From: a virus
IMG/VR virus record: IMGVR_UViG_3300037307_000289
Reading direction: 5' to 3' (one strand)
DNA: 64,000 nt
The notes beneath the pieces were generated by a model. It ran no database searches. It saw only the letters and a program-made list of their open reading frames with translations, and was not told the DNA's origin. The translations under genes were made by a program, and so were the position numbers. Below, one piece after another: positions 1 through 64,000 of the stretch. Within the stretch, counting starts at the first letter, position 1, and the number at the start of each line of letters is the position of its first letter.

Positions 1-168
1 TTCTATGACGAGGATATATCTAAGTTATGCCCTTGTCGAACTTGCATACTTAAATCTCGTTGTTCACAGGTATGTGAAGAAAGATGGAGTCTATATGCAT
101 ACAGGAATGAAACATATGAAGATTATATTAAAAGAGATAATGCCTGGAAGAGTACAAGAAGGAGATAA
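1..168 (+). CDS. 5'-truncated member of the Cys-rich CPC-CLVK mini-protein family (reads ...LCPCRTCILKSRCSQVCEE..., stop at 166-168)
   Basis: Frame 1 from the window edge gives FYDEDISKLCPCRTCILKSRCSQVCEERW..RRR*. This carries the family core C-P-C-x2-C-[IL]-L-K-x2-C-x3-C. The listed ORF 5..193 is in another frame and is probably spurious. Confidence 0.5.
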   Translation, partial: FYDEDISKLCPCRTCILKSRCSQVCEERWSLYAYRNETYEDYIKRDNAWKSTRRR

Positions 169-874
169 GATCTTTCTTTCTTTCTTTGGATAAGGTCCTG
201 GATTCATTATTAGTAAGATAAATGCAAAATCTTTTTTGAACTGAAAAATAGAACTTATCCACATCTCCAATATGATCTGGAAACCGAGCACGTACCTATA
301 CCATGTCTTTTCTTTATATGAGCACTACTTTGTCCTCTTCTGGACGCGCAGCATCTAATTTATTAAAATTTTAGACCGCCCCAAAAAGCGCTCATATGGT
401 GAAGGGAGGGGTCGCCCCTTATGCCCCTATATAACCCCTATACACTATATATATCAATAACTGCATAGAGACGATATCTTGGTCGCCGGATTGAAGGATC
501 CCCAACTGGCATGGACTGGGATAGTCGTCTGTATATGATTGGGATCCATCGGGGATGAAGGGCGCGCCTCATCCCTGCACCCCGGAGGGCGTCCGTGATT
601 ATGATGCCGGACGCCCTCCCCTTAACTATCTTCCAACTCAGTGCCCATCTTCATTTTTTAAAGGAGAGTGTTACATCATTATTAATAAGCTGACTACCCA
701 CAAAAACCGACTTCTAGTACCGAACGGGTTAGCGGCACTATTGAGTATCGGGCGGCATAAAGCTAAAGAGTTTGAGCTATATCCTCTACGGCCTGGAGGG
801 TTGTGCTCCTCATATGCTATTCAGTAAATGCTGATCAGATGCTTCATCAGAGGGTTCCCCGTTAGGGAATTCCC

Positions 875-910
875 AGGCGGGTTTTCTCCTTTCTCCCGCC
901 TGTTTTTTTT
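875..910 (+). terminator. rho-independent terminator: 7-bp GC stem aggcggg/cccgcct, 13-nt loop, then GTTTTTTTT
   Basis: Stem 875-881 pairs with 895-901. A T-tract at 902-910 follows. It closes the GC-rich structured island. Confidence 0.6.
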
Positions 911-983
911 GCTTAAATAGGATGCCGCCCTGGATACTAGATGAGGATGCTATCTATAGGATTTGGAACAAATAAAAAATAAA

Positions 984-1056
984 GTACAGTACAGTACAGT
1001 ACAGTACAGTACAGTACAGTACAGTACAGTACAGTACAGTACAGTACAGTACAGTA
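984..1056. repeat. perfect pentanucleotide microsatellite (GTACA)n, about 14.6 copies
   Basis: Direct reading shows gtaca/acagt reiterated without interruption. It ends 17 nt before the ATG of the 1073 ORF. Confidence 0.95.
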
Positions 1057-1072
1057 GAAAAGGAAGCAACCT

Positions 1073-1318
1073 ATGAAACGTGAAAAGATGGTATCTATAT
1101 ATTTCACTAAAGAAGAGCATGAAGCATTAATGAAGCATATCAATAAGAATACAAATGGATTCAGTCCTAGTGTATCAACATATGTGCGTTCTGTTATTCT
1201 TAAAATGATAAACTCTGAGAAACCCACCGAGACAGCTCCCCCTATAGCGCCCACAGAAAATAAACCAGAAGTCAAATCAAATCAAACGCTTAACTTAGGC
1301 GACCTCTTTAATTTATAA
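1073..1318 (+). CDS. small ribbon-helix-helix (CopG/MobC-like) DNA-binding protein, 81 aa
   Basis: The N-terminus KMVSIYFTKEEHEALMKHI matches the RHH beta-strand plus helix pattern (x-V-x-V-x-L-T-x-E-E-x-E-x-L). An RBS AAAGGAAG lies 8 nt upstream. Confidence 0.5.
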   Translation: MKREKMVSIYFTKEEHEALMKHINKNTNGFSPSVSTYVRSVILKMINSEKPTETAPPIAPTENKPEVKSNQTLNLGDLFNL

Positions 1319-1350
1319 CTAGATTCCGAGCATAATAGAACCAAAAAAAT

Positions 1351-1382
1351 AACCGGGAGAGAATATCCTGCGGTTATTTTTT
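1351..1382 (+). terminator. weak hairpin (aaccg..cggtt) followed by ATTTTTT
   Basis: A short imperfect stem is followed by a T-run just downstream of the RHH gene stop. Confidence 0.3.
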
Positions 1383-1531
1383 GACTGCTATGCCAGAGGG
1401 GAATCTTTCTCACTGGATTACTAGGGACAACCTCTCAGTTTCCATCTCAACTAGGTTGACTAAGTCCAGCTAGGAGTCCAATTTGTTATCTAAACGCACT
1501 AATATGCTATCTAAATGTTTCTACCCTCTCA

Positions 1532-1951
1532 TCATTTAAGATAACAAACTTCATCTAACACCCTGATATAGTTATTCATTAACCCGGGAAGCTTAATAAA
1601 CTTCTCTGGAGCTCTCTTCCCGCGTAAAATCCCTTTCTTTCTCTCACCTGCACGTTTTTCTATCTTATTATCTAACCTAACTAATATAGGATTGTTTCTA
1701 GCAATTAACCCTCTATAAACATCACATCTTATTTTATCTCTTTCGACATCCACTTCACGAATATAATTTGAACGATTATATGCTGCCTTTTCAAATTCTT
1801 CACATACTTGATCGCATGTCACTTTAACTAAGCATTTATGACATGGGCATTTTGGTAGTGTATAGCATCTGATACTTTGAATAGAAATACAATATGGTAC
1901 ATATTGACTGTTATATCTTAGTGATTTACAACCAATGCAAGCTTCAGACAT
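1532..1951 (-). CDS. CPC-CLVK family Cys-rich mini-protein with C-terminal extension (139 aa)
   Basis: N-terminal CIGCKSL; core KCPCHKCLVKVTCDQVC. Confidence 0.7.
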   Translation of the reverse strand: MSEACIGCKSLRYNSQYVPYCISIQSIRCYTLPKCPCHKCLVKVTCDQVCEEFEKAAYNRSNYIREVDVERDKIRCDVYRGLIARNNPILVRLDNKIEKRAGERKKGILRGKRAPEKFIKLPGLMNNYIRVLDEVCYLK

Positions 1952-2189
1952 TGTCTATCTTAGTTCCTTGTCTAACGTAATCTCTTATCATTATTAGTTT
2001 AAAGTTTTTATCATACTCTGGACAAGCATCTACACATACTCCTTTTATTAAACAAGTCATGCAAGGACATCTTGGTATTACTATTCCTTGTTCATCTTCT
2101 CTCATGTAATGCATACAATATAAAGAGGTCTCTGCACTTATGGTATTGGTATATGTTTTACATCCTTTACAACTTGTTTTCTCCATCAC
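1944..2189 (-). CDS. CPC-CLVK family Cys-rich mini-protein (81 aa)
   Basis: N-terminal CKGCKTY; core RCPCMTCLIKGVCVDAC. Confidence 0.7.
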   Translation of the reverse strand: MMEKTSCKGCKTYTNTISAETSLYCMHYMREDEQGIVIPRCPCMTCLIKGVCVDACPEYDKNFKLIMIRDYVRQGTKIDNV

Positions 2190-2399
2190 TTTTCTTTTTC
2201 CTTATTGATATTAGAAAATCCTCACATGCTACTTTACACATTGTCTTAACTAGACATGTATTACTTTAATGAATGGGACCATATGAATCTGCATAGTTGC
2301 AGTAAAATAGCTTGTTTCATATGCTTCCCTATTGCTTATTCTATCTTTACTTTCACACGGTTTACAATAAAAGATTTGGTTACAAATTGAGCATGGCAT
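2190..2399 (-). pseudogene. frameshifted family member: N-terminal MPCSICNQIFYCKPCES (49 aa) in one frame, NTCLVKTMCKVACEDF in another
   Basis: Manual translation of the minus strand. The ATG at 2397-2399 opens a 49-aa fragment with the MPCxxC..KPC N-terminus. The CLVK..C core continues in a -1/+2 frame behind a stop. The CPC triplet is absent. Confidence 0.45.
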
Positions 2400-2405
2400 A
2401 ACCTA

Positions 2406-2639
2406 TCAATCTCTCACTATTCTTTCAATGTAGTTTTCACATATATCTCTACACATTACCTTTACTAAGCAATTAACACAAGGGCACTTATAGTTTAATC
2501 TATATATTTTTCTTATCATTTTATCTGGGTAATAGTGATTTGATGTAGTTGAGTTTAATAAGATTTTTACTTTACCTCTTACTAATTTTGTATTACATGG
2601 TTTAACTTTGAAATGTTTATAACAGTGATTGCATGGCAT
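2406..2639 (-). CDS. CPC-CLVK family mini-protein, MPC subtype (77 aa)
   Basis: MPCNHCYKHFKVKPCN; KCPCVNCLVKVMCRDIC. Confidence 0.7.
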   Translation of the reverse strand: MPCNHCYKHFKVKPCNTKLVRGKVKILLNSTTSNHYYPDKMIRKIYRLNYKCPCVNCLVKVMCRDICENYIERIVRD

Positions 2640-2837
2640 TATAATTTCTCTTGTATTTTTTTAAATTCTTCGCACGCTCGTTCACACATGGACTTAACTA
2701 TGCACTTTCTACATGGGCAATCTGGTATTTTATCCCACATATAAAAAACTTTACAAGTTCCTACACATATTGATTCCTTTATTTCCAGCGCCTTCAAGAA
2801 TCTTTAAAGAGTGACAACCTTCACATTCATTATTCAT
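2639..2837 (-). pseudogene. frameshifted family member: MNNECEGCHSL.. (27 aa) then DCPCRKCIVKSMCERAC in the +1 frame
   Basis: Manual translation. The ATG overlaps the upstream gene's stop (ATGA). The N-terminal CEGC motif and the C-terminal CPC core lie in different frames with no in-frame ATG for the second half. Confidence 0.45.
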
Positions 2838-3112
2838 ATATCCTCTGGTTTAATTTGTCTGCAAAAGTGATACCAAGGAGAACATTGTAATCTCCCTTGT
2901 TCACACATCATTTTAACTAAGCAATCTTTACATGGGCATTCATCTCGTAACCTATAATATCTAGTTTCAAATGTTTCTTTAGTTAAACTCTTTAGAATAT
3001 ATCTTTCTGGTTCATGAGTATAAAACATATCTCCTTTTTTACCATTATAAGGAATACCACTACATGGTCTATTCTCATATACTAGATCACATATTTTACA
3101 AGGCATACCCAA
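2834..3112 (-). CDS. CPC-CLVK family mini-protein, MPC subtype (92 aa)
   Basis: MGMPCKICDLVYENRPC; ECPCKDCLVKMMC. Confidence 0.7.
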   Translation of the reverse strand: MGMPCKICDLVYENRPCSGIPYNGKKGDMFYTHEPERYILKSLTKETFETRYYRLRDECPCKDCLVKMMCEQGRLQCSPWYHFCRQIKPEDI

Positions 3113-3118
3113 TATCCC

Positions 3119-3361
3119 CTAATTAAATTTTAAACCTTCTACTTTAGATAGAAATTCTAAATACTCAGGGCAGTTTAATCTTTTATCTCCACATGCCATT
3201 TTAACCAAACAATTACTACATACACACTGTTCATTTAATAGATTAAAGTAGTTAGTTAGATATTTCTTATTATATATTTCACAAAGTTTATCTATCATTT
3301 TAATTTCTTTACTCTTACATGGGGGGTTCTCATACATTGACTCACAAATATTACAAGGCAC
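3119..3361 (-). CDS. CPC-CLVK family mini-protein, MPC subtype (80 aa)
   Basis: MPCNICESMYENPPC; CVCSNCLVKMAC. Confidence 0.7.
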   Translation of the reverse strand: MPCNICESMYENPPCKSKEIKMIDKLCEIYNKKYLTNYFNLLNEQCVCSNCLVKMACGDKRLNCPEYLEFLSKVEGLKFN

Positions 3362-3668
3362 GTTTTATCACTCTCCATTTACCATTAGAAATATTTTTAA
3401 TAGTAATCACTGAAGTTCCTATTCTTTTTCTCTCTCCGGCACTTAACCCTACAGTATAAGATTCTAATACATCTACTCTTCGTTTTAGATATTCTATAAA
3501 TGGCATACACATAGAGTTGCAGGTAACCTTAACTAAGCATTCTCTACATGGGCATGTTACCATAAACCTAATATATACATTGGTAAACTTACATGAGTTT
3601 AAATTATTTGAATCTTTTACTAGTGAGTTACATCCATTACATTCACTTATTCCTTCTGATCTATTCAT
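3351..3668 (-). CDS. CPC-CLVK family mini-protein (105 aa)
   Basis: CNGCNSL; TCPCRECLVKVTCNSMC. Confidence 0.7.
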   Translation of the reverse strand: MNRSEGISECNGCNSLVKDSNNLNSCKFTNVYIRFMVTCPCRECLVKVTCNSMCMPFIEYLKRRVDVLESYTVGLSAGERKRIGTSVITIKNISNGKWRVIKRAL

Positions 3669-3925
3669 CTTAGTAAAGGTCCTATTAAGAGGTCTTCGTC
3701 CTTAACATTAAGTACTCCATCATAGAATACCATTTTTACTTCTTCAATTTGTTTAGCTATTTCTTCACATCCTTTATGTGAATTACATATAGCTCTAACC
3801 AAACATTTTTTACATGGGCATTTAATTCTTATATCTATATATTTTTCTCTAACTACTTTATGTGCCTCAACAAATGAGCAAGGTCTAACACCAACATGTA
3901 TTCGTTTACACTCGTCACATATCAT
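3665..3925 (-). CDS. CPC-CLVK family mini-protein (86 aa)
   Basis: MICDECKRIH; KCPCKKCLVRAIC. Confidence 0.7.
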   Translation of the reverse strand: MICDECKRIHVGVRPCSFVEAHKVVREKYIDIRIKCPCKKCLVRAICNSHKGCEEIAKQIEEVKMVFYDGVLNVKDEDLLIGPLLR

Positions 3926-4173
3926 TATTTATTCCTTTGTTTGGTAAGCATTTTAATTATATAAGTTCTTTTAATTTTATCTTTATATATTCCTATCTGG
4001 TGTGCCTCATAAAATAAATCACATGGGGTGCTACAAACTGGTTTAACCAGACAATTTTGGCAAGGGCAATCAATGATTTTTTCTGGAACATTTTGGAATA
4101 CTATTTGTTTACATAATTCTTTTTTTAATGAATAGCTATATACAAATGAATTACACCCACTACATTTATTCAT
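3925..4173 (-). CDS. CPC-CLVK family mini-protein (82 aa)
   Basis: CSGCNSF; DCPCQNCLVKPVCSTPC. Confidence 0.7.
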   Translation of the reverse strand: MNKCSGCNSFVYSYSLKKELCKQIVFQNVPEKIIDCPCQNCLVKPVCSTPCDLFYEAHQIGIYKDKIKRTYIIKMLTKQRNK

Positions 4174-4433
4174 CTAGTCCTGACCCATGTTTCAATTCTA
4201 TTTTCAAACTCACCACAGAATTCTTGGCACATTACTTTAATAAGACATTCCTGGCAAGGGCAATATCCGTGTAGTATTCCGTGGATTGTAACTAATTTTC
4301 TACATCCATCATACCCTTGAGATGAATATGTTCTTTCAGTTAGAATAGTATCTGAACTTATTCTAAGTTCGCATGGTAAAATACTATAATATTCTTTACA
4401 TGTTTGACATGGCATTAGATCACCTTGAACCAC
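4170..4433 (-). CDS. CPC-CLVK family mini-protein, MPC subtype (87 aa)
   Basis: MPCQTCKEYYSILPC; YCPCQECLIKVMCQEFC. Confidence 0.7.
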   Translation of the reverse strand: MVQGDLMPCQTCKEYYSILPCELRISSDTILTERTYSSQGYDGCRKLVTIHGILHGYCPCQECLIKVMCQEFCGEFENRIETWVRTR

Positions 4434-4780
4434 AGTTTACATTCATAATCAATTGTTAACTCAGTTCCTTTCTTTATATCATTCAAAGCGTATGCTCTCA
4501 TTAGTTTATTTCTATAGTCTCGTTTTATTCTAACATTAGAATTGTTACTATGATTTAATAGATTTATAGCTCCGAATGAAATAGCATCTTGTTTTTTAGT
4601 CCAATACATAGGATAGTTATTAAAAAATGACTCTTTTTTTACATCATTAAATCCTATTGGTGACACAGCATTAATAACTATTAGCTCATCTTTTTTAATA
4701 TTCTGTGCTGCAACTATACAAAATCCTTTTTTATTGTGAAGTGAAATTTCTATTTTTCCGTCACTGAAAAGTTTTTTCAT
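4415..4780 (-). CDS. minimal SET-domain protein lysine methyltransferase (vSET-like, 121 aa)
   Basis: AISFGAINLLNHSNNSNVR matches the SET NHS(C)xPN pocket motif. KGTELTIDYECKLW matches the E-E-L-T-x-D-Y post-SET motif. Size and layout resemble chlorovirus vSET (119 aa). Recalled from memory, not searched. Confidence 0.75.
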   Translation of the reverse strand: MKKLFSDGKIEISLHNKKGFCIVAAQNIKKDELIVINAVSPIGFNDVKKESFFNNYPMYWTKKQDAISFGAINLLNHSNNSNVRIKRDYRNKLMRAYALNDIKKGTELTIDYECKLWFKVI

Positions 4781-4967
4781 TTTTCTCTCCGAAGAAATAT
4801 TTTGTTTCTATTTCAATTGCACTATCTAATACATCACATGGCTCACTACACATTCCTTTTATAAGACAGATTTTACAGGCGCAATCTTTTATAAGTTTTT
4901 CTAACCTATAACATTTGTTTCTAATGTTATAGTAATAGCATCCTTGACATCCATCAAACTTGTCCAC
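4761..4967 (-). CDS. CPC-CLVK family mini-protein (68 aa)
   Basis: DGCQGC; DCACKICLIKGMCSEPC. Confidence 0.7.
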   Translation of the reverse strand: MDKFDGCQGCYYYNIRNKCYRLEKLIKDCACKICLIKGMCSEPCDVLDSAIEIETKYFFGEKNEKTFQ

Positions 4968-5187
4968 TTTTCTTAGTCCTTGCAGTAATTATTTTAAAGT
5001 TATCACAAGCTGTAATACAAATACCTTTAATAAGACAAGTATTGCATGGGCAAGATTCAATCTCAATAACATCTAGATAAAAAGGATATAGTGATTTACA
5101 ATAATATCTTTTTTTATTTTCATGGTATGCTAAAGATTTACACCCTTCACATTTTTCGGTGTTCATAGGCTGCCTTTTGTAATTCAC
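4954..5187 (-). CDS. CPC-CLVK family mini-protein (77 aa)
   Basis: CEGCKSL; SCPCNTCLIKGICITAC. Confidence 0.7.
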   Translation of the reverse strand: MNYKRQPMNTEKCEGCKSLAYHENKKRYYCKSLYPFYLDVIEIESCPCNTCLIKGICITACDNFKIITARTKKSGQV

Positions 5188-5398
5188 TACATCTTTGTGT
5201 ACATATACCTTTAACTAAGCATTTTCCACAAGGGCAATCTTTAATAAATGATTTTCCCCATATTGCATAGACACATTCTAATATTCTTTTATTTTTCCTA
5301 TCTATCATTACTAGTTTACCTAAATTTTTACATCCTCTACAATGCTTTGGGAAGTTTATATTTCTACATTTGGATTCACTCATTTTAGAAATCATCAT
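5147..5398 (-). CDS. CPC-CLVK family mini-protein (83 aa)
   Basis: CRGCKNL; DCPCGKCLVKGICTQRC. Confidence 0.7.
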   Translation of the reverse strand: MMISKMSESKCRNINFPKHCRGCKNLGKLVMIDRKNKRILECVYAIWGKSFIKDCPCGKCLVKGICTQRCSELQKAAYEHRKM

Positions 5399-5576
5399 CT
5401 ATATCTCTGGTAATGTGATGAAACTTATCGCACCCTTCTTCGCAGACAACTTTAATTAAACAATCTCTGCATGGGCACTCTTGCGCTTTAAACATTTCTA
5501 ATACTTTACAATCTATACCCATATGAAACATAGTACATCCTTCGCAGTCTTTTAGGTATCTCTGTACATGTGTCAT
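5385..5576 (-). CDS. CPC-CLVK family mini-protein (63 aa)
   Basis: CEGCTMF; ECPCRDCLIKVVCEEGC. Confidence 0.7.
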   Translation of the reverse strand: MTHVQRYLKDCEGCTMFHMGIDCKVLEMFKAQECPCRDCLIKVVCEEGCDKFHHITRDIDDDF

Positions 5577-5773
5577 AATAAATTTTCTCTAACTCCTTTC
5601 TTTATTAGTTCATCATATTCTTCACAAGTATTTGTACATACCATCTTTAATAGACATATTTGACATGGGCATTCTTCTGCTTTAACTATACATAATATTT
5701 TGCATCCAACTTGATATTTAACTTCCTGTTCCCCATAGATAAAACACAGTTCACATTCTTTATTGTAATTCAT
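5573..5773 (-). CDS. CPC-CLVK family mini-protein (66 aa)
   Basis: CELCFIY; ECPCQICLLKMVCTNTC. Confidence 0.7.
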   Translation of the reverse strand: MNYNKECELCFIYGEQEVKYQVGCKILCIVKAEECPCQICLLKMVCTNTCEEYDELIKKGVRENLL

Positions 5774-6033
5774 TTTAATCCAACCACTTGTTTATACTCT
5801 TCACACATTTGATCTATTTTACTTGAACAGCACTGCATCTTAACTAAACAGTTTTTGCATGGGCAATATGCATTAAGTTTTTTATATGCCTGAACATAAG
5901 ATGGAATATCAATTATATTGTAGGGTACACTAGTTATATATTTACTGAAAATACCAATAGTAACAGAAGCTTCATCTCGTGGATAATCACATGGACTAAT
6001 CTTAAGAGTATTTTGACAAACTAAACATGGCAT
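5770..6033 (-). CDS. CPC-CLVK family mini-protein, MPC subtype (87 aa)
   Basis: MPCLVCQNTLKISPC; YCPCKNCLVKMQCC. Confidence 0.7.
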   Translation of the reverse strand: MPCLVCQNTLKISPCDYPRDEASVTIGIFSKYITSVPYNIIDIPSYVQAYKKLNAYCPCKNCLVKMQCCSSKIDQMCEEYKQVVGLK

Positions 6034-6036
6034 TGG

Positions 6037-6270
6037 TCACACATGAAATTTTAGAGTCATTCTTTTTATCGCGTTAGTTATTTCAGTTTCAAAGTTTTCT
6101 AAATCTTCACATCTAGCTTGGCAAACTCCTTTTATAATACATTTCTTACATGGGCAATCCTTATATCTAGCTCCTAATGCACAGCATTTTGTATTGAGTT
6201 TTGGGTTGTTAGAGAGACACCCATCACATCCTTCGTAATTTTTCAAGGAGTTTTTCAGTTCTATACGCAT
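6037..6270 (-). CDS. CPC-CLVK family mini-protein (77 aa)
   Basis: YEGCDGC; DCPCKKCIIKGVCQARC. Confidence 0.7.
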   Translation of the reverse strand: MRIELKNSLKNYEGCDGCLSNNPKLNTKCCALGARYKDCPCKKCIIKGVCQARCEDLENFETEITNAIKRMTLKFHV

Positions 6271-6502
6271 CAGTTTCCCTTTTCATTATCATTTCTCTTC
6301 TGTGAAGAAAAAACTCACTGCATTTTTTATTACATGTTACCTTAACTAAACAATCTTTACATACACAGTTAGGAATAAAGTTTAGATCAGATATATTGAA
6401 TAGACATTTATAGTAACCAGGAATCTCTCCGTTATCAACAAATGATCTACACCCTTTACATACTACTAGTTCAGGTTTGTATTCTGATTTGGTGTTCTTC
6501 AT
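6224..6502 (-). CDS. CPC-CLVK family mini-protein (92 aa)
   Basis: CKGCRSF; NCVCKDCLVKVTCNKKC. Confidence 0.65.
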   Translation of the reverse strand: MKNTKSEYKPELVVCKGCRSFVDNGEIPGYYKCLFNISDLNFIPNCVCKDCLVKVTCNKKCSEFFLHRREMIMKRETDAYRTEKLLEKLRRM

Positions 6503-6807
6503 GATCTAAATTTTTCTTTTATTTTTTTAATACCATTATCCTGTAACTTAATAAATACTCTATTTGATGCTAATAGTTCTATATTTAAATATTTTTCACA
6601 TGAAAACACCGAAGGTGGGATACATGACATCTTAACTAAACAATCAATACAAGGGCATTTAACCATCAATATTCTATAAAGTTCTTCAGCAAAATCAAGA
6701 GTTGAATTACCTATAGTTTTATCTACTACCTTATAATTTTCTATAAAATCTAGATTTGTTTTACATGGTTTAATAATATAGTTATCTTGACAAATTTGAC
6801 ATGGCAT
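6499..6807 (-). CDS. CPC-CLVK family mini-protein, MPC subtype (102 aa)
   Basis: MPCQICQDNYIIKPC; KCPCIDCLVKMSC. Confidence 0.7.
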   Translation of the reverse strand: MPCQICQDNYIIKPCKTNLDFIENYKVVDKTIGNSTLDFAEELYRILMVKCPCIDCLVKMSCIPPSVFSCEKYLNIELLASNRVFIKLQDNGIKKIKEKFRS

Positions 6808-7097
6808 TAATTTATTTTACTCCCTTTTACTGTATTTTCAAGAAAATCTTTGTATTTACTACATTTATATTTTGAATAATCACATACTATTTTAACTAGA
6901 CATTCTCTACATGGGCAATCTTTATAAGATTCAGTATAAAATGAAGAAACAAAATCAATCACTTTAGATTTCTTTCCTCTTTTACTAACAAAAAATGTTC
7001 TTTCTTTTATATTCTTAATTCCAGATGGTTCTATTTTTCCTTCTATACTTTCACATGGCTTAACATAAAATACATTTATACAACCTTGGCATGGCAT
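6807..7097 (-). CDS. CPC-CLVK family mini-protein, MPC subtype (96 aa)
   Basis: MPCQGCINVFYVKPC; DCPCRECLVKIVC. Confidence 0.7.
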   Translation of the reverse strand: MPCQGCINVFYVKPCESIEGKIEPSGIKNIKERTFFVSKRGKKSKVIDFVSSFYTESYKDCPCRECLVKIVCDYSKYKCSKYKDFLENTVKGSKIN

Positions 7098-7099
7098 TA

Positions 7100-7306
7100 T
7101 TATCCTCCTGCTAACTCAAACAGTTTTTCTGTCAGTAATTTTTCATCTATATAGAATTTAACTTGTTGCAAAACAAAAATATATTCTTTACAATACTCAC
7201 TACAATTAATTTTTACTAAACAATTTTTACAAGGGCACAATAATTTATTTTGTTTCAGATTGCCTTTAAGAGAGCATATTGTTTCTATTTTGCATCCTTT
7301 ACATAT
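7100..7306 (-). pseudogene. family member lacking a canonical ATG: NICKGCKIETIC...LLCPCKNCLVKINCSEYC...*
   Basis: Manual minus-strand translation of the apparent gap between 7097 and 7299. The open frame holds both family motifs, but the first in-frame sense codon is ATA where other members have ATG. Either a non-canonical start or an inactivated copy. Confidence 0.4.
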
Positions 7307-7622
7307 ATTTCCTCAATTCTTTCTTAGAAAACATTCCAGTAATTTCATCATAATAGAGAACTAAATAACGTTCTATTATATTTCTATATTCTTCACATCT
7401 CTTAGGATATTCTACATTACATGTTGCTTTTACTAAACAATTTCTACATGGGCAGTTGAAATGTAAATCCTTATATACTTTAGTATGAAACACGATAGCA
7501 TTATCACTGTATAATATTGGTCTGAACTCTTTTATTTTTGTAACATCTTTCTCTATTAATATTCCAGTTTCATGTTCACATGGTCTAACTGTATAACTTA
7601 TATCACACGCTGGGCATGGCAT
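7299..7622 (-). CDS. CPC-CLVK family mini-protein, MPC subtype (107 aa)
   Basis: MPCPACDISYTVRPC; NCPCRNCLVKATC. Confidence 0.7.
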   Translation of the reverse strand: MPCPACDISYTVRPCEHETGILIEKDVTKIKEFRPILYSDNAIVFHTKVYKDLHFNCPCRNCLVKATCNVEYPKRCEEYRNIIERYLVLYYDEITGMFSKKELRKYM

Positions 7623-7624
7623 CT

Positions 7625-7897
7625 TTACACCTTAAAGACTGTTTTTAAAACTTCAATTGCTGTCATCCAAGTTGTTCCACTCATAGATGGTTTTAATATT
7701 AATTCTATATAATCTTCACATAAATTATCAGTTTTACACATACTTTTCACTAAACAATCTTTACAAGGGCATGCCTTATTTAATTTTGAGAATGAAAATC
7801 TTACAAATGAATAAGAAACTTGAGGAGTAAAAAGTTTACCACTCTTATATTCACAAGGTTTAAAATTATAAAAATGATCGCAAAATATACAAGGCAT
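7625..7897 (-). CDS. CPC-CLVK family mini-protein, MPC subtype (90 aa)
   Basis: MPCIFCDHFYNFKPC; ACPCKDCLVKSMC. Confidence 0.7.
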   Translation of the reverse strand: MPCIFCDHFYNFKPCEYKSGKLFTPQVSYSFVRFSFSKLNKACPCKDCLVKSMCKTDNLCEDYIELILKPSMSGTTWMTAIEVLKTVFKV

Positions 7898-7905
7898 CGT
7901 TACAC

Positions 7906-8127
7906 CTATTCCTCGTCGTAAACTAGCTTTGATCTAAAATAATTTTCTAGAACATCACAATTATTTTCCTGTGTACAAATCATTTTAACTAAACATGTTC
8001 TACATGGGCATTCAGCTACAAATCTTTTGAATCCTCTCACTGAAAACTTCTCTAATATCTCTTGATCTGTATATTCATGGCACTGTTTTGTATTATCAAA
8101 TCTTAATGCACATTTAACACAGCTCAT
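7906..8127 (-). CDS. CPC-CLVK family mini-protein (73 aa)
   Basis: MSCVKCALRF; ECPCRTCLVKMIC. Confidence 0.7.
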   Translation of the reverse strand: MSCVKCALRFDNTKQCHEYTDQEILEKFSVRGFKRFVAECPCRTCLVKMICTQENNCDVLENYFRSKLVYDEE

Positions 8128-8384
8128 TTCTTTCCTTTCTTAATTAGATCTAGTTCATCAATTAAGATCCAGTTAAATTCAATAGAGAATTGTTTAGTTT
8201 CTATCTTACTTTTAGAGTCTTGGAACAACTTCCGGAATTCGCCTCTCCAGAAGTTGTCCCTCCTCTCTATATATTCATGACAAGAATCAGAACACATAAC
8301 TTTAACTACACAATACATGCAAGGGCAGTTATCTAACGGCGGGCACTTTTCTATTTTTAAACATCCCTGACATTGCTCTTTCAT
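8124..8384 (-). CDS. CPC-CLVK family mini-protein (86 aa)
   Basis: CQGCLKIEKC; NCPCMYCVVKVMCSDSC. Confidence 0.65.
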   Translation of the reverse strand: MKEQCQGCLKIEKCPPLDNCPCMYCVVKVMCSDSCHEYIERRDNFWRGEFRKLFQDSKSKIETKQFSIEFNWILIDELDLIKKGKK

Positions 8385-8583
8385 TTTTTAACTGCTCCCT
8401 CAGTCTTATTCTATGAAATTCATCACAATATTCTTCACATGTTACTTTAACTATGCAATTTTTACATGGACACTTTAACATATCTTTATATTGTATGTAG
8501 CATTTAGAAACTCTAGCTTCAGTTATACACCCTTTACAAGTCTTTCTGAATCTAGGTTTTGTTTTTTTCTTTCCAGACTTCAT
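8329..8583 (-). CDS. CPC-CLVK family mini-protein (84 aa)
   Basis: CKGCITE; KCPCKNCIVKVTCEEYC. Confidence 0.65.
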   Translation of the reverse strand: MKSGKKKTKPRFRKTCKGCITEARVSKCYIQYKDMLKCPCKNCIVKVTCEEYCDEFHRIRLREQLKNERAMSGMFKNRKVPAVR

Positions 8584-8749
8584 TTATTTCCTTCAATGAG
8601 TAGTAGTATTTTTCACAATCTCTATCACATGTAACTTTGACTAGACATAATCTACAGACGCATACCTCAATACCTTCATTAAATACGTAGAACACTCTAC
8701 ATAGTTTTTTCTTTTTATTGTATTTTCTACACCCAAGACAGTCGTTCAT
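8552..8749 (-). CDS. CPC-CLVK family mini-protein (65 aa)
   Basis: CLGCRKY; CVCRLCLVKVTCDRDC. Confidence 0.65.
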   Translation of the reverse strand: MNDCLGCRKYNKKKKLCRVFYVFNEGIEVCVCRLCLVKVTCDRDCEKYYYSLKEINEVWKEKNKT

Positions 8750-9936
8750 TCTTTCATTGATATTACTGGTTTTATTCTGTCAATTATTTCTGCAGTTGGG
8801 TCTATTGCTGCTTCAATTACTTTAGGATCTTTATATGCACCCTTTAATTCATCAGTTGGTAACCTGGAAAAATAGATTCCTTTCTCTTTCATACGGTCGC
8901 TTGCTTCTTTATTAGATAGATTCTCATTAGCCCATTTTCTTGAACCTATACGGCCAGCGCCATGAGGGGCAGAATAGTTCCATTCTCGATTACTTTTACC
9001 TTTACATAGAAGTATTCCGTCCTCCATATTAAATGGAATAATAATTTCCTGATCTTTATATGCAGAGATTGCACCTTTTCTAATAATAAAATCTCTAAAA
9101 TCAACATAGTTATGAACTGAACTAACAATTCTATTTGATACTATACTTTTATTAAGTTCTTTCTTTAATACTTTCATAATTTCTTCCATCATGACTATTC
9201 TATTTACTAGTGCATATGTTTGAGCAATCAGAAGATCAACTAGATAATCAAACATATCTGCTCCCTCTAAATATGACAGAGGATGTTTTCCAGCTTTCTT
9301 CTGATGATAATTTGCACTTTTCAATCCATATTGTCTTGACCCTGAATGAATTGTAATCCAGGTATTCCCAGTAGTTTGTGATTCACCAACTTCAATAAAA
9401 TGATTTCCACCACCAAGAGTTCCTAATGATTTAACTACCCTGTCATAAGCTATACCAAACTTATCACATCTTTCTTTTATAGAATCAACACTTATAAATG
9501 GGGTTATATGTTTAGTTTGAAACTTACTATCATATTTTTCAGTGAATGTGACTAACTGAGGATTTACTAATGCTAAAAGTAATCCTATTCTATATTCAAT
9601 AAAATCCTTATTTACATCTGTACCAAACGGTATAACACTACGGATTAACCCGTCTATGCGCTCAGGAGAGAGATCTTTAAGTGTGCCTTGTCCTATATCA
9701 AATGATAACATTCCACATCCCTTATCGACTCCTATTACGTTTGGGATCACCTTGTTAGGCAACTCCATTGTAAATCCAATGACAGCTCCCTTTCCTGCAT
9801 GAGTATCAGGCATAATTGAAACTGGATTTGTAAATGCTTCATGACTAATAAACTCATATATTTGTTTCATTGTTTCTTCATCAATATTATCAATCAATAC
9901 TAAAGCAGTTGTGTATTTGCCTCTTACTTTAAACAT
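8746..9936 (-). CDS. rtcB: RtcB-family RNA 3'-phosphate/tRNA-splicing ligase (396 aa)
   Basis: Signature RtcB motifs are present: IMPDTHAGKG, GVDKGCGM, GGGNHFIEV and a C-terminal HNYV. Length is typical for the family. Confidence 0.9.
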   Translation of the reverse strand: MFKVRGKYTTALVLIDNIDEETMKQIYEFISHEAFTNPVSIMPDTHAGKGAVIGFTMELPNKVIPNVIGVDKGCGMLSFDIGQGTLKDLSPERIDGLIRSVIPFGTDVNKDFIEYRIGLLLALVNPQLVTFTEKYDSKFQTKHITPFISVDSIKERCDKFGIAYDRVVKSLGTLGGGNHFIEVGESQTTGNTWITIHSGSRQYGLKSANYHQKKAGKHPLSYLEGADMFDYLVDLLIAQTYALVNRIVMMEEIMKVLKKELNKSIVSNRIVSSVHNYVDFRDFIIRKGAISAYKDQEIIIPFNMEDGILLCKGKSNREWNYSAPHGAGRIGSRKWANENLSNKEASDRMKEKGIYFSRLPTDELKGAYKDPKVIEAAIDPTAEIIDRIKPVISMKE

Positions 9937-10196
9937 TACTTTCCTCTCTTTCTTCTTTTTATACTGATATAAGTAACATCGTTTAGAGTTAAATCTTTGT
10001 GCATCTTCCCCATTTTATCCTTTTCTTTACATCTATTCTTACACATTGGTTTGACCACACATGTTTTACATGGGCAATCTTTAAAATATTTCTTAATCAT
10101 CCAACATGCAACTAATAATTCTCCTATAGACCACAGATCTGGGATCTTACATCCTGAGCATTCTTTGTTTGGATTTATTTTTAAGTTCTGCCGCAT
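9936..10196 (-). CDS. CPC-CLVK family mini-protein (86 aa)
   Basis: CSGCKIP; DCPCKTCVVKPMCKNRC. Confidence 0.7.
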   Translation of the reverse strand: MRQNLKINPNKECSGCKIPDLWSIGELLVACWMIKKYFKDCPCKTCVVKPMCKNRCKEKDKMGKMHKDLTLNDVTYISIKRRKRGK

Positions 10197-10389
10197 ATCC
10201 TATTGGGTTACTCCTTAGAAATCTAAAGTCATCACACGAAACATCACACATAGTAATAATCAAACATTTTATACATGGGCATATAGGTCTATTTTCTTTT
10301 GATACCGGGCAAAGTTTGGTTCCATTAGTTTTTATTTGTTGAATATAAGCGGAACAACTTTTACACTCTTCCAGAAATGAACTTTCCAT
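10147..10389 (-). CDS. CPC-CLVK family mini-protein, divergent core (80 aa); first gene of the leftward array
   Basis: CKSCSAY; ICPCIKCLIITMCDVSC. Confidence 0.65.
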   Translation of the reverse strand: MESSFLEECKSCSAYIQQIKTNGTKLCPVSKENRPICPCIKCLIITMCDVSCDDFRFLRSNPIGYAAELKNKSKQRMLRM

Positions 10390-10416
10390 TTAATAACCTC
10401 ACACATGTATTTATAT

Positions 10417-10434
10417 GGGATCATTTATGATCCC
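10417..10434. promoter_or_regulatory. perfect 18-bp palindrome GGGATCATTTATGATCCC in the divergent intergenic region
   Basis: 8-bp arms with a 2-bp centre lie between the start of the minus-strand array (10389) and the plus-strand ORF. Candidate operator. Confidence 0.3.
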
Positions 10435-10511
10435 TTCGAGAAGTCTATTTGAACTATATATATTAATATTTGAAATCATTGAATTTAACTCTAACTTTAG
10501 GAGGGATAACT

Positions 10512-10841
10512 ATGTTTAAAGCTTTCGATTTGGGAAAACCGTCAGATATTTCTATCTGTGGAAAGTGTAGATTTATTAACAAAAATACCTGTATGAATCC
10601 ATTTTCGTTTTCCTTTCAGAGCAGGGTTCTCGACGGGTATATTTCCTGCACGAAGTTCAGCAGAAGACCTGAGGAAAAACAGGATTGCTCTAAGTGTCAT
10701 CTGGGGGGAGACTGTCCGATGACTCCAGATACCTGTCCCGGAGCAATCGACAAGAAACAGGTTGAGATGGTTATGCAGGACAGCTCTCCGATGGGGGAAA
10801 TACTCAGGTCTATCCTACTTGACTTGAAGCCGAATCGGTAG
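10512..10841 (+). CDS. Cys-rich hypothetical protein (about 109 aa from the internal Met), GC-richer than its surroundings
   Basis: A strong RBS AGGAGGG lies 6 nt before the internal ATG at 10512 (MFKAFDLGKPSD..). The track ORF starts at 10470 without an RBS. Multiple Cys (CGKC, CSKCHLGGDCP). Codon GC is visibly higher than in neighbouring genes. Confidence 0.4.
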   Translation: MFKAFDLGKPSDISICGKCRFINKNTCMNPFSFSFQSRVLDGYISCTKFSRRPEEKQDCSKCHLGGDCPMTPDTCPGAIDKKQVEMVMQDSSPMGEILRSILLDLKPNR

Positions 10842-10849
10842 GAAATCAG

Positions 10850-10876
10850 GGAGTAAGGACTAGAAATCCTTACTCC
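10850..10876. other. perfect 10-bp stem hairpin (ggagtaagga / tccttactcc, 7-nt loop) between convergent genes
   Basis: Read directly, immediately after the TAG stop at 10839-10841. No U-tract on either strand. Confidence 0.4.
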
Positions 10877-10886
10877 ATGACAAGTA

Positions 10887-11210
10887 TTAGTGAAATGATA
10901 AATAATCTCTTGGTGGGAATTCCCTTTCAATGAAAGGATTCTCTATTAATAAACAAATACCATCAGTATTTTTTCCTTGTTCTTTCAATCTTTTTATAAT
11001 TTCTTTTAGGGTTGGTTCATAGTTTGATCTAAAGTAAGAACAATCCCCAACAATTTTTTTTGCTATTGAATGATTATGATAAGAAGATTCCCCAGTCATT
11101 TTTTCTTGCTCATATCTAGCTCTACAACATGGAAAAGTTATACAACTTCTACATAAACAATCTGGATCTTTTCTAGCACCCAAGAAATACCTCGCAATAG
11201 TTTTTACCAA
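10887..11210 (-). CDS. hypothetical Cys-containing protein (107 aa)
   Basis: ORF only. CLCRSC..PCC motif. No family recognised. Confidence 0.4.
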   Translation of the reverse strand: MVKTIARYFLGARKDPDCLCRSCITFPCCRARYEQEKMTGESSYHNHSIAKKIVGDCSYFRSNYEPTLKEIIKRLKEQGKNTDGICLLIENPFIEREFPPRDYLSFH

Positions 11211-11511
11211 AGTCTGTTAAGGTAATATCTCCATCCATATTAACTTCAATCATTCTCTTAAGTTTTAATGTCCCTAATACAATTTCAAGTTGTTTTGGTC
11301 TCCAATCCAAAGTAGCTAACAAAACATCGTCAGCAATAGCACCAGTCTTTTTGCACTGCTCATAAATAGCTTTTAATGCTTTAGCTTCGTTTGGTTCAGC
11401 TTGACCATCTTCACATACTTTCTTGGTTCTCCTGTTCAACCAAGTAATGAATCCTATAACCAAAATTAAAAAAATACCACCTATAACTAACAACAATACT
11501 GCCTCTGCCAT
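11173..11511 (-). CDS. hypothetical membrane-anchored protein (112 aa), N-terminal TM helix
   Basis: The N-terminal hydrophobic segment LLLVIGGIFLILVIGFITWL is followed by a soluble domain. Confidence 0.45.
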   Translation of the reverse strand: MAEAVLLLVIGGIFLILVIGFITWLNRRTKKVCEDGQAEPNEAKALKAIYEQCKKTGAIADDVLLATLDWRPKQLEIVLGTLKLKRMIEVNMDGDITLTDFGKNYCEVFLGC

Positions 11512-11521
11512 TGTTCCTCCT

Positions 11522-11785
11522 TCACGGATAGAAGTTTAGTTGCTTGTCTAATTCTGAGTTCACTTTGATTATTTCAAATAATGTTAGTGAATCTTTTTTT
11601 GTTACACCACAATAAGGACATTCAAAATCTGATTTTAAAGCAGTTAAACCTTTTTGAATAGCTAGCTCAAAAAATATTCCACAGTTTGGGCATCTCAATA
11701 CAATTTTATACTGATTAGGTCCAACCTCGACTGTTTTGAATAATCTATTCTTTGATGCTGCGGGAGGTCTTCCAGACGGGCTCAT
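11522..11785 (-). CDS. zinc-ribbon hypothetical protein (87 aa)
   Basis: CPNC..(x19)..CPYC pair. Confidence 0.45.
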   Translation of the reverse strand: MSPSGRPPAASKNRLFKTVEVGPNQYKIVLRCPNCGIFFELAIQKGLTALKSDFECPYCGVTKKDSLTLFEIIKVNSELDKQLNFYP

Positions 11786-11844
11786 CTTTCTCCTTTCGAT
11801 TTGAAAAAATAAGTTCTCTTCTTCAAATATTAATATATATAGTT

Positions 11845-12345
11845 CTATTCAACCAAACCATCATCAACTGCCATACTATAAGCTACTGATAATGGAGTCA
11901 TTGCACCGAGATGATATTCGTCTCTTGCAATATTTGATCCAACAAAACGACAATCCTTATCATGCCCATATCTCGCTATCAACAGTATATTATCAACTGG
12001 AGCGAGAGAACTTCTGTAATACATATCATAGACATCCGGGCCAACCTCTGTGGTGCCTAAGAAGTTCAGGGAAGGTTCTGGATTAAAATAACATTGTATT
12101 CCTGCTTCTATTAAGCTTTCATCTTCAAAGATTTTAAACTTACACTTTGGAAAATAAATATCAGGGAGTTCAGGAAATTCTATTTTTAATTCCTTTTTAA
12201 TAATTTCATTTGTTTCTCTTATAATAATGTATTTGCTTAAAGGATCCCAAATTTGAGTCATATATATTTCAACTTTTTCTTGAACGGATTCTAGTAAATA
12301 GTCTCTAGCTTTAATAAATAAACTAACAAGTTCTTCATCATCCAT
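11845..12345 (-). CDS. hypothetical acidic protein (166 aa)
   Basis: ORF with consistent AT-rich codon usage in the operon context. Confidence 0.45.
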   Translation of the reverse strand: MDDEELVSLFIKARDYLLESVQEKVEIYMTQIWDPLSKYIIIRETNEIIKKELKIEFPELPDIYFPKCKFKIFEDESLIEAGIQCYFNPEPSLNFLGTTEVGPDVYDMYYRSSLAPVDNILLIARYGHDKDCRFVGSNIARDEYHLGAMTPLSVAYSMAVDDGLVE

Positions 12346-12399
12346 TGCTATATCTCCGTCAATGGTAGGATTAGAGGGAGGGTTTCCCCTCCCTCATAA

Positions 12400-12879
12400 T
12401 TAGTTTTCTTTGATTAGGTCAGCTGCAATTAAAACTTCAACAACACTTGGTTCAATTGATTGTGGTAAATCTTCAAATGAAATTTTAAATGGATTTGATA
12501 GTGTAAATTCTTCATCAACAATCTTTTCAAATTCTTTAATCTGTGCTTCTCTTTGTTCAATAGCTGACTTAAACTTTTTCTTTAGTTTATTCATTTCTTT
12601 TTCAAATGCATCAGCCTTCGCTACAATAACAAATGAGTTATTTTGAATCATTGGTTTTCCAGCAGAATCTTTATCTGAATACTCTTGAGCTAGTTTGACT
12701 CTCTCAAGTTCAAAATCTAGAAAATCTTGATCTGGTTTTCTTGCCTCATCCAATGCGTCAACTTCCGACTTAATAGCAATTCTATTCTTAGCTAAAAAAT
12801 AACTAAACTTAACTCCATACTTCATGTCACCAAAACGATTAAACACCTCATTCAAACGCAATACATCTAATTTCTTCAT
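12400..12879 (-). CDS. hypothetical coiled-coil protein (159 aa)
   Basis: ORF with a Lys/Glu-rich helical region. Confidence 0.45.
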   Translation of the reverse strand: MKKLDVLRLNEVFNRFGDMKYGVKFSYFLAKNRIAIKSEVDALDEARKPDQDFLDFELERVKLAQEYSDKDSAGKPMIQNNSFVIVAKADAFEKEMNKLKKKFKSAIEQREAQIKEFEKIVDEEFTLSNPFKISFEDLPQSIEPSVVEVLIAADLIKEN

Positions 12880-12903
12880 TGTTTCCTGTTCCTTTCTTAT
12901 TAG

Positions 12904-13410
12904 TTAACAGCCACAACAACTGTTTTCATTATTTTGTTCTAAATCACAAGAACTTTTTCCCTCTGCTTCATCCAATAAAACATTTAAATATGGAATGCTT
13001 AAATCATAAGCTGGAGGCAGCCATCCTTTATAAGTATATAATTGTTCTAATGTTTTCTTCATAGCATCTGAAGATTTTGTGACTATAAATGACGAAGCTA
13101 TTAATACTTTTATACATTTGCAATATACAAAAATATCTTCATCTTGTTTTAAATTGTTATTCCAGTTGAAAATCAATTCACAAAAACCCTCTAAGAATTG
13201 ACCATACTTTCCACTGGTATTTTGATCAATACAAAATGTTACTAATTCCCTAGTAATCTTTTTACAAAAGTCAATATCAAATTCTTCAACTCTCTCATCT
13301 TTTTGGAGAGACGAAATATGTTGCATTATTAATAAGTAAAACTCCTTAAATTCTGGTGGGTATTCATCTATACTATTTTCTATAAACTGAATTGTTCTAT
13401 TAAAGTCCAC
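12904..13410 (-). CDS. hypothetical helical protein (168 aa) ending in CCGC, immediately downstream of radical SAM enzyme 1
   Basis: Stop/start coupled to 13412..14740. C-terminal ..NENSCCGC. Confidence 0.45.
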   Translation of the reverse strand: MDFNRTIQFIENSIDEYPPEFKEFYLLIMQHISSLQKDERVEEFDIDFCKKITRELVTFCIDQNTSGKYGQFLEGFCELIFNWNNNLKQDEDIFVYCKCIKVLIASSFIVTKSSDAMKKTLEQLYTYKGWLPPAYDLSIPYLNVLLDEAEGKSSCDLEQNNENSCCGC

Positions 13411-13411
13411 T

Positions 13412-14740
13412 TTAAAAACCCCCTTTATATTTTTCGTAATAAAGTTTTAAAGACTGTTTTTGTTCTTCACAAACGAAACTATAAATGTAAGGATGAAGTC
13501 CCAAGTCGTATATTTCATCTAACATAGCTTTAACTTTGGCATGTTCTAATAAACAAACAGTTGGGATAGGAGTGAATGTTGTTGAGTTAGTTTCATACAT
13601 TGATCCCCAACACTGTCCACAACATAAATGTTTTATAAGACAAGTTTGACAATATGGAAAATTATCTTCATCAACGCTGGTCCATGCAGTAAGTAAAGAT
13701 GCATTTAGAGCCTTTATTCCAGATATTTCATTATTTTCTATTTCAAATTTCCATAAGTTGTGAGGTTTATAAGATGCTCTATGACAAATAGAATGAGTTA
13801 AATCGCCTAATCTCAATTGAATTGTGTTTTGTACTGAGCATCCGCTGCCTCTTCCAACCCTTCCAAACATACTAAATAAATTACTAAGTCTACTATTTCT
13901 AAGATTAGTCATAAACTTATCTGGGTCATTCCCAACTTTAATATAGTAATAATTAACTAAAAATCTCATAAATTTATAGAAGTCATCTATTTGTTTTATT
14001 GTCCATTCTACATTTCTTACTTCTAAGAAATAAATTGAATCCCAAGACATTTTATGTTTTTCAAACATTTCTTGAAACCATAAATAATTTTGTTTCCACT
14101 TATGAATATTTTTACTATACATCATTGGATGAAATGCATAACTATACTTTGAACAAAACTTAAATAAGTCGTCATAGTATTTATCATCTCTAACTTTACC
14201 ACTTATAAATGGTCTATTTTCATCAACATATTTCCCATCAACTGATGCACTTAAATAAATATAGGTCCCATTATCGAATGCTTTATTAATTAGATATTCG
14301 ACTTTTTTAGTTTTTTCTTTACTAAAAATGAATGACATATTGGTTGGGATAACTACATAATGTGTTTGACATAAATCATTTCTAATATAGAAATCCAATA
14401 TTTTTTCAATTAAAACGAAACCAGCGTATTGAGCAAATACCTCTCCTGAGAATGGTTCTATAATAGGATAAAGCTCATTTTTTTCTAACCACTTAATAAG
14501 AATATCGAAATTATCTAATACTCTTTTTGGATTAGATATATCGTCTGGATATATTTGATCTTTATACTTTGCATAATAACAGTAAGTACATTCTAGATCA
14601 CACTTTGCATTTAACTGAACTTCTAACTTTGCAAAGTTGCCATATTTTTCTTTATCTGATAGATTTTCTCTTTTCCATGCGTTAAAAAAAGTTCTATCTA
14701 AAAAACTTTTTACTAATAGATCATCATGATTTAAAATCAT
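13412..14740 (-). CDS. radical SAM enzyme with C-terminal SPASM domain (peptide/protein-modifying type, 442 aa)
   Basis: CDLECTYCYY gives the CxxxCx(Y)C radical SAM cluster motif. The C-terminal CQTCLIKHLCCGQC gives the canonical SPASM Cx2Cx5Cx3C motif. Confidence 0.8.
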   Translation of the reverse strand: MILNHDDLLVKSFLDRTFFNAWKRENLSDKEKYGNFAKLEVQLNAKCDLECTYCYYAKYKDQIYPDDISNPKRVLDNFDILIKWLEKNELYPIIEPFSGEVFAQYAGFVLIEKILDFYIRNDLCQTHYVVIPTNMSFIFSKEKTKKVEYLINKAFDNGTYIYLSASVDGKYVDENRPFISGKVRDDKYYDDLFKFCSKYSYAFHPMMYSKNIHKWKQNYLWFQEMFEKHKMSWDSIYFLEVRNVEWTIKQIDDFYKFMRFLVNYYYIKVGNDPDKFMTNLRNSRLSNLFSMFGRVGRGSGCSVQNTIQLRLGDLTHSICHRASYKPHNLWKFEIENNEISGIKALNASLLTAWTSVDEDNFPYCQTCLIKHLCCGQCWGSMYETNSTTFTPIPTVCLLEHAKVKAMLDEIYDLGLHPYIYSFVCEEQKQSLKLYYEKYKGGF

Positions 14741-14756
14741 ATACTAAACCTTTCAT

Positions 14757-15209
14757 TTAAACTTTACTAGTTCTGTTGGTACCATAATATGTTGAATTGA
14801 CCGATACATAATTAGTATTATTAACAGATCCATTATAGGGGCTAGCTAAATATGATGCATTATATGAAGAACAATCTGAAGTATAATACCCGCCACAATA
14901 TCCTGGATAGTATCCACCATTATTACTACTATAATATGGTGAAGAATAATTAGGAGTAGTTAAATTAGAACCATCATTACTATTATAATGTGGAGTATTT
15001 CTAATAGCAACCAAGTATGATCCATCATTGGTAGTATAATGTGGTAAAGCTTGAACTGACGAATAGTGTGGTGTGCTTCTAACAGTTACGTTATATGCAA
15101 CATTTGCTCTATTATTATCCAAAAAGTCTGCATTGGTTCTTACTTCACTCAAATAACTGAATGAAACTTTTGATTGTCCTTGTGTAACTCCTGACCAAGT
15201 GAATGCCAT
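14757..15209 (-). CDS. Tyr/Ser/Asn/His-rich repeat protein (150 aa) with reiterated (T/S)P(H/N/Y)Y(S/T)(S/T) motifs; candidate modification substrate
   Basis: TPHYSS, LPHYTT, TPHYNS, TPNYSS and SPYYSS repeats. N-terminus MAFTWSGVT is shared with two other proteins in the cluster. Confidence 0.5.
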   Translation of the reverse strand: MAFTWSGVTQGQSKVSFSYLSEVRTNADFLDNNRANVAYNVTVRSTPHYSSVQALPHYTTNDGSYLVAIRNTPHYNSNDGSNLTTPNYSSPYYSSNNGGYYPGYCGGYYTSDCSSYNASYLASPYNGSVNNTNYVSVNSTYYGTNRTSKV

Positions 15210-15239
15210 TTTTAGATTCCTCTTTTAATAAATTAGTTA

Positions 15240-15785
15240 TTACGAATAAGATACATTGTGTGGTGTAGCTCTATAAGACCCCATATGAGATGATCTTTGA
15301 GTCGCCTGAACAGATGTATAATGCCCACTAAGTCTATGAGTATTATAGTGAATACTATAATGAGGGCCACTTCTATGAGAACCATGATATGTACCATAAA
15401 ACCCAGTATCTACATTATTATTATAACTACTATTGTGGGTTCCATGATGCCCTGTATCTACATTATTTTGATAACTTGAATAATGAGGTCCAGACCTATT
15501 TGTACTATTGTGTGTAGTAAAATGAGATGAACAAACATTGTTATCATGAACATAATCCAAGGCATTTCTTAGTTCGACAAAATCATCATATTCAATTTTT
15601 CCAGCAGTAGCAACTGGCAATTCACTCCATGAATAATTTGAAATGCCTAGATTTGCACATAAAGTATCGGTGTTTGTTTTTGCCTCATTAAAATGAGTTG
15701 GAATAATTTTTGTCCCTGCTGATACTGAAGTCCATGAGAAAGACATTTTAATTTTCCTCTTTAATAATATTGAAATAGTGTTCAC
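15240..15785 (-). CDS. His/Tyr/Ser/Asn-rich repeat protein (about 181 aa), paralogous to 14757..15209; start uncertain because it overlaps the upstream ORF by about 38 nt
   Basis: N-terminus ..MSFSWTSVSAG. Repeats GPHYSS, GPHYSI and SGHYTS. Confidence 0.5.
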   Translation of the reverse strand: MNTISILLKRKIKMSFSWTSVSAGTKIIPTHFNEAKTNTDTLCANLGISNYSWSELPVATAGKIEYDDFVELRNALDYVHDNNVCSSHFTTHNSTNRSGPHYSSYQNNVDTGHHGTHNSSYNNNVDTGFYGTYHGSHRSGPHYSIHYNTHRLSGHYTSVQATQRSSHMGSYRATPHNVSYS

Positions 15786-16224
15786 TAATTTTAAACCCTG
15801 GAACGTTTAAACAGTTAATCTCGTTTGTTAATCTAGAACAAGTTTCTTCTAAAAGTCTTATTTTTTCTAAAAGTGGTGATGAATCAGATGTTACCCTTCG
15901 CAAAAATGAAATTCTTTCTTGCAGATCTTCATTTCTATAAAAATCTTTACAGAAATTTTCAACTATAATAACAAAAGATAGTATGAAATCTTTTAACTCG
16001 GGTTCTAGAAACCTTGAGTACATAATGCCTAGTAAATGTTCTGTACACTTCATTAATAAATTTCCATCAATATTATCTGGAGTTTTTCCTTCTGCTTTTA
16101 ACTTAAATGATAGTTCCATCATTTCCAAAACAAAAAAATACTCAATACCAAGTTCTTTTGAGAAAACATAACATGATCTAGGAGATGATAGAAAAAATCT
16201 ACAAATTTCAAAAAGTTGTTCCAT
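15748..16224 (-). CDS. hypothetical helical protein (158 aa) immediately downstream of radical SAM enzyme 2
   Basis: ORF coupled to 16226..17584. Same positional relationship as 12904..13410 has to radical SAM enzyme 1. Confidence 0.45.
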   Translation of the reverse strand: MEQLFEICRFFLSSPRSCYVFSKELGIEYFFVLEMMELSFKLKAEGKTPDNIDGNLLMKCTEHLLGIMYSRFLEPELKDFILSFVIIVENFCKDFYRNEDLQERISFLRRVTSDSSPLLEKIRLLEETCSRLTNEINCLNVPGFKISEHYFNIIKEEN

Positions 16225-16225
16225 A

Positions 16226-17584
16226 TTATATCCTTCCTAAAATTTTCTTTACATAAAATTCAAACGCCCCATTTCCAAACATTCTAATAGTTGAAAGCAC
16301 CGAAGCTTCCATAGTACTCCCTTCATAAACATTATCTAATTGACAAGAGCATCCTTCTAAAAATGTTGAAAATAAATAACTAAACTTCTTATTTTTATAA
16401 ATAGGTGAAATTTGATTACAGCAAGCTAGTTCATGAATTGCAGCCATTCTTATGGTTGTTCTATGAATAATAAAATCTTGAAACCCTCTATTAACATACA
16501 ACATTTTTAGAAATTGCTTTTTATTATTAATATCTGCAATACCAGTCTTTACTATAATTTCATTTCTTCCAGCTTCTATATTATCTATTTCTTTTTTATT
16601 TTTGTTCCATTTTTTTACTTCATTTTCATATTCTGGATAATTTGTATAATAACTTCTGTGGCACCCATATAAAGTATTTGGCAAGTCTCCAAACCCAAAG
16701 CATGAATCACCAGATGAACAAGAAAACATTCTTGGTTTAGTAAAATATTCTTTATAATATGGAAGTTTGTCTACCCATCTATTAAAATAGAAACAAGAAG
16801 GATAAAAAATATGTTTATATCTTTCTTCATTACCTATTTCAAATTGTAGTTTAATCATTTTTAAAAACGAAATTCCATCATCTTGTGTATAGTTATCTGG
16901 CACTACAAGAGTTGGATTAACGAATTGTGATATTGTAATTTTTTTATTACCTATACTTTCAATCCATTTTTTTAAGCAGTCTTCAAAGAAATCATAATAA
17001 TTAACAAGAACTTCCTTATCACACATTTTTCTAACTATTTCTTTCGTTATTGTAGATTTAATTGTGAAACTTATATTATGAAAATCTTCGACATTTGAAA
17101 TTACTTCTTTAACATTATTTACTATAGTATTTGTTGAACCACCCAATCTGTTCTTATCAGTAATCCATTCTGGGCCATCTAATGATATTTGAAAAGATAC
17201 ATTAAGTTTTCTATTCTTAGGTAAAATTTCATTAACAAAATTTATTATATTCTTTGGTGGAGTCATAAAATTTGACGACATATGAATATTATTTAATTTT
17301 GGAAAAGAATCAACTGCTTCTTTATAAAAATCTTTAAATAAACTTAATGTTAATGTGGGTTCTGTTCCCCAATGTGAGAGACTATCTAAATCTTCACCCA
17401 TCATTTCTTTTAGCTCTTTTAAAAGATCCCCATTTTTAATTCTTTCTATAATTTTTGAGTGAACCTTTTTTAAGAAGTCTGTTTTTGGAATAAAACAATA
17501 TTTACAATTTAAATTACACCAACCAGATGAAAATAATTGAATAGCACTAGCCACATTTTCAGAAAAGTATTCGTTCAATTTCAT
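16226..17584 (-). CDS. radical SAM enzyme with C-terminal auxiliary Cys clusters (SPASM/twitch-like, 452 aa)
   Basis: GWCNLNCKYC gives the CxxxCxYC motif. C-terminal Cys groups CSSGDSC..GC and ACCN..GCSC. Confidence 0.75.
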   Translation of the reverse strand: MKLNEYFSENVASAIQLFSSGWCNLNCKYCFIPKTDFLKKVHSKIIERIKNGDLLKELKEMMGEDLDSLSHWGTEPTLTLSLFKDFYKEAVDSFPKLNNIHMSSNFMTPPKNIINFVNEILPKNRKLNVSFQISLDGPEWITDKNRLGGSTNTIVNNVKEVISNVEDFHNISFTIKSTITKEIVRKMCDKEVLVNYYDFFEDCLKKWIESIGNKKITISQFVNPTLVVPDNYTQDDGISFLKMIKLQFEIGNEERYKHIFYPSCFYFNRWVDKLPYYKEYFTKPRMFSCSSGDSCFGFGDLPNTLYGCHRSYYTNYPEYENEVKKWNKNKKEIDNIEAGRNEIIVKTGIADINNKKQFLKMLYVNRGFQDFIIHRTTIRMAAIHELACCNQISPIYKNKKFSYLFSTFLEGCSCQLDNVYEGSTMEASVLSTIRMFGNGAFEFYVKKILGRI

Positions 17585-18453
17585 TAGTATTTTTCCACCA
17601 TCGAAAAAGATTTGTTAGAAGTTGTATCTAATATATTACATTCACATAACTTATTAAAACCAAACATGTTTTCATAATAGTAAGGAACTCTAACTTGAAA
17701 TATAGTTCCTTCCTCTAAGTCTAAACATGCTTGATCTAAAGCTGTTTTATCAATTTGATTACTGCCCCATTGATCTAGTAATGCTTTAACACTAATATAG
17801 AAATTTATAGTAGATTCTGGTTTAGAAAGAAGAGAACTAGAATAGTGCAATCCATCAGGTCTTCTGTTAGGGTCTACTATATTATAGAGACCACTTTGAT
17901 TATATTTATCAACATGATATTTTTGAAGATATGCACAAATTCCATCTTTCCAAGTTAAAAACTTTCTATGTGTATTATTGATATTTGGATTAATCTGGTT
18001 TTTAACTAAATGAAAAAATAAAAATGACTTTAAATCATTTATTTTTAATGGATCATTAACTTCTGGAAATGTAAAATAAGTATTATAAGACTCATCTTGA
18101 ATATATGTTTCAACTTGTTCAAGAATTGCTGTTGTATCAAAATTTTGATTTATTAGATCCACTAAATTTAGTTCTGAAAAAACTACATAATCAATATTAA
18201 GATTTTGACACCAGGTTTCACAATACGATTGGTCAAAGGAATATGTACTTTCCGTTCCACCAAACAAAGAGGTATAATTTTTATTATGATATGAAAAGCA
18301 TACCACTGAAGTAGTAGAGTTATTTTTCAAGATAGTTAATAAATCTTCATGGCCAGTATGAAGTTCTCCGTTCCCCTTTACATTGAAGGTCGAAACACCA
18401 ATATTACTCCCTACTATATTTTCTAAATCGAACCAGCTAGTTAAAACTTGCAT
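17584..18453 (-). CDS. HxGH-motif nucleotidyltransferase-fold protein (289 aa)
   Basis: GNGELHTGHEDLL resembles the (T/H)xGH signature of cytidylyl/adenylyltransferase-type Rossmann enzymes. No further assignment. Confidence 0.4.
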   Translation of the reverse strand: MQVLTSWFDLENIVGSNIGVSTFNVKGNGELHTGHEDLLTILKNNSTTSVVCFSYHNKNYTSLFGGTESTYSFDQSYCETWCQNLNIDYVVFSELNLVDLINQNFDTTAILEQVETYIQDESYNTYFTFPEVNDPLKINDLKSFLFFHLVKNQINPNINNTHRKFLTWKDGICAYLQKYHVDKYNQSGLYNIVDPNRRPDGLHYSSSLLSKPESTINFYISVKALLDQWGSNQIDKTALDQACLDLEEGTIFQVRVPYYYENMFGFNKLCECNILDTTSNKSFSMVEKY

Positions 18454-18465
18454 TTTTAGTTCCTC

Positions 18466-19500
18466 TTATAAATATGTTTTAATCAAGTTTTGAAAATCTG
18501 TTTTATTTTTTTCATAAGCAAATTTTTCTCTTGCTCTTTCAACTATGTCAAAAGAAACTTCACTTAAGTCAGGATTATCATTTTTTAGTTTAACTAGATT
18601 GCTTAATAGTTCGTCTTCTTTATTACAACCAAAATATAAACCTTTTGCCCAATCAATCCACCTGTAATCAAATGATCTATCTGTTCTATCATTACATACT
18701 AATGGGATTGTTCCACATAAAATGCTTTGTAATAAAGTAACATTAAATATTTCAGAAAATCGCCCATGTGGCAAAACAAAATATTTATACTGATTTAAAA
18801 TTTCAGATACAGAGTTTTGTGGAACCATTGGTAAAATATTTATTCCACTTTCTAATACTTTTCTTTTATAGTCATCATCTAAATAACTAGATATTTCAGA
18901 ATAAAAATCTATTTCTATACCATTGTAATTTTTATATTTATCAAGAAATTCAGTAGAAACTTTTATTGGCATAATATAACCCATGTAACAAAATAGCTTT
19001 TTTCTTTCATTCCATGGAATTATTGGTTTATATACTTTTGGATTTACCGGAAACCAACTCTTTATTATTTTATCTTTTACCCATAAAGGAAATTCAACAT
19101 CTCTAACTGGGCCATTTAATGTTATAGCATGATCCATTGATTCATTATAAAATTTTACTGTAAACCAAACCTTAGCACTATCTTCAGTATTGTTTTCTCC
19201 TTGGTCTTCAAACTTTATCATTAGCCCATCATAAGAATGAACTATACATATAACTTTTGTGTCTGGAAAAAACTTTTTATAATAATAAGTGGTATCTGTA
19301 CTCTTGTGATATATCTCATTCAAAACAACAACATCAGGTTTTTCTCTTATCATTTCAGTTATTAAATGTGGCGACTGATCCTGATGTTTTTGTTCGTATA
19401 TTTCAATATTTTCAATTTCTTTTAACCACTCTAATATCACATTACCGGTGTACTCTATTCCAGAACCAACATTGAAATTGTAATAGAACAGTTTTTTCAT
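18466..19500 (-). CDS. putative GT-B fold glycosyltransferase (344 aa)
   Basis: The C-terminal region RFSEIFNVTLLQSILCGTIPLVCNDR resembles the GT4-type E..F..llEAm..G.P.I donor-binding motif. Confidence 0.45.
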   Translation of the reverse strand: MKKLFYYNFNVGSGIEYTGNVILEWLKEIENIEIYEQKHQDQSPHLITEMIREKPDVVVLNEIYHKSTDTTYYYKKFFPDTKVICIVHSYDGLMIKFEDQGENNTEDSAKVWFTVKFYNESMDHAITLNGPVRDVEFPLWVKDKIIKSWFPVNPKVYKPIIPWNERKKLFCYMGYIMPIKVSTEFLDKYKNYNGIEIDFYSEISSYLDDDYKRKVLESGINILPMVPQNSVSEILNQYKYFVLPHGRFSEIFNVTLLQSILCGTIPLVCNDRTDRSFDYRWIDWAKGLYFGCNKEDELLSNLVKLKNDNPDLSEVSFDIVERAREKFAYEKNKTDFQNLIKTYL

Positions 19501-19838
19501 CTATTCTCCTTTTGAAAACATTCATAACATTTAAATATTTGTTCTAAATTTTCCTCTTTGCCTTCCAATTTTTTTTCAATATAATAATCTTCGCATGAGC
19601 TACAAACCAATAGAATATAACTTTCTCCATCAATCATAAATCTTCCGTTAGAATATTTTAAGTTTTGTATTGTATCCCAACATAGTCTTACTTCTTTTCT
19701 ATACTTTCCTCTGTTAGTACATGTTGGAGAAAAAGCAGAATTATATGAAGTACAACTATTCTGTTTTAATTTTGGAGTACTATAAAATTTATCAACTTTG
19801 TAATTATTTTCTAAATTCTTATTCCAGTTAAATGCCAT
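19497..19838 (-). CDS. zinc-ribbon protein (113 aa) with MAFNW N-terminus
   Basis: CSSC...CYEC pairs. The N-terminus MAFNW resembles MAFTW/MSFSW of the repeat proteins. Confidence 0.45.
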   Translation of the reverse strand: MAFNWNKNLENNYKVDKFYSTPKLKQNSCTSYNSAFSPTCTNRGKYRKEVRLCWDTIQNLKYSNGRFMIDGESYILLVCSSCEDYYIEKKLEGKEENLEQIFKCYECFQKENR

Positions 19839-20724
19839 TTCCGTAATCCCAAACTCTGTAAAGTTGTTTTGTTTTTCTATCTCTTATTATTATTGAAATT
19901 ATTGATTTATTCATAGTTATTTCATTATTAACATGAGTGAATGAATCTAATTTATATTTAATGGATCTTAAAACTAAATCATCTATATTTTTAGATAAAT
20001 TATCAATATCATTATCATTCCTAAACTTGTTAAAAAAAGGGACCATTTTACTAAAAACTTCTACAACTTCAGGAGGATAAGTTTTAAATGAAACATCATA
20101 TGCTAAACCATTTTTATTTCTCAGTATAGGAACCATTTTATAAGTACCACTACAATACTTTTCCCAGAAATGTTTATATAAAAATCCCCAAGTTCCTTCT
20201 GGAGAAACAGCTTGAAAACATCTATTTATAAATTTACTTCCTGATCTATCTGTATATAAAAAATAATGTCTACTAAGAACTAATTTGACCCATGCAGTAT
20301 TTCCCTCAATAGACCAATTGCATAAATAAGGTTCGTATCCTTCTTTTATCCAGATTTCATCTATTTCTTTTCTGACTTGTTTAAAGATTTCATCTTCAAA
20401 TAGTTCATATATAAACTCTTTGTCTGGAAGAAATAAATAATCAAATTTCTTTTCACTCAACCATTTTATTGCATTTTCTTCATCATATTCAGATATCTTA
20501 GTTGGGATTCCTCTAAATACATTTATATCATGATAATTATCCCAAATAACACAAAGAAGTTTTTGCCCCATACCAACTGAGTACTTATACAAATGTTCGT
20601 GAGTAAAATCAAATAAATGTAATCCTCTAGAATATCCAACACAACTATATGTATAATTGGGGTCAACTAATTGTTTCAGCTTTTTCCAATCTCTTATTAC
20701 TTCCATCTTACTCCTTCTGTCCAT
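19828..20724 (-). CDS. hypothetical protein (298 aa)
   Basis: ORF in operon context. Trp/Tyr-rich. No family recognised. Confidence 0.45.
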   Translation of the reverse strand: MDRRSKMEVIRDWKKLKQLVDPNYTYSCVGYSRGLHLFDFTHEHLYKYSVGMGQKLLCVIWDNYHDINVFRGIPTKISEYDEENAIKWLSEKKFDYLFLPDKEFIYELFEDEIFKQVRKEIDEIWIKEGYEPYLCNWSIEGNTAWVKLVLSRHYFLYTDRSGSKFINRCFQAVSPEGTWGFLYKHFWEKYCSGTYKMVPILRNKNGLAYDVSFKTYPPEVVEVFSKMVPFFNKFRNDNDIDNLSKNIDDLVLRSIKYKLDSFTHVNNEITMNKSIISIIIRDRKTKQLYRVWDYGNGI

Positions 20725-21500
20725 GCTTTATAATCATCAAATGAAAATGTTGCATGGACCCACCCATTCATTTTATAGAAGTTAATAACTTTCAAGCCTT
20801 CAATTTCTTTTATATGTTCTCTAACGTGTTCTATATTTTCAAAATCAGGTAATAAAAGTTTTTTATTTATTCTATCTTTTAAATGTTTTGGTAACCCGCT
20901 AATTGTTCTTGAAATTGAATTACCATAAGAATCAGTTTGTGAGTCCAATAAGTCCAGTTTTAATCCCCACCTGTCGTAGACATAATCAGTATATCCTACT
21001 GATCTAAATCTATCTTTTCCTCCTTGCCCTTGATACTCAAACTGTAGATTATAAACTCCATGAATAATATATCTAGTTGCAACTGCTTCAAATAATGAGT
21101 TATAAGTATCCTTATCATCTAGAACACCTTTTTCTTTTAAACATTCAATAGGAAACTGTTCAGAAAACTCATTATCAATTTCTTTTAAATAATCTTGGTA
21201 AGGAAAATAATTTCCTGTTAATATTAAACCAACATCAGAATATTTTTTTAAATATTCAATATCTGATTCATATACAGGGAATGTTTCTATATTATTTTTC
21301 CCCAAAAGCTTTTCAAATACTTTTGCTCTGTTGTTGAATAGTATTCCAACTACCCAGTCACACTTCTGAGCAGACTCTGCACATTTTTGATGCCCAGAAT
21401 GAAATTTTCCTTGAAAAATCCATAGTCCTCTAGTTCCGTTTTCGGGGTGCAACCTTTTTAAATCATCATATGAATAAACTATTATTCCTTTTCTAGACAT
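20697..21500 (-). CDS. HxGH-motif nucleotidyltransferase-fold protein (267 aa)
   Basis: WIFQGKFHSGHQK fits the G-x-F-x(3)-H-x-G-H cytidylyltransferase-like signature. Confidence 0.45.
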   Translation of the reverse strand: MSRKGIIVYSYDDLKRLHPENGTRGLWIFQGKFHSGHQKCAESAQKCDWVVGILFNNRAKVFEKLLGKNNIETFPVYESDIEYLKKYSDVGLILTGNYFPYQDYLKEIDNEFSEQFPIECLKEKGVLDDKDTYNSLFEAVATRYIIHGVYNLQFEYQGQGGKDRFRSVGYTDYVYDRWGLKLDLLDSQTDSYGNSISRTISGLPKHLKDRINKKLLLPDFENIEHVREHIKEIEGLKVINFYKMNGWVHATFSFDDYKAWTEGVRWK

Positions 21501-22665
21501 TACAAATCCCCTTTTCTAAAAACTTATCATAATTATTTTCATAGAAAAACTCTTCAAATATTCCACAGTTATAATATAGTTTAAAAAATGACTTATACAT
21601 TTTCAATACTTCATCATTCAACTGCCTTTGTTTATCACTCAATCTATAAATATAATATGTTTTTCCATATTTGCTAGTATGCGGAATAGTTTCATCTTCT
21701 TTACTATGTGCAAATAACCAATGATTCAAACATGAAATTTTATCTTTATACTTTTCTAACTTTGAAAGAAAATATTCTATTGACTTAACATCATCTTTTA
21801 TTAAATTATTCCATCCATGTATTACTGTAATCTTAACGTGACATTTTCTTTCTATAAAATATTTCATAACTTCTATAGCTGAATCTACATCTATTCCTTT
21901 ATTCATTATATCATACATTCTGTTAGATGGGAATTCTATTCCTATAATTGGTCTAAATCTATCATGTGGAATTCCTTTTTCATTTAATGCTTTTAGGATC
22001 TCCCTATCTCCTCGTATAAAAAAAGTATAGTAAGATTCTTTCTTTAAATTCTGAAATAGTGTTAAAATATCTCTTGGTGTTACAGAAAGTTTGTTTAACC
22101 AAATAGTATTTCTGTTTGGTTTTATTATTGGTATTTGATCTGCATCCACATCTGCATCAATACCATAATCCCTATTGCAAAATTTACACTTTCCCCAGTA
22201 ACATTTATTTCCATATGATAGAGAATAGTTGTAATATATCTCTAACTTATCAATATCTCTTAAATTTGGCAAAACTAAATTCCATGTTTTTTCGCTAGGT
22301 TTTATTCCTAATATTTCAAACATATTTCTTTTATCTGAAGTAAAGTTTTCAGAATCAACATGGAAATCTAAATAGTTAACAGCTGGGCCTCCAACTATAA
22401 ATTTAACATTTTTATTTTCTTTTATTAATGTTTCTACATACTTAAACTCTGTATCAAAACCACAAGAAATATATACAGTTCCTTCAACACTAGGATAAAA
22501 TTTATTAGTTGGGTCAATCCAAAGCATTTTTCCTTTATTTTTAATTACATTCCAAACAGATGAAAACCCATTTTTTAGAAATAAGACTCCATCTTCTATT
22601 TTGTAAAATTGAATATAAGTTTCCATTATTTCTTCTCTGATTCGCCTAGATGATTTTTTCTCCAC
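21493..22665 (-). CDS. Cys-cluster enzyme with a Cx4Cx2C motif, possibly a radical SAM variant (390 aa)
   Basis: GNKCYWGKCKFCN with an aromatic before the last Cys, as in radical SAM loops. Paralog of the next gene, sharing the E(F/Y)PS(N/D)(R/K)M(Y/L)..MNKG block. Confidence 0.45.
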   Translation of the reverse strand: MEKKSSRRIREEIMETYIQFYKIEDGVLFLKNGFSSVWNVIKNKGKMLWIDPTNKFYPSVEGTVYISCGFDTEFKYVETLIKENKNVKFIVGGPAVNYLDFHVDSENFTSDKRNMFEILGIKPSEKTWNLVLPNLRDIDKLEIYYNYSLSYGNKCYWGKCKFCNRDYGIDADVDADQIPIIKPNRNTIWLNKLSVTPRDILTLFQNLKKESYYTFFIRGDREILKALNEKGIPHDRFRPIIGIEFPSNRMYDIMNKGIDVDSAIEVMKYFIERKCHVKITVIHGWNNLIKDDVKSIEYFLSKLEKYKDKISCLNHWLFAHSKEDETIPHTSKYGKTYYIYRLSDKQRQLNDEVLKMYKSFFKLYYNCGIFEEFFYENNYDKFLEKGICNV

Positions 22666-23807
22666 TTATCATCTTTTTCTGAAACATCATAAACTTTTAA
22701 AAATGGATATGAATTAATTAGTTTTCTAATTTCACTATTTATAATTTTTTGTTTTTCAGTTTGTTTGGATAAACCAACATAAACATCATAATCTGTCTCA
22801 CATATATCCATATCTTCTAATGTATATTCCTCAGACATTTTTCTATCTGGCATAATAGTAAGAGGATAAACATTAGCAGTAATTGTATTTGGTTTAGAAA
22901 TAAGTGAAATTTTATCTAGAAAATATTTCATGCTATCTAAATCATCATAATCAGTTGGTTTCCACCCTAAGATAAAATTGAAATGTAATCTAATATCGTT
23001 CTGACTACATACTTCAATAAAATTTAAGTAGTCTTTTACAGTTGCCCCTTTATTCATATACTTTAACATTTTATCTGATGGGTATTCTATTCCTAAATTA
23101 AAAGCTAGATACTTAGGATCGACTTTCAATAATGGTAATATTTCTTTTAATGCTTTAGTAGAATAATTATCTCCTCTTATATATGTTGCATAAACAACAT
23201 CATCTCTTTTTTCAAATTGAGGATATAATTTTTTCATAAAAAATGGAGGCATTGAATAAACATGCAACCAAATAAACTTTTTATGTGGACTGTCGATAAC
23301 TGGAACTGTATAAGTTTCTCTATACTTTAATTTTCCAGTTATTTTACAGTATCTACATTTTCCCCAATAACATCCATATCCATCTACTAATGCAACACTA
23401 TACCCAATTGGCTTTTCAGTTTCAACTACTTCTAGATTCCATTCTGATATTTGCCCATTACATAAAAGATCTTCAGCGTTTAAATTGCTAATATGAAAGT
23501 TTGGTAATTCTTTTCCTAGTTTAATTCCATAATGTAAAACAAGTGGGCCACAAACGTATACTTCAAGATTTGAATATGTTTGTGCCCACTTGTATAATAA
23601 TCTTAAACTCTTAGAATACCAAACTGATGCATAAATAATTCCTTCTGTTGCAACTATAGTTTCTTCTTCAACATTTCTCCAAACCATCTCTCCTTGTTCT
23701 TTTAGTTGGTTCCATACTAACGACAAACCATTATTAAAGTTTACAATTCGATCAGGGCCATAGAGAAAATCTTCTTCTCTATAAAATTGAAGAAAATACT
23801 TTTTCAT
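22626..23807 (-). CDS. paralogous Cx4Cx2C Cys-cluster enzyme (393 aa)
   Basis: GYGCYWGKCRYCK. Shares motif blocks with 21493..22665. Confidence 0.45.
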   Translation of the reverse strand: MKKYFLQFYREEDFLYGPDRIVNFNNGLSLVWNQLKEQGEMVWRNVEEETIVATEGIIYASVWYSKSLRLLYKWAQTYSNLEVYVCGPLVLHYGIKLGKELPNFHISNLNAEDLLCNGQISEWNLEVVETEKPIGYSVALVDGYGCYWGKCRYCKITGKLKYRETYTVPVIDSPHKKFIWLHVYSMPPFFMKKLYPQFEKRDDVVYATYIRGDNYSTKALKEILPLLKVDPKYLAFNLGIEYPSDKMLKYMNKGATVKDYLNFIEVCSQNDIRLHFNFILGWKPTDYDDLDSMKYFLDKISLISKPNTITANVYPLTIMPDRKMSEEYTLEDMDICETDYDVYVGLSKQTEKQKIINSEIRKLINSYPFLKVYDVSEKDDKWRKNHLGESEKK

Positions 23808-24812
23808 TTACATTGCCCACTTTCCAAGTGTTAATCCTGTAAACAAATACATTGAGATAAATCCTAAACATGAAAGTGTTGCTACATATTCAGGCCCCCA
23901 TTTCTCTTTATATAAAGGCCAATAATTTACAGTTGGTATTGCTCCTATTGGTTGAAAGATTGCAACTGCTGCTATAGCATTCCAAGGAAGAATAAACCAA
24001 ATAATAATAAGTTGTAATATACCACAAGCTATTAACATATTTTGATAACCAAATTTCATTCCCAACCATGCATTTGGCCATCTTGATCCAGCTGCTATAA
24101 AACTTAATCCTGCTGTAATATATATTGAAGTTTGTTGACTAAAACCTTGTGCTTTAATAGCAGGGACAAACTGTGTAATTGCATATTGATAACCAGATGA
24201 GAAAAATCCACAGATTGCCATCAAAAACCAGAATCTCCAATCTTTACAGAGCTTCAAAAAGATAGACCATTTCCATCCTTCAATCTTATCATCTGGCATC
24301 ATTATATAAGTAAGGATTCCTGATATACCAAAAACAGTTGCTAGAATAAGTGTTGAAGAAGACCACCCCCATTTTAACAATACAGCACTAAGAAATAATA
24401 AAAAGAATATTGAACCAATATTCTTCGCTGCACCTTGAGGGCATATAGAATAAGCTTCATTCTTATTTATTAATTTCATTGGTCCAGAAAAAGGTATTAC
24501 TTTGATTAATGCCCCAGATAAACCAAATAGTATTCCAAATATATAAGGACTATAATTTAATCCAATAATTCCACCTATACCAAGAATTACTGCCGCCGCC
24601 ATAGCTTTTCTTGAACTAACATTATCAAGCAATGGTCCAATAAAAAACATAGCAGCAGAGAGAGAAATAAAAAAGATTGATAATCCTTGCATAAACCAAG
24701 GAATGACAAGATCAGTTTTAGCTAATGTTGTCATACCATGCTGGATCGCATAGGATCCAAATACGGCTAGAGCTAACGGAAACCACATCCACTTTAATGA
24801 CGAACTACCCAT
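23808..24812 (-). CDS. polytopic membrane protein, MFS-transporter-like (334 aa)
   Basis: At least 9 hydrophobic helices. GPLLDNVSSRKAM resembles MFS motif A (GxLaDrxGrkxxl). Confidence 0.55.
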   Translation of the reverse strand: MGSSSLKWMWFPLALAVFGSYAIQHGMTTLAKTDLVIPWFMQGLSIFFISLSAAMFFIGPLLDNVSSRKAMAAAVILGIGGIIGLNYSPYIFGILFGLSGALIKVIPFSGPMKLINKNEAYSICPQGAAKNIGSIFFLLFLSAVLLKWGWSSSTLILATVFGISGILTYIMMPDDKIEGWKWSIFLKLCKDWRFWFLMAICGFFSSGYQYAITQFVPAIKAQGFSQQTSIYITAGLSFIAAGSRWPNAWLGMKFGYQNMLIACGILQLIIIWFILPWNAIAAVAIFQPIGAIPTVNYWPLYKEKWGPEYVATLSCLGFISMYLFTGLTLGKWAM

Positions 24813-24857
24813 TTTACTTGAACTCCTTTCAATTTTGATTTGACTACTAGTTAAAGT

Positions 24858-26144
24858 TTATTTTACTTTTACCCAATGTCTACCATTAACAGCAACTTGA
24901 TTATTTGGACCCCAAAATTCAGCTGTCTCGGGTTTCTTATAAACTCCTACAATTCGTTCAGGGTATAGAGCTTTTTCTTGATCAGTCATTTTAACTAAGC
25001 TACCATCTGCATCGTTGGTCAATACATCACCAGAAACACATGATGTTGCATCATTAACATAAGCTAAAACCCAACCGCAAACTGCAATAGAGACTTGGGT
25101 TTTATTAGAGTCTTGACCAACACCATAACCAAATGTGTCAGAAGCTATTCCAATAACTGATTTTTGACATCTTTCACTACAAATGTAAGCTCCCTGAAGT
25201 GTATCATAATAACATTTTCCCGCGATAAATTCTGGATCAGCTAAATCTTGAAAATCAGCTATGTCGTTCCATATTGCATTGTAAACTCTAGTTGCATAGA
25301 AGTAACCATCATAATTTAGTCTAGAAGTATTTGTTGGGTCAGTAGATCCTGAATAAAGATATCCAGCAGCTTTATATTCATTATTAATATTTAATGAAGC
25401 ATAACATATAATTGTATCATCAGGATTAATTCTTAATCTTTCATTAGAAACCCCGGAAGCATCGTTAGTCCAAAATCTAATTCTACCAGGTGTTATTCCA
25501 GTACTTACTGTTCCTACCACTTCAGCTAAAATTCTTGCTGCTTGGCTATTGTATGTAGAACCATCATCACAATTCCATACAATACTTCCAATATTATCTG
25601 AATTTGTTAAAGCAGAAAAGCTTTCTGGCGCTGTACTTCTACTTTTTAAGAATCTAAAATATGATTCATTGCCGTCATTACTAAATCTGCCTAGTAACAT
25701 ACTGCTAGCAGAATATGTAGTCCCTAACACCTGAAATATGTAATTGGATCCACCTATTATTAAACCTTCGTCAATATTATAATTAGTTAATCTTCCTAGA
25801 GGAGTCATTTTCCATCTAATAGCATTATCTGTTTTAAATTCAATTTTTCCGCCGGTTACATCTATTACTTCTATGCTTGAATCTCCTTGATATATTTTAT
25901 TTGTTGAAAAGTCACCTATACTAGTATCGACATAACTCTTAACTGCTTTTTCAGTTGGTAATGCAGTATCTGAATTTCCTGCTAAAGTAGTATCAGTAGA
26001 AAATTCATTTATATTTGTTAATGTAGCGTCTAATTGTAAAGAATTAAATAAACCTTTTCTAGTAGCGTCCAAGACCGTGGATGATCCATGAACGATTGTT
26101 TGAGAAGAAGTTAGAACGAGATTTCCGTTTCTAAACTTTGCCAT
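24858..26144 (-). CDS. tail-fiber-like protein (428 aa) carrying one copy of the shared fiber module
   Basis: INEFSTDTTLAGNSDTALPTEKAVKSYVDTSI..KIYQGDSSIEVIDVTG. A GGAGGAAT RBS precedes the ATG. Confidence 0.6.
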   Translation of the reverse strand: MAKFRNGNLVLTSSQTIVHGSSTVLDATRKGLFNSLQLDATLTNINEFSTDTTLAGNSDTALPTEKAVKSYVDTSIGDFSTNKIYQGDSSIEVIDVTGGKIEFKTDNAIRWKMTPLGRLTNYNIDEGLIIGGSNYIFQVLGTTYSASSMLLGRFSNDGNESYFRFLKSRSTAPESFSALTNSDNIGSIVWNCDDGSTYNSQAARILAEVVGTVSTGITPGRIRFWTNDASGVSNERLRINPDDTIICYASLNINNEYKAAGYLYSGSTDPTNTSRLNYDGYFYATRVYNAIWNDIADFQDLADPEFIAGKCYYDTLQGAYICSERCQKSVIGIASDTFGYGVGQDSNKTQVSIAVCGWVLAYVNDATSCVSGDVLTNDADGSLVKMTDQEKALYPERIVGVYKKPETAEFWGPNNQVAVNGRHWVKVK

Positions 26145-26233
26145 GATGGGATTCCTCCGTCAACCTGACCACCTATCTATTGGGAGATAGGACGAGGTGA
26201 AAATATTTATTATTTGTTCTAAAAAATATAATG

Positions 26234-26462
26234 TTATGGCGTTGGAATTGGTAAGTCCAACATTCTTTCAGCAGCAGATTTAATCTTTGCATCTAATACT
26301 ACTTGTTCAACATTAACAGGAATATGTGTAGTGTTTGGATCAGATTTCATTCTTGCTATTTCCATTAAGTGCTTCGGAGTTAGATGCCATAAGATTTTCG
26401 CCATCTTTTACTATAACTTCCGAGGCCTCTAAATAAAGATTGCCATCTTTAATATATGCCAT
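26234..26462 (-). CDS. two overlapping mini-ORFs (40 aa MAYIKDGNLYLEASEV.. and 38 aa MKSDPNTTHIPVNVEQ..), possibly one frameshifted small gene
   Basis: Manual translation. ATG/TGA overlap ATGAAATCTGA. Below the ORF-track size cutoff. Confidence 0.2.
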
Positions 26463-26464
26463 AG

Positions 26465-26839
26465 TTAAATCCCCGCTTTAATTATTACTTGAGGCTTAGT
26501 TGGCCACACTGGTTTTTCTGGGTCAGTTGTATTCTTAGGTAAATCTCTCAATGCTTTTCTGTACATTGTTATATCAATTTGTTCTTGTTCGTTATATCTT
26601 GAAAAGACATCTGGAAGTACCATAAAATCAGTTCTATTTAATATTACATCTCTTTCCAATCTTAATTTTTCATATGCTTTGTCTTTTAGTTCTTGTTCAG
26701 TGAATTCTGGATCAGGAACGTTTCCATTTGATAACCATTCTTTGTATGCAATCCAATCATAATTTGCATCATCATTTGGAATAAAACATGTAGTTTCAGT
26801 ATTCTGAACTCCAGATGAAGTTATTTTATATTTTGCCAT
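26465..26839 (-). CDS. tail fiber assembly (Tfa-like) chaperone (124 aa)
   Basis: C-terminal MYRKALRDLPKNTTDPEKPVWPTKP matches the Tfa motif W..YR..L..VD.......WP..P (lambda Tfa sequence recalled from memory). Sits directly downstream of a fiber gene. Confidence 0.5.
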   Translation of the reverse strand: MAKYKITSSGVQNTETTCFIPNDDANYDWIAYKEWLSNGNVPDPEFTEQELKDKAYEKLRLERDVILNRTDFMVLPDVFSRYNEQEQIDITMYRKALRDLPKNTTDPEKPVWPTKPQVIIKAGI

Positions 26840-26850
26840 TTTTAAACTCC

Positions 26851-27918
26851 TTATGAAATCTCACATGATGCAGTCCAGTTACATACCATACTCAAGGTAG
26901 CTGCTACATTTACTGTTCCATACCAATAGAATCCTGTTGTACTAACAGTTGGTGTTCCAGCATTATAATCTGTATTATTTGTCCAACTACGAACTTTTCC
27001 TGCTGCACCAGTATCAGTAGAATATATAGTAACTGTGGGGGTATAACATTTTTCAACTGCAAATTTAACGTCTGCTCCACCTGTTCCTATTGTTGAAGCT
27101 CCTCCAACACTAAGATATTCTAAAGCACAACCATTTGATGTTATAGTACCTGGTGCTGTAAACATATTATAACTTTTTTCGTAATATCGTTTACACAAGT
27201 TCCCTTCTTTATTTAAAGTTCTTAATTCAAACGGGGTTGGTTGTGAACCAACTTCTAATTGAACACCTATCATATAAAATGCATTATTTATTGCTGACAA
27301 TAGATTTGCTTGATTTGGTCCATAATAATAATTACCTGAAAGCCAAGTATTAAATGTAGAAGTTAGTGCGTTACCCGGAGCTACATCCCAGCATATATTT
27401 ACACCACGATCATTAGTTGACCCAAATGTTACACCAGATGAAGGAAATGTTATTGGAATTACAACATAAGTCCATACAGAATTAGGCATTGTATAAGGAA
27501 CAACATACGAATAGTTACTACTTGTCCCTCTAAATGCAACATAATAAGTTCCGGGATTATTAGTCCATGCCCAAAAACTTAAAACACAACTTTTTCCTTT
27601 TATATAATTAAAGTCATATCCTTCAACAGAATATAATATTGCTACCCATTGAGCTGTGCCTGTAGCAGAGCAATAAACTTGTAATGGAGAATGAATAAAT
27701 GGGGCATCTGCTGGTGGTGTACCTGTTTGTCTATATCCAACTGTTCCAGTCAAAGACCCAGTTTCTAAACTGAATCTATCAGGCAAGAAGTTTGATGTAG
27801 TTCCAGTTATTCCAGAAAGTGTAGTTCCTCTTTGCCATATTTGCATCGCGCCGTTTATAATTAGGTTTCTTCTATAAGGATTTTGTAAAACAGTATTTTG
27901 TATTTTTGTTAAAGACAT
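26851..27918 (-). CDS. tail-fiber tip / receptor-binding paralog 1 (355 aa)
   Basis: Family blocks: MSLTKIQN..NLIINGAMQIWQRGT, GVQLEVGS.PT.FE and L.LCKRYYEKSY. Confidence 0.6.
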   Translation of the reverse strand: MSLTKIQNTVLQNPYRRNLIINGAMQIWQRGTTLSGITGTTSNFLPDRFSLETGSLTGTVGYRQTGTPPADAPFIHSPLQVYCSATGTAQWVAILYSVEGYDFNYIKGKSCVLSFWAWTNNPGTYYVAFRGTSSNYSYVVPYTMPNSVWTYVVIPITFPSSGVTFGSTNDRGVNICWDVAPGNALTSTFNTWLSGNYYYGPNQANLLSAINNAFYMIGVQLEVGSQPTPFELRTLNKEGNLCKRYYEKSYNMFTAPGTITSNGCALEYLSVGGASTIGTGGADVKFAVEKCYTPTVTIYSTDTGAAGKVRSWTNNTDYNAGTPTVSTTGFYWYGTVNVAATLSMVCNWTASCEIS

Positions 27919-27920
27919 AT

Positions 27921-29003
27921 TTATGCCTCTCCAAGTTCACATCTTGCAGTCCATTGAGTACCAAAACTATGTCCAGCTATAGCTGTATGAGGAGCTGCCC
28001 AATAAAACCCTTTAGTATTAGGATTAGAAGATGTTACTGTATGGTCTGTTGAGTTACTCCATAAATATGCTTTACCAGATGTTCCTGTAGCAGGGGAATA
28101 ATATGTAATTCCTGGTGTTGCTCTTTTTTCTACTCTGAAATTTTGATAAGATCCAAATGCTGCTACACTTGATGCTGCATCTACTCCTAAATAATCCCAT
28201 ATCATTCCAGGAACTTCATTAGAGGCACCTGGTATTGCTCCTAACTGATAGCTTTTTTCATAATACCTCTGACACAATCTTAATTCTTCTTCTTGACTTT
28301 TAAATTCAAAATCTGTAGCTTTATCTCCTATTTCTAATTGAACTCCTGTTAAATAATAACCAGCACCATTAGTAGCTGCTGCATTTACAATATTTGATGG
28401 AGCTGAAACATTGCCTGTAGTCCATTGATTTAAATTGCTTGTATAATATGTAGACCCACAAGCTAAAATCCAGTAAATAACTAACCCAACTCCATTAGTT
28501 GTATCAAATGTACCACCAGGAGAATTAAATATTATAGGTATTTCTACTTTTGTCCATGTTCCAGAAGGTAAAAGGTATGGAGCAACATAACTATAAGTTG
28601 ACATATTATCTTTAAAAACTACTGCATAAGTACCAGATATAGTAGTCCAACACCAAAAACTTAGTACACATTGCTGATTTTTTAAATAGTTATAATCATA
28701 TCCTTCAACATAATATCCTATTAAAATCCATTGCCCTGCCCCAACAGATGAATCAGCAGTTGGAAAAAGACAAGCCAATGGAGTAGTAAATCCTGTTGGA
28801 GGAGTTCCTGACTTATTGTATGTAATTACTGCATCAGTATTTTCACTAATAAAAAATCTATCTGCCAAATATTTAGTTCCAGAATTTCCTGTTATTCCTG
28901 TTAATGAAGTTCCACGCTGCCAAATTTTCATATCTCCATTAATAATGAAGTTCTTTTTTGAAGCATACTGAATTAATTTATTATTAATTTTAGTTAAACT
29001 CAT
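27921..29003 (-). CDS. tail-fiber tip paralog 2 (about 360 aa). The start is placed at the internal MSLTKINN; the track ORF extends to 29090.
   Basis: The N-terminus MSLTKINNKLIQ..NFIINGDMKIWQRGTS aligns with the other paralog starts. The 29-aa upstream extension overlaps paralog 3. Confidence 0.6.
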   Translation of the reverse strand: MSLTKINNKLIQYASKKNFIINGDMKIWQRGTSLTGITGNSGTKYLADRFFISENTDAVITYNKSGTPPTGFTTPLACLFPTADSSVGAGQWILIGYYVEGYDYNYLKNQQCVLSFWCWTTISGTYAVVFKDNMSTYSYVAPYLLPSGTWTKVEIPIIFNSPGGTFDTTNGVGLVIYWILACGSTYYTSNLNQWTTGNVSAPSNIVNAAATNGAGYYLTGVQLEIGDKATDFEFKSQEEELRLCQRYYEKSYQLGAIPGASNEVPGMIWDYLGVDAASSVAAFGSYQNFRVEKRATPGITYYSPATGTSGKAYLWSNSTDHTVTSSNPNTKGFYWAAPHTAIAGHSFGTQWTARCELGEA

Positions 29004-30088
29004 CAGTATCCTCCAATCTCTGCATTTGCAACCCACTGAACTGCGCAACTTCTTGTTGCTGTAGCTGTATAAGCACTTGCTGAATACCAATAAAAACCAC
29101 TAGGAATAGGAACTACAGTTGCTGAATATGAAGATCCTATCCCAAAATTATGATATGTGCCAGATGCCCCAGTATGGGGAGAATAAACTGTTACAGTTGG
29201 AGTTGCTCTTTTTTCAGTGTTAAATCTAACATTTTGGCCAGCATAACTTGTGGTACCACCAGTTAAAACATGGTATCTCCAACTCATTCCTCCATATAAA
29301 GGATATGTTCCCGGAACAGTTTCTAATGGATAACTTTTTTCATAATATCTTTGGCATAAAGAAATTTCTTCCGCTTTACTTCTAAACTCATAATCTGTTG
29401 CTGAATCTCCAACTTCTAATTGAACTCCAGTTATATAAAAATCATTTCCTATTGTATCAGCAAAATTAACTTGATTAGGAGGGCAAGTTTTATTTCCAGC
29501 TATCCAAACATTTGGATTACCACCTAAAAGATTTGATCCTCCTGCTAAAATTATAGCAAAGATACATCCAATTCCATTTCCTGAATCAAATGTACCACCA
29601 GGTGAATTAAATGTTACTGGAGCTATAACTTTAGTCCATGTAGATGATGGTAATGTAAACGGAATCATATAAGTATATGTATATGCGTTATCTCTAAATG
29701 AAGCTCCATAAGATCCAGGTTTATTAGTCCATGCCCAAAAACTTAAAGTACATCTTTTTCCTTTTATAAAGTTAAAATCATATCCTTCAATATAGTATAT
29801 TATTGCAACCCATTGATCTGAAGTTAAAGATGTATCAGCAGTAGCTATATAAAATTGATTTGAATATAAAAACCCTTGTCCAGTAGGAACTCCTGTACTT
29901 CTACCGCTAGTTAATGAACCATCAAACGCAGTAGAAGAAATCCATCTATCAGCAATAATATAAGCTGTGGATCCAGTTTGCCCTGTATAACTAGTTCTTC
30001 TTTGATATATTTCCATATTTCCATTAATGAAAATATTCTTTCGATATGGAGATTGTATAAGATTTTTATGAACAGTAGTTAAAGACAT
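29003..30088 (-). CDS. tail-fiber tip paralog 3 (361 aa)
   Basis: MSLTTVHKNLIQ..IFINGNMEIYQRRTS; GVQLEVGDSATDYEF; LCQRYYEKSY. Confidence 0.6.
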   Translation of the reverse strand: MSLTTVHKNLIQSPYRKNIFINGNMEIYQRRTSYTGQTGSTAYIIADRWISSTAFDGSLTSGRSTGVPTGQGFLYSNQFYIATADTSLTSDQWVAIIYYIEGYDFNFIKGKRCTLSFWAWTNKPGSYGASFRDNAYTYTYMIPFTLPSSTWTKVIAPVTFNSPGGTFDSGNGIGCIFAIILAGGSNLLGGNPNVWIAGNKTCPPNQVNFADTIGNDFYITGVQLEVGDSATDYEFRSKAEEISLCQRYYEKSYPLETVPGTYPLYGGMSWRYHVLTGGTTSYAGQNVRFNTEKRATPTVTVYSPHTGASGTYHNFGIGSSYSATVVPIPSGFYWYSASAYTATATRSCAVQWVANAEIGGY

Positions 30089-30090
30089 TT

Positions 30091-31647
30091 TTATAACTCC
30101 GAATCAACTGTCCAATTAAATTCATATAATTCATTAGAAACACCATTTGAAGATAACTGTATATAAGATGCTACTCTATTAGTTGTTGTTTCTGAAACAG
30201 ATGTTACTGCAATTTTAGTAGCTGGATTATTATAAAGCCCAACATAATTTGAACTACCATCTTGTGACCAAACTAATACGGTAGTTGGTGTAACTCTTTT
30301 TGTTACTTTAAAATCGTAACCACTAGTTCCAAATAATCTTGTTAAAACTGTACTTGGAATAATTCCATGCGCTCCACCAGCTGCACTCCCAGGAGCTGTT
30401 CCATAATCGTAGCTTTTTTCATAAAATCTTAGGCATAATTGAAGTTCTTCACCAAATGATCTTTGTTCAAACTTTGTTGCAACAGATCCAACTTCTAATT
30501 GTACTCTTGATAAATCAAAAGTCCCAACCCAACTTGATACAGAATTTCCCGGTAAGAAACGAATATACATATAATTATTAGTACCAATAGTCATTCCAGA
30601 TATAGAAGCTATATTAAAAGTTATTGTGATCTTTTGCCAAGATGTAGTTAATGTAAATGACCCAATTGAAACATTAGTAGCTGTTGAGCCTCCAGATCCA
30701 AAATTTTGACCATATGTCATAGCAAGAGTAGTAGTTAGACTTGCTTTAGCATAAAAAGATAAAGTTGCTGTTTGCCCAGCTAAGCTTCTAACATTTTCAA
30801 CTCTATGTTCTAATAAAAGATAATCTCCTGTTCCAGTTTTATTAATACTCATATAAAATTCTGGTTCTCCTGGAACACTAGTTTGACCAGGCGTAAATGA
30901 TGTTCTAGTTACAGTTCCTGTTGTAGCAGTTCCGCCTCTCCATCTATCAGCATTATAAACGTTAGTAAGATTTGATATTGATGTTCCTCTTTGCCAAATA
31001 TTAAAATCACCATTAATTATATAGTTTTTTCTTCCAGATATTTCAACAAATGTATCTGCATGATAACCATCTAAAGTATCTGCATTTGTTAATGGAATAT
31101 CGTCAGTATTTGGACTTACAAATAAGAGTTTTGTTCCAACTGGTAATTCTTCATCAAATGTTACAGTTGTTCCTGAAATTGAATATGCTTCAGATAATTG
31201 TCTAACTCCATCAATATAAATTGAAATCATTCCTTCGTCTGGTGTAAATGGCAATGTTACATCATCAGTAGCTTCAGTTAATGTAGTTTCATAAGTATTA
31301 GTATTCCATTCATGATTACTTACATTATATGAACCATAGATTGCAAATTCAACAATATCTGTAGCTTGTAATGAAGCGCCAAATGTAATAGTTTTTGAGT
31401 TTGTTTCCACATATTGAGTTGAGTTAGCTGGGCTACTTGTAACTCTTTCAGCTTTTTGCCCATTAATATATACTACTAATGTATTAGAACCAGGAACATA
31501 TGACCCTGACAATGTAAACACTGTATATGAACTGGCACCTTGTGAACCAGTTTGCTTTTCATATAAACGAACTGAGGACACTCCGCCAATATCAGCTTGA
31601 GTTTTAGTCTTAGTTAAAAATTTACCATTTCTTGAAATAGCTGGCAT
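30091..31647 (-). CDS. tail-fiber tip paralog 4 with 170-aa N-terminal extension (518 aa)
   Basis: NYIINGDFNIWQRGTS; RVQLEVGSVATKFE; LCLRFYEKSY. Confidence 0.6.
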   Translation of the reverse strand: MPAISRNGKFLTKTKTQADIGGVSSVRLYEKQTGSQGASSYTVFTLSGSYVPGSNTLVVYINGQKAERVTSSPANSTQYVETNSKTITFGASLQATDIVEFAIYGSYNVSNHEWNTNTYETTLTEATDDVTLPFTPDEGMISIYIDGVRQLSEAYSISGTTVTFDEELPVGTKLLFVSPNTDDIPLTNADTLDGYHADTFVEISGRKNYIINGDFNIWQRGTSISNLTNVYNADRWRGGTATTGTVTRTSFTPGQTSVPGEPEFYMSINKTGTGDYLLLEHRVENVRSLAGQTATLSFYAKASLTTTLAMTYGQNFGSGGSTATNVSIGSFTLTTSWQKITITFNIASISGMTIGTNNYMYIRFLPGNSVSSWVGTFDLSRVQLEVGSVATKFEQRSFGEELQLCLRFYEKSYDYGTAPGSAAGGAHGIIPSTVLTRLFGTSGYDFKVTKRVTPTTVLVWSQDGSSNYVGLYNNPATKIAVTSVSETTTNRVASYIQLSSNGVSNELYEFNWTVDSEL

Positions 31648-31696
31648 TAAATCAGTCCTCCTTTATAGTTCTGCACTAAATAAAACATAACCACCA

Positions 31697-32728
31697 TCAC
31701 CTCTTATTAATATATGGTTTAGCAGCAGTTAAACCTGTAAAATTGCCCAAAATTAACTTACACCCATAAGAACTAGCATATTGTAAATTTGCAGCTGCTG
31801 CACTTTGTGTATAACCAGTTACTGCTGGGTCCTCTATTTTCATAGCAGCAGAAGCGGTTACAGTAGATGGTGTAGTTCTCATTGAAGGAGAAAAAGAGAT
31901 AGCAAATTCAGCAGAAGTAGTTGACGAAGCAGAACCACTTCCTCCTTGAATAATTTGACAATATCTTTTAGCTAAATTTAATTCCTCAGAAATATGTCTC
32001 ATTTCAAAATCAGTTGCTATAGACCCAACTTCTAACTGTACCCCGTTTAGTCTTACTTCATTATTTATACTATCAAGACCATTAACTTGATTATTTGATG
32101 CAATATAATTTCCATTTAACCATGTATCTAATGTTGATGTACTATAAGTTCCTCCAGATGGAGCTGCAATAGTCCACCAAATTGAAAATCCTTCATTGTA
32201 TGTAGTTTCCCAGGTTCCAGAAGAAAGGCTAGAGTACATTGGAATTGTAATAATTTTCTTTTCCCAGGCGTTAGATTGATTAATTACATATTCAGAAACA
32301 TACGATCTATCTGGAGTGGCATTTCTAATTGAAAGTGAATATATTCCAGTTTTATAAGCTCTTATCCAGAAAGATAGAGTAATATATGTATTTGCATATA
32401 ATGCTCTTGCATCATATCCTTCAACTGAATAACCAATAGCTGAGTACTGACTAGATGATAAAGATGTATCTGCGGTGGTTACTATAAAATATAATGAATC
32501 TGTAAAATAATGGCCTGATTCAGATACTGTTGGGACTGATTGTGATTGAGTGTAACGAAGCACACCATCTGAAAAATTAGAAACGTAGAATCTATCAGCT
32601 AAATAAGTTCTAGAACCGCTACTAGTTATATTTAAACGATCTGTTCCTCGTTGCCACAAACGGAAATCCCCATTTATTATATAGTTTCTTCTTCCAATAC
32701 CTATATTTGAGTTACTTAAAAGCGCCAT
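31697..32728 (-). CDS. tail-fiber tip paralog 5 (343 aa)
   Basis: NYIINGDFRLWQRGTD; GVQLEVGSIATDFE; LAKRYCQ. Confidence 0.55.
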   Translation of the reverse strand: MALLSNSNIGIGRRNYIINGDFRLWQRGTDRLNITSSGSRTYLADRFYVSNFSDGVLRYTQSQSVPTVSESGHYFTDSLYFIVTTADTSLSSSQYSAIGYSVEGYDARALYANTYITLSFWIRAYKTGIYSLSIRNATPDRSYVSEYVINQSNAWEKKIITIPMYSSLSSGTWETTYNEGFSIWWTIAAPSGGTYSTSTLDTWLNGNYIASNNQVNGLDSINNEVRLNGVQLEVGSIATDFEMRHISEELNLAKRYCQIIQGGSGSASSTTSAEFAISFSPSMRTTPSTVTASAAMKIEDPAVTGYTQSAAAANLQYASSYGCKLILGNFTGLTAAKPYINKR

Positions 32729-32743
32729 ACTTTTATCTCCAAA

Positions 32744-33835
32744 CTATATTTCTGCATTAGCAGTCCATTGAAAAGCAAAAACATCGCTTATACTTGCAGT
32801 AGCAGAATATGCATTAAAACCATATTCTGAACTACTACCTGTTGTTGCTGCTTGATCGGTACCAGTATTTAAATTTCTAACATTTCCAGAAGCGCCTGTT
32901 GCTGTACTATAAATTGTTAGTACAGCTGTATTTGGTTTTTGTACTTTATAAGCTAAATAACCTACTCCTGCTCCGTTTCCTCTAATTCCAATTACTGATC
33001 CAGCACTAGAAATAGACCCTGGAGCTGTTTCTAAAGCATAAGATTTTTCATAATATCTTTGGCATAAAGCTAATTCAGTTTGATATAATCTAGATTCAAA
33101 ATCTGTAGCTACTGGTCCTAATTCAAACTGAATATTTTTCAAAAAGAAATTATTATTTGTACTGCTAAAGAAATTAACTTGACTACTAGTTGCATATTTT
33201 GCACTAGAGCTCTCCCAAATATTAGGATTACTTGTTTGAAAATCAGTACCACATAGTAAAGTCCATCTAATATTTAAACCAGTTGTATCTGGGGCATAAG
33301 TCCATGTTCCAGATAAACCATCATGCATAGTAAATGTAATTGTTTTATATTCCCATGTGTCTGATTGATTGATTGTATAAGTGGCAACATAATTTCTATC
33401 CGCTCCAGAATTATTCATTGCTATACAAAAAGTACCAGTTTGATAAGCTCTAACCCAAAATGAAAGAGTACAAACTTTTCCCATTATATGCCTAATATCA
33501 ACTCCTTCTATTCTATATCTTAATGTAACTTGTTCTCCTGATGAAGTTGAAGCATCTGCTGTAGTACAATTAATTCTAAAAGCATATGGAGTAAAAATAT
33601 TAGAGGGACTAGATGTAGCTCTTGTTATTGAAGCTACGCCTGCTGTAGCAGCCCCAACACTAAGAGCAAATCTATCTGGTCCAAAAATAGTGGTGCTTGG
33701 GCCTATTCCTGTCTGTGATACACCAGCAGTTCTTTGCCAGATATCAAATGCCCCATTTATTATAAGATTCTTTCTAGCATATGGAATACTACTACCAAGC
33801 ATTGATTGTACTTGTTCCGAATATTTAGTTGCCAT
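32744..33835 (-). CDS. tail-fiber tip paralog 6 (363 aa)
   Basis: NLIINGAFDIWQRT; IQFELGPVATDFE; LCQRYYEKSY. Confidence 0.6.
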   Translation of the reverse strand: MATKYSEQVQSMLGSSIPYARKNLIINGAFDIWQRTAGVSQTGIGPSTTIFGPDRFALSVGAATAGVASITRATSSPSNIFTPYAFRINCTTADASTSSGEQVTLRYRIEGVDIRHIMGKVCTLSFWVRAYQTGTFCIAMNNSGADRNYVATYTINQSDTWEYKTITFTMHDGLSGTWTYAPDTTGLNIRWTLLCGTDFQTSNPNIWESSSAKYATSSQVNFFSSTNNNFFLKNIQFELGPVATDFESRLYQTELALCQRYYEKSYALETAPGSISSAGSVIGIRGNGAGVGYLAYKVQKPNTAVLTIYSTATGASGNVRNLNTGTDQAATTGSSSEYGFNAYSATASISDVFAFQWTANAEI

Positions 33836-33847
33836 TACTAATCCTCT

Positions 33848-34999
33848 TTATGTGTAAAGTTCTGAGTCAGCTACCCAATGAAAGGATATTTTATTACCAG
33901 TTGTTTGTGCAGAAGCTAATAGTAGTCTAGAAAATCCACCTCTTGCTATATAACCTGTAGAACCTCCAACTATTGGATACGTTATATTTACATCTACCCC
34001 AGTATTTAAATTTCTACAATAAATAGATCCAGGAATTCTAGACCAAAGTCTTTCAGTGTTTGGTGAAAAAGAATATAAAGTAGGTATGGCTCGTTTTGTA
34101 ACTACAAAGGCATAATCCCCCTCTATTTCAGTTGTTGATGGAATTCTACATATTTTCGCTCCAACATCAGTTATTGTCCCTATTGTAATTTCTGGACTAT
34201 AACTTTTTTCAAAATATCTTTGACAAGCAGCTAATTCTTGATCTATAGTTCTTCCCATTCCTATTGTTGGCCCTATTCCAGGCTCAAATTTAATATTAGC
34301 AAAATAAATATTTCTTCCTGAACTACCAAATAGATCACCTTGAGTCATATGCGCACTATAATAATTACCACTATACCATGTATTAATTGAGTCAGCTGGG
34401 ATTCTGCCATCACCGCCACATCTTAATATGAAATATATTCGCAAACCTACTTCTCTATCTCTTCTCCATGCGCCACTATCAGTCATTTGAAGTGTTATAG
34501 TTTTATATTCCCAAGTATTTTCTTCTTCTATTTCATAAGGTGTAATATAACATAAATCATTTGCATAATTTTTTAATGCAACAAAATATTTACCTGGATT
34601 ACTAGATTTTACAAAAAATGAAAGAGTGCATTTTTTTCCAATTAATGTAGTAGAATTGTGCCCTTCTATTTTTTGACCTATATAATATAATGCTGGGTCT
34701 GTTCCTCCAGAAACAGTAGTTGAAGTAATTTTTATACTATACTGTGACTCATAGTTATAATTTGGAGGAATATCTGAACTTCTTTCAATTGTTGCATAAC
34801 TAACATTTGGATTTGGTTCTATAAAGCTTTGATAATAAAACCATCTATCAGCAGTATAAAACCCTGTAACTCCATCAAATCCAAAATTAGAAGAATTAAA
34901 AGTAGTGTTTCGCTGCCAAAAATTAAAATACCCATTCAATAAAAAGTTAGGCCTTACAATATCTTGACTTGAAACCATTTCTAAATTATATATTTTCAT
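33848..34999 (-). CDS. tail-fiber tip paralog 7, most divergent (383 aa)
   Basis: NFLLNGYFNFWQRNT; IKFEPGIGPT; ACQRYFEKSY. Confidence 0.55.
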   Translation of the reverse strand: MKIYNLEMVSSQDIVRPNFLLNGYFNFWQRNTTFNSSNFGFDGVTGFYTADRWFYYQSFIEPNPNVSYATIERSSDIPPNYNYESQYSIKITSTTVSGGTDPALYYIGQKIEGHNSTTLIGKKCTLSFFVKSSNPGKYFVALKNYANDLCYITPYEIEEENTWEYKTITLQMTDSGAWRRDREVGLRIYFILRCGGDGRIPADSINTWYSGNYYSAHMTQGDLFGSSGRNIYFANIKFEPGIGPTIGMGRTIDQELAACQRYFEKSYSPEITIGTITDVGAKICRIPSTTEIEGDYAFVVTKRAIPTLYSFSPNTERLWSRIPGSIYCRNLNTGVDVNITYPIVGGSTGYIARGGFSRLLLASAQTTGNKISFHWVADSELYT

Positions 35000-35014
35000 A
35001 ATAAATCTCCCTAA

Positions 35015-38000
35015 TTATGATATAACTCTCCATCCTGTTGTTGAATCAACATATACAAGAGTCACATCTGCACGATCTTCATCTAATACATAATCATCTT
35101 CAATCTCTTCAATTTTATTACCATTTCTTCCCAGTGTACAATTATTTGTACCAAAGTTAACTGATGCATCAACAATCTTAATTTCATCACCAGTAGTTGG
35201 AGAACCAGGTAGAGTAATAGTAATTGCCCCACCAGATGTTTTAACTAATAGTTTGTCTCCATCCTGCGCTGAATAGTTCGAAGTTATTGTTGACCATCTT
35301 GTTACTGCAGCAGGTTGTGTAGAATCAGGATTATATAGAACTCCCCAATTTCTAAAGTCATCAGCTCCGCCTGCTGTCACTCTTAATCTTAAATCTAAAC
35401 CAGTATTTGTAAAGTAATGAATTTCATTGATAGTTACAGTTTCCCAATTAGTTCCATCAGCAGTCATTTCAAATGTATGACCAGCTGTTGTATCGCTATA
35501 ATCTACATATAGAATAGCTTGTGTAACAGCTGCCATTCCTGCATTTGAGTCATATAGATCATTTGATTCTAATATTTCTCCAACTGACGATGCTGAATAC
35601 ATATGGTTTGCAACTGAATGAGTCATAGTTGTTTCACCAGTATTAACATCATCAGTAGTTCTAAATGTATCAAAACCAGCGTTTAAATAAATTGAATTGT
35701 CTAATAATCTTTCATAGAATTGTGCCTCTAGATTTGTATCAATATAAATCTTTGTTGCACGTTCAGTTGGAACGGCTGCGTTTGAATTATCAGCTAATGC
35801 AGAATCGCTAGAAAATTCATTAACTCTTTGCCCTGATGCTAAAGCAAGACCATCACTATTTATAGTTGCTTCAACTGATCCATCAATTGTGCATGTTACT
35901 GTACCATTTGAACCTGTATCAGTAACTTCAACAGTTGAATCTCCTGCTATAATTAGATTTTGTGGACCTCCAACTGTTGAACCATCTACATTAACCCAAG
36001 TAGCTGTAGTTGCATCATATTGAATAATATCTAGGTTTTGAACTCCAGTAATATTAACATCTCCCAAATCTGCTAATAGATCAGGAGAAGTTCCTGAAGT
36101 ACCGCTTGAACCTGAACTACCTGATGTACCTGATGAACCACTAGTACCAGATGTTCCGCTAGTTCCTGAACTACCCGAAGTTCCACTTGAACCTGAAGTT
36201 CCAGATGAACCACTTGTACCTGCATCACCAGTTGGCCCCTGTTCTCCTGAAGTTCCAGATGAACCACTAGTTCCTGAACTACCAGATGTACCTGATGAAC
36301 CACTTGTACCTGAACTACCAGATGTACCTGAGCTTCCTGATGTTCCACTAGTACCTGAACTACCTGACGTACCAGATGTTCCACTTGACCCTGAACTTCC
36401 AGATGAACCAGATGTGCCTGAGCTACCAGAAGTTCCTGATGAACCAGATGTACCAGATGTGCCTGAGCTACCTGATGTGCCTGATGTGCCTGAGCTACCT
36501 GATGTACCTGATGAACCACTAGTACCTGAGCTACCTGATGTTCCTGAGCTACCTGATGTACCAGATGTTCCAGCTAATGATGATGAAGCAGATACTCTAC
36601 TTGTTACTAGACCTCTCCAGTCTATGTATGAATTTTCAGAATCTCCAGATGCTGAAACCATTTTAACATTACTATAAGTATCCCATCCATCATTTGTTTG
36701 ATAAATAAATGTTGCAATTGGTGTAAATTCTGCAGATGGTAAACCCAATGTGTAAATACTATCAATTTCTTCAATAGCTGCATCTCTTGCTGCTGTTCTT
36801 GTTGAATATTCATTTTGTCCCTGAATAGCAATAAAAGGCATACTAGGATCAGGAATAGCAAAGACGTGTGCTAGTACAAAATAGTTATTTGCTGAAACTT
36901 GAGTTTGACTTCCTGAACTACTTGTAATTTGGTTATAATTAACTCTTTGTCCAGTAGTTCCATAAGTCATTAAGAATGATTCTGGTCTCTTTCTCCAATC
37001 TGATCCATCTAAATAAAATAGTGGAATTTCTGCTGCATCAAATGGAGAGCTAACCCCTTGTTGTGGTATAGTATGCAAAATATCTTCATCAAAGAACGAA
37101 CCTTCCTGAATAATGAATTGATTTTGTCTATCTGAAGTAGGTGGGTCATCATTATTACTATCCTCAGTTGCAAGATCTAATACGGCCATACCCGAACCAT
37201 ATCTAGATCCAAATGTTGAGTGTAAATAATAATGTGTCGCCCAGTCCATGGTTACACCATGGCGTTCGTCAGCTTTAATTATCCATATATTACTTGAACT
37301 ATCCCAATAACCATTGGCAACAAATGCATAATTTTTTAATAAGTTTAAACTAAACGTATTAACAGCATTAATATTTTCATCATTATCAAGATAGAAGAAC
37401 CACATTCCTTCAGTTGGAGGACTTGAGAATGTATAAGTTTTAGTTCCTACTTCGTGTTCAACACCTTTAATTAGATATGTAAATGTTGATCCTGTTGGTT
37501 GAATTGACAAACTTTGTGAAGTAGCATCATCCCAAACCAAAGTAGATTCTGTTCTATCAAAGATACCAGTTGGTTCAAATGTGAATGTTCCAAGATAGTT
37601 CATAACTTCTTGAAGAGTTGTACTTGTTCCTGAACTACCTGAAGTACCAGATGATCCGCTTGTACCACTTGAGCCTGAAGTTCCTGAACTACCCGAGGTT
37701 CCGCTTGATCCACTAGTTCCTGATGAACCACTAGTTCCAGATGAACCTGAACTGCCAGATGTACCTGATGTACCACTTGATCCACTAGTTCCTGATGAAC
37801 CACTTGTTCCTGAACTACCTGATGTTCCAGATGATCCTGATGTGCCGCTAGAACCTGATGTACCTGATGTACCACTAGTTCCTGATGTACCACTAGAACC
37901 TGATGATCCTGAGGAACCACTAGAACCTGATGAACCGCTAGTACCTGATGAACCGCTAGTACCTGAACTACCTGAAGTTCCAGATGTTCCGCTTGATCCT

Positions 38001-39262
38001 GATGAACCAGATGTACCAGATGAACCGGAACTGCCTGACGTACCAGATGTTCCTGAACTTCCTGATGTTCCTGAACTGCCCGATGTTCCAGAAGTTCCAT
38101 TGCTACCTGATCTTGCAAAGTCGAAATAGAAATATTGATCGTCTGTTGCATTATCACCAGCAACAACATTAGTTACAGAAACTTTCCAATAACCAGATTC
38201 ATCACTAACTGCTGTTACTGTAAATATACCATATATACTTGTTGAGATATTTCTGCGAATTGTTAATGTACCCTTATTAGGATTTAAAGGGTCATCCCAA
38301 CTTGAAATCCAATTTGATATATCATCATCACCTTGTGTGAGATCGTCTATATAAAGTTCTGTAACAGATCCCCATGAGGCATTATTCATCCTGAAATAAC
38401 CATCTCCAGGATCAGCCTCTGCGGTTACATTATCAAATCTATAAAACGCACCAGCTGCAATTGGATTACCTGATGTACCAGAACTTCCACTTGAACCACT
38501 TGAGCCTGAGGTTCCTGAGCTTCCACTTGTACCTGATGTTCCAGAAGTACCACTTATTCCATTAGTTCCAGAAGTACCACTAGTTCCAGAAGTACCTGAT
38601 GCTTCAGCATTAGCTTCAGCTATAATCCATTCAAATTTATAATTTTGTGAGTCGGTTTCTCCTGTTAGTAGAACAGTAAAACTAGTTTCGTCTCTAGCTA
38701 TAACTGTCCATGCATAAATTGAAGGAGTAGCGTCAACACTATTAGTTATACTACCTGAAACTTTATATGTTGAAGTTCCTTGACTTTCAGAAAAGATTAC
38801 TATAAATGATGATGAATCATCCGGAATACTAAATATTCCAGCTGTAACCCCTTCTCCTGATGTACCACTAGTTCCGCTAGAACCTGAACTACCTGATGTT
38901 CCACTTGATCCACTTGTTCCACTTGATCCACTTGTTCCAGATGACCCTACATGATTATCAACGTAAAATTTAACTGCTTTTTCAGTTGGAACAGCTAAAT
39001 CAGAATCTCCTGATAATGTTCCATCTGTAGAAAATTCATTAACACCTGTACCATTTTTTAAACTAGTAACCCCTGTATCTGTAATTGAAAATACGGAAAC
39101 ATTTGATGTATCGGTAACCTTGAATCCATCTTCATCTTGCATTTGTAGTGAATCAAGAATAATCTTCTTATCATCACCAACATTCCAGTCACCGGTTAGG
39201 GTATTGGTTCCATCTCGTTTTACAACAAGATCTTTTCGTATCCATTTAGGATCAAATGTCAT
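35015..39262 (-). CDS. giant tail fiber with collagen-like (G-T/S-S)n triplet tracts (1415 aa)
   Basis: Three long [13 protein letters not shown].. tracts. Two copies of the shared module ([29 protein letters not shown]; [29 protein letters not shown]). Confidence 0.75.
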
Positions 39263-39282
39263 ATCAGGTAGCCTCTTAGGGA

Positions 39283-39342
39283 ATTAAAAAAAAAATAGTT
39301 GAAAAACTGTGGAGAAGCTCCAAACTTCGAAGCTTCTCCACA
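39283..39342 (-). terminator. rho-independent terminator on the minus strand: perfect 12-bp stem (tgtggagaagct/agcttctccaca), 11-nt loop, then a T-rich tract
   Basis: In minus orientation the hairpin is followed by GTTTTTCAACTATTTTTTTTTTT. Lies just past the stop of the 2337-aa fiber gene. Confidence 0.65.
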
Positions 39343-39357
39343 ATTCGTTTGATAAGA

Positions 39358-42300
39358 TTAAATGATAAAGAAGTTGGTTCCGTCACAAACAAATGTATAT
39401 GCTTGATAGCCAGTATCAATAATAATTTGTGACTGACCATCAATCATACCAGGTGTGGTTGTGATATAAACCTTATTACCATCAGTTGATTTCTTCTTGA
39501 TAATAATCTTACCATCTGTTGATTCCAATAGTTGAATAGTAACATCTCCAGCAGTTGTGTCTGCTAGAATTACATCTCCAGTTGAAGCTGTTGTATCTGC
39601 ATAAACGTTTCTTACATTGATTAGATCTAGTTCTTGTCTTAGATCGTTAATTTCAGTATCAACATAAGTTTTAACTGCTTGTTCAGTTGGAACTGCTGTA
39701 TCTGAATTACCCACTAGTGTTCCATCAATTGAAAATTCAACAATTGAAGCTCCAGTTTGTAATGTTAGACCAGAAGTATTAACTGTTGCATATGCTGTAT
39801 TATTTGCCTCAAATATAATACTTCCAGTTTGATCAATAGAAATATTAGTATCTGCTGCAGTTCCAATTGTAATCAAGTTTACTCCACCATCAAATACTAG
39901 AGTTGAACCTGCGTACAATTTAGCTGTATCCGCTGTTTGATCTAGATCCAATCTTGAATCTCCAGAAACACCAAATGTTTGACTTGTTGTTGCACCGTCA
40001 ATAATTTGAGTTGTTCCTGCATATAGATCTGCTAGATCATTTGATGCATCCAAGAATAGTCTTGAATCTGCTGCTAAACCAATTGTTTGTGCTGTATCTG
40101 TAAAGTTACCAACTGAAATATTACCTGAATTTAATGAGATCTGATTTGATCCTTGTAATAAGGTAATAAATGTATCATCGCCTTTACCAAGTGTCTGACT
40201 TGTATCACCTAAAAGCAACAATTGAGTGGTACCAGCATAACATGCAATTGAATTTCCAGCTTGATCTACAACAATTCTTGAATCTGTTGAAATACCTAAT
40301 GTTTGTGCTGTTGTTCCACCAGTAAATATATCTGATGCTCCAGCAGTCATTGTTATAGTATTTGCTCCTTGTGCTAATGTAATTAAAGTATCTCCAGATA
40401 CACCAACTACTTGTGTTGCAACTGCTCCTGCAAATACTCTTGTTGCACCTGCATAAAGATCAGCAGTATTTGTTGATTGATCTAGAACTAGACTTGAATC
40501 TCCAGCAACACCAAAGATTTGTGTGGTTGTTGCTCCATCAATAATTTGAGTTGTTCCTGCATAAAGATCAGCTGTTCCTGTTGCAAGTTCTAGTCTTGAA
40601 TCGCTTGACAAACCAACTCTTTGTGATGAACCCAAGCTTAGTACATCAGCAGGAGTTGCTCCACCATAAACAGTTACTAAATTATTAGTAACTTCTAATC
40701 TTGATTCTGTTGCTTGACCAATTGTTTGTGTTGTAGCATTAAATGTTGAAACAGCAACATTATCAGCAGTAACAGTAATAACTCCAGCATCTGTACCATC
40801 ATCAATAACTTCAACCTTTGAGTCATCTTGCCAAATTAGATTTGCTTGACCACCAATTTGTGAATCAACATATGTCTTAACTGCTTTTTCAGTTGGTACT
40901 GCATCATCTGAATCACCAGCTAAAGTAACATCTGTTGAAAATTCATTAACTGATGTTCCTAGTTGAAGTGTTAGACCATCACTATCAAATTGACCTCTTT
41001 GTGCTAAACCAGTTACGAATATAATATTATTTGATGTTTGGTCAACTTTAATATATTCGTCACCAAGAGTTTCAAATCTTCTATTATCATCATTCCACCA
41101 AGCAACTTTATAACCATCTGGATCATCTTCTCTGGTTGCAACAGCTTGGGTTTGGCCAGTTTCGCCAACTCTAAATGTATCTGTTGATTCTTGAAAAATA
41201 AATTGATAGATTGGGGATGACCCACGATCAACTTCAAGACCTGCGATTCCTCTTGTTACACCTGGTCCTGGATCTCCATAGTTTACTGTGATGATATTAT
41301 CTTCAGTTTTTACTTCTTCATTAAATACAATAAAAGCGGTTCCATCAATTGATAGATTACCTCTAACTGTTAGATCACCTTCAACACTTACTCCAGTATT
41401 TTCAACTTGCATTTGAAGAGTATTACCAGTGTAAGCGTTAATTTGATCGTCAGTTTGATTAATAGTAAAGTATGTATCGCCTGAAACACCAAGTGTTAAT
41501 ACGTTTGTTGTTCCATTAACAACCTTAACAGTTCCTGCATATAAATCAATTGTATCATTTGTTTGATCTGTTTCTAATCTTGAATCTCCAGCAACACCAA
41601 ATACTTGTAGATTCAATTCGCCTCTAACAATTCTATTTACTCCTGCATATAGATCAGCATAATCATTTGCTTGATCAAAGAATAGATTTGAATCACCAGC
41701 AACACCAAAGATTTGTGTGGTTGTTGCTCCATCAATAATTTGAGTTGTTCCTGCATATAGATCAGCTAGATCGTTTGTTGTATCAAGAACTAGTCTTGAA
41801 TCTGCTGCTTGACCAATTCTCAATGTTGTTAATGACAATTGAGCGACATTTATATTACCAGCAGAGAAACTAATAATATCTGCAACATTATTAATATTCA
41901 TTCTGGTATCTGCAGTCATACCAACTGTAACTGCTGTTAATGAACCACTAAAAACATTAGTTGTTCCTGCATATAGATCAACTGTAGGAGCTGGGGAAAC
42001 AACTAATTCAACTCTTGAACTTGCAGATTGTCCAATTCTTTGTGTATTCAATGTTAATGATTGAACATCTGTATTATCAGCTTTGGTTACAATTGAACCA
42101 GTACCTGCATCAGTTACTCTAACTTCTGAATCACCTTCCCAAATTCTATTTGCTTGACCACCAATTTGTGAATCAACATAAGCTTTAACTGCTGCTTGTG
42201 TTGGTACAATATTATCTGATGGTGTAACATCTCCTAGTGTATCATCAGTTGAAAATTCATTGATCTTTGCACCAGTTGCTAATTGAACTCCAGTTGAATC

Positions 42301-45300
42301 AAATAAAGCAATCTGATCTGTTGAATCAACATCATGTATATGAATACCAGCAGTATTACCATATAAAAATGCTGTTCCAGGAGCCGCATTAGGATTTCCA
42401 ATTCCGAATGTATTTGATGTTGCATAGAATACTATATCAATTGAATTAATAAATAATGATGCTGATGTTGAATCTAACGCTATTTTTACTGTGTCTGGTG
42501 AATCGCCTGCATAGATATCTACAGTTTGATCTTGTGTATGAATATCAATTCCTGCATTTGTACCATTATCACCAAACCAAACTCTATTTGATGTAACACT
42601 ACCTTTTTGTGAAGGAGTATTAAAGAATAGTTCAGTATCATCTAGATCTGCTTTAAAGTTAACACTAGTTATATCACCAAGTGTTACACCATTGTCTGTA
42701 AATAAACCAACTTCAAGACCATCAGCTTTAATAGAAACAGCGCCATCTGTTCCTGTATCTGTTACAACTACTTCGGAGTTTAATTGCCAAATTCTATTTG
42801 GTGCCATTCCAGAAATTTGTGTGTCAACATAATCCTTAACTGCATGTTCTGTTACTAAAGCTGTTGTTGAATCTCCTGTCAATGATGGGTCATTTGTAAA
42901 CTCATTGATGATTGCACCACCAAGAGTTCCACCTTGGGCCATTTGAAGTCCATTAGAAGTCAATTGCATTCCATAACCAGAACCAATATGGAAATCAATA
43001 ACATCTGTTAGACCTGATAGATAAATTCTTGTATCTGAATCTCTACCAATTACTTGAACACCATCAGTCCAATACCCTTGAATAGTGCTATTGACCCAAA
43101 CATTTAATGCACCATCGCCTTGGTTTACTTCTAGTACTACATTTCCTGATACACCAATACTTTGATCAAAACCAAATCTTGCAACAGAAGCAGGTGTTGC
43201 CCCAGCGTATAACTCAATTAAGTCATCACCAACTAACAATCTTGATTCTGCTGCTTTACCAATTCTTTGAGTTGATGAAAGAACATCAAAATATGCAACT
43301 TGAACTCCATCAGTTACGATTTGAACATAACCAGTTGCAGTTCCATCGTCAACAACTTCAACCTTAGAATCATCAGCCCAAATCTTATCAGGATTTAGAT
43401 TTGCAATTTGAGTATCAACATATACCTTAACTGCATGTTCTGTTGGTACTGATGCACTTGAATCATCTACTAGTGTAGTATCATTTGAAATATCATTTAC
43501 TGGTACGCCATTATCTAGTGTTAATGAACCACCTGCAACTGTAACGCCAGCATTAAATGTTGTTAGTCCTGTAAATGGTCTTAGACCAGTTAGTCTAGCG
43601 TATTGTAGATGGTCATCATCTGCTAGTCCTGATAATGAACCGTGATCTGTTACTTGACCAGGTACTGAAGAAATTTTTGCATATCTCCAGTCAGCATAAT
43701 CTCCGCCTTGTGCTGGTCTAGCAGATGTTTTTACAGAGTTTGTAAATGAGTTACTTGTTTGGTACAGAACAGAACCAATTGCTACAAATTCTGCAAATGG
43801 AACTCCTTGTAGAACCATTTCATTGATTTGATTGGCTTGTTCTTGTGCTGTTGTTAAATCAGAATATTGTGTTTGACCAAGAATACCAATAATTTTACGA
43901 CTATTATCATAGTCATTAGTAGCAAAATAGTGAACATAAACATAATAATTATCTGTTGCTTCTGTTAGCTGCCATGATCCACCAGATAGTTCATTCCATG
44001 CCATACGGCCTGAACCAGTGGTAATCAATGGGAAGTTATTAGCAGTACTACTTCTCCAATTTCCTGCTCCTGCTCCAGATCTGTAGAAAATAGGAATATT
44101 TGCAGGCGCAGATTTAGTAGGAATACTTGTAGTAATATCTTCATCGAAAATAGTACCTGCTGAAACAGATAGTTGTGCTTCAACATCTAGACTTCCAGTT
44201 CCATCAGTTACAAGATCACCAATACCTAAACCATCAAGATAAACTGTTCCTCTTGAGTTATGTAGATTCCAGTGTGTGGCGCCATCCATGATAATTCCAT
44301 GTCTTTCATCACCAACATAGATGGCCTTATTATTTGTGGCATCCCAATAAATAACTGAAACGTATGGAACAGTAAAAATATAGTCATTAGACCATGTAGT
44401 AGAATGAGTCAATATTCCATTGTCGTTAAAATAAATATAATGTAGTCCTTCTACATCAGTAATTTCAACTGAAGTAGAAGAGTCTATAACATATCTTTGA
44501 CCTCTAATAAAAATATCAAATGAATCACCAACTGGAACAATACTGAAAACTCTACTTGTACTATCAAATGAAATTGTAGAATCATTTCTTTGTTCAATAC
44601 CATTTGGGTCTCTCATTGAGTAATGAATATCATCAATATATGATCTTACTGCTTTTTCAGAAGCTACAACTGTATCTGATCCTACTCCGCCATTGTATCC
44701 ACCAAGTGTATTATCAGTTGAAAACTCATTGATTGCTGAACCTGCAGATAAAGTAAGCCCATTAGAATCAAATTGACCAACTGTGACGTTAGCAGACTTA
44801 AATGTAATCAAATTGGTTGATTGGTCAATAGTAATAATTGTATCTGCGCTAACACCAAGTGATTGTGTAAGAAGTCCTAAATTTAATACTTCGGTGGTTG
44901 CTGATTTAACAGATACTACATTAGTATTTGTATCTAAATCAATTCTAGTATCGCCGCTTGGGCCAATTCTTACAATCTTTGTAGTTCCAAGATCTTCAAA
45001 TCTACCCATTTCTGTATCATTAATTTGAATTGTCACATACTGAGTAGCTTCTGATGTTGAGTCTTGAACTTCTACTTTTGAATTTCCTTCATCAATAATA
45101 TATCTTGGTACACCGCCGATTTGGTTATCAACATAATCTTTAACTGCATAAGAAGTTGGTAATGTTGTTGCACTTGAACTTAATGTTGAGTTTGAAATAG
45201 CATTAACTGAAACGCCTGATGCTAAAGAGAAGTCCTCTAATACTTGTAGATCTTTAGCAAATGCTGCTTTTGAACCTGCCCAAATTGTTCTCTTAACATC

Positions 45301-46371
45301 AGTATCAACACCCAAGAACAAGAACTCGCCGCTACTAAATACACCAGCTGTTAATGATGCTAGGGTAGTCCAGGTTCCCCCAAATTGAGTTTCAGCTTTA
45401 ACACTTACATTTAGATTATCTCTAATTTGGAAGTATGCTGCTGTTCCTGCACTATTTCTATAAGCAAAACCATATGTGTTGTTTGGTAGTGCAAATAAAG
45501 ACCCGCCAGTCTTTGTGGTGGTTGCAACAATTGTAGAAGCAACTATTTCATTACCATCAGGATCAATGATACCAACCCCAAGATCATTGCTATCATTATA
45601 TGCATAAACAACATGACCATTTGATAGTAAAGTAGTTGGGTAATCAACTAAAGTTCCAAGTACTCCAAGAGATGTTGCTCCTAATACTTGGGTTCCTTGA
45701 CGATCATATATATAATACCAAGCAGAAGTTGAGTTGGTAATAAACACCATAAAATTACCATCTTGTAAACCAACAACTTCGTTTCTATCAACATTTGCAG
45801 AACTGATAATAACTTCAGTTCTTACTACATCTCCATCTTGGTCAAAAATTTGGAAAGCATTTTTTGACGAACCATTGGAATAACCAATAACAAAATTACC
45901 ATCTGCTAGAGGAGTTACAGAAAATTCTGTAAACCCTCCTGTACCTGCAACTACAGTAGAAACTGTAACAACATTCAATCTTTCATCATAAATGATGAAT
46001 CTAATTCTTGGTGTTGCAGCTTCATAGAAAGCAATAACAACATTGCCGTTAGCAAGAGTTGCTGCCTTTAGATAGTTTCCTGTTGCTGCTGCTCCGATTG
46101 TTACAGCGGAAACAACGACAGATCCTGATGGATTAACAACTGCTACTTTGTAATCAGTATCTGCATATGCAACAAGCATATTACCGCTTCTTAATTTAGC
46201 AGTTGCTAGAGCTTGATCTCCATTTACAGCTAGATTTCCTAAGGCAACGCTTTGTGCCCAGTCTGCTACATCAAGACCAGCACTTCCAGCCAGTGAAACT
46301 AATGAGTTTACATCTCCACCATTCACTGAAAATAGTGGAATTTGGTTTAACCATCTTGGGTCGAAAGTCAT
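39358..46371 (-). CDS. giant tail fiber protein (2337 aa) with six copies of the about 60-aa fiber module and internal LYAG-type beta repeats
   Basis: Modules such as [54 protein letters not shown] recur 6 times. DLYAGTTQIIDGATTTQIFGVAGDS repeats 3 times. Confidence 0.8.
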   Translation of the reverse strand: MTFDPRWLNQIPLFSVNGGDVNSLVSLAGSAGLDVADWAQSVALGNLAVNGDQALATAKLRSGNMLVAYADTDYKVAVVNPSGSVVVSAVTIGAAATGNYLKAATLANGNVVIAFYEAATPRIRFIIYDERLNVVTVSTVVAGTGGFTEFSVTPLADGNFVIGYSNGSSKNAFQIFDQDGDVVRTEVIISSANVDRNEVVGLQDGNFMVFITNSTSAWYYIYDRQGTQVLGATSLGVLGTLVDYPTTLLSNGHVVYAYNDSNDLGVGIIDPDGNEIVASTIVATTTKTGGSLFALPNNTYGFAYRNSAGTAAYFQIRDNLNVSVKAETQFGGTWTTLASLTAGVFSSGEFLFLGVDTDVKRTIWAGSKAAFAKDLQVLEDFSLASGVSVNAISNSTLSSSATTLPTSYAVKDYVDNQIGGVPRYIIDEGNSKVEVQDSTSEATQYVTIQINDTEMGRFEDLGTTKIVRIGPSGDTRIDLDTNTNVVSVKSATTEVLNLGLLTQSLGVSADTIITIDQSTNLITFKSANVTVGQFDSNGLTLSAGSAINEFSTDNTLGGYNGGVGSDTVVASEKAVRSYIDDIHYSMRDPNGIEQRNDSTISFDSTSRVFSIVPVGDSFDIFIRGQRYVIDSSTSVEITDVEGLHYIYFNDNGILTHSTTWSNDYIFTVPYVSVIYWDATNNKAIYVGDERHGIIMDGATHWNLHNSRGTVYLDGLGIGDLVTDGTGSLDVEAQLSVSAGTIFDEDITTSIPTKSAPANIPIFYRSGAGAGNWRSSTANNFPLITTGSGRMAWNELSGGSWQLTEATDNYYVYVHYFATNDYDNSRKIIGILGQTQYSDLTTAQEQANQINEMVLQGVPFAEFVAIGSVLYQTSNSFTNSVKTSARPAQGGDYADWRYAKISSVPGQVTDHGSLSGLADDDHLQYARLTGLRPFTGLTTFNAGVTVAGGSLTLDNGVPVNDISNDTTLVDDSSASVPTEHAVKVYVDTQIANLNPDKIWADDSKVEVVDDGTATGYVQIVTDGVQVAYFDVLSSTQRIGKAAESRLLVGDDLIELYAGATPASVARFGFDQSIGVSGNVVLEVNQGDGALNVWVNSTIQGYWTDGVQVIGRDSDTRIYLSGLTDVIDFHIGSGYGMQLTSNGLQMAQGGTLGGAIINEFTNDPSLTGDSTTALVTEHAVKDYVDTQISGMAPNRIWQLNSEVVVTDTGTDGAVSIKADGLEVGLFTDNGVTLGDITSVNFKADLDDTELFFNTPSQKGSVTSNRVWFGDNGTNAGIDIHTQDQTVDIYAGDSPDTVKIALDSTSASLFINSIDIVFYATSNTFGIGNPNAAPGTAFLYGNTAGIHIHDVDSTDQIALFDSTGVQLATGAKINEFSTDDTLGDVTPSDNIVPTQAAVKAYVDSQIGGQANRIWEGDSEVRVTDAGTGSIVTKADNTDVQSLTLNTQRIGQSASSRVELVVSPAPTVDLYAGTTNVFSGSLTAVTVGMTADTRMNINNVADIISFSAGNINVAQLSLTTLRIGQAADSRLVLDTTNDLADLYAGTTQIIDGATTTQIFGVAGDSNLFFDQANDYADLYAGVNRIVRGELNLQVFGVAGDSRLETDQTNDTIDLYAGTVKVVNGTTNVLTLGVSGDTYFTINQTDDQINAYTGNTLQMQVENTGVSVEGDLTVRGNLSIDGTAFIVFNEEVKTEDNIITVNYGDPGPGVTRGIAGLEVDRGSSPIYQFIFQESTDTFRVGETGQTQAVATREDDPDGYKVAWWNDDNRRFETLGDEYIKVDQTSNNIIFVTGLAQRGQFDSDGLTLQLGTSVNEFSTDVTLAGDSDDAVPTEKAVKTYVDSQIGGQANLIWQDDSKVEVIDDGTDAGVITVTADNVAVSTFNATTQTIGQATESRLEVTNNLVTVYGGATPADVLSLGSSQRVGLSSDSRLELATGTADLYAGTTQIIDGATTTQIFGVAGDSSLVLDQSTNTADLYAGATRVFAGAVATQVVGVSGDTLITLAQGANTITMTAGASDIFTGGTTAQTLGISTDSRIVVDQAGNSIACYAGTTQLLLLGDTSQTLGKGDDTFITLLQGSNQISLNSGNISVGNFTDTAQTIGLAADSRLFLDASNDLADLYAGTTQIIDGATTSQTFGVSGDSRLDLDQTADTAKLYAGSTLVFDGGVNLITIGTAADTNISIDQTGSIIFEANNTAYATVNTSGLTLQTGASIVEFSIDGTLVGNSDTAVPTEQAVKTYVDTEINDLRQELDLINVRNVYADTTASTGDVILADTTAGDVTIQLLESTDGKIIIKKKSTDGNKVYITTTPGMIDGQSQIIIDTGYQAYTFVCDGTNFFII

Positions 46372-46459
46372 AATAAATTTCCTCCACTTAATATTGACGG
46401 GTAATCAAACTTAATCATGTATTTGTTCCAAAAATATAGTAAGATTAAAACCGTTATAA

Positions 46460-48472
46460 TTAAACTATAAATAGATTTGCACCATTACTAATAATAGTTA
46501 CTGACTTCAAATATGTTCCGATAACATACAAAGATTGAAAATCTATGCTACCAAAAGTAGGTATGATTGTAACTTTATGTTGACTTGCGTTCTTTACTAT
46601 ATATTTACCATCAATTTTTGGTATCATGTGTAGAACTATATCTCCAGTTGAGTCTACAATTATCGCTTCTCCTGAAACTGCAGTAGAATCTTGTGTTACA
46701 GACTTAATAGTCATTATATCAAGATGTTCAATAATATTATCTATATATGTCTTTACAGCTCGTTCAGTTGGAATCGAAGTATCAGAGTTACTAACTAATG
46801 TCCCATCAGTTGAAAACTTATTGATTCTTGCGCCATACTCTAGTATAAAACCATCTTTATCAAAGTTTGCTATTTCTTTGCTTCCTTCAATTAAAGACTG
46901 ATTTGAATATGTTACTTTAATTTCTATTTGTCTTGCTCTAACAAAACTGGTACTATCTGTAGTAACTACTTTAACTCTAGTTGAAAGATTTTTAACATCA
47001 TCCCAAGTCCAATCTAACGGCGCTTGTGAATCATGAGTAATATCATAATATTGTGACCAACCTGCAGTTCCATAAAAATCAATTGCAGTTCCAACAGTGC
47101 TTCCAGAAAACAATGGGTATAAATACATTTCAGAAACACTAGGCCCATGTTTTGTTGCATAAATTCTAAGTTCAACTTTTAATATTGTACCAACAGCAGT
47201 TGAATCTACAGAATTATTATGATTATTATTTTGAATGTAAGTTCCTGGTGTAGAACTTGTAAAAGCATAAGTTAATAGATTTCCATCCACCATATTTTGT
47301 GGATTAGTCCAATTTGAAGTAGAATATCCATTATATCTAAATGTTGAAACTAAAGTTCCAGTTGAGTCTCCTAAAACTAGATCTCTAGTTTTAATAACTA
47401 CACCACTAAACCCTGTATTATCAAATGTTTCTACACTTGTCAAACCTTTATAAATTTTATTTACACTTACAGAAATAGAAGCAATTGCATTATCTACATA
47501 TGTTTTGACTGCTTTTTCAGTAGGAAGTACAAGATCTGAATTTCCAGATAATGTTACATCTGTAGAAATTTCATTAATATAATTTACTAAAGTAAGGCCT
47601 GATACTAAAGTTAAGCCAGTACTATCTAGAACTGCTTCCGAATTTACACCAACGAAAAAATTCATTGATGAAGAAGATAATGACAGCCTTGTACTAGTGC
47701 TCGAACCTAATCTTTGTGTAGTATCGGTTAGTAATAAAGTTGAATTGTTTGTAAATGCTTCTATACTTGAGGTTGAATCTATTAAAAAATAGTGATTTGA
47801 TTCTGGCTTACCAAGTGTTAAAAGATTTCCTGATATATATAATCTTTGTTCTCCATCAAATCCCATTCTCATAGATGGATAACCAATTTCAAATTGGTCT
47901 AGTGGAGTTGGGCCATAAATGTTTAGTTTATCATCAGTTATGAGTAATCTAGATTTATCATCTAAATCTTTACCAATTCTAATAGATGTGGCTAATGCAT
48001 CAAAATATGCAACTTGCTGATTGTCTGCTACTATTTGAATATAACCAGCATCTGTGCTATCATCAACTACTTCTACTTTAGAATCATTTTGCCAAATTTT
48101 ATTTGGGTTAAGTCCTGAAATTTTAGCATCAATATAAGCAGTTGTATCTATTAATATTTGTGCATCTTGATTGTCAATATATGTTTTAACCGCTTTTTCA
48201 GTAGGAACATGTGCATCACTATTTCCAGATAATGCTTGGTCTATTGTAAATTCTGTAATTGTTGCCCCGGCAGATAGAGTAATATCATCAGCTGTTAAAT
48301 CTGTAAAAAATGCACTATTTGCATCATTTATACCAATAGAAGCTGGTGACGCAAAGAGATTTTCAAATGAGATTTTCTTAGTCTCAGACGCACTAGCATC
48401 AACTATTGGAAACACATCAGATAAATCTGCAGTTACCAATGCGTTAAGTTGTGTTATCTTTTTATCAGCCAT
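46460..48472 (-). CDS. tail fiber protein (670 aa) with three module copies
   Basis: [64 protein letters not shown] and INKFSTDGTLVSNSDTSIPTERAVKTYIDNII. Confidence 0.7.
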   Translation of the reverse strand: MADKKITQLNALVTADLSDVFPIVDASASETKKISFENLFASPASIGINDANSAFFTDLTADDITLSAGATITEFTIDQALSGNSDAHVPTEKAVKTYIDNQDAQILIDTTAYIDAKISGLNPNKIWQNDSKVEVVDDSTDAGYIQIVADNQQVAYFDALATSIRIGKDLDDKSRLLITDDKLNIYGPTPLDQFEIGYPSMRMGFDGEQRLYISGNLLTLGKPESNHYFLIDSTSSIEAFTNNSTLLLTDTTQRLGSSTSTRLSLSSSSMNFFVGVNSEAVLDSTGLTLVSGLTLVNYINEISTDVTLSGNSDLVLPTEKAVKTYVDNAIASISVSVNKIYKGLTSVETFDNTGFSGVVIKTRDLVLGDSTGTLVSTFRYNGYSTSNWTNPQNMVDGNLLTYAFTSSTPGTYIQNNNHNNSVDSTAVGTILKVELRIYATKHGPSVSEMYLYPLFSGSTVGTAIDFYGTAGWSQYYDITHDSQAPLDWTWDDVKNLSTRVKVVTTDSTSFVRARQIEIKVTYSNQSLIEGSKEIANFDKDGFILEYGARINKFSTDGTLVSNSDTSIPTERAVKTYIDNIIEHLDIMTIKSVTQDSTAVSGEAIIVDSTGDIVLHMIPKIDGKYIVKNASQHKVTIIPTFGSIDFQSLYVIGTYLKSVTIISNGANLFIV

Positions 48473-48502
48473 TAGATAATATCCTTACAGTTATACTCTA
48501 TT

Positions 48503-48790
48503 TTAGTCGAATAAAACACTTGATCCTGACTTATCATATAAATTTTGTAATTTGCTTCCTTTTAGTTGATCAGATTCAGATGCATACTTTTTAAGAAAAC
48601 CTTCTAACAACTTTAACTGTTCTATCGTGTTGTATGCAGTATCAACTATTTGCATTTCGATTGGGTCAGGATCTTCCTTGTTTTCAAGGAACTCTAAAAG
48701 TGTGGCTAATGACTGAAAGCTTTCTTGTACTTCACTAGAGTTGAGTTCCCTCAAAAACTTGAAAACTAATCTGTCTGAGGTTTTTGGCAT
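48503..48790 (-). CDS. hypothetical protein (95 aa)
   Basis: ORF in the fiber operon. No family recognised. Confidence 0.4.
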   Translation of the reverse strand: MPKTSDRLVFKFLRELNSSEVQESFQSLATLLEFLENKEDPDPIEMQIVDTAYNTIEQLKLLEGFLKKYASESDQLKGSKLQNLYDKSGSSVLFD

Positions 48791-48821
48791 AGCTTGCTCC
48801 TAAAGTTAAATGTAAACTGTT

Positions 48822-49166
48822 TTATCCTTTAATCTGTTTAGCTGGTTCTGCTGGTGGCAATAAAATTCTATTAATATGTCTCATAAGTGCTTCTGCATTT
48901 TGTTGTGTATTTATTCCAACATCAACTAAAGTTTTTAAAGCTAGAATATTTTTTGAATCTGCTGTTTCTTGTTGTAATGCAAATATTCTAGCATGTGATA
49001 ATTCCATATTATCTGTCATTATATTTATAGCACAATCTTCAAAAGGTACAGGATCTGTTCCATCACCTTTGTATCTCAATCCTTTTCTATAAAGCATACA
49101 CTCATCGCTACATGTTTTGAAATTCCTAAATGGGCATTTTCTCTTTTCATTATTCTTAGTTAACAT
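48822..49166 (-). CDS. hypothetical Cys-containing protein (114 aa)
   Basis: ORF. CPFRNFKTCSDEC. Confidence 0.4.
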   Translation of the reverse strand: MLTKNNEKRKCPFRNFKTCSDECMLYRKGLRYKGDGTDPVPFEDCAINIMTDNMELSHARIFALQQETADSKNILALKTLVDVGINTQQNAEALMRHINRILLPPAEPAKQIKG

Positions 49167-49181
49167 TAAATATTCCTTTCT

Positions 49182-51152
49182 TTAGATTTTTTGTTGAATT
49201 GTAAAACAATTACCACGAGGTCTCCAATCTGGAGGAATAGTTGCATATGTATTAGTTAAACCAGCATAGTTTGTATAGTATGATTCATATGGGTAGTTAG
49301 AAATGGGCGTTGTAGCACCACCCCAATCAGTATAACCACTAAAAGTATGCGTATGTGAGTTTGTTCCGCCTGAACATCTATTAGTACCATCACAGCTTTC
49401 ATAACTAGTAGTACCACTATAAGAGTGTTGATGGTTCCCAATACCTACATAATGTCTATGTGCATAATAGTGATTGTGGTCTGGCATTGAGTGTGAATGT
49501 GATGGTTGAGTCCAAGTTGACCCTGGTTTTACAGCACCTCCAGGATTACCACCAGCTCCGCTTCCTTTAGTAATATAAACCAATCTATCGTCAACTGATG
49601 TAATTAAATTATAACCAGCTACTGCAGTATCTTTATAGAATAAAATCATTTCTCCAGCTGGAATAGATGGATTTGAAAACTCTGCGTGAGTATGATTACC
49701 AAATGCAACCTGTGAACCACCAGTACCAACTGAACCATTTGTGTTTAAATTTGTAAATGTAACGCCAGACGCTGTAATATAAGTTTGTGAGTGATGCCCA
49801 TTCCCATGTGGACTAGGAGCGAAGCCTGTATGACCACTAGCGGCAAATGAAAGATTTGTTAATAGATCATGGTCTGTAACAGTGCCTCCTCCGCCTCCTC
49901 CTCCGCTTGTTCCACCACCACTACCTGCAACTACATAATCAAGATTTTGTGGTGCGGGTTGCCATATTCTAATATAATCTCCATTGTTTATTATTTCAAT
50001 TTTAGAAGGAATTATTTGCTCGTGAGTTGCCGAGTCATAAATTTGAATTAAAAAAGCAGATGTGCCATCTAAACCTCTAACATCAATATTAGCATGATAC
50101 CCTTCAGAATATGGTCCATTCCAATCACTTACATCTATATACCCTTCAACATTTGTAGCCATCATTAATTTAGGTTCAAAAATCATATTAACTGGTACTG
50201 TAGAACTAGCATTTGTTAATGCTCTTCCTAGTAACTGGTAATAAGGATATGGTTTTACATTTGTTACTTTACCAGCTTCTGAATTTGATAAATATAATAA
50301 ATCTCCTGTCCCAACTAAAATTCCAGTTTCTACTGGAACCTCTTCAACGTATCCTGATATTAATCCTTTTCCATCTGTTATACCAACTTTTATACAAACT
50401 AAATCTGCTTGATGAGTGAGATCATCAGATAAGGTTGCAACAACTCCTCCAGTTGTTGAATCAATTCTACAAATATCTCCAATTGCAACAGAAGATGTGT
50501 TTATATCAGATAACTCAGTGCCTCCCCCTCCAACTTCTCCCCATCTATCTATATAACCAAACCAAAATTTATCATTGGCAGCATCATAAACTACTCTTCC
50601 TTGATAACCATAAGTAAATCCTGGCAAACTAGTTTCAATACCAGCATAAACTTTAATATATCGTCTTTGGTTGATTATATTTTGTGGGTCTTTATCCAAA
50701 ATATCAACAACTTCATGAAAACTACCATTCCATTGTACTCTAACTGCATGTAGGAATACCCATGTTCCAGAGAATGAGAGAGCTGATCTTTGACTTGGTT
50801 TTAAAATTACAAACTTTGCTTGAGGAGCTGGGCGAGATTTTTCATAAGAGTATTCTAATAAAACATAGTAATAACCATCTTCGTCAAATCCTCCACCAAA
50901 ATTTTCATAGAAAGCAGCATCTTTAAAATCTATGATGGTGGAAGTTTGTACTTGAATTCTAACATCATCTTTATATATAACTCCAGGAGCTATAACTATT
51001 ATAGATGTTCCATCAAGTATTCCTCTAAGTGAATCATATTTCTCTAATGCATTTTCCCCATGTGTCACCACTCTGGTAATCTTATTAACAGTATCACTGT
51101 TATAAGATGCGAATGGATCAACAGTTCTAATTTGATTTGGGTATTGTGACAT
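49182..51152 (-). CDS. tail fiber/receptor-binding protein with Gly-rich linker and His-rich C-terminal tip (656 aa)
   Basis: A GGGGTSGGGGGGG linker is followed by the dense His/HxH region HSHSMPDHNHYYAHRHYVGIGNHQHS, reminiscent of metal-binding fiber tips such as T4 gp37/gp12. Confidence 0.5.
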   Translation of the reverse strand: MSQYPNQIRTVDPFASYNSDTVNKITRVVTHGENALEKYDSLRGILDGTSIIVIAPGVIYKDDVRIQVQTSTIIDFKDAAFYENFGGGFDEDGYYYVLLEYSYEKSRPAPQAKFVILKPSQRSALSFSGTWVFLHAVRVQWNGSFHEVVDILDKDPQNIINQRRYIKVYAGIETSLPGFTYGYQGRVVYDAANDKFWFGYIDRWGEVGGGGTELSDINTSSVAIGDICRIDSTTGGVVATLSDDLTHQADLVCIKVGITDGKGLISGYVEEVPVETGILVGTGDLLYLSNSEAGKVTNVKPYPYYQLLGRALTNASSTVPVNMIFEPKLMMATNVEGYIDVSDWNGPYSEGYHANIDVRGLDGTSAFLIQIYDSATHEQIIPSKIEIINNGDYIRIWQPAPQNLDYVVAGSGGGTSGGGGGGGTVTDHDLLTNLSFAASGHTGFAPSPHGNGHHSQTYITASGVTFTNLNTNGSVGTGGSQVAFGNHTHAEFSNPSIPAGEMILFYKDTAVAGYNLITSVDDRLVYITKGSGAGGNPGGAVKPGSTWTQPSHSHSMPDHNHYYAHRHYVGIGNHQHSYSGTTSYESCDGTNRCSGGTNSHTHTFSGYTDWGGATTPISNYPYESYYTNYAGLTNTYATIPPDWRPRGNCFTIQQKI

Positions 51153-51337
51153 TATAAATCTCCTTTGCTTAATCCTCTAATTCTGCAATAATAGCGAACT
51201 ATATTTCCTATATTTTTGTTCTAAATAATCTCATTGGTTAGCAACGAAAAAATACGGATGATATTATTAAGATATCATCTATATATATTAATATGTGATA
51301 GATGATATTTATTTTTTTTTGAGAATGGTGGAAGGAA

Positions 51338-51364
51338 GGGGAGCCACATTTCTAGTAGCTCCCC
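51338..51364. other. 7-bp GC hairpin (ggggagc..gctcccc) preceded by T9 in the intergenic region upstream of the fiber operon
   Basis: Read directly. Not a canonical terminator in either orientation. Possible promoter-region structure. Confidence 0.25.
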
Positions 51365-51430
51365 GTAACCTCATCGTTAACTTATTACTAAATATATTAG
51401 TAATTTATGTAGTTATTTGTTCTAAAGTTA

Positions 51431-52042
51431 TTATGAATTTAGAAGGTGTTCGTCTATCAAATCATTACTAGGATCATTAGTTGGAATCTCAATATATTTC
51501 CATCCATAGGATTCTAACTTTAATTTTTTATTCATGTCTAATAATAGATCATTATTGTGCCAGAAAGTATCTGGAAACTGTATTACAACTTTTAGTATGG
51601 GATCACAAAAGTCGGTTATAAACTCAAATTTTAATTTTTGGTCAACTCCAAACTGTCTTATTAAATAATCACTTCTTACATTAGAGTAATGAACTCTTAG
51701 AAAATCTTTAATTCTATTTTTCATAGCTTTCATTGGATTTTTTTCAATTTCTTTTTGTAGAATAGCTTCAATATCTAGTTCTTCAATTTCTGGTTCAATT
51801 GGTTCAGGATTTTTTTCTTGTTGGTCTGCAAATAATTCTTTATTTTTTCCAAATTTAGATCTTGCATTAAATTCTTTGCTAGTTATTGGAGCATTAGGAT
51901 ATCTTTTTCTGTAGTCGTCAAAAGTAATATTATGTTTTTCTAAATGTTTTGGACTTAAAGTTAGAAAGCTTTTTCCACAAATTTGGCAGATAAGTTTTCC
52001 TTTCTCATCGAATTCTGGGAATGGAAGTTTAGCTAGTGGCAT
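51431..52042 (-). CDS. MucR/Ros-like zinc-finger DNA-binding protein (203 aa)
   Basis: ICQICGKSFLTLSPKHLEKHNITFDDYRKRYP fits the MucR/Ros C-x2-C-x(12)-H-x3-H finger with the characteristic LxxHLxxxH..T..YR block. Confidence 0.4.
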   Translation of the reverse strand: MPLAKLPFPEFDEKGKLICQICGKSFLTLSPKHLEKHNITFDDYRKRYPNAPITSKEFNARSKFGKNKELFADQQEKNPEPIEPEIEELDIEAILQKEIEKNPMKAMKNRIKDFLRVHYSNVRSDYLIRQFGVDQKLKFEFITDFCDPILKVVIQFPDTFWHNNDLLLDMNKKLKLESYGWKYIEIPTNDPSNDLIDEHLLNS

Positions 52043-52081
52043 ATTCGTCTCCTTCGGATTTCAATTTTAATTTTGTTCTAA

Positions 52082-52504
52082 ATGGAGAGGTATATCGTGA
52101 CTCAAATTCTTGATATTAAAGCAGATAAAAATTTTCCTTATCATTATATTGTATCAGTTGGTTGTTATTCAGGAATTAATGAACCAAGAACTGGTCAATT
52201 TTATTTAAAGTATAAAGTTGTTAGTTTTACGCACGATGATATTGAAAAAGTAAGAAGCGCAATTATGCTTGGAAGTGATCAATTATTTAAAACTAATATG
52301 AAAGATGCTATGAATTTATGCGAATGTAATGAATTAGTTTCAACATTATCATCATTAAAATTTGCTTGTAGAGCAAATATTATAAGTATGCATCATTTTT
52401 CAAGTGAATATGAGATTGATGAAGATTGGTTTAAAAATATTGTAGAAAATGCACACAGAATAGAATCTTATAGAAAACTTCTACAGGAGTCGCTGATGAA
52501 ATGA
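52082..52504 (+). CDS. hypothetical protein (140 aa), first gene of the rightward block
   Basis: ORF with an ATGA overlap onto the next gene. Confidence 0.45.
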   Translation: MERYIVTQILDIKADKNFPYHYIVSVGCYSGINEPRTGQFYLKYKVVSFTHDDIEKVRSAIMLGSDQLFKTNMKDAMNLCECNELVSTLSSLKFACRANIISMHHFSSEYEIDEDWFKNIVENAHRIESYRKLLQESLMK

Positions 52505-53058
52505 AAATTTACAGATTCATTGGTGAGTATGAATTTCTAAGTAATTTTCATCCAGTTGTAATTATTTTTGAAGGTATTAGATATGCTTCCGTTGAACATG
52601 CTTACGTAGCCTCAAAAACCATGGACAAACAATTCAGAAAGAAGATTGCAAAACTTACTGGAAATTATGCTGCATTAGCAAAAAAAATGGGGAGAAAATG
52701 CAGAGTCCGTCCTGGTTGGGAAGAAATTAAACTGAGATTAATGAGAGATTTTTTAACTCAAAAATTCACACAAGAGCCACTTAAAACTCAATTACTTCAA
52801 ACGGGTGATCAAGAACTTATTGAAGGAAATTATTGGCACGATAATTATTGGGGGGAATGTATTTGCGAAAAATGTAACGGCGTAGTAAATTCACAAAACC
52901 ATCTAGGAAAACTCCTGATGGAAATACGAGAAAAAGTGAAAGGAAAAGAAAATGTTTCTACTGTTTGTTATTCTTCTCATGGTTGCGATTGGGGTGTTCC
53001 TTCCGAGGTACATTCCACAAACGATCCGCAAGGAGACGGGAAGGGGTCACACGATTGA
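52501..53058 (+). CDS. NADAR (YbiA/DUF1768) domain protein
   Basis: GEYEFLSNFHPV..EGIRYASVEHAYVASK..YWG..NHLGKLLMEIREKV matches YbiA almost block for block (compared with E. coli YbiA from memory). The last about 30 aa appear to be a run-on tail. Confidence 0.85.
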   Translation: MKIYRFIGEYEFLSNFHPVVIIFEGIRYASVEHAYVASKTMDKQFRKKIAKLTGNYAALAKKMGRKCRVRPGWEEIKLRLMRDFLTQKFTQEPLKTQLLQTGDQELIEGNYWHDNYWGECICEKCNGVVNSQNHLGKLLMEIREKVKGKENVSTVCYSSHGCDWGVPSEVHSTNDPQGDGKGSHD

Positions 53059-54778
53059 AGTTTCACTCTCATGGGTTAGTTGGTTGATCAGAGGGATTTG
53101 TGGTCTTATCATTGCCCTCTGTGTTGCATCGACCAGCTGCGTTATTGTTGGTTCAGATGAAGTTGGTCATCTAAAACGTATTTATATGGGTTCTGAAATG
53201 CCTCAGGGAAGAATAATCGCTTTACCTTCTGAAAAGGGGCCTCAAGCAAGAATTCTTACACCTGGATTCCATTTCATTCCTCTTGTTCGAATCTTTCAAG
53301 AAGTTGAAATGTTGAAGATCGTCACAATCGAACAGGGAAAGTATGGGTTTTTAGTTGCCAGAGATGGAAAACCTCTCCCCGGCGATAAATTTATGGCACC
53401 AGAATTTGAATCTCCGGATAAAATGATTGATGCCCTTTATTTTATGGGATATACTGAAAATGATAGCGATTTTAAAGGACCAAGGGGAACCAAAGGACCT
53501 CAATTGACAGTTCTATCCCCAGGTCAATATAGAATCAATAGGTATCTTTTTGAAGTATATCAAGGAAATTCAACTGCTATTCCTGCTGGTAGTGTTGGGG
53601 TTGTTAAATCAAATGTTGGTGATGATTACAAAGGCGCTCCTATTCTTCCAGAAGGTGTTAAATCAACTGACCTTTCAGTTCCTATTGTTCCAAAAGGATA
53701 TAGAGGTGTTTGGAAGGATGTTCTTGAACCAGGCGAGTATTATATTAATGAAAAGGCGTATCATGTAACTCCAGTAGATACCAGAGTCCAGACTTGGGAT
53801 TATTCTGGTGGTTACAAACGTCGCTGGATTGATCTTAAGATTACAGATGAAGGTAAGATTGAGCAGTCTGTTAGGGAAGAATCCGTAAAGATGCCTCAGG
53901 ATGCTGCTGATGAAGCAGTTGTTCTTCGTATTGAAGGATGGGATATCTTTTTGGATTCCAGACTTCAAGTTCAAGTAGATCCTGAAAATGCTCCATTCGT
54001 TGTTGCAGCGGTTGGTGGCATCAAAGAGATTGAGAATAAGATCATCACTCCTCTTTATCGCTCAATGTTGAGAAACGTTGCGTCACAGGACATTGTTATT
54101 TCTGAACCTGTTTTAGATAAAGACGGGAAACCCGTTATGACTTGGGAGAATAAGCCCAAGTTGGAGACCAAAATCAGACCTAGAAAGGTTCTTGATCTTC
54201 TGTATCATCGGGAAGAGTTGGAAAAAGAAGTTTTCGGTAAACTCTATCCCGAAGGTCGCAAAACTGGTCTTTCACTACAGGGTGTTCGCTTTGGCGATCC
54301 TGCTGTTCCCCCTGAGCTTCTGGTTCCTGCAAAACGCAAGCAGTTGGCACAGCAGCTGGAAGAGACTTATGCTCAAGAAAAGCAGGCACAGACTGCACGT
54401 GTTCAAACTGAAAAAGAACGCGCCAAAGCTGATCAACAAGCTGGTCTTATGAAGTCTGAAATTGGCAAGGAAATTGCTGACAACGTAGCAGTCGCTCGTC
54501 AGAAGGCTGGTAAAGGTGAGGAAGATTATATGAAGGCTCTTGCAAGAGGACAAGAAGCACAAGCAAGTGTTCTTGGCAAAGAAAAAGCTTTCGAACTCGC
54601 CTATATTAAAGAGGTTCTAGCAGCTATTAAAGAGCATCCTGAAATGATTAAAGTTCCGAATACTTTAGTATTGGGATCAGGAAGTTCTCTTGAAGGTGCA
54701 GCTGCAATTCTTGGGCCCAGCAATATTGGGCTTGGATTGCATAGCGCAAATCCACAGAAACCTGCTCCTAAGCAGTAG
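52952..54778 (+). CDS. SPFH/band-7 (flotillin-like) membrane protein (up to 608 aa; start uncertain because it overlaps the NADAR ORF by about 100 nt)
   Basis: N-terminal TM segments. The C-terminal Ala/Gln/Lys/Glu-rich coiled region QAQTARVQTEKERAKADQQAG..KALARGQEAQA is typical of flotillin/YqiK tails. Confidence 0.55.
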   Translation: MFLLFVILLMVAIGVFLPRYIPQTIRKETGRGHTIEVSLSWVSWLIRGICGLIIALCVASTSCVIVGSDEVGHLKRIYMGSEMPQGRIIALPSEKGPQARILTPGFHFIPLVRIFQEVEMLKIVTIEQGKYGFLVARDGKPLPGDKFMAPEFESPDKMIDALYFMGYTENDSDFKGPRGTKGPQLTVLSPGQYRINRYLFEVYQGNSTAIPAGSVGVVKSNVGDDYKGAPILPEGVKSTDLSVPIVPKGYRGVWKDVLEPGEYYINEKAYHVTPVDTRVQTWDYSGGYKRRWIDLKITDEGKIEQSVREESVKMPQDAADEAVVLRIEGWDIFLDSRLQVQVDPENAPFVVAAVGGIKEIENKIITPLYRSMLRNVASQDIVISEPVLDKDGKPVMTWENKPKLETKIRPRKVLDLLYHREELEKEVFGKLYPEGRKTGLSLQGVRFGDPAVPPELLVPAKRKQLAQQLEETYAQEKQAQTARVQTEKERAKADQQAGLMKSEIGKEIADNVAVARQKAGKGEEDYMKALARGQEAQASVLGKEKAFELAYIKEVLAAIKEHPEMIKVPNTLVLGSGSSLEGAAAILGPSNIGLGLHSANPQKPAPKQ

Positions 54779-54829
54779 ATAAATCTGAGAGGGAGGATTG
54801 AGAAATCAGTCCTCCCTCAAGGAGTTTAA

Positions 54830-55207
54830 ATGTACACAGCAGTCTTTGATGGATCAGCACAACCAAATCCAGGAACAAAACATATTGGAGGAGCAGTTTA
54901 TAAAGATGGAAAAACTATTTATACATTTTCTATAAGAAGAAATCATGGAACAAATAATGAAGCAGAATATGAAGCTCTTATTGAAATTGCATCATATTTA
55001 AATGGATCAGGTATTGAAGAAGTAGAAATAACTGGAGATTCAATGTTGGTTGTAAATCAAGTTAATGGTTTATGGAAATGTAATGTTCCTCAATTACAAG
55101 AGTATAAAGAAAAAATTATACGATTACTCTCTGGAATCAAATATTCTTTAAAACATGTACCGAGAGAACAAAATACTTTTGCAGATAAATTGTCGAAAGG
55201 AACTTGA
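54830..55207 (+). CDS. rnhA: RNase H (RNase HI-like, 125 aa)
   Basis: FDGSAQPNPG..GTNNEAEYEALI..ITGDSMLVVNQ..HVPREQNTFADKL carries the D-E-D-D catalytic pattern of RNase H. Confidence 0.8.
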   Translation: MYTAVFDGSAQPNPGTKHIGGAVYKDGKTIYTFSIRRNHGTNNEAEYEALIEIASYLNGSGIEEVEITGDSMLVVNQVNGLWKCNVPQLQEYKEKIIRLLSGIKYSLKHVPREQNTFADKLSKGT

Positions 55208-56058
55208 AATTGAAAATTCATCTTTTGATCATCGACCCTCAATTTGACTTCTGCGATCCAAGAGGTTCCCTTTCTGTGGCAGGAGCGCACGAAGATATGC
55301 ATCGCCTTGCGAAAATGATTCATCGCATTGGCGCAAAACTTGATGATATTCACGTTACACTCGACAGTCATCACCTTGTCGATATTGCACATCCTATTTT
55401 CTGGATTGATTCCAAAGGGAAGCATCCCAATCCCTTCACTCTTATTTTCCTGGATGACGTGAAGAATGGAATGTGGAGAACCACCAATCCACATTTCCAA
55501 AAAAGAGCTTTGGAGTATGTTCAAGCTCTAAAGGACAACAATCGCTATATCCTTTGTATTTGGAATCCACACTGCCTTATAGGTTCAAATGGAACCAAGG
55601 TGTACAACGGCCCAGATGATCCAAAATTCCCTGCCGATCAACGCCTTTATGATGCCCTTCTATCTTGGGAGAATGAGTTCGCCATGGTCGACTACGTGAC
55701 CAAGGGCTCAAATATGTGGACGGAACACTATTCTGCAGTTCAAGCTGACGTTCCCGATCCTGAAGATCCCGACACTCAGCTTAACATGCGCCTTATTAAA
55801 ACCCTTCAAGAGGCGGATATTATTCTTCTTTCTGGAGAAGCTCTTTCCCACTGTGTGTTGAATACAGTCACGGATATTGCAAACAACTTCGGCGAGGAGA
55901 ACATCAAGAAGATGGTTCTCCTGACCGATGCAACTTCCCCTGTTCCCAATCCTCCTGGCCCTGGAGCTCCTGACTTTTTCAAGATGGGGCAGGATTTCAT
56001 CCGCGACATGAAAAAACGTGGTATGCAGGTTTCTACCACGGTTGAATTTCTGAAGTAG
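55204..56058 (+). CDS. isochorismatase-family cysteine hydrolase, nicotinamidase/pyrazinamidase-like (284 aa)
   Basis: LLIIDPQFDFCDPRGSLSV, HCLIGSNGTKV and LSGEALSHCVLNT parallel PncA blocks (LLVDLQNDFCAGGALAV / HCVQNSEGA / GLATDYCV), including the catalytic Cys (compared with E. coli PncA from memory). Confidence 0.75.
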   Translation: MKLKIHLLIIDPQFDFCDPRGSLSVAGAHEDMHRLAKMIHRIGAKLDDIHVTLDSHHLVDIAHPIFWIDSKGKHPNPFTLIFLDDVKNGMWRTTNPHFQKRALEYVQALKDNNRYILCIWNPHCLIGSNGTKVYNGPDDPKFPADQRLYDALLSWENEFAMVDYVTKGSNMWTEHYSAVQADVPDPEDPDTQLNMRLIKTLQEADIILLSGEALSHCVLNTVTDIANNFGEENIKKMVLLTDATSPVPNPPGPGAPDFFKMGQDFIRDMKKRGMQVSTTVEFLK

Positions 56059-56068
56059 GAGGTGCCTG

Positions 56069-56827
56069 ATGCCTAAATTAATGGGAACTGACGAAACTCA
56101 AGTTATTAAAATTGCAGGAGCAGGGAACTTTCAGTTTTCTGCAATTCGCATTGAAGATTTGGGGGCAACCGAATATTCATTGGTCACAATTGTTTGCGAT
56201 GTCTCTGGAAGTGTTGAAACTTTCAAAGATGGTTTATTGAAAATGATCAAAACTGTTGTTGCAGCTTGCAAAAAGAATCCAAGGGCAGAAAATCTTTTGC
56301 TTCGTCTCCTTGTTTTCAACAGTCAAATAACGGAGATTCATGGATTTAAAGAGCTCAGCAGCATTGATCCTGACAAGTATGACCCTCTCAATCCTGACGG
56401 GTTTACTGCATTATTTGATGCTTCATATGATGGCGTTGGTGCAACTCTTGAGTTCGCCAAACGCTTGATTGAACAGGATTTCAACTGCAATGGAGTTGTT
56501 TACATCATTACAGATGGAATGGACAACCGCAGCAGAATGACTCCTTCTGGTATTAAGAAGAAGATTCTTGAAGCTCTTTCAAATGAGCAGATTGAATCTC
56601 TTTCAACTATTCTTATTGCTTTGCATGATCCCAATTCAGGTTGGGCTGCAGATGTGAAAGATGCATTGGATCGCTTTCATAAAGATGCTGGTCTTAATGC
56701 CTTCGTTGATATTGGTGCTGCAACTCCTCAAAAGTTGGCGAAGTTGGCCAACTGGGTGAGCGAAAGTGTCAGCAGCACTTCACAGGCTCTAGGAACTGGA
56801 GCTCCAAGTCAGGTGCTTAAGTTCTAG
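56069..56827 (+). CDS. von Willebrand factor A (vWA) domain protein (252 aa)
   Basis: The MIDAS motif DVSGSV follows a hydrophobic strand. A second block is IITDGMDN. Confidence 0.7.
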   Translation: MPKLMGTDETQVIKIAGAGNFQFSAIRIEDLGATEYSLVTIVCDVSGSVETFKDGLLKMIKTVVAACKKNPRAENLLLRLLVFNSQITEIHGFKELSSIDPDKYDPLNPDGFTALFDASYDGVGATLEFAKRLIEQDFNCNGVVYIITDGMDNRSRMTPSGIKKKILEALSNEQIESLSTILIALHDPNSGWAADVKDALDRFHKDAGLNAFVDIGAATPQKLAKLANWVSESVSSTSQALGTGAPSQVLKF

Positions 56828-56849
56828 AGTGGTCGAGGCGGCGGGTGAA

Positions 56850-56873
56850 GGGTGGGGTCTTAGGATCCCACCC
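56850..56873. other. GC-rich hairpin (gggtggggtc / gatcccaccc, loop ttag) between the vWA gene and a CPC-family gene
   Basis: Read directly. One mismatch in a 10-bp stem. No U-tract. Confidence 0.3.
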
Positions 56874-56890
56874 AGCCTGGAGAAATAACT

Positions 56891-57109
56891 ATGAAACCAA
56901 AAACTTGTGACGGTTGTACTAGATGGTCTAATTTTTTTCATGGTTGTACATTTTTTGCAGATTCATTAGAAGATATGTATATATGTCCATGTCAAGATTG
57001 TCTAGTAAAACCCATGTGTAAAACAGGAATTATTTGCCCTGTATTTAGAAAAAGAGTAGATGAATATTTTGGATTACAAAAGGGATTGAAATACCCGGAG
57101 GAGAAATGA
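56891..57109 (+). CDS. CPC-CLVK family mini-protein on the plus strand (72 aa)
   Basis: CDGCTRW; ICPCQDCLVKPMCKTGIIC. Stop overlaps the next ATG. Confidence 0.7.
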   Translation: MKPKTCDGCTRWSNFFHGCTFFADSLEDMYICPCQDCLVKPMCKTGIICPVFRKRVDEYFGLQKGLKYPEEK

Positions 57110-57768
57110 AAACTTTAATACTAGGAGATATACACGCTGAGTTTGGCAAGCTTAATACAATAATTAATAATAAAAATCCAGATCTAGTTATTTGCTGCGG
57201 CGATTTTGGATATTGGCCAGGAATCAAAACTTTACCACAATTTGAAGATATCAAACCCAAGAACTCAAAAATTCTTTGGATAGATGGAAACCATGAAAAC
57301 CATTGGGCATTAAAAGAAAGAAAATCAGATGAGATAGTTCCTAATATAATCTATATGCCACGCGGTTCTACTTATGATCTTCCTGATGGAAGAAGAATCC
57401 TTTTCATGGGAGGGGCGGATTCCATTGATAAACAATGGAGAAAACTTGGTTATGATTGGTTTCCAGAAGAGATAATTACTCAAAAAGATATAATTAACTT
57501 ACCTGATTGTAAAATTGATATTTTGATAAGTCATACATGTTCAAATGAAATTAAAGATGAAAAAATGATTAAACTTAACCCACTTAAACTAAAAGATCCT
57601 TCAAATGATGCATTAAGTTATATTTGGAATAAGTATCGCCCAAGCATGTGGTTTTTTGGTCACTGGCATAAATTTGTTCAGGGTGGTTACCAAGGAACCT
57701 TATGGTGGGCATTAAGTCATCCAACTGAAGGAACTCGTTGGTGGATTTGGCTCCCGGAGAAAAGGTAA
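57106..57768 (+). CDS. calcineurin-like metallophosphoesterase / Ser-Thr phosphatase (220 aa)
   Basis: GDIHA, GDFG, GNHENH and GHWH motifs in the canonical order. Confidence 0.8.
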   Translation: MKTLILGDIHAEFGKLNTIINNKNPDLVICCGDFGYWPGIKTLPQFEDIKPKNSKILWIDGNHENHWALKERKSDEIVPNIIYMPRGSTYDLPDGRRILFMGGADSIDKQWRKLGYDWFPEEIITQKDIINLPDCKIDILISHTCSNEIKDEKMIKLNPLKLKDPSNDALSYIWNKYRPSMWFFGHWHKFVQGGYQGTLWWALSHPTEGTRWWIWLPEKR

Positions 57769-57950
57769 TGCCTAAAATTCTAGATCAAACTGAAATTGAA
57801 GAATTACTTAAAAGAATGAGAGAAATACAAAATGATGAAAGAAATCTATTAGCAATTAGAGTTATTGCATTAAAAATAGAAACATATCTATTACAAATGG
57901 ATGTAATTCTATTAGAAGAGGAAGTTAAAAACAATGACAAAAACTTATGA
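57738..57950 (+). CDS. small hypothetical protein (70 aa)
   Basis: ORF only. Overlaps both neighbours. Confidence 0.3.
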   Translation: MVDLAPGEKVMPKILDQTEIEELLKRMREIQNDERNLLAIRVIALKIETYLLQMDVILLEEEVKNNDKNL

Positions 57951-58158
57951 AATTCCAGCTAAATTTATGTTAACTACTGATGCAGATCCAAAACAAATTG
58001 GATATCTTGTTTTAAATGCAGAAATAAATATTAATGAAATGCCAAAAGTTATAGCTAAATTTGACGATGGCAAAACAATAACAGGAATAGTTAGAGTACA
58101 CTTCAGCATGCCAGAGGAGGCAGAAGAATCATGTCAAAACGAATCGCAGAAAGTTTGA
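57934..58158 (+). CDS. small hypothetical protein (74 aa)
   Basis: ORF only. Confidence 0.35.
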   Translation: MTKTYEIPAKFMLTTDADPKQIGYLVLNAEININEMPKVIAKFDDGKTITGIVRVHFSMPEEAEESCQNESQKV

Positions 58159-59237
58159 ACATCATCAAGCACCCCATTACCAAAGCTATTTTGGATCGCT
58201 CCACCGAAATTCTAATGCCTTTGAAAGAGGTTGAGGATTGGTGGGGATATGATCTCATGGCTAGAAAACCCAGTCCAGCGTATGATGAATATGGTATATT
58301 CCAAGGGACGGATTTGGATCTTGCATGCTTTCTTTATGCTCTTTCGGAACGTGATGCAGTTATCAACATTCCGGTTTACAAGAGCATGACCCAGAAGAAG
58401 GAACGGGTCGACGAGAAGGTGACCTCCCAGTACAACAGAAATGGGAAGATCATAGGCCTTGGAGCCAACAAGCATTTCTTTTCATTCAACATCAAGATTC
58501 TAGACCAGAATGTCATTGGTCAGGATGAAGTCGGACGTCCAAGAACTTTTTCTCTCACCGACTATTATGGAAAATGGTATGAAGGGTGGAAGACGATTCA
58601 GTTCACTCCAACTTTGAGGGAGAATAAGTTCATCACCGAAAGCGGTTTATGGTCAGGCAACAAAATCTATTTCAAGAATTTCGCCCATCCGAACCGCTGG
58701 ACTTCATTCTTCGGACATCATTATGTCATTACCAAACTGATGATTGAACGCCTTGAAGATGAAGCCAAATATCTCAATGGAGTCATCAAATGGATGCAGG
58801 AAAACGGTGTCAAATTCGAGAAGGGTGAAGGCCCCGAAGAACATGAATATGAATACGGAGACAAGAAGCAGATGAAGTTCAAGGCTTCTGAAGTTGAAGT
58901 ATTCGTTCCAGAATCCTGTATCATTGGGGAATATGAAAAATACCCTCTCGGAATGGCGGAGCTCGCTTTGGCTTATCAAAAACGCAAAGCTCTCAACCGC
59001 GCCATTGGTCGCCTCCGTTTCATGACCAGAGCAACCGAGATGGCTCACTTCCAGAATCCCGCTGCTCTTCCCTCATGGTTGCAGGGTGTTACATGGGAGG
59101 ATGGATTCAAAAAGCCTGGTGGAAGAACCACCTGGAAAAGATTGAAACTGTATCAACCTGCAGTCGGCGAATATTCAGTTTCCATTTTGAAACGGGAATA
59201 TGAGAAGTCTCAAACCGTTTCTGCCGATTCATACTGA
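58131..59237 (+). CDS. hypothetical protein (368 aa), GC-richer codon usage
   Basis: Long ORF. No family recognised. Confidence 0.5.
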   Translation: MSKRIAESLNIIKHPITKAILDRSTEILMPLKEVEDWWGYDLMARKPSPAYDEYGIFQGTDLDLACFLYALSERDAVINIPVYKSMTQKKERVDEKVTSQYNRNGKIIGLGANKHFFSFNIKILDQNVIGQDEVGRPRTFSLTDYYGKWYEGWKTIQFTPTLRENKFITESGLWSGNKIYFKNFAHPNRWTSFFGHHYVITKLMIERLEDEAKYLNGVIKWMQENGVKFEKGEGPEEHEYEYGDKKQMKFKASEVEVFVPESCIIGEYEKYPLGMAELALAYQKRKALNRAIGRLRFMTRATEMAHFQNPAALPSWLQGVTWEDGFKKPGGRTTWKRLKLYQPAVGEYSVSILKREYEKSQTVSADSY

Positions 59238-59288
59238 TTCCAAAATGGGAGGGAGAGGGAAACTTCTCCCTCCTAACGAAAGGTTAAA

Positions 59289-60092
59289 ATGTTAAAAATA
59301 GACACGTTTTCTGAAATTGGTTCACAACATAAAATATGTGAAGATTACTGTATCGGCCAAAATGAGCCATTTCCATTACTTATTTTATCTGATGGATGTT
59401 CAAGTTCAAAAAATACTGATATGGGAGCAAGAATTATTTGTCATTTGACAAAGCAATATATCACTCAAAATCAACAATATTTAAATAAAGTTATTCCTTC
59501 ACAACTAGGAGACTGGGTTATACATAATGCACAAATGACTGCCAAAAACTTGGGTCTCTCGGAAGAATGTTTAGATGCTACTCTAATTATTGCTTATTAT
59601 GTTAAAGAAGAAAATTGTATAAGAATAATAGTTTTTGGTGATGGTGATATAATTCATCAAACCCCAAACGGAACTATATTTAGACATCATATTCATTACA
59701 AACCAAATGCTCCTTATTATCTTTCATATAGAATTAACATGTTTAGAAACCAATCATATCATCAAATGAAAGTTGATAAAACTATTTTGTTAGATGGGGT
59801 CAAAACCGAGACGGTTGCATACGATCAACCATATGTTATGAATATTTTTTTAGACATGGATGAATTTCCTAAGATTCTAATCTGCACTGATGGGATTGAA
59901 TCTTTCCTAAAAGATGTGGTCAACCCTGTAACAGAACCCGAACTAAAATACATATTGAATGGATTTCTTTCATTTAAAACAACAACCGGGGAATTTCTAA
60001 AAAGAAGAGCTACAAATGCTCTAAAGAAATTAACTGCTGAGAATTTTATTCATTATGATGATTTAACTATTGGTGCAATACTAAAGGAGTAA
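59289..60092 (+). CDS. PP2C-like Ser/Thr phosphatase (267 aa)
   Basis: Asp-containing blocks in PP2C order: ICEDYC, ILSDGCSSS, VFGDGDIIH and C-terminal YDDLTIGAI. Confidence 0.45.
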   Translation: MLKIDTFSEIGSQHKICEDYCIGQNEPFPLLILSDGCSSSKNTDMGARIICHLTKQYITQNQQYLNKVIPSQLGDWVIHNAQMTAKNLGLSEECLDATLIIAYYVKEENCIRIIVFGDGDIIHQTPNGTIFRHHIHYKPNAPYYLSYRINMFRNQSYHQMKVDKTILLDGVKTETVAYDQPYVMNIFLDMDEFPKILICTDGIESFLKDVVNPVTEPELKYILNGFLSFKTTTGEFLKRRATNALKKLTAENFIHYDDLTIGAILKE

Positions 60093-60094
60093 TA

Positions 60095-60403
60095 ATGGAA
60101 TATTATCCAACAGATCTAGTAGACCCAAATCAATTGAAAATGCAGTATCAAGGAGTTCCTGTAATGTCTAGAAGCTACATTGGGAACTTACAAGAAGGTA
60201 ACTATGTGAAGATAAGAAGAAATCAAGAGGCATTTTGGGTTCTTCTTGATAAATTAGAAGGAGAAATTATTAAAGGTAAAGTTTTCTACAAGTTATCTTT
60301 CAATAGATATAAAGTTGGAGATTATCTATTCTTCGATCGAAAATATGTTTTTGATGTCTACGTAGGAGACATGTGGAATATGATACCAGTTCAAACTTCT
60401 TAG
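60095..60403 (+). CDS. hypothetical protein (102 aa)
   Basis: ORF only. Confidence 0.4.
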   Translation: MEYYPTDLVDPNQLKMQYQGVPVMSRSYIGNLQEGNYVKIRRNQEAFWVLLDKLEGEIIKGKVFYKLSFNRYKVGDYLFFDRKYVFDVYVGDMWNMIPVQTS

Positions 60404-60412
60404 GAGAGAATA

Positions 60413-62089
60413 GTGGATGTCATAGTTAATGGTCAAAAAATATCATTGAGTCAAAAGAACTTCGTTGCAAAAGGTGGCGAAGGTTCAATATTCAAGAGAA
60501 ACGGAACTGCTTTCAAAATATATGAAGAAATTTCAAAGATGGTTCCTGTTGAGAAATTGAAAGAATTAAAAGAATTAGATCATCCTAATATTGTAAGACC
60601 TCTAGATATTATTATGAATGAAAAGAAACATGCTATTGGTTTTACAATGGCATGGATTGGAGATGATAACTATCCATTAGTTAAATTATTTACAAATACA
60701 TTCAGAGAAGCAAATAATGTAAATGATGCAATGACTTTAGAACTAGTTGAGAATATTAAGAAAGCTACTTACTACATTCACGAACATAATTGCTTAATAG
60801 TTGATGGCAATGAACTTAACTATCTTGTAGCTCCAAATTTTATCAATCCTTACTTCATTGATACTAATGCATGGCAAACCAAAAATTTTCCTGCATCAGC
60901 TATCATGCCTTCAATAAGAGATTGGACTACAGATTCCTTTACGCAATTAACTGATTGGTTCTCATTTGGAATTGTAACATTTCAACTATTCACTGGAATA
61001 CACCCCTTCAAAGGAAAACATAGAGATTTCAGACCAAATGATTTCCGTGGTCGTATCATGAAGAATATGTCAGTCTTTAATCCTCAGGTTTCAATTCCTC
61101 CAACAGTGAGAGATTTTAATTTAATTCCTGGAGCTTATAAAGACTGGTATTATAATGTATTTGAAAATGGAAAGAGAACCCCTCCTCCTGTTCTTCCTGG
61201 TCAAGCAGGAAAGACTCAGGTTAAAGTTATCCTTATTAAAAGCACAGATAACTTTGAATTTTCTGAAGTTAAAGAATATCCAGAAGATATTCTATATCAT
61301 AATGGTTTAACTGAAGTTACAAAAACAAAAACCAAAATATACATTAGACGAACTGACTATGATATTAAACCTGGAGAAGAAATGCTTATTGTTTCAGCAT
61401 ATCAGATTCCAGTTATAGCGAGTGTTGAAAACAAGGTTCTTAAATTGAGAACTTTAGATAACACTTATAAACTAAAACCAATTGCTTTAACATGTACAGA
61501 TAAAATGATTATCGACGATACTTTATTTGTCAGGAATGAAGAAAAATTAATTCAATTAGATTTTACAGTGATGGGCAACAATCTTTTGCCTATCATAAAT
61601 AAAACATGGACGATTGAATCATTTTCAAGTCAGTTGTTCAGCAATATGATTGTACAAAGTGTTCTAGGAAGGACTTACTTTGCAATTCCCAATCCTTCAA
61701 AAGGAACATTTCATATAGTTGCTATTCCTGATTTAGACAAATACAAAATCATTGATGCAAAATATGAAAATTTAGTTTCAGTTTTAATGCTGAACCATAA
61801 CGGAGTTTATTCACGCTGCGTTATTAAATTCACAGAAAAATTTGATAAATATAAGATTAGAATTGATGACCAGGTTGATTACGAAGCAATAAACTTCATT
61901 TGCCTTTCTCAAGGCGTCTGTATCATGATCCATTCTGATACAGTTGAAATTTTCTTTAATAAATTCGATAAGGATGATGTAAAGAAAATTTCCGATCCTC
62001 AAATCAATTCATCTATGAGATTGTGTAAAGATGGTACCAAAGTTAGATTTTTTCAAGGCAAAAAACTCTATAATTTTTCAATGAAGTAG
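60413..62089 (+). CDS. eukaryotic-like protein kinase domain protein (558 aa)
   Basis: Gly loop GGEGSIF, AFKIY (VAIK-like Lys), catalytic-loop-like HEHNCLIVDGNELN, and DWFSFGIVTFQLFTGIHPF matching the D-x-W-S-x-G..PF subdomain IX block. Then a long C-terminal extension. Confidence 0.55.
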   Translation: MDVIVNGQKISLSQKNFVAKGGEGSIFKRNGTAFKIYEEISKMVPVEKLKELKELDHPNIVRPLDIIMNEKKHAIGFTMAWIGDDNYPLVKLFTNTFREANNVNDAMTLELVENIKKATYYIHEHNCLIVDGNELNYLVAPNFINPYFIDTNAWQTKNFPASAIMPSIRDWTTDSFTQLTDWFSFGIVTFQLFTGIHPFKGKHRDFRPNDFRGRIMKNMSVFNPQVSIPPTVRDFNLIPGAYKDWYYNVFENGKRTPPPVLPGQAGKTQVKVILIKSTDNFEFSEVKEYPEDILYHNGLTEVTKTKTKIYIRRTDYDIKPGEEMLIVSAYQIPVIASVENKVLKLRTLDNTYKLKPIALTCTDKMIIDDTLFVRNEEKLIQLDFTVMGNNLLPIINKTWTIESFSSQLFSNMIVQSVLGRTYFAIPNPSKGTFHIVAIPDLDKYKIIDAKYENLVSVLMLNHNGVYSRCVIKFTEKFDKYKIRIDDQVDYEAINFICLSQGVCIMIHSDTVEIFFNKFDKDDVKKISDPQINSSMRLCKDGTKVRFFQGKKLYNFSMK

Positions 62090-62091
62090 AA

Positions 62092-62670
62092 ATGTCAGGG
62101 GGTGAAATTCCCCCTGACAATAACTTAACAAAGGAGCTATCTATGAAAAAGTTATTTGCAGCAGTTGTTATGGTTCTCTGTTTCTTTAGTTTTGCATCGG
62201 CGGATAGTTTTTGTGAGGAGAATTTTGGTATTCCTTTTTTCAGCGATAGAAATTTATCTGAAGCTCAGATGACCAAAAATTTTGGAAAAAGTATAACTAG
62301 AAATAGTGATTTTACAGTTTGGATGGATAGGAATGGAACAAGTATAACTTTATTTTTTAAACAGGAAAAATTAGTTGGTGCTACAAGTATGGTTGCTATA
62401 GTGGCTGAGTCAAGTCAAGCTATTAGTGAGGTAACAAAACTTTTTATTGAAATGAAAAAGATTATTGATGCAGAAAAAGATTATCAATTAGTTAAAGAAA
62501 TTGGAATGGAATTTAGCGGATTAAAATCAAAAGGATTTCTTTATAAATGTAAAAGAAATTCTATGGAAAGAATGGTAATATATATTTCTAAAGACCCTAA
62601 AAATCAATTACTAGGTATAACTGTTCATTCTTATTTGTCTGGATTTGGACTTAGAGAATTTGATCAATGA
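62092..62670 (+). CDS. secreted/periplasmic hypothetical protein (192 aa) with N-terminal signal peptide
   Basis: The signal-like segment MKKLFAAVVMVLCFFSFASA comes after a short N-terminal segment. The start may be the internal MKKLF. Confidence 0.5.
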   Translation: MSGGEIPPDNNLTKELSMKKLFAAVVMVLCFFSFASADSFCEENFGIPFFSDRNLSEAQMTKNFGKSITRNSDFTVWMDRNGTSITLFFKQEKLVGATSMVAIVAESSQAISEVTKLFIEMKKIIDAEKDYQLVKEIGMEFSGLKSKGFLYKCKRNSMERMVIYISKDPKNQLLGITVHSYLSGFGLREFDQ

Positions 62671-62948
62671 AAGAATATTCATACTGCGATGGGTGTTTAA
62701 CATATGAATTAGTTAAAGAAGAAAAAAGAAAAGGAGAAAGTGATTCAAGGTGTTTGGCAGAACTTTCTCCTGGTTGTCATTGTGCTGATTGTTTGGTTAA
62801 ACCAACATGTAGGGCAAAAAATACTTGTATGAAGTTTGTTAAACAAGTTATCCTTACTTTTCCAAATAGAGGAACAGTAGAAGGATTTGTTGATAAATCA
62901 CCACTTAAAGAACAACTAATAGAAGAAAGAGTTTGGCCAATAATATGA
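62667..62948 (+). CDS. CPC-CLVK family mini-protein on the plus strand (93 aa)
   Basis: CDGCLTY; GCHCADCLVKPTCRAKNTC. Confidence 0.65.
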   Translation: MKEYSYCDGCLTYELVKEEKRKGESDSRCLAELSPGCHCADCLVKPTCRAKNTCMKFVKQVILTFPNRGTVEGFVDKSPLKEQLIEERVWPII

Positions 62949-63244
62949 TCTTACATAAAGAAATCTTAGAAGGTTTTACCAATATTGAAAGTGAAGTAGA
63001 TCAATTAAGATCTCTTCAAGGAGAATGTGGAGAACTTATTGCTGCAATACAAAATTATACAAGGAAAGATAAACCAACTGCAATAGTAGATGTTCTTAAT
63101 GAAGTAGTGGATGTCTATTTCTTAATTCAACAAATTCAGTGGTATCATCCAACTACTTTTTCTCAACTATGTAAAAATAAATTAGAAAAAGTCCAAAAGA
63201 CTTTGGAGGCACGTGGTGGCACTGTTAGAAAAGCTAAGAAATGA
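62933..63244 (+). CDS. MazG-like nucleotide pyrophosphohydrolase domain protein (103 aa)
   Basis: ECGELIAAI and NEVVDVYFLIQQI fit the E-x2-E-L / E-x2-D helix pair of small MazG/HisE-type domains. Confidence 0.5.
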   Translation: MANNMILHKEILEGFTNIESEVDQLRSLQGECGELIAAIQNYTRKDKPTAIVDVLNEVVDVYFLIQQIQWYHPTTFSQLCKNKLEKVQKTLEARGGTVRKAKK

Positions 63245-63629
63245 TCTTAAGCAGACAATGCTTACTAAAGATGAAGAAAAGAAAAATACTATTAAAATGG
63301 TTCTAGGTGAAATTCCAAGATTGAATAAACTTGCCAATGAAATTCCTACTGATGCAGAAGTTGAAGGAATCATCCGGAAGCTTATCAAATCAGAAACTCA
63401 GGTTTTAGAGCTGACTAAAAAGGATATTAATCAGTCTGAATATATTAAGGTTCTATCGAGTTATCTTCCTCAATCATTGAGTAAAGAAGAGATTAAAGAA
63501 TGGATTTCATCAAACATTGATCTTTCTAAATATGATAACCCAATCAAAGCTATGGGTGAAATTATGAAAGCTTTGAAGGGAAAAGTTGATGGTGGGGTTG
63601 TTAGAAATATACTTACCAATATATATTAA
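63213..63629 (+). CDS. yqeY: GatB/YqeY domain protein (138 aa)
   Basis: LLEKLRNDLKQTMLTKDEEKKNTIKMV, YLPQSLSKEEI and MGEIMKALKGKVDGGVV align closely with Bacillus YqeY (LLERLNQDMK.., YLPEQLSEEEL, MGKVMGAIMPKVKGKADGS), recalled from memory. Confidence 0.8.
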   Translation: MVALLEKLRNDLKQTMLTKDEEKKNTIKMVLGEIPRLNKLANEIPTDAEVEGIIRKLIKSETQVLELTKKDINQSEYIKVLSSYLPQSLSKEEIKEWISSNIDLSKYDNPIKAMGEIMKALKGKVDGGVVRNILTNIY

Positions 63630-63660
63630 TAAATAACAACAACCCTAACTAGGAGGTCTC

Positions 63661-63975
63661 ATGGACATCTTCAAACTGGAAATTCCTGTTACCAACTACA
63701 CTGAGGATGGTGTTTACTACTACACCATGTACTTCGCAAACAGATTCCCTACCAAGGATGAAGTTCTGGCTCTTCTTCAGAAAGAGTTGGAAACCCCTGA
63801 TCCTGATGGTTTTCCTGGTGGTGAAGATCTAACCAAGGAAGCTATGGAGATTCTGACCATTGCAGAGTACCCTATGCTTTACTCCAATTTGGTCATGACC
63901 AACAAAAGAGTTATTCATCCGAAATGGGGTGATTGCCCTATCTCGGCTGAAAGGGTTTACTATGTAGAGATGTAG
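63661..63975 (+). CDS. hypothetical protein (104 aa), GC-richer codon usage
   Basis: ORF only. Preceded by an AGGAGG RBS. Confidence 0.45.
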   Translation: MDIFKLEIPVTNYTEDGVYYYTMYFANRFPTKDEVLALLQKELETPDPDGFPGGEDLTKEAMEILTIAEYPMLYSNLVMTNKRVIHPKWGDCPISAERVYYVEM

Positions 63976-64000
63976 AATACTTATCCGCTGGCAGACCGGT

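Follow-up and report, generated by a model that had tools for sequence, protein, structure and literature searches.

The 64,000-nt window analyzed here (the whole stretch of DNA taken from IMG/VR virus record IMGVR_UViG_3300037307_000289) carries a tandem array of small cysteine-rich genes, and their products define a large protein family that is absent, by profile comparison, from all the family libraries searched. The explanation we favor, tentatively, is a co-transcribed repertoire of metal-stabilized mini-binders for host interaction, in which we infer the metal binding, the co-transcription, the binder function and the host target alike. In a six-frame translation of the window, the core pattern C.C..C[LIVM][LIVM]. 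has 32 matches, against a chance level with a mean of 0.195 and a maximum of 3 in 200 block shuffles. Twenty-nine of these fall in minus-strand ORFs that all point the same way and span 1532-10389. The remaining three are on the plus strand: a 5'-cut ORF at 1-168, which is the 3' portion of another family gene, truncated at the window edge and convergent with the array, and two isolated genes of 72 aa (56891-57109; P0035) and 93 aa (62667-62948; core CHCADCLVK; P0004). An earlier note on this DNA had reported ~27 intact and three disrupted copies, intact proteins of 63-139 aa, a head-to-tail minus-strand order, an edge-truncated copy and two plus-strand copies at 56.9 and 62.7 kb, and our ORF and core-pattern counts reproduce all of these. 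Its span of 1-10389 is too generous, as it includes ~1.4 kb (169-1531) outside the array, and the run of family genes, although head-to-tail, is broken by an embedded SET-domain gene and an embedded RtcB gene. Overlaps occur at 22 of the 31 gene junctions, seven as ATGA and five as TAATG (both forms had been noted before) and ten over longer stretches (8-56 nt), and the other nine are gaps of 2-60 nt. AGGAG-like (Shine-Dalgarno-like) motifs precede most family starts by 5-10 nt, and no terminator-like sites were found on the array's strand within 1-12500. Sequence evidence supports the view that the family members are true protein-coding paralogs in a tailed-phage genome; tail-fiber genes lie at 24.8-48.5 kb.

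The first gene in transcription order (10147..10389, minus strand, as are all genes in this paragraph) encodes 80 aa with the core CPCIKCLIITMC and is followed by an 86-aa CxGC-type gene (9936..10196) with 50% identity to its ortholog in the related phage L007. Just upstream of the array, a probable divergent relative of 107 aa (10887..11210) carries CLCRSCITFPCC, and its L007 ortholog (56% identity) has the canonical core. The RtcB RNA ligase gene (8746..9936; Pfam RtcB 1.1e-52; PHROG tRNA splicing ligase 2.9e-105) occupies the same position in L007. Beyond it, CxGC-type genes of 65, 84 and 86 aa (8552..8749, 8329..8583 and 8124..8384) lead to a 73-aa MSC/MPC-type gene (7906..8127) and two MPC-type genes of 90 aa (7625..7897; P0001) and 107 aa (7299..7622; L007 ortholog with 55% identity). 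An N-truncated 46-aa copy (7100..7240) has an intact 69-aa version in strain L004, with 10 extra bases there. MPC-type genes of 96 and 102 aa (6807..7097 and 6499..6807), CxGC-type genes of 92 and 77 aa (6224..6502 and 6037..6270), an 87-aa MPC-type gene (5770..6033) and a 66-aa gene (5573..5773) come next. The 63-aa gene at 5385..5576, a minimal CxGC-type domain, served as a structure-prediction query; it is followed by CxGC-type genes of 83 aa (5147..5398) and 70-77 aa (4954..5187) and by a 68-aa gene with the core CACKICLIK (4761..4967). Downstream of the inserted SET-domain gene (121 aa, 4415..4780; Pfam SET 4.5e-13; no tblastn match in L007) lie an MPC-type gene of 81-87 aa (4170..4433), a CxGC-type gene of 82 aa (3925..4173), an 86-aa gene (3665..3925), a 105-aa CxGC-type gene (3351..3668) and a GTG-initiated, 80-aa MPC-type gene with the core CVCSNCLVK (3119..3361). 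An MPC-type gene of 90-92 aa (2834..3112) falls within the segment most divergent from L004. It is followed by a 52-aa, TTG-initiated copy with a degenerate N-terminus (2639..2797), which in L004 corresponds to an intact CxGC gene of 66 aa, by a 77-aa MPC-type gene (2406..2639) and by a 49-aa core-less fragment with an MPC-type N-terminus only (2250..2399). A CxGC-type gene of 80-81 aa (1944..2189) precedes the chimeric last gene (139 aa, 1532..1951), in which a CxGC-type cysteine domain is joined in frame with the terminal paralog's C-terminal tail.

All copies are variations on a domain of ~60 aa with eight invariant cysteines, split 3 + 5. The N-terminal half, CxxC-x9-12-C, is separated by a variable loop of 8-45 aa from the C-terminal half, C-P-C-x2-C-L-[VI]-K-x2-C-x3-C. 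The strictly conserved cysteine core described previously holds well beyond the window: in alignments, the eight cysteines are invariant in 31 copies from the window and in 126 distant members. Column entropy is ~0 at the cysteine and LVK positions, whereas the other columns (~3 bits) are close to random, and the variable parts of the scaffold include the C-terminal tail and the loop between the two halves. Most window copies have exactly eight cysteines, within the 7-9 first proposed, although the observed range (7-11) extends higher. The two N-terminal subtypes are likewise recovered, with 13 MPC-x2-C-x8-PC-like and 14 CxGC copies alongside three others. No signal peptide or membrane segment was noticed when the family sequences were read. 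Because eight invariant cysteines are packed into a ~60-aa domain, metal or cluster binding can reasonably be predicted. One conceivable use of such a domain is as a small zinc-finger regulator that binds nucleic acid, with a separate DNA or RNA site for each paralog, reprogramming host or phage expression. CxxC knuckles, which are typical of zinc ribbons, are present, the window copies have a median pI of 8.5 with many Lys/Arg-rich tails (e.g., ISIKRRKRGK and KMLTKQRNK), and sequence recognition could come from the variable loop and tail. However, the pI values span 4.1-9.9, and the family's surfaces are therefore diverse; proteins of the L012 arrays are on average neutral to acidic, the LVK lysine is the only conserved basic residue, and no zinc-finger or HTH family was matched in Pfam scans. 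We regard such regulators as quite unlikely.

The family had gone unrecognized in the earlier note, and profile searches of the libraries gave no named domain: there is no significant match in Pfam, PHROGs, NCBIfam, PADLOC or PDB sequences, and no family match in 50,697 GenBank phages. The Pfam matches listed for 126 members contain no family that matched more than two of them, and neither Fer4 nor SPASM. AlphaFold2 modeling of representatives, suggested at the outset, produced unreliable models (pLDDT 52-60), and fold searches returned nothing meaningful. The cysteine pattern itself points to another possibility, that of stand-alone SPASM-like or ferredoxin-like Fe-S proteins with two [4Fe-4S] clusters, serving as electron carriers, auxiliary-cluster modules for phage radical SAM enzymes, or redox sensors. 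The core contains CX2CX5CX3C, the SPASM/twitch auxiliary-cluster motif, and WhiB, EndoIII/MutY and AddB ligate [4Fe-4S] through CX2CX5C preceded by a remote cysteine. The 3 + 5 split would suit 3 + 1 cubane ligation, eight cysteines in ~55 aa is the size of a clostridial ferredoxin, there are four radical-SAM-like genes within 13 kb, and contig names from sediment, seep and vent samples or isolates would be in keeping with this reading. An hhalign comparison also sets the family core onto the window's radical SAM/SPASM protein (13412-14740), which carries CQTCLIKHLCCGQC, but with a probability of just 20.7% over 15 columns. SPASM model TIGR04085 reaches E=0.76 in one of the eight family proteins scanned, the Pfam matches listed above contain neither expected family, and no PDB sequence matches despite the presence of solved SPASM enzymes in that database. 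Moreover, the rSAM442 family adjoins arrays in 3 of the ~130 loci listed, and electron transfer hardly justifies thirty hypervariable copies. On balance, we consider Fe-S carriers or sensors unlikely, albeit deserving some weight.

The radical SAM genes also raise the idea of a multi-precursor RiPP system, in which the family proteins would be cysteine-rich substrates (ranthipeptide, sactipeptide or SCIFF-like) of radical SAM/SPASM maturases, with MFS export. Two peptide-maturase-like radical SAM/SPASM genes are nearby (best NCBIfam match PapB family, 8.5e-14, far below cut-off), the 13.4-24.8 kb region also has an MFS transporter and two more genes of radical-SAM-like type, and multi-precursor RiPP loci with hypervariable peptides, such as the prochlorosins, are known. 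Yet each maturase has its own adjacent candidate substrate, a Ser/Tyr/His/Asn-rich repeat protein (14757-15209 and 15240-15785). In the family, the cysteine region is conserved and both sides are variable, unlike a leader-plus-core layout, and two copies are encoded on the opposite strand at a distance of 45-50 kb. Most arrays elsewhere lack a radical SAM neighbor, and no NCBIfam precursor model matched, leaving this reading improbable.

The family extends far beyond the window and is associated with phage-like contigs. An exhaustive profile search yields 2,612 clusters (50% identity) at E<=1e-3, and the matches listed are all 55-164 aa. In a set of 656 copies, lengths have a median of 75 aa and reach at most 192 aa, and no recurring fused extension emerged when the extensions were read by eye. 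There are 32 copies in L007, 29 in L012, 25 in L018 and 19 in L013. A metagenome scan identified at least 120 loci with at least 491 family copies, all co-oriented within their locus. Among the metagenome loci listed, 64 have at least three copies, each of them with every copy in one orientation, and the median spacing of copies is 253 nt. The mega-array is thus the usual family layout in several phage lineages, and a tandem co-oriented array is the family's normal arrangement. Habitat was read from the names of the source contigs, which refer to samples or isolates from sediments, seeps and vents; family contigs are low-GC with names pointing to sediment samples, and the window's phage is from an anoxic-sediment-type metagenome.

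Array paralogs share 21-42% identity, and 18 of them have 1:1, largely colinear orthologs in L007 (34-58% identity); because of this, the reading of the array as a recent expansion does not hold, and the paralogs are old. Against L007, RtcB and three other flanking genes show 75-84% identity and the flanking rSAM gene 51%. At similar dS, dN is 0.47 for the family versus 0.11-0.20 for RtcB and the three flanking genes, and the family evolves ~3x faster than its neighbors. The strong diversifying selection proposed earlier is not supported by the 18 L007 ortholog pairs on which dN/dS was estimated: pN is below pS in all 18, and pooled omega is ~0.36 (core 0.11, flanks 0.47) with dS saturated, although dN exceeds that of neighboring genes. 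These values point to net purifying selection on the paralogs, read at saturated dS, and the long-term 1:1 orthology fits fixed specialized roles and an arms race equally well. Strain L004, with 99% identity over an aligned 9.5 kb, captures turnover within the array. Seventy of 86 substitutions are concentrated in two array genes, and further differences comprise a 10-bp indel, a 324-bp deletion and the in-frame chimera at 1532..1951, whose two parts are separate genes in L004 with another paralog between them. The array is thus remodeled by deletion, segment replacement and chimera formation, and single copies are dispensable, since several are broken in one strain or another. Truncated, fragmented and chimeric copies that differ between 99%-identical strains could also be expected if the array were a selfish or decaying repeat that does nothing for the phage. 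We disfavor this as very improbable: pN < pS in 18/18 pairs and a core omega of 0.11 argue against it, as do the constancy of all eight cysteines in 2,612 clusters and in several phage lineages, 1:1 orthologs retained despite synonymous-site saturation, and the ribosome-binding-site motifs.

Among the loci listed, recurrent array neighbors include DNA ligase (10), SET (7, and also the window), RtcB (5) and a CCA-adding tRNA nucleotidyltransferase (5). They fall under RNA repair and protein modification, types of gene that phages deploy against host responses, as with the RtcB-type repair of tRNA cut by nucleases. Guilt by association is weak, because the commonest neighbors, a ~190-aa family (13 loci) and the orf166 family (12 loci), are themselves uncharacterized. 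From the RtcB, SET and CCA-adding neighbors and the anatomy of a scaffold with a variable surface, we tentatively infer a counter-defense or host-takeover role. In the mini-binder explanation that we prefer, the ~30 old, tightly packed paralogous genes would probably form one polycistronic unit, each encoding a stand-alone cytoplasmic mini-protein on one ~60-aa scaffold. The eight cysteines (3 + 5) would hold two metal centers, either as a pair of Zn(Cys)4 sites or as [4Fe-4S] clusters, one or two in number, and the remaining positions would be free to vary, giving each paralog its own target surface. Such binders or modulators may act on factors of the host or of competing elements during infection, whether for host takeover or counter-defense.

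Several known systems share features with the family. SPASM/twitch domains (TIGR04085, PF13186), like the family, have CX2CX5CX3C plus further upstream cysteines, with 7-8 cysteines in a short stretch, and C-Q-T-C-L-I-K-H-L-C in the window's SPASM protein resembles the family's C-x-x-C-L-[VI]-K-x-x-C. In contrast to SPASM/twitch, the family never occurs as a fusion with a radical SAM core, its upstream half is CxGC-x9-12-C rather than CX9-15GX4C, its eighth cysteine directly precedes the motif (CxC) instead of following it, and no profile match is significant. Clostridial 2[4Fe-4S] ferredoxins also place eight cysteines in ~55 aa, but they repeat CxxCxxCxxxCP twice, a spacing absent from the family, which gave a single weak Fer4_4 match (E=0.33). 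The ASFV MGF110 and poxvirus terminal host-range arrays are likewise tandem, co-oriented sets of small, partly cysteine-rich paralogs in a variable region, with strain copy number shifting by deletion and recombination and a presumed role in host interaction. This likeness is an analogy of genome architecture only: their hosts are eukaryotic rather than prokaryotic, no sequence relationship is seen or expected, and the family proteins are predicted to be cytoplasmic. Opia viruses of Atabeyarchaeia, from wetland soil, encode cysteine-rich PacI/HNH-like proteins in a hypervariable region (PMC11529989). They resemble the family in their runs of small cysteine-rich proteins with two Cys4 sets, in a region differing between near-identical genotypes (PMC11529989). 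The Opia genes number up to six, encode 140-200 aa and carry beta-beta-alpha-metal HNH residues (H, DR, CxxCN) (PMC11529989), whereas the family domain is ~60 aa, has no invariant His, Asn or Asp, and occurs in arrays of 20-30. WhiB-like (Wbl) proteins, like the family, are small (<130 aa), stand-alone and multi-paralog, with a C-Xn-C-X2-C-X5-C pattern, and some are phage-encoded. They differ in having four cysteines rather than eight and in belonging to actinobacteria and actinophages rather than low-GC, sediment-named contigs; the family does not match Pfam Whib in Pfam scans or among the matches listed for 126 members, and Wbl proteins are not known to form arrays of 20-30 copies. As [4Fe-4S]-binding proteins that dock on transcription factors of the host, they are by analogy a plausible functional counterpart of the family.

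A six-frame translation of the window contains 32 matches to the pattern C.C..C[LIVM][LIVM]., whereas 200 block-wise shuffles average 0.195 and never exceed 3, and 29 of these matches fall in co-oriented minus-strand ORFs at 1532-10389. This array of mini-protein genes (the Cys family) is a real, highly non-random feature and occupies ~14% of the 64-kb window. Its genes are closely packed: neighbours overlap at 22 of 31 junctions, through ATGA in 7 cases, TAATG in 5 and longer stretches in 10, and the remaining 9 junctions leave gaps of 2-60 nt. Three minus-strand members inside the array are incomplete, namely an N-terminal-only fragment (2250-2399), a copy with a truncated N-terminus (7100-7240) and one with a degenerate N-terminus (2639-2797). 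Two genes unrelated to the family also lie within it, one with a SET domain (4415-4780; Pfam, 4.5e-13) and one encoding RtcB (8746-9936; Pfam, 1.1e-52). Elsewhere in the window, single copies are found on the plus strand at 56891-57109 and 62667-62948, and a probable divergent relative, whose orthologue in a related phage has the canonical core, lies on the minus strand at 10887-11210. A partial copy at the window edge (1-168) is on the plus strand and thus converges on the array. The earlier note described the array accurately overall, but misassigned the strand of this edge copy and included ~1.4 kb of non-array sequence (169-1531).

The array is bordered by two other small Cys-rich proteins. 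One, of 123 aa (CGKC...CSKC...C), is encoded by the sole plus-strand gene of its region (10470-10841) and is 61% identical to its counterpart in L007, a related phage with an orthologous array. The other, of 87 aa, has zinc-ribbon-like knuckles (CPNCG...CPYCG; 11522-11785, minus) and is 74% identical in L007. Just beyond the end of the array, on the opposite (plus) strand, an 81-aa ribbon-helix-helix (CopG/NikA-like) gene is located at 1073-1318, with matches to RHH_7 (6.4e-05) and a NikA-like family (1.5e-04) that are both below Pfam cut-offs. A perfect microsatellite, (AGTAC)x14.8, spans 983-1056, and two independent assemblies of the same phage (L001 and L002) both stop within it at window position 1027. 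Between the array end and the edge copy, the stretch at 300-950 is GC-richer, has no convincing gene and no Rfam match, and contains long hairpin-forming sequences (e.g., 575-620); a structured RNA, an origin or a packaging site may lie here.

The encoded proteins share a single scaffold. Two alignments, A1 with the 31 window copies and A4 with 126 distant members, contain eight invariant or near-invariant cysteines in the pattern C-x-[G]-C, x9-12, C, variable loop, C-P-C-x2-C-L-[VI]-K-x-[M]-C-x3-C-x2-[FY], with a column entropy of ~0 at Cys, 0.4-1.0 at P, L, V and K, and ~3 bits at other columns. Eight is also the modal number of Cys per protein, and pI ranges from 4.1 to 9.9. Two N-terminal subtypes are present: MPC-x2-C-x8-PC, with a loop of ~35-45 aa (13 window copies), and CxGC, with a short loop (14 window copies). 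The latter prevails 140 to 20 among 161 family proteins, mostly best database matches. No His, Asp or Asn is conserved in either alignment, and consequently the family members are unlikely to be enzymes. No signal peptide or membrane segment was noticed in the sequences when read by eye. Across 656 copies, the proteins are stand-alone (median 75 aa, maximum 192 aa) and, as judged by eye, carry no recurring fused extension. Core remnants of four Cys or shorter occur in longer proteins of 116-143 aa, such as SPCDYCLVKPMCHDGC and TPCYNCIVLGMCKGK; the remnant is N-terminal in three proteins of the array-bearing contig L012 (771-1139, 8203-8619 and 8691-9119) and lies ~27 residues in for one of contig L023 (671-1018). 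This suggests that the C-terminal half-motif is able to act as a separate module. Modelling of representatives, as proposed in the earlier note, yielded AlphaFold2 pLDDT values of only 51.6 (39 sequences) and 59.9 (126 sequences); these models are not usable, and the low values make fold searches uninformative.

A ~60-aa domain constrained only at eight Cys and a few hydrophobic residues would, by analogy with established metalloproteins, be held together by metal. Since the cysteines are split 3 + 5, one ligand would have to cross between the halves. Within the core, CX2CX5CX3C corresponds to the SPASM/twitch motif, and WhiB, EndoIII/MutY and AddB bind [4Fe-4S] through CX2CX5C together with a remote Cys. 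The family core could be aligned by hhalign to the window's own SPASM enzyme (CQTCLIKHLCCGQC) with a probability of only 20.7% over a 15-column match, and the same comparison with a second radical SAM protein of the window returned nothing. As there is no profile evidence for homology, the family is not filed under SPASM. Fe-S and Zn are regarded as roughly equally likely cofactors. A role as Fe-S partner or redox proteins is rather unlikely for the family; a role as nucleic-acid-binding regulators is slightly less likely still.

The family extends far beyond the window. A profile search, also proposed in the earlier note, was run exhaustively against 1.84 billion representatives and returned 2,612 clusters of 50% identity at E<=1e-3; a word-indexed homologue search returned few relatives (14-17 per run). 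Among the matches listed, family proteins are 55-164 aa long and some have two domains. Metagenome contigs were also scanned with a degenerate DNA pattern for the family, which matched at least 120 loci with a GC content of 27-40%; these 120 contain 491 copies. Among the 120 loci listed, 87 hold at least two copies and 36 at least five; in each of the 64 with at least three, all copies point the same way, at a median spacing of 253 nt. Large arrays include those of L007 (32 copies, with RtcB in the same place), L012 (29 copies), the 88.9-kb IMG/VR contig L018 (25 copies, adjoining a 557-aa ORF that reads by eye like a large terminase), L013 (19 copies) and, with at least 13 copies, L020/L021, whose contig has been assigned to a Thermoplasmatales MAG. 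Most other array-bearing contigs have only the Cys family in common with the window. Because arrays recur across contigs, the mega-array represents the normal organisation of the family and is not peculiar to the window genome; a tandem array in contigs of phage-like content is its typical form.

The family-bearing contigs L020-L024 (DAOVGR010000034.1, DAOVGR010000022.1, JAAOXY010000082.1) are binned in archaeal MAGs (Thermoplasmatales and Aenigmatarchaeota), and are either mis-binned phage contigs or a virus clade infecting archaea. L022, binned in a Thermoplasmatales MAG, has two accessory genes in common with the window; identity to genes of this contig is 65-70% for the SPFH-like gene and the phosphoesterase gene of the window.

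Comparison with L007 reveals how the copies evolve. Identity among window paralogues is 21-42%, and 18 of them have reciprocal-best orthologues in L007 at 34-58% identity and in largely colinear order. pN is lower than pS in all 18 pairs, and pooled Nei-Gojobori estimates give a dS of 1.30 (saturated), a dN of 0.47 and an omega of 0.36, values that do not bear out the strong diversifying selection claimed in the earlier note. Within the same pairs, omega is 0.11 in the core and 0.47 in the flanks. The 1:1 orthology, low paralogue identity and pN/pS indicate that the copies are old and individually maintained; that the array is a non-functional repeat is extremely improbable, and its reading as a non-coding repeat is rejected. 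Between the two phages, identity is 75-84% for RtcB and three further genes of the flanks, and 51% for the flanking radical SAM gene; RtcB and its neighbours have a dN of 0.11-0.20 and an omega of 0.09-0.34 at a dS similar to that of the family. The family copies evolve approximately three times faster than their neighbours, under net purifying selection.

Turnover is also evident between strains. Contigs L001-L003 are 99.97-100% identical to the window, and strain L004 is 99% identical over an aligned 9.5 kb. Two array genes (2639-3112) hold 70 of the 86 substitutions between L004 and the window, and strain-level SNPs are too few for dN/dS outside one replaced segment. L004 lacks 324 bp (window 2265-2588), which leaves a chimeric mini-gene in that strain, and a 10-bp difference leaves its copy of 7100-7240 intact. 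The L004 orthologue of 1532-1951 is a 77-aa gene with two further paralogues after it; the window gene is an in-frame deletion chimera with the C-terminal tail of the terminal paralogue, a tail that also occurs in gene 32 of L007 (P0010). The SET gene is missing from L007. These deletions, indels, chimeras and gene differences mark the array as a hotspot of remodelling.

The window derives from a large tailed phage, with tail-fibre and collagen-like proteins encoded at 24.8-48.5 kb; no capsid or terminase gene is present in the 64 kb or in the 64,787-bp contig as a whole. A second paralogue expansion is found here (26851-34999, with 24858-26144 and 35015-48472). Its tail-fibre-like ORFs (26851-27918, 27921-29090, 30091-31647, 31697-32728 and 33848-34999) correspond in 5/5 tested to the C-terminal part of tail fibres in PHROG 4492, two ORFs between them (29003-30088 and 32744-33835) are placed by their similar size, and collagen-like fibre proteins of 1,415 and 2,337 aa lie beside them, which suggests many receptor-binding proteins in this phage. 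When the tail region was compared by megablast with 50,697 phage records, a collagen-like patch in one uncultured phage of 735 kb was the sole match. Shine-Dalgarno-like motifs precede most genes, and the window contains no tRNA and no real Rfam family. The array forms the distal end of a ~50-kb minus-strand gene block; no terminator-like site was found on its strand in 1-12500, and a promoter/terminator scan gave background levels.

The array neighbours most often common to the window and other loci are two minus-strand genes encoding proteins of 166 aa (orf166; 11845-12345; 12 loci) and 159 aa (orf159; 12400-12879; 7 loci). Window and L007 versions share 80-84% identity, the L007 orthologues have no Pfam match, and the two proteins may be functionally tied to the array. 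Further recurrent neighbours are an ATP-dependent DNA ligase (10 loci), a SET domain (7 plus the window), a metallophosphoesterase (6), RtcB (5) and a CCA-adding tRNA nucleotidyltransferase (5). A plus-strand accessory module at 52082-63975 contains a protein-kinase-like gene (60413-62089; Pkinase, 6e-08) and, by eye only, NADAR-, SPFH-, RNase H-, isochorismatase-, vWA-, metallophosphoesterase-, PP2C-, MazG- and YqeY-like genes.

Just upstream of the array, a biosynthetic-looking minus-strand cluster (12904-24812) resembles a RiPP pathway carried by the phage. In it, each of two radical SAM/SPASM peptide-maturase-like genes (13412-14740 and 16226-17584) adjoins a gene for a Ser/Tyr/His/Asn-rich protein with PHYSS/HYNS-like repeats (14757-15209 and 15240-15785) and a ~160-aa partner. 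The cluster also includes two radical-SAM-like genes with CxxxCxxC (21493-22665 and 22626-23807), three paralogues with HxGH-like motifs (17584-18453, 19828-20724 and 20697-21500) and an MFS transporter (23808-24812), all on the minus strand. The Cys-family proteins might themselves be precursors of a radical SAM maturase, of the SCIFF or ranthipeptide type. This is quite improbable, and the reading was rejected: no NCBIfam precursor model matches, the conserved part is central with variable flanks rather than a conserved leader with a Cys-rich core, and maturase adjacency is inconsistent. The maturase family adjoining the window array (rSAM442) lies near arrays in only three loci (the window, L007 and L063) and is absent from the stretches examined of L012, L013 and L018.

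We favour, at somewhat less than an even chance, a reading of the array as a repertoire of mini-binders acting in host interaction. This is because an invariant scaffold is combined with a hypervariable loop, tail and charge, because of the array's size, co-orientation and translational coupling, and because RNA-repair and protein-modifying neighbours accompany fast, strain-variable evolution. A broader and doubtful proposal is that phages in contigs with sediment-type sample names carry a 'library' in which 20-30 stand-alone mini-proteins, either Fe-S (SPASM-like) or Zn, share a single rigid eight-Cys scaffold and have hypervariable loops and tails, as a new class of multigene counter-defence or host-manipulation arsenal. 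If true, prokaryotic viruses would have their own counterpart to the multigene families known from giant eukaryotic viruses, on a fold without a described relative. Very large tandem multigene families have so far been linked mainly with giant eukaryotic viruses; should the inference hold, phages also keep them, at 20-32 copies. It would likewise provide the first description of a family that spans at least 2,600 sequence clusters and is now invisible to Pfam, PHROGs, NCBIfam and PADLOC. The compact ~60-aa eight-Cys scaffold, tolerating near-random sequence elsewhere, would be a natural mini-binder framework and a new entry point to host targets or anti-defence activities in uncultivated sediment-type systems.

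The Cys family is large, apparently undescribed, and belongs to none of the known families tested. Nothing significant was found for ten window copies in Pfam-A, PHROGs v4 and NCBIfam, for ten distant members in Pfam and PHROGs, or for a mixed member set in PADLOC. No weak Pfam family recurs among the 126 A4 members (at most two members per family among the matches listed), and PDB sequences gave one spurious match to the family profile (E=0.39). Against 50,697 GenBank phage records, neither megablast of the array nor tblastn of two family members found a match, and a literature search found no description of the family.

Several known systems nevertheless resemble it in part. The family has the CX2CX5CX3C of SPASM/twitch (TIGR04085 / PF13186), with C-x2-C-[LVK-x2]-C-x3-C invariant in the 31 window and 126 distant members, but SPASM lies C-terminal to a radical SAM (CX3CX2C) core that Cys-family proteins lack. 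Among eight family proteins scanned, TIGR04085 turned up in one, at E=0.76, and the SPASM family is absent among the Pfam matches listed for the 126 members. The C-Xn-C-X2-C-X5-C spacing of WhiB-like proteins (PF02467) is contained in the family core, but invariant Cys number eight in the family, and Whib is absent from the Pfam results for window copies and distant members and from the matches listed for A4. The two CxxCxxCxxxCP motifs of 2[4Fe-4S] ferredoxins (Fer4) are absent from the family alignments, and the sole Fer4-type match is Fer4_4 in one protein (E=0.33). A metallothionein is ruled out by the conserved hydrophobic positions and a Cys content of only ~10%. An HNH or PacI-like Cys-rich nuclease was also rejected: the family lacks a conserved catalytic His and Asn/Asp, its invariant or near-invariant columns are only the eight Cys plus G, P and K, and no HNH match was returned in the Pfam scans or the matches listed for A4. 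The closest parallel comes from Opia viruses (PMC11529989), whose PacI/HNH-like Cys-rich proteins differ from the Cys family in size, catalytic residues and copy number. As an architectural class rather than by homology, the array is a viral tandem multigene family, with 29 copies and one fragment co-oriented and a content that varies relative to strain L004. Its likeness to the multigene families of large eukaryotic viruses is one of architecture, and its likeness to Fe-S mini-domains is one of motif.

Follow-up and report, generated by a model that had tools for sequence, protein, structure and literature searches.

A GC-rich, foldable non-coding island in a novel tailed phage is a candidate orphan RNA unit

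A compositionally foreign island in the genome of a novel large tailed phage is non-coding, folds better than expected by chance, and ends in an intrinsic terminator on the + strand. We tentatively read it as an orphan, self-contained non-coding RNA unit with a terminator of its own, effectively a moron that makes only RNA, a reading that we regard as possible rather than probable. It is favored by the lack of coding capacity, by a composition like that of structural RNAs in an AT-rich genome, by an outlying foldability, by the + strand terminator, and by a promoter-like site at the compositional boundary (Table 1). From these features we infer that the island is transcribed, that RNA is its functional product, and that this RNA may have a role in trans. 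The anomaly is real and its boundaries are clear, and judged from its sequence the island appears to be a fair candidate for a non-coding RNA, one that lies outside every known family.

TABLE 1 Features of the gap and of its downstream neighbors, in window positions
Feature	Position	Strand	Details
Non-coding gap	169-1072		904 nt; from ORF lists, six-frame translation, and a crude gap list
Inverted repeat ATATGAGCACT / AGCGCTCATAT	316-326 / 387-397	+	Encloses the promoter-like site
Sigma-70-like promoter	341-369	+	TGGACG-17-TAAAAT; 9/12 consensus matches
Predicted non-coding transcript body, GC-rich	375-910	+	~536 nt; predicted from promoter and terminator
Hairpin GGGAUGA...UCAUCCC	552-575	+	7 bp (552-558/569-575) plus an inner GC stem
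Perfect GC-rich hairpin	584-619	+	12 bp (584-595/608-619), 12-nt loop, no T run after it
Long-range helix	745-758 / 922-938	+	9 perfect bp (GGGCGGCAU/AUGCCGCCC) plus 6 more
Hairpin with two G-U pairs and a C-rich 3' arm	852-872	+	8 bp; directly before the terminator
Intrinsic terminator	874-910	+	8-bp stem (874-881/895-902), 13-nt pyrimidine-rich loop (UUUUCUCCUUUCU), T8 at 903-910
Promoter-like motif copy TTTRGAACAAAWA	962-974	+	Upstream of the AGTAC repeat and the RHH gene
Perfect (AGTAC) pentanucleotide repeat	983-1056	+	14.8 copies; between the promoter motif and the RHH start codon
RHH-like ORF, orphan	1073-1318	+	81 aa; Pfam RHH_7 E = 6e-5, NikA-like E = 1.5e-4
Bidirectional terminator	1344-1382		12-bp perfect hairpin between an A run and a T run

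Composition and coding capacity of the gap

The window, the whole stretch of 64,000 nucleotides that was analyzed, covers most of the length of a 64.8-kb metagenomic contig from a tailed phage with a GC content of about 33%. It encodes an RtcB RNA ligase, radical-SAM proteins, many tail-fiber paralogues, a 1415-aa collagen-repeat protein, and a 2337-aa protein whose matches were only patchy (28 to 48% identity). The tail-fiber paralogues form a run at 24858 to 34999 (those at 24858, 26851, 27921, 30091, and 31697 match phrog_4492 or other tail-fiber families), which adjoins the genes of the collagen-repeat and 2337-aa proteins. No close relative of the phage was found among 50,697 deposited phage genomes. 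Its genes are otherwise tightly packed, and the gap that holds the island was the longest real one found in the window by a crude gap list. On the left, the gap begins after the stop codon, at 168, of a small + strand Cys-rich ORF that is whole in locus L001; on the right, it is bounded by the RHH-like ORF. Arrays of Cys-rich paralogues converge on it, on the + strand from upstream (L001) and on the − strand from downstream, starting at 1532.

The island (340-909) has a GC content of 0.48. Over all 570-nt windows of the 64 kb (mean, 0.333; standard deviation, 0.046), GC reaches its maximum of 0.49 in the one starting at 374. The earlier note had set this GC richness against a background of roughly 30%; the richness holds (0.48 to 0.49), but the background is 33%. 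The observed-to-expected ratio of CpG is near expectation in the island, 0.82 versus 0.40 in the whole window, where CpG is strongly depleted and falls to 0.24 in some 4-kb blocks. The island is compositionally foreign to the phage. Elsewhere in the window, a + strand block at 52 to 60 kb shows less depleted CpG (0.61 to 0.65) and a higher GC3 (0.30 to 0.49), which suggests a module with a different history.

The segment is non-coding. Six-frame translation revealed stops in all six frames of the island, and Pfam recognized no family in its ten stop-free fragments (best E value, 0.057). More broadly, Pfam, PHROGs, and NCBIfam returned nothing for the island on the ORFs tested. A 90-aa ORF at 555 to 827 had been listed before and judged probably not coding. 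It is present, and the judgment is borne out by broken frames, by the absence of Pfam and PHROG matches, and by a HMMER search of 1.84 billion representative proteins that retrieved only the ORF itself. No spaced Shine-Dalgarno sequence precedes its ATG. GC content varies little across the three codon positions of the ORF (0.55/0.46/0.45), and its GC3 is not low like that of phage genes (0.45 versus 0.12 to 0.23 in six genes of the same phage). A small protein gene missed by annotation, corresponding to this ORF or to a shorter one, is thus very improbable, even though the ORF exists and the gene caller of one assembly called it; four other assemblies left it uncalled. A protein-coding gene was rejected on these grounds, with neither homologues nor a phage-like codon bias.

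Folding, transcription signals, and downstream neighbors

The region from 310 to 950 has a minimum free energy (MFE) of −224.0 kcal/mol on the + strand (z = −4.47). Ten control windows of equal length gave z scores from +1.5 to −2.2, which makes the region a true outlier in foldability. The predicted body alone (375-910) has an MFE of −186.2 kcal/mol (z = −3.84). On the + strand, the excess folding is concentrated in two segments, 545-625 (z = −4.4) and 850-910 (z = −3.3), whereas 375-550 (z = −1.3) and 620-860 (z = +0.7) fold no better than shuffles. The description of the island as hairpin-dense therefore fits the region as a whole (z of about −4.5) but not the latter two segments taken alone, and these roughly 400 nt of the body, individually at shuffle level, weigh against an RNA unit.

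Two of the stems reported earlier, the GGGATGA/TCATCCC pair at 552-575 and the perfect 12-bp stem at 584-619, were found as described. In 1,000 dinucleotide shuffles of the island, no 12-bp perfect stem arose, and the 64 kb contain only three, the other two being terminators with T runs. The 584-619 hairpin was itself rejected as an intrinsic terminator, having no U tract: its stem is followed by CCTTAACTATCTTCC on the + strand and by GGGGTGCAGGG on the − strand. A further pair, GGATCCC/GGGATCC, does exist, with its arms at 496-502 and 541-547 and not at the limits of 500-547 given before. It is the weakest of the listed hairpins, since GGATCC is palindromic on its own and the pair is absent from the MFE fold. 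In the MFE fold of 310-950, the inverted repeat around the promoter-like site forms a closing stem. The long-range helix closes a multi-hairpin domain that holds the terminator hairpin (z = −3.04 for the fold of 700-975), and the location of its 3' partner implies that the structured region extends past 910.

The strand preference in folding is modest. The − strand of 310-950 reaches an MFE of −218.1 kcal/mol (z = −3.63), and removal of the two perfect hairpins leaves a z of −1.6 on the + strand and +0.7 on the − strand. These two differences, together with a hairpin followed by T8 on the + strand only, favor the + strand. Two aspects of the fold nevertheless argue against an RNA unit: the − strand folds almost as well, and the strongest stems are perfect Watson-Crick palindromes, a feature commoner in terminators or protein-binding sites than in folded functional RNAs. 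Both fit a DNA-level cis element, in which protein-bound palindromes (operators, or a partition-like or packaging site) at the junction of the arrays would cooperate with the RHH protein and the AGTAC repeat. The position of the island, at the convergence of + and − strand arrays of small genes, and the RHH-like gene and perfect 5-bp tandem array directly downstream, with two AGTAC units spanning about one helical turn, point the same way. We still consider such an element somewhat unlikely, because the T8 behind the last hairpin is a signal that acts in RNA, folding is slightly more favorable on the + strand, the RHH assignment lies under the Pfam threshold, the island has no iteron-like repeats, and no replication, partition-ATPase, terminase, or integrase gene lies nearby. 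A replication origin with iterons was rejected: the repeats are of 8 to 13 nt and in two copies only, and no replication gene was found within 8 kb.

The canonical terminator that the earlier note placed at 875 to 910 has the stem and the T8, but its stem begins at 874. Six of its eight pairs are G-C and the T8 directly follows the stem, as expected of an intrinsic terminator; there is no T run on the − strand side, which makes it one-directional. The pattern scanner, with a loop limit of 8, left this terminator with its 13-nt loop unlisted. No terminator-like site was detected from the upstream stop at 168 as far as 874, and transcription entering from upstream would therefore be carried through the island.

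The promoter-like site lies in an AT-rich stretch just 5' of the GC-rich body, which starts at 374. It is weak evidence, because sigma-70-like matches occur at chance frequency in the phage genome (they are not enriched over shuffles). This, and the absence of the phage's own promoter motif upstream of the island, count against an RNA unit. G346A, the only substitution in the island among the contigs that carry it, changes the −35 hexamer to TGGACA, an anecdotal observation.

Combined with the T8 terminator, the promoter-like site predicts an untranslated + strand RNA of about 535 nt, which would start near 375. Transcription could start at the 341-369 promoter, continue in from the upstream Cys-rich gene, or do both, and most transcripts would stop at the hairpin-plus-U8 terminator. 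The RNA would open with an extended hairpin domain at its 5' end, continue with the tandem GC hairpins (552-575, then 584-619), and finish with a 3' module in which two hairpins carry C/U-rich loops. In read-through transcripts, a closing helix between 745-758 and 922-938 could be added. A possible, speculative role in trans would be for the pyrimidine-rich terminator loop and the C-rich hairpin beside it to base-pair with Shine-Dalgarno regions, among them the one in front of the RHH gene.

Downstream of the terminator lies a copy of TTTRGAACAAAWA, a motif found 11 times in the window versus 2.1 times expected (962-974, 19536, 26211, 46420, 51213, 51414, 52070, and others). The exact copies checked, like several one-mismatch copies, sit shortly upstream of gene starts, and the motif is probably the phage's own, perhaps late, promoter. 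A variant of it also precedes a 137-aa ORF in L001. Assemblies from different samples vary in the length of the AGTAC array (+1 or +2 units), and one has a single substitution in it; the array may be a phase-variable 5' untranslated region or an array of RHH binding sites. The RHH-like protein was the only match to itself among 5.8 billion proteins, and its RHH_7 and NikA-like matches both fall below the Pfam curated cut-off. By eye, we take its end (...SNQTLNLGDLFNL) to resemble a beta-clamp-binding motif of the QLxLF type. The bidirectional terminator closes both the RHH unit and the converging − strand gene array.

This arrangement raises the alternative of a cis-regulatory leader of the RHH gene, in which the terminator would be conditional and read-through would form the 745-758/922-938 helix and run via the repeat into the RHH ORF. 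The helix does span the terminator, the island and the RHH gene lie on the same strand with a common final terminator (1344-1382), and 880-892, in the terminator loop and stem, is 77% complementary to the RHH ribosome-binding region (1059-1071). RNA duplex statistics for the post-terminator complementarity were marginal (z of about −2.8). We find a leader decidedly unlikely, given that 163 nt separate the terminator from the start codon downstream, a longer distance than attenuators typically have, that a leader of about 700 nt would be extreme for an 81-aa gene, that no riboswitch or leader family matched, and that a separate copy of the phage promoter motif precedes the RHH gene.

Searches for relatives

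A search of the whole window with cmscan against Rfam, as proposed by the earlier note, gave no match at gathering scores to any of the 4227 models of Rfam 15, which include tmRNA, RNase P, 6S, SRP, group I and II introns, small ribozymes, ROOL, GOLLD, HEARO, OLE, and riboswitches. The absence of an Rfam match argues against an RNA unit. At E ≤ 10, positions 150 to 1500 yielded only noise (microRNA models on the AGTAC repeat, LhrC at 18.9 of 110 bits, and mir-929 on 584-619). ARAGORN predicted no tRNA or tmRNA gene in the window, and the two empty searches agree with the earlier observation that signatures of tRNA, tmRNA, and RNase P were not apparent. The suggestion of an ncRNA, an intron or ribozyme remnant, or acquired DNA can be narrowed: the non-coding and structured character and the foreign composition stand, whereas the intron or ribozyme part is not supported, with no Rfam match and no flanking gene interrupted. 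A self-splicing intron was likewise rejected, as no intron model matched and the flanking ORFs are complete; the ORF ending at 168 has the normal C terminus of the Cys-rich family, and the RHH ORF starts at 1073.

In distant mode, BLASTN matched the island to no INPHARED phage and to no PLSDB plasmid, scans of IMG/VR with the RHH protein and the hairpin pattern gave no match, and a scan of JGI metagenomes with the two-hairpin pattern recovered only the same phage contig. A scan of GTDB genomes with the 584-619 hairpin returned 43 matches, mostly in Actinomycetota, which were rejected as homologues: they are generic GC-rich, terminator-like hairpins, and nhmmer detected no similarity in their flanks. 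Exact-protein look-ups identified six other contigs with the island, from several samples, matching the window at 99.5 to 99.98%. They differ only by G346A, one substitution in the repeat, and the repeat copy number. The phage is present in the JGI samples 3300043174, 3300037308, 3300043241, and 3300009455, in SRA SRR12687343, and in ENA ERZ27245496. Copies so alike carry no covariation signal, and as no homologue turned up in any resource searched, covariation and conservation lend the RNA unit no support, which counts against it. Two short contigs, L005 (JGI assembly) and L055 (ENA assembly), both start exactly at window position 274 (GATC...) and both have G346A; their shared start probably reflects the same reads assembled twice and not a biological end.

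Neighboring genes were also followed as routes to relatives. RtcB led to unrelated phages only, the profile of the Cys-rich family to two array-only contigs without the island, and the SET-domain gene described below to a bacterial contig, not a phage. For the ORF at 3119-3361, a relative with 74% identity occurs in one sample. A back-translated Cys-rich motif reached a related phage in IMG/VR (L061/L062; IMGVR_UViG_3300037468_000575). The 24 kb examined contain a single co-directional Cys-rich array, which adjoins a terminase-like gene, and lack any GC-rich island. The lack of a counterpart in these 24 kb of a relative with the same array weighs against an RNA unit. In the gap upstream of its array, this relative has an inverted repeat of about 18 bp (GGAGGTCTTGATTGAGTC...GACTCAAATCAAGACCTC; L061, 10772-10871), which nhmmer did not relate to the island by sequence. 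The island seems to be confined to this phage lineage.

The arrays themselves consist of a very large family of small (50 to 140 aa) paralogous proteins with an N-terminal CxxC and the motif CPCxxC[LIV][VI]K-x2-C-x3-C. Its members occur at 28 to 10300 of the window (with the − strand array at 1532-10300), at 56984 and 62775, and at 1 to 4096 of L001; there are 32 copies in the window and 22 in L001, which partly overlap. The members tested had no Pfam, PHROG, or NCBIfam match. Some related contigs are almost wholly made of Cys-rich genes, with about 75 small ORFs in 20 kb of L010 and about 25 copies each in L011 and in the IMG/VR relative. Inside the array of the window lies a SET-domain gene (4415-4780, − strand) that shares 58% identity with one on a bacterial contig of 146 kb from a metagenome (ENA GROS21; GC, 39%; CpG ratio, about 1.0) carrying DnaE, ThrRS, and RpoB. 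A more distant relative is a Candidatus Doudnabacteria protein. The SET matches tentatively point to a host among uncultivated groundwater bacteria, perhaps within the Candidate Phyla Radiation.

The same searches bear on whether the island is simply non-functional foreign DNA, a decayed remnant of an acquired gene or mobile element kept by chance between two terminators. This is unlikely, although GC and CpG contents set the island apart from the rest of the phage, the RHH ORF next to it is an orphan as well, the examined part of the related phage lacks the island, and generic terminator hairpins in high-GC bacteria have the same sequence as the 584-619 stem. Searches in every frame returned no similar protein or DNA, the island has neither the terminal inverted repeats typical of mobile elements nor a second copy elsewhere in the window, and the genes of the phage are otherwise closely spaced. 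Moreover, a folding z score far outside those of the ten controls is unexpected for a decaying sequence. A second copy, a DGR template, and a mobile element were all rejected, as no part of 194-1072 is repeated in the window at word size 7. Nor did the upstream 137-aa ORF show, by eye, any obvious resemblance to an IS200/TnpA-type neighbor.

Comparison with known systems

In AT-rich genomes, structured RNAs are enriched in long GC-rich gaps; in a study of such intergenic regions, about 20% became ncRNA candidates and about a quarter were unclassifiable (PMC6429828), a base rate that advises caution on the RNA call. Like the outliers of this pipeline, from the Breaker laboratory, the island is the longest and most GC-rich gap of a low-GC, packed genome, is non-coding, and folds beyond chance. 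Unlike them, it has no homologues, whose comparison the pipeline uses for validation, and it would fall in the class of unnamed regions with insufficient evidence (PMC6429828). It shows the limit of composition-based ncRNA calls when homologues are absent.

The last 100 nt or so resemble, only by analogy, the Listeria sRNA LhrC (RF00616) and other Gram-positive sRNAs with C-rich loops. As in these, the 3' module (812-910) places two hairpins before a U tract and has UCCC and CUCC motifs in or next to its loops, an arrangement by which LhrC-type sRNAs pair with ribosome-binding sites. The cmscan score of 18.9 bits against a gathering score of 110 (E = 7.3) is noise and not membership, and the 3' module, unlike LhrC, is only the end of a far longer unit.

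ROOL (about 580 nt) and GOLLD (about 800 nt) are large structured RNAs associated with phages. To our knowledge, large phage-encoded RNAs are rare, and several, including these two, still have no known function. The island shares with them the size range, the phage context, and the absence of an adjacent gene that would explain it. It differs in having no Rfam 15 match at gathering scores, nor any to a large-RNA family at E ≤ 10, in the lack of significant local structure over much of its body, and in being dominated by long perfect hairpins and not by many short conserved helices. We regard it as improbable that the island founds an undescribed class of large (about 0.55 to 0.65 kb) structured RNA acting in trans during infection, for instance by sequestering ribosome-binding sites or a host protein. 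On this reading, its carrier would be a large tailed phage of deep novelty that infects an uncultivated bacterium from groundwater, perhaps a member of the Candidate Phyla Radiation. If it is transcribed and functional, it would be a large phage-encoded non-coding RNA without known relatives, in a phage lineage that is itself almost unsampled.

Phage morons are independent promoter-gene-terminator units of atypical base composition. Of their features, the island has the terminator and the atypical composition, its promoter being a weak 9/12 consensus match at chance level. Unlike typical morons, it has no credible ORF, and would be an RNA-only or a decayed one. As in morons, a promoter-like site marks its 5' compositional boundary and a factor-independent terminator its 3' end, its GC and CpG contents differ from those of its flanks, and it is inserted between unrelated genes.

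What the first reader, a model, noticed from the sequence alone, without database searches (positions are those of the whole stretch)
4415..4780. vSET-like minimal SET methyltransferase embedded in the array
The 121-aa protein has the SET pocket motif (..FGAINLLNHSNNSNVR..) and the post-SET E-L-T-I-D-Y block. It is essentially a bare SET domain like chlorovirus vSET, which methylates H3K27. In a prokaryote-virus context the target could be a host nucleoid protein, ribosomal protein or virion protein. Its insertion in the middle of the Cys-rich gene array suggests the array is an accessory hotspot.
Basis: partly seen in the sequence, partly recalled or inferred. Interest (0 to 1): 0.55.

Follow-up and report, generated by a model that had tools for sequence, protein, structure and literature searches.

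The report
Phage-borne minimal SET lysine methyltransferase
A 121-residue gene in this phage genome encodes a genuine stand-alone SET-domain enzyme, the type that methylates lysines on proteins; this is rare but already recorded phage cargo, its closest relatives are in ultra-small (Patescibacteria) bacteria and other uncultured phages, and its target is unknown.

Summary
The ORF at 4415-4780 (minus strand, 121 aa) is real and is a SET domain. It scores 50 bits on Pfam PF00856 (cutoff 22.4). An AlphaFold model (pLDDT 81) superposes on chlorovirus vSET (TM 0.89) and S. pombe Set7. All positions invariant across 150 bare SET proteins are kept: G19, Y56, G70, N76-H77, E107, catalytic Y112 and W117. 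The second Gly of motif I is Cys, a trait of a small subfamily of 13 proteins.

That subfamily occurs in Patescibacteria chromosomes (58% identity, in a variable region), in a probably archaeal contig, and in several unrelated phage-like contigs, so it is mobile cargo.

In the window the gene has its own Shine-Dalgarno and overlaps both neighbouring genes. It sits inside a one-directional array of 29 Cys-rich mini-protein genes, which also contains an RtcB ligase.

The target was not determined. A conserved host protein is the best guess. The co-encoded mini-proteins, which carry an invariant Lys, are a weaker rival: 12 other subfamily loci lack them.

Bare SET genes already occur in about 20 deposited phage genomes, none characterised. 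Verdict: a real gene, a new member of a known kind, of moderate interest.

The parts
4415..4780 (-). SET-domain protein gene, 121 aa (ATG 4780-4778, TAA 4417-4415)
   Evidence: ORF list; Pfam PF00856 E=4.5e-13; AF2 model pLDDT 81.4 with SET-fold matches
4785..4790 (-). Shine-Dalgarno GGAGAG, 4 nt upstream of the ATG
   Evidence: read directly from the sequence
4718..4729 (-). motif I, K18-G19-F20-C21 (GxG with the second Gly replaced by Cys)
   Evidence: G19 conserved in 130 of 137 other bare SETs; position 21 is Gly in 129 of 137 others but Cys in 11 of the 12 subfamily members that cover this position
4601..4615 (-). Y56-P-M-Y-W60; Y56 aligns with vSET Y50 and is Tyr in 146 of 150 bare SETs
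   Evidence: alignments
4547..4564 (-). motif III, N73-L-L-N76-H77-S78 (the NHS motif)
   Evidence: N76 and H77 conserved in essentially all 150 sequences
4445..4462 (-). motif IV, E107-L-T-I-D-Y112, with the catalytic Tyr
   Evidence: Y112 aligns with vSET Y105; Y105 is named as the catalytic residue in PMC3914023
4427..4441 (-). C-terminal cap C114-K-L-W-F118; LWF is family-wide, C114 is subfamily-specific
   Evidence: this segment is low-confidence in the model (pLDDT <50 for residues 115-121)
4413..4417 (-). TAATG stop/start overlap with the downstream mini-protein gene (4170-4415)
   Evidence: sequence; gene calls on the identical contig L005
4761..4967 (-). upstream Cys-rich mini-protein gene, overlapping the SET start by 20 nt
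1532..10389 (-). context: one-directional array of 29 mini-protein genes with the C-x-C-x-x-C-[LIV]-[LIV]-K motif; SET and RtcB (8746-9936) are embedded in it
   Evidence: motif scan; alignment A4 with 8 invariant Cys and K in at least 90% of sequences; RtcB by Pfam and NCBIfam

Best explanation
The gene encodes an active, stand-alone, SAM-dependent SET-domain protein-lysine N-methyltransferase. This tailed phage carries it as an accessory gene. Shown here: the ORF and its ribosome-binding site; its tight packing (overlaps on both sides) within a one-directional block of mini-protein genes, so it is most likely co-transcribed and translationally coupled with them; the SET fold; and retention of every family-invariant active-site position. 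Inferred from established SET enzymology: SAM sits between the motif I strand (K18-G19-F20-C21), N76-H77 and the C-terminal LWF cap. The substrate lysine enters a narrow channel lined by Y56 and Y112, and Y112 aligns the epsilon-amine for direct methyl transfer. The protein probably acts as a homodimer, as vSET does. It belongs to a small mobile subfamily with the signature G-x-C ... Y-P-M-x-W ... N-L-L-N-H ... Y-x-C-x-L-W-F. That subfamily moves between Patescibacteria chromosomes (in flexible regions), a probably archaeal genome, and phages of very different GC content. The subfamily therefore works in cells and in phages that lack this phage's mini-proteins. For that reason the most likely substrate is a widely conserved, abundant host protein, either a nucleic-acid-binding or nucleoid protein or a component of the translation machinery, modified during infection to help host takeover. 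The substrate step is inference only.
For: SET identity: Pfam 50 bits. PDB sequence hits to Set7 and vSET. AF2 pLDDT 81.4. Foldseek to Set7 TMq 0.82 and to vSET TMt 0.89 at rmsd 2.2 A, followed by MLL1, SET8 and ASH1L. Active site: G19, Y56, G70, N76, H77, E107, Y112 and W117 all match positions conserved in 130-137 of 137 other bare SETs, except W117 (122 of 137). Purifying selection at subfamily level: 26 invariant columns among 6 proteins only 45-58% identical. Expression: SD, overlaps, no minus-strand terminator in the array, and promoter-like sites at chance level (65 found, 64.8 expected). Phage identity of the window: collagen-repeat and other tail-fibre PHROG hits down to 1e-64. Mobility of the subfamily: P0002 (58% identity) lies between DnaE and a Pif1 helicase on a 146-kb contig whose ThrRS is 81% identical to Minisyncoccia and about 70% to Paceibacterota and Nomurabacteria. 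A relative with 92%-identical ThrRS lacks SET at that spot. P0159 (53%) lies between a lytic transglycosylase and L31/RF-1/S2/EF-Ts. L117 (51%) lies beside an EF-Tu-type GTPase and an HD protein. L121 has SET directly after a sigma-70-like gene in a DnaB/primase/CobT module. P0160 lies near an ATP-dependent DNA ligase. Precedent for nucleoid targets: Go1-SET methylates MC1-alpha and cpnSET methylates Hc1 (PMC3980110).
Against: No substrate was identified. There is no cross-lineage conserved neighbour among 80 genome loci, and none within the subfamily. Motif I has Cys where nearly all SETs have Gly, so SAM binding is not guaranteed. The C-terminal cap is poorly modelled. The strains give no selection signal: there are no differences at all in the SET gene. 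Related phages L106 and L107/L108 carry a different SET subtype within about 30 bp to 1.7 kb of a mini-protein gene, which keeps a functional link to the mini-proteins open. The Patescibacteria host assignment rests on one gene's homology only.
Confidence: 0.55

Rival explanations
1. SET is a tailoring enzyme for the co-encoded Cys-rich mini-proteins. It would methylate the nearly invariant Lys that follows the C-P-C-x-x-C-[LIV]-[LIV] motif, so the array plus SET would form a self-contained modification system.
For: 29 of 31 mini-proteins in the window have Lys at that position, and it is the only nearly invariant non-Cys residue. SET is translationally coupled to mini-protein genes on both sides. 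Three other viral contigs with such a mini-protein (L106, L107, L108) carry a SET of another subtype about 30 bp to 1.7 kb away.
Against: Twelve other loci that encode a member of this SET subfamily contain no such mini-protein, including two cellular chromosomes. A 25-gene array in L111 has no SET in the 11.5 kb fetched. The neighbouring radical-SAM/SPASM-like genes, which suggested a RiPP-type cluster, are conserved in L102 together with tail-module genes and without mini-proteins or SET. L106-L108 may be related phages, so the co-occurrence may reflect shared ancestry.
Confidence: 0.13
2. SET methylates the phage's own structural or other proteins, for example the lysine-rich collagen-like tail fibres, to stabilise them or mask them from host proteases or defences.
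For: The gene lies on the same strand as a long structural block that includes very large tail-fibre genes, and downstream of it.
Against: Subfamily members sit in replication or regulation modules (L121) and in cellular chromosomes, not next to structural genes. There is no conserved linkage to any structural gene.
Confidence: 0.08
3. The protein has lost or changed its catalytic function. It might be a SAM sensor or binder, or a decoy that binds a lysine-containing host protein, because motif I is G-x-C and not G-x-G.
For: Position 21 is Gly in 129 of 137 other bare SETs.
Against: Cys21 is conserved in 11 of the 12 subfamily members that cover this position, while N76, H77, Y56, E107 and Y112 all remain invariant. 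That pattern is expected for an active enzyme variant, not for decay. In SET enzymes motif I contacts SAM mainly through the main chain (general knowledge of the family, not tested here).
Confidence: 0.08

Closest known systems
vSET (A612L) of Paramecium bursaria chlorella virus 1, an H3K27 methyltransferase (PDB 1n3j, 3kma, 2g46)
   Same: A virus-encoded bare SET domain of about 120 aa with no pre-SET or Zn-binding post-SET region. It has the same fold (TMt 0.89, rmsd 2.2 A). The NHS motif and the catalytic Tyr (Y105 = Y112 here) align.
   Different: Identity is only 22% and E=6.6e-4, so they are not orthologs. vSET has the canonical G-x-G motif. Its substrate, histone H3, does not exist in the likely hosts here. 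It comes from a eukaryotic virus. Dimerisation could not be tested here.
S. pombe Set7 (PDB 5h6z)
   Same: It is the best sequence hit (E=2e-9) and the best structural hit (TMq 0.82) among solved structures. It shares the Y-x-x-Y-W motif, the NH motif and the C-terminal LWF cap.
   Different: It is a eukaryotic histone methyltransferase, has canonical G-x-G, and is 27% identical.
Prokaryotic stand-alone SET proteins, e.g. Methanosarcina mazei Go1-SET (methylates MC1-alpha) and Chlamydia cpnSET (methylates Hc1)
   Same: The window protein belongs to the same very large family of 120-140-aa bare SETs: 6,398 representatives at E<=1e-3. Methanosarcina loci match at 31-32% over residues 18-120. These enzymes methylate endogenous nucleoid proteins (PMC3980110).
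   Different: The window protein belongs to a separate subfamily of 13 proteins set apart by a score gap of 124 to 67 bits, with G-x-C, Y-P-M-x-W, N-L-L-N-H and Y-x-C. That the matched Methanosarcina loci are orthologs of Go1-SET is my inference and was not checked.
SET-domain proteins already annotated in tailed phages (uncultured Caudovirales A0A6J5L8Y2 and others; Lak megaphages; Stenotrophomonas phages Ps15 ORF62 and Yut2; Caudoviricetes MW202744)
   Same: They are phage-encoded bare SETs of unknown function. A0A6J5L8Y2 is the top BFVD fold hit (E=4.4e-9). A typical family member finds about 20 of 50,697 deposited phage records.
   Different: None is detectably similar to the window protein by tblastn at E<=1e-3. 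Most are in huge phages. None sits in a mini-protein array.

Membership tests
SET domain (Pfam PF00856) | Profile score above the curated gathering threshold over the whole domain | tested here: met
   50 bits against 22.4; residues 19-112 cover model positions 1-104 of 105
SET domain (Pfam PF00856) | Motif III N-H-S and motif IV E-L-x-x-D-Y with the catalytic Tyr | tested here: met
   N76-H77-S78 and E107-L-T-I-D-Y112. These positions are conserved in 135-137 of 137 other bare SETs and align with vSET N69-H70 and Y105
SET domain (Pfam PF00856) | Motif I G-x-G (SAM-binding strand) | tested here: inconclusive
   G19 is present. The second Gly is Cys21, as in 11 of the 12 subfamily members that cover this position, against Gly in 129 of 137 others. 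The effect on SAM binding is unknown.
SET domain (Pfam PF00856) | SET beta-fold | tested here: met
   AF2 pLDDT 81.4 and pTM 0.75. All top 50 PDB Foldseek hits are SET enzymes. The pseudoknot itself was not inspected.
SET domain (Pfam PF00856) | SAM-dependent lysine methyl transfer | not testable with these tools
   Requires a biochemical assay
vSET type (chlorovirus A612L) | Bare SET of about 120 aa with no pre-SET or Cys-rich post-SET Zn cluster | tested here: met
   121 aa. The Pfam domain spans residues 19-112. The NHS motif lacks the Zn-ligand Cys, and only one Cys follows Y112
vSET type (chlorovirus A612L) | Close sequence relationship (orthology) to chlorovirus vSET | tested here: not met
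   22% identity and E=6.6e-4. The protein is closer to Set7 (E=2e-9) and to prokaryotic and phage SETs at 45-58% identity
vSET type (chlorovirus A612L) | Functional homodimer; H3K27 specificity through the A-P-A motif | not testable with these tools
   These features are described in PMC3914023. No multimer or substrate modelling was available.
Prokaryotic stand-alone SET family (C-terminal L-W-F cap) | Single-domain protein of 120-140 aa with conserved Y56, G70, N-H, E-x-T-x-x-Y and a terminal L-W-F | tested here: met
   The profile search finds 6,398 representatives. All of these positions are present in the query.
RiPP-type cluster (radical-SAM/SPASM maturase + precursor peptides + tailoring methyltransferase) | Maturase, precursors and tailoring enzyme stay linked in related elements | tested here: not met
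   L102 keeps both rSAM genes (38% and 49% identity) with tail-module genes, but has no mini-proteins and no SET. Twelve loci of the SET subfamily have no mini-proteins. The rSAM hits are far below the NCBIfam cutoffs (51 bits against 340).

The most novel reading that the evidence does not exclude
The SET enzyme methylates the nearly invariant lysine of the phage's hyper-expanded family of eight-cysteine mini-proteins (at least 40 paralogs). This would be a phage-encoded post-translational modification system acting on its own effector repertoire, and a second SET subtype would have been recruited for the same purpose in related phages (L106-L108).
Probability: 0.12. Interest if true: 0.7.

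Novelty: new member of a known kind. Interest (0 to 1): 0.35.

Why it matters
No phage-encoded SET methyltransferase has been characterised in the literature I could search, so any defined substrate would be the first example of a bacteriophage using protein-lysine methylation on its host or on itself. This subfamily is shared between Patescibacteria (CPR) chromosomes, a probable archaeon and several uncultured phages. It is therefore a compact 121-aa marker of gene flow between ultra-small cells and their viruses, and a possible clue to this phage's host. The enzyme is small, soluble-looking and easy to synthesise, so the methylation assay is directly feasible. As it stands, though, this is a well-understood domain in a rare but previously annotated setting.

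Tried and rejected
(1) Direct similarity to deposited phages: megablast of window 1-20000 and tblastn of the SET protein against INPHARED both found nothing. NCBIfam had no hit, and PHROGs gave only phrog_4001 at E=0.0062.

(2) RiPP-cluster reading: the two radical-SAM proteins match peptide maturases best (PapB, SCIFF, cyclophane types). In the related viral contig L102, however, they travel with tail-module genes and without mini-proteins or SET, so I rejected them as part of a SET/array system.

(3) Guilt by association: clustering 949 neighbour ORFs around 80 genomic bare-SET loci gave only within-lineage synteny (Chitinophagaceae, Asgard archaea).

(4) Within-population selection: SET has zero nucleotide differences in strains L007 and L008, so this was uninformative.

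(5) Naming the organisms from exact-sequence cluster names gave only '[bacterium]'. The lineage of L001 came from ThrRS homologs instead. The lineage of L095/L096 stayed undetermined.

(6) PHROG scan of neighbours in L020, L097, L100 and L101: almost no hits, so these contexts stay unassigned.

(7) AF2 of a mini-protein with 27 paralogs gave pLDDT 62.6 and pTM 0.41, too poor for a fold search.

(8) The 125-bp element shared with L107/L108 shows no significant RNA structure (z-scores 1.09 and 0.19) and has no Rfam hit.

(9) A literature search for the sample codes gave nothing usable.

(10) The search for related loci with the mini-protein alignment failed because no stretch was conserved enough. 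A degenerate DNA pattern was used instead.

Full report
**The observation**

The window carries an ATG-to-TAA ORF of 121 codons at 4415-4780 on the minus strand. GGAGAG lies 4 nt upstream of the ATG. The stop overlaps the start of the next gene (TAATG), and the preceding gene overlaps the SET start by 20 nt. The array has no terminator-like site on the minus strand, and promoter-like sites occur at chance frequency (65 found, 64.8 expected). The gene therefore looks like one cistron of a long co-transcribed, translationally coupled block. The identical protein is encoded on seven other metagenomic contigs. These are strains 98-100% identical to the window.

**What it is**

- Pfam PF00856 (SET) matches at E=4.5e-13 and 50 bits against a cutoff of 22.4, over essentially the whole model.
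- Among solved structures, the best sequence hits are S. pombe Set7 (5h6z, E=2e-9) and chlorovirus vSET (1n3j, E=6.6e-4).
- An AlphaFold2 model built on eight homologs has mean pLDDT 81.4 and pTM 0.75. Only the last seven residues are unreliable.
- Foldseek against the PDB returns only SET enzymes: Set7 (TMq 0.82), vSET 3kma (TMt 0.89, rmsd 2.2 A), P. falciparum PFL0690c, then MLL1, SET8 and ASH1L.

The query keeps every position that is nearly invariant across them: G19, Y56, G70, N76, H77, E107, Y112 and W117. Y112 aligns with vSET Y105, which the literature names as the residue that aligns SAM and the substrate lysine (PMC3914023). The one departure is motif I, where the sequence is G-F-C and not G-x-G.

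**The subfamily**

A profile search of 1.84 billion representatives finds 6,398 relatives at E<=1e-3. Stand-alone SETs of 120-140 aa are thus a very large, mostly prokaryotic family. The top genome hits are in Patescibacteria, Bacillaceae, Methanosarcina, Chitinophagaceae and Asgard archaea.

Within this family the window protein belongs to a sharply separated group of 13 proteins. Scores are at least 124 bits inside the group and drop to 67 bits outside it. The shared signature is K-G-[FWY]-C, Y-P-M-x-W, [IV]-N-L-L-N-H and Y-x-C-x-L-W-F. Cys21 and Cys114 are specific to the group and conserved within it, while all catalytic positions stay invariant. This pattern fits an active enzyme variant better than decay.

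**Where the subfamily lives**

- P0002 (58% identity) lies between DnaE and a Pif1-type helicase on a 146-kb contig. That contig's ThrRS is 81% identical to a Minisyncoccia protein and about 70% to Paceibacterota, Nomurabacteria and Taylorbacteria proteins, so it is a Patescibacteria chromosome.
- A relative whose ThrRS is 92% identical keeps the DnaE-ThrRS synteny. In place of SET and Pif1 it has an AAA_5 ATPase and a retroelement. The cellular SET copy therefore lies in the flexible genome.
- P0159 (53%) lies between a lytic transglycosylase and L31/RF-1/S2/EF-Ts on a cellular contig.
- L117 (51%) lies beside an EF-Tu-type GTPase and an HD protein. By eye the GTPase resembles archaeal aIF2-gamma; that is my reading and was not tested.
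- L121 (GC 52%) has DnaB, primase, an intein-containing AAA_5 ATPase, CobT-VWA, a sigma-70-like factor and then SET, which is a phage replication and regulation module.
- L119 (GC 58%) has a serine recombinase nearby.
- P0160 sits by an ATP-dependent DNA ligase, and P0003 sits after a NADAR protein.
- The other contexts are ORFan-dense and remain unassigned.

The subfamily is therefore mobile cargo shared by cells and phages of very different base composition. The direction of transfer cannot be decided. The SET genes are more AT-rich than their surroundings both in the phage (27% against 33%) and in the cells (30% against 39%, and 32% against 35%).

**The element in the window**

The window is a tailed phage.

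- It has collagen-repeat and other tail-fibre proteins, with PHROG E-values down to 1e-64.
- Minus-strand ORFs are nearly continuous from about 52 kb down to 1.5 kb.
- It has no tRNAs, and GC is 33%.

SET sits among 29 minus-strand genes for 46-139-aa proteins that share eight invariant Cys and a nearly invariant Lys (C-x-x-C ... C ... C-P-C-x-x-C-L-V-K-x-x-C ... C). An RtcB RNA ligase is also embedded in the array. Ten of these mini-proteins have no Pfam match.

**Mechanism and target**

The catalytic mechanism follows from the family and was not tested here. SAM binds between motif I, N76-H77 and the C-terminal cap. The substrate lysine enters a channel lined by Y56 and Y112, and the methyl group is transferred directly.

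The substrate is the open question. I considered the mini-proteins because of their invariant Lys and the tight coupling of their genes to SET. I also considered them because the two downstream radical-SAM proteins match RiPP maturases best. Two tests weaken this reading.

- In the related viral contig L102, both radical-SAM genes are conserved next to tail-module homologs, with no mini-proteins and no SET.
- Twelve other loci that encode a subfamily member contain no mini-protein.

One result works the other way. Three viral contigs found through the mini-protein DNA motif (L106, L107, L108) carry a different subtype of bare SET, with Pfam E=1e-11 and 2e-9, about 30 bp to 1.7 kb from a mini-protein gene. 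This may reflect common ancestry of these phages, which share a 125-bp DNA segment and collagen repeats with the window. I could not exclude a functional link.

The subfamily functions in Patescibacteria, probably in an archaeon, and in unrelated phages. A widely conserved host protein is therefore the most economical target. Characterised prokaryotic bare SETs methylate nucleoid proteins: MC1-alpha and Hc1 (PMC3980110). Two of the three cellular contexts are beside translation genes, which is only a hint. Neighbour clustering over 80 genomic loci gave no cross-lineage partner.

**Comparison with known systems, and novelty**

In architecture and fold the protein is vSET-like, but it is not a vSET ortholog. 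It is a member of the prokaryotic stand-alone SET family and closest to S. pombe Set7 among solved structures.

Phage-encoded SETs are rare but already on record.

- The top BFVD fold hit is a 'SET domain containing protein' of an uncultured Caudovirales phage.
- A typical family member finds 20 of 50,697 deposited phage records, mostly Lak and other huge phages plus Stenotrophomonas phage Yut2 and a Vibrio phage.
- One Caudoviricetes record is annotated by similarity to vSET.
- Stenotrophomonas phage Ps15 ORF62 is listed as a SET protein of unknown function (PMC9025141).
- I found no functional study of any of these.

**Verdict**

It is a new member of a known kind, belonging to a previously undescribed subfamily with a G-x-C motif I. 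Interest is moderate.

Noticed in passing
window 1532-10389 (-), plus 56891-57109 (+) and 62667-62948 (+); L006 5328-9773: The window holds 31 paralogous mini-proteins (46-139 aa) with eight invariant Cys and a nearly invariant Lys (CxxC...C...CPCxxCLVKxxC...C). Nine more lie beyond the window's start on the same phage. Ten tested have no Pfam match, and an AF2 model was too poor to classify (pLDDT 62.6).
   Followed up: partly
window 13412-14740 (-) and 16226-17584 (-): Two radical-SAM proteins match peptide-modifying rSAM/SPASM maturases best (PapB ranthipeptide, SCIFF, cyclophane types), but far below the curated cutoffs. In viral contig L102 both are conserved (49% and 38% identity) next to tail-module homologs, which suggests a role tied to structural proteins and not to the array.
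   Followed up: partly
window 8746-9936 (-): A 396-aa RtcB-family RNA ligase is embedded in the mini-protein array. It is a second non-array enzyme gene in the same block as SET and possibly an RNA-repair counter-defence function.
   Followed up: no
L106 8276-8896 (-); L107 8670-9026 (-); L108 about 7376-7633 (-): Other viral contigs with GC about 33% carry a different subtype of bare SET (HGLGAF...LNHSTNPNA...EITLDY; Pfam E=2e-9 and 1e-11). In L106 it lies about 30 bp from a divergently oriented CPCxxCLVK mini-protein gene; in L107 the nearest strict-motif mini-protein gene is about 1.7 kb away.
   Followed up: partly
L111 3750-10664 (-) (IMGVR_UViG_3300037468_000575, 89 kb): A second phage has a 25-gene array of the same mini-protein family, near a terminase-like gene. 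The array is interrupted by 1.7 kb of unrelated small ORFs (4601-6240). No SET is present in the fetched 11.5 kb.
   Followed up: partly
window 199-323: A 125-bp segment is 89% identical to L107 13431-13555 and L108 12091-12215, although these phages share almost no other DNA with the window. It has no Rfam hit and no significant RNA fold. It could be a conserved regulatory or terminus element.
   Followed up: partly
window 983-1056: A perfect pentanucleotide tandem repeat, (AGTAC) x 14.8, lies just beyond the distal end of the array.
   Followed up: no
window 60413-62089 (+): A 558-aa protein has a weak N-terminal protein-kinase match (Pfam Pkinase 6e-8) and a faint hit to the MADS defence-system kinase MAD6. 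It could be a second host-protein-modifying enzyme in this phage.
   Followed up: no
window 35015-39262 (-) and 39358-46371 (-): There are two very large tail-fibre-like proteins: one of 1,415 aa with seven collagen triple-helix stretches, and one of 2,337 aa. A 608-aa SPFH/Band-7 protein lies at 52952-54778 (+).
   Followed up: no
window 1532-3112 compared with L007 and L008: Strains that are 98-99% identical differ mainly by indels or replacements of mini-protein genes at the distal end of the array, including a roughly 325-bp deletion in L007. SET and RtcB are identical in all of them. Gene turnover in the array is therefore ongoing.
   Followed up: partly
L113 1150-2493: In a Patescibacteria relative of the P0002 genome, the slot beside DnaE holds a reverse transcriptase (RVT_1) with a bAvd accessory protein, which looks like a diversity-generating retroelement, together with an AAA_5 ATPase. 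It does not hold SET and Pif1.
   Followed up: no
L121 3288-5150 and 7438-8327: In a phage-like contig the subfamily SET directly follows, and overlaps, a sigma-70-like gene. Upstream is an AAA_5 ATPase interrupted by an intein with an HNH endonuclease, followed by a CobT-VWA protein.
   Followed up: no
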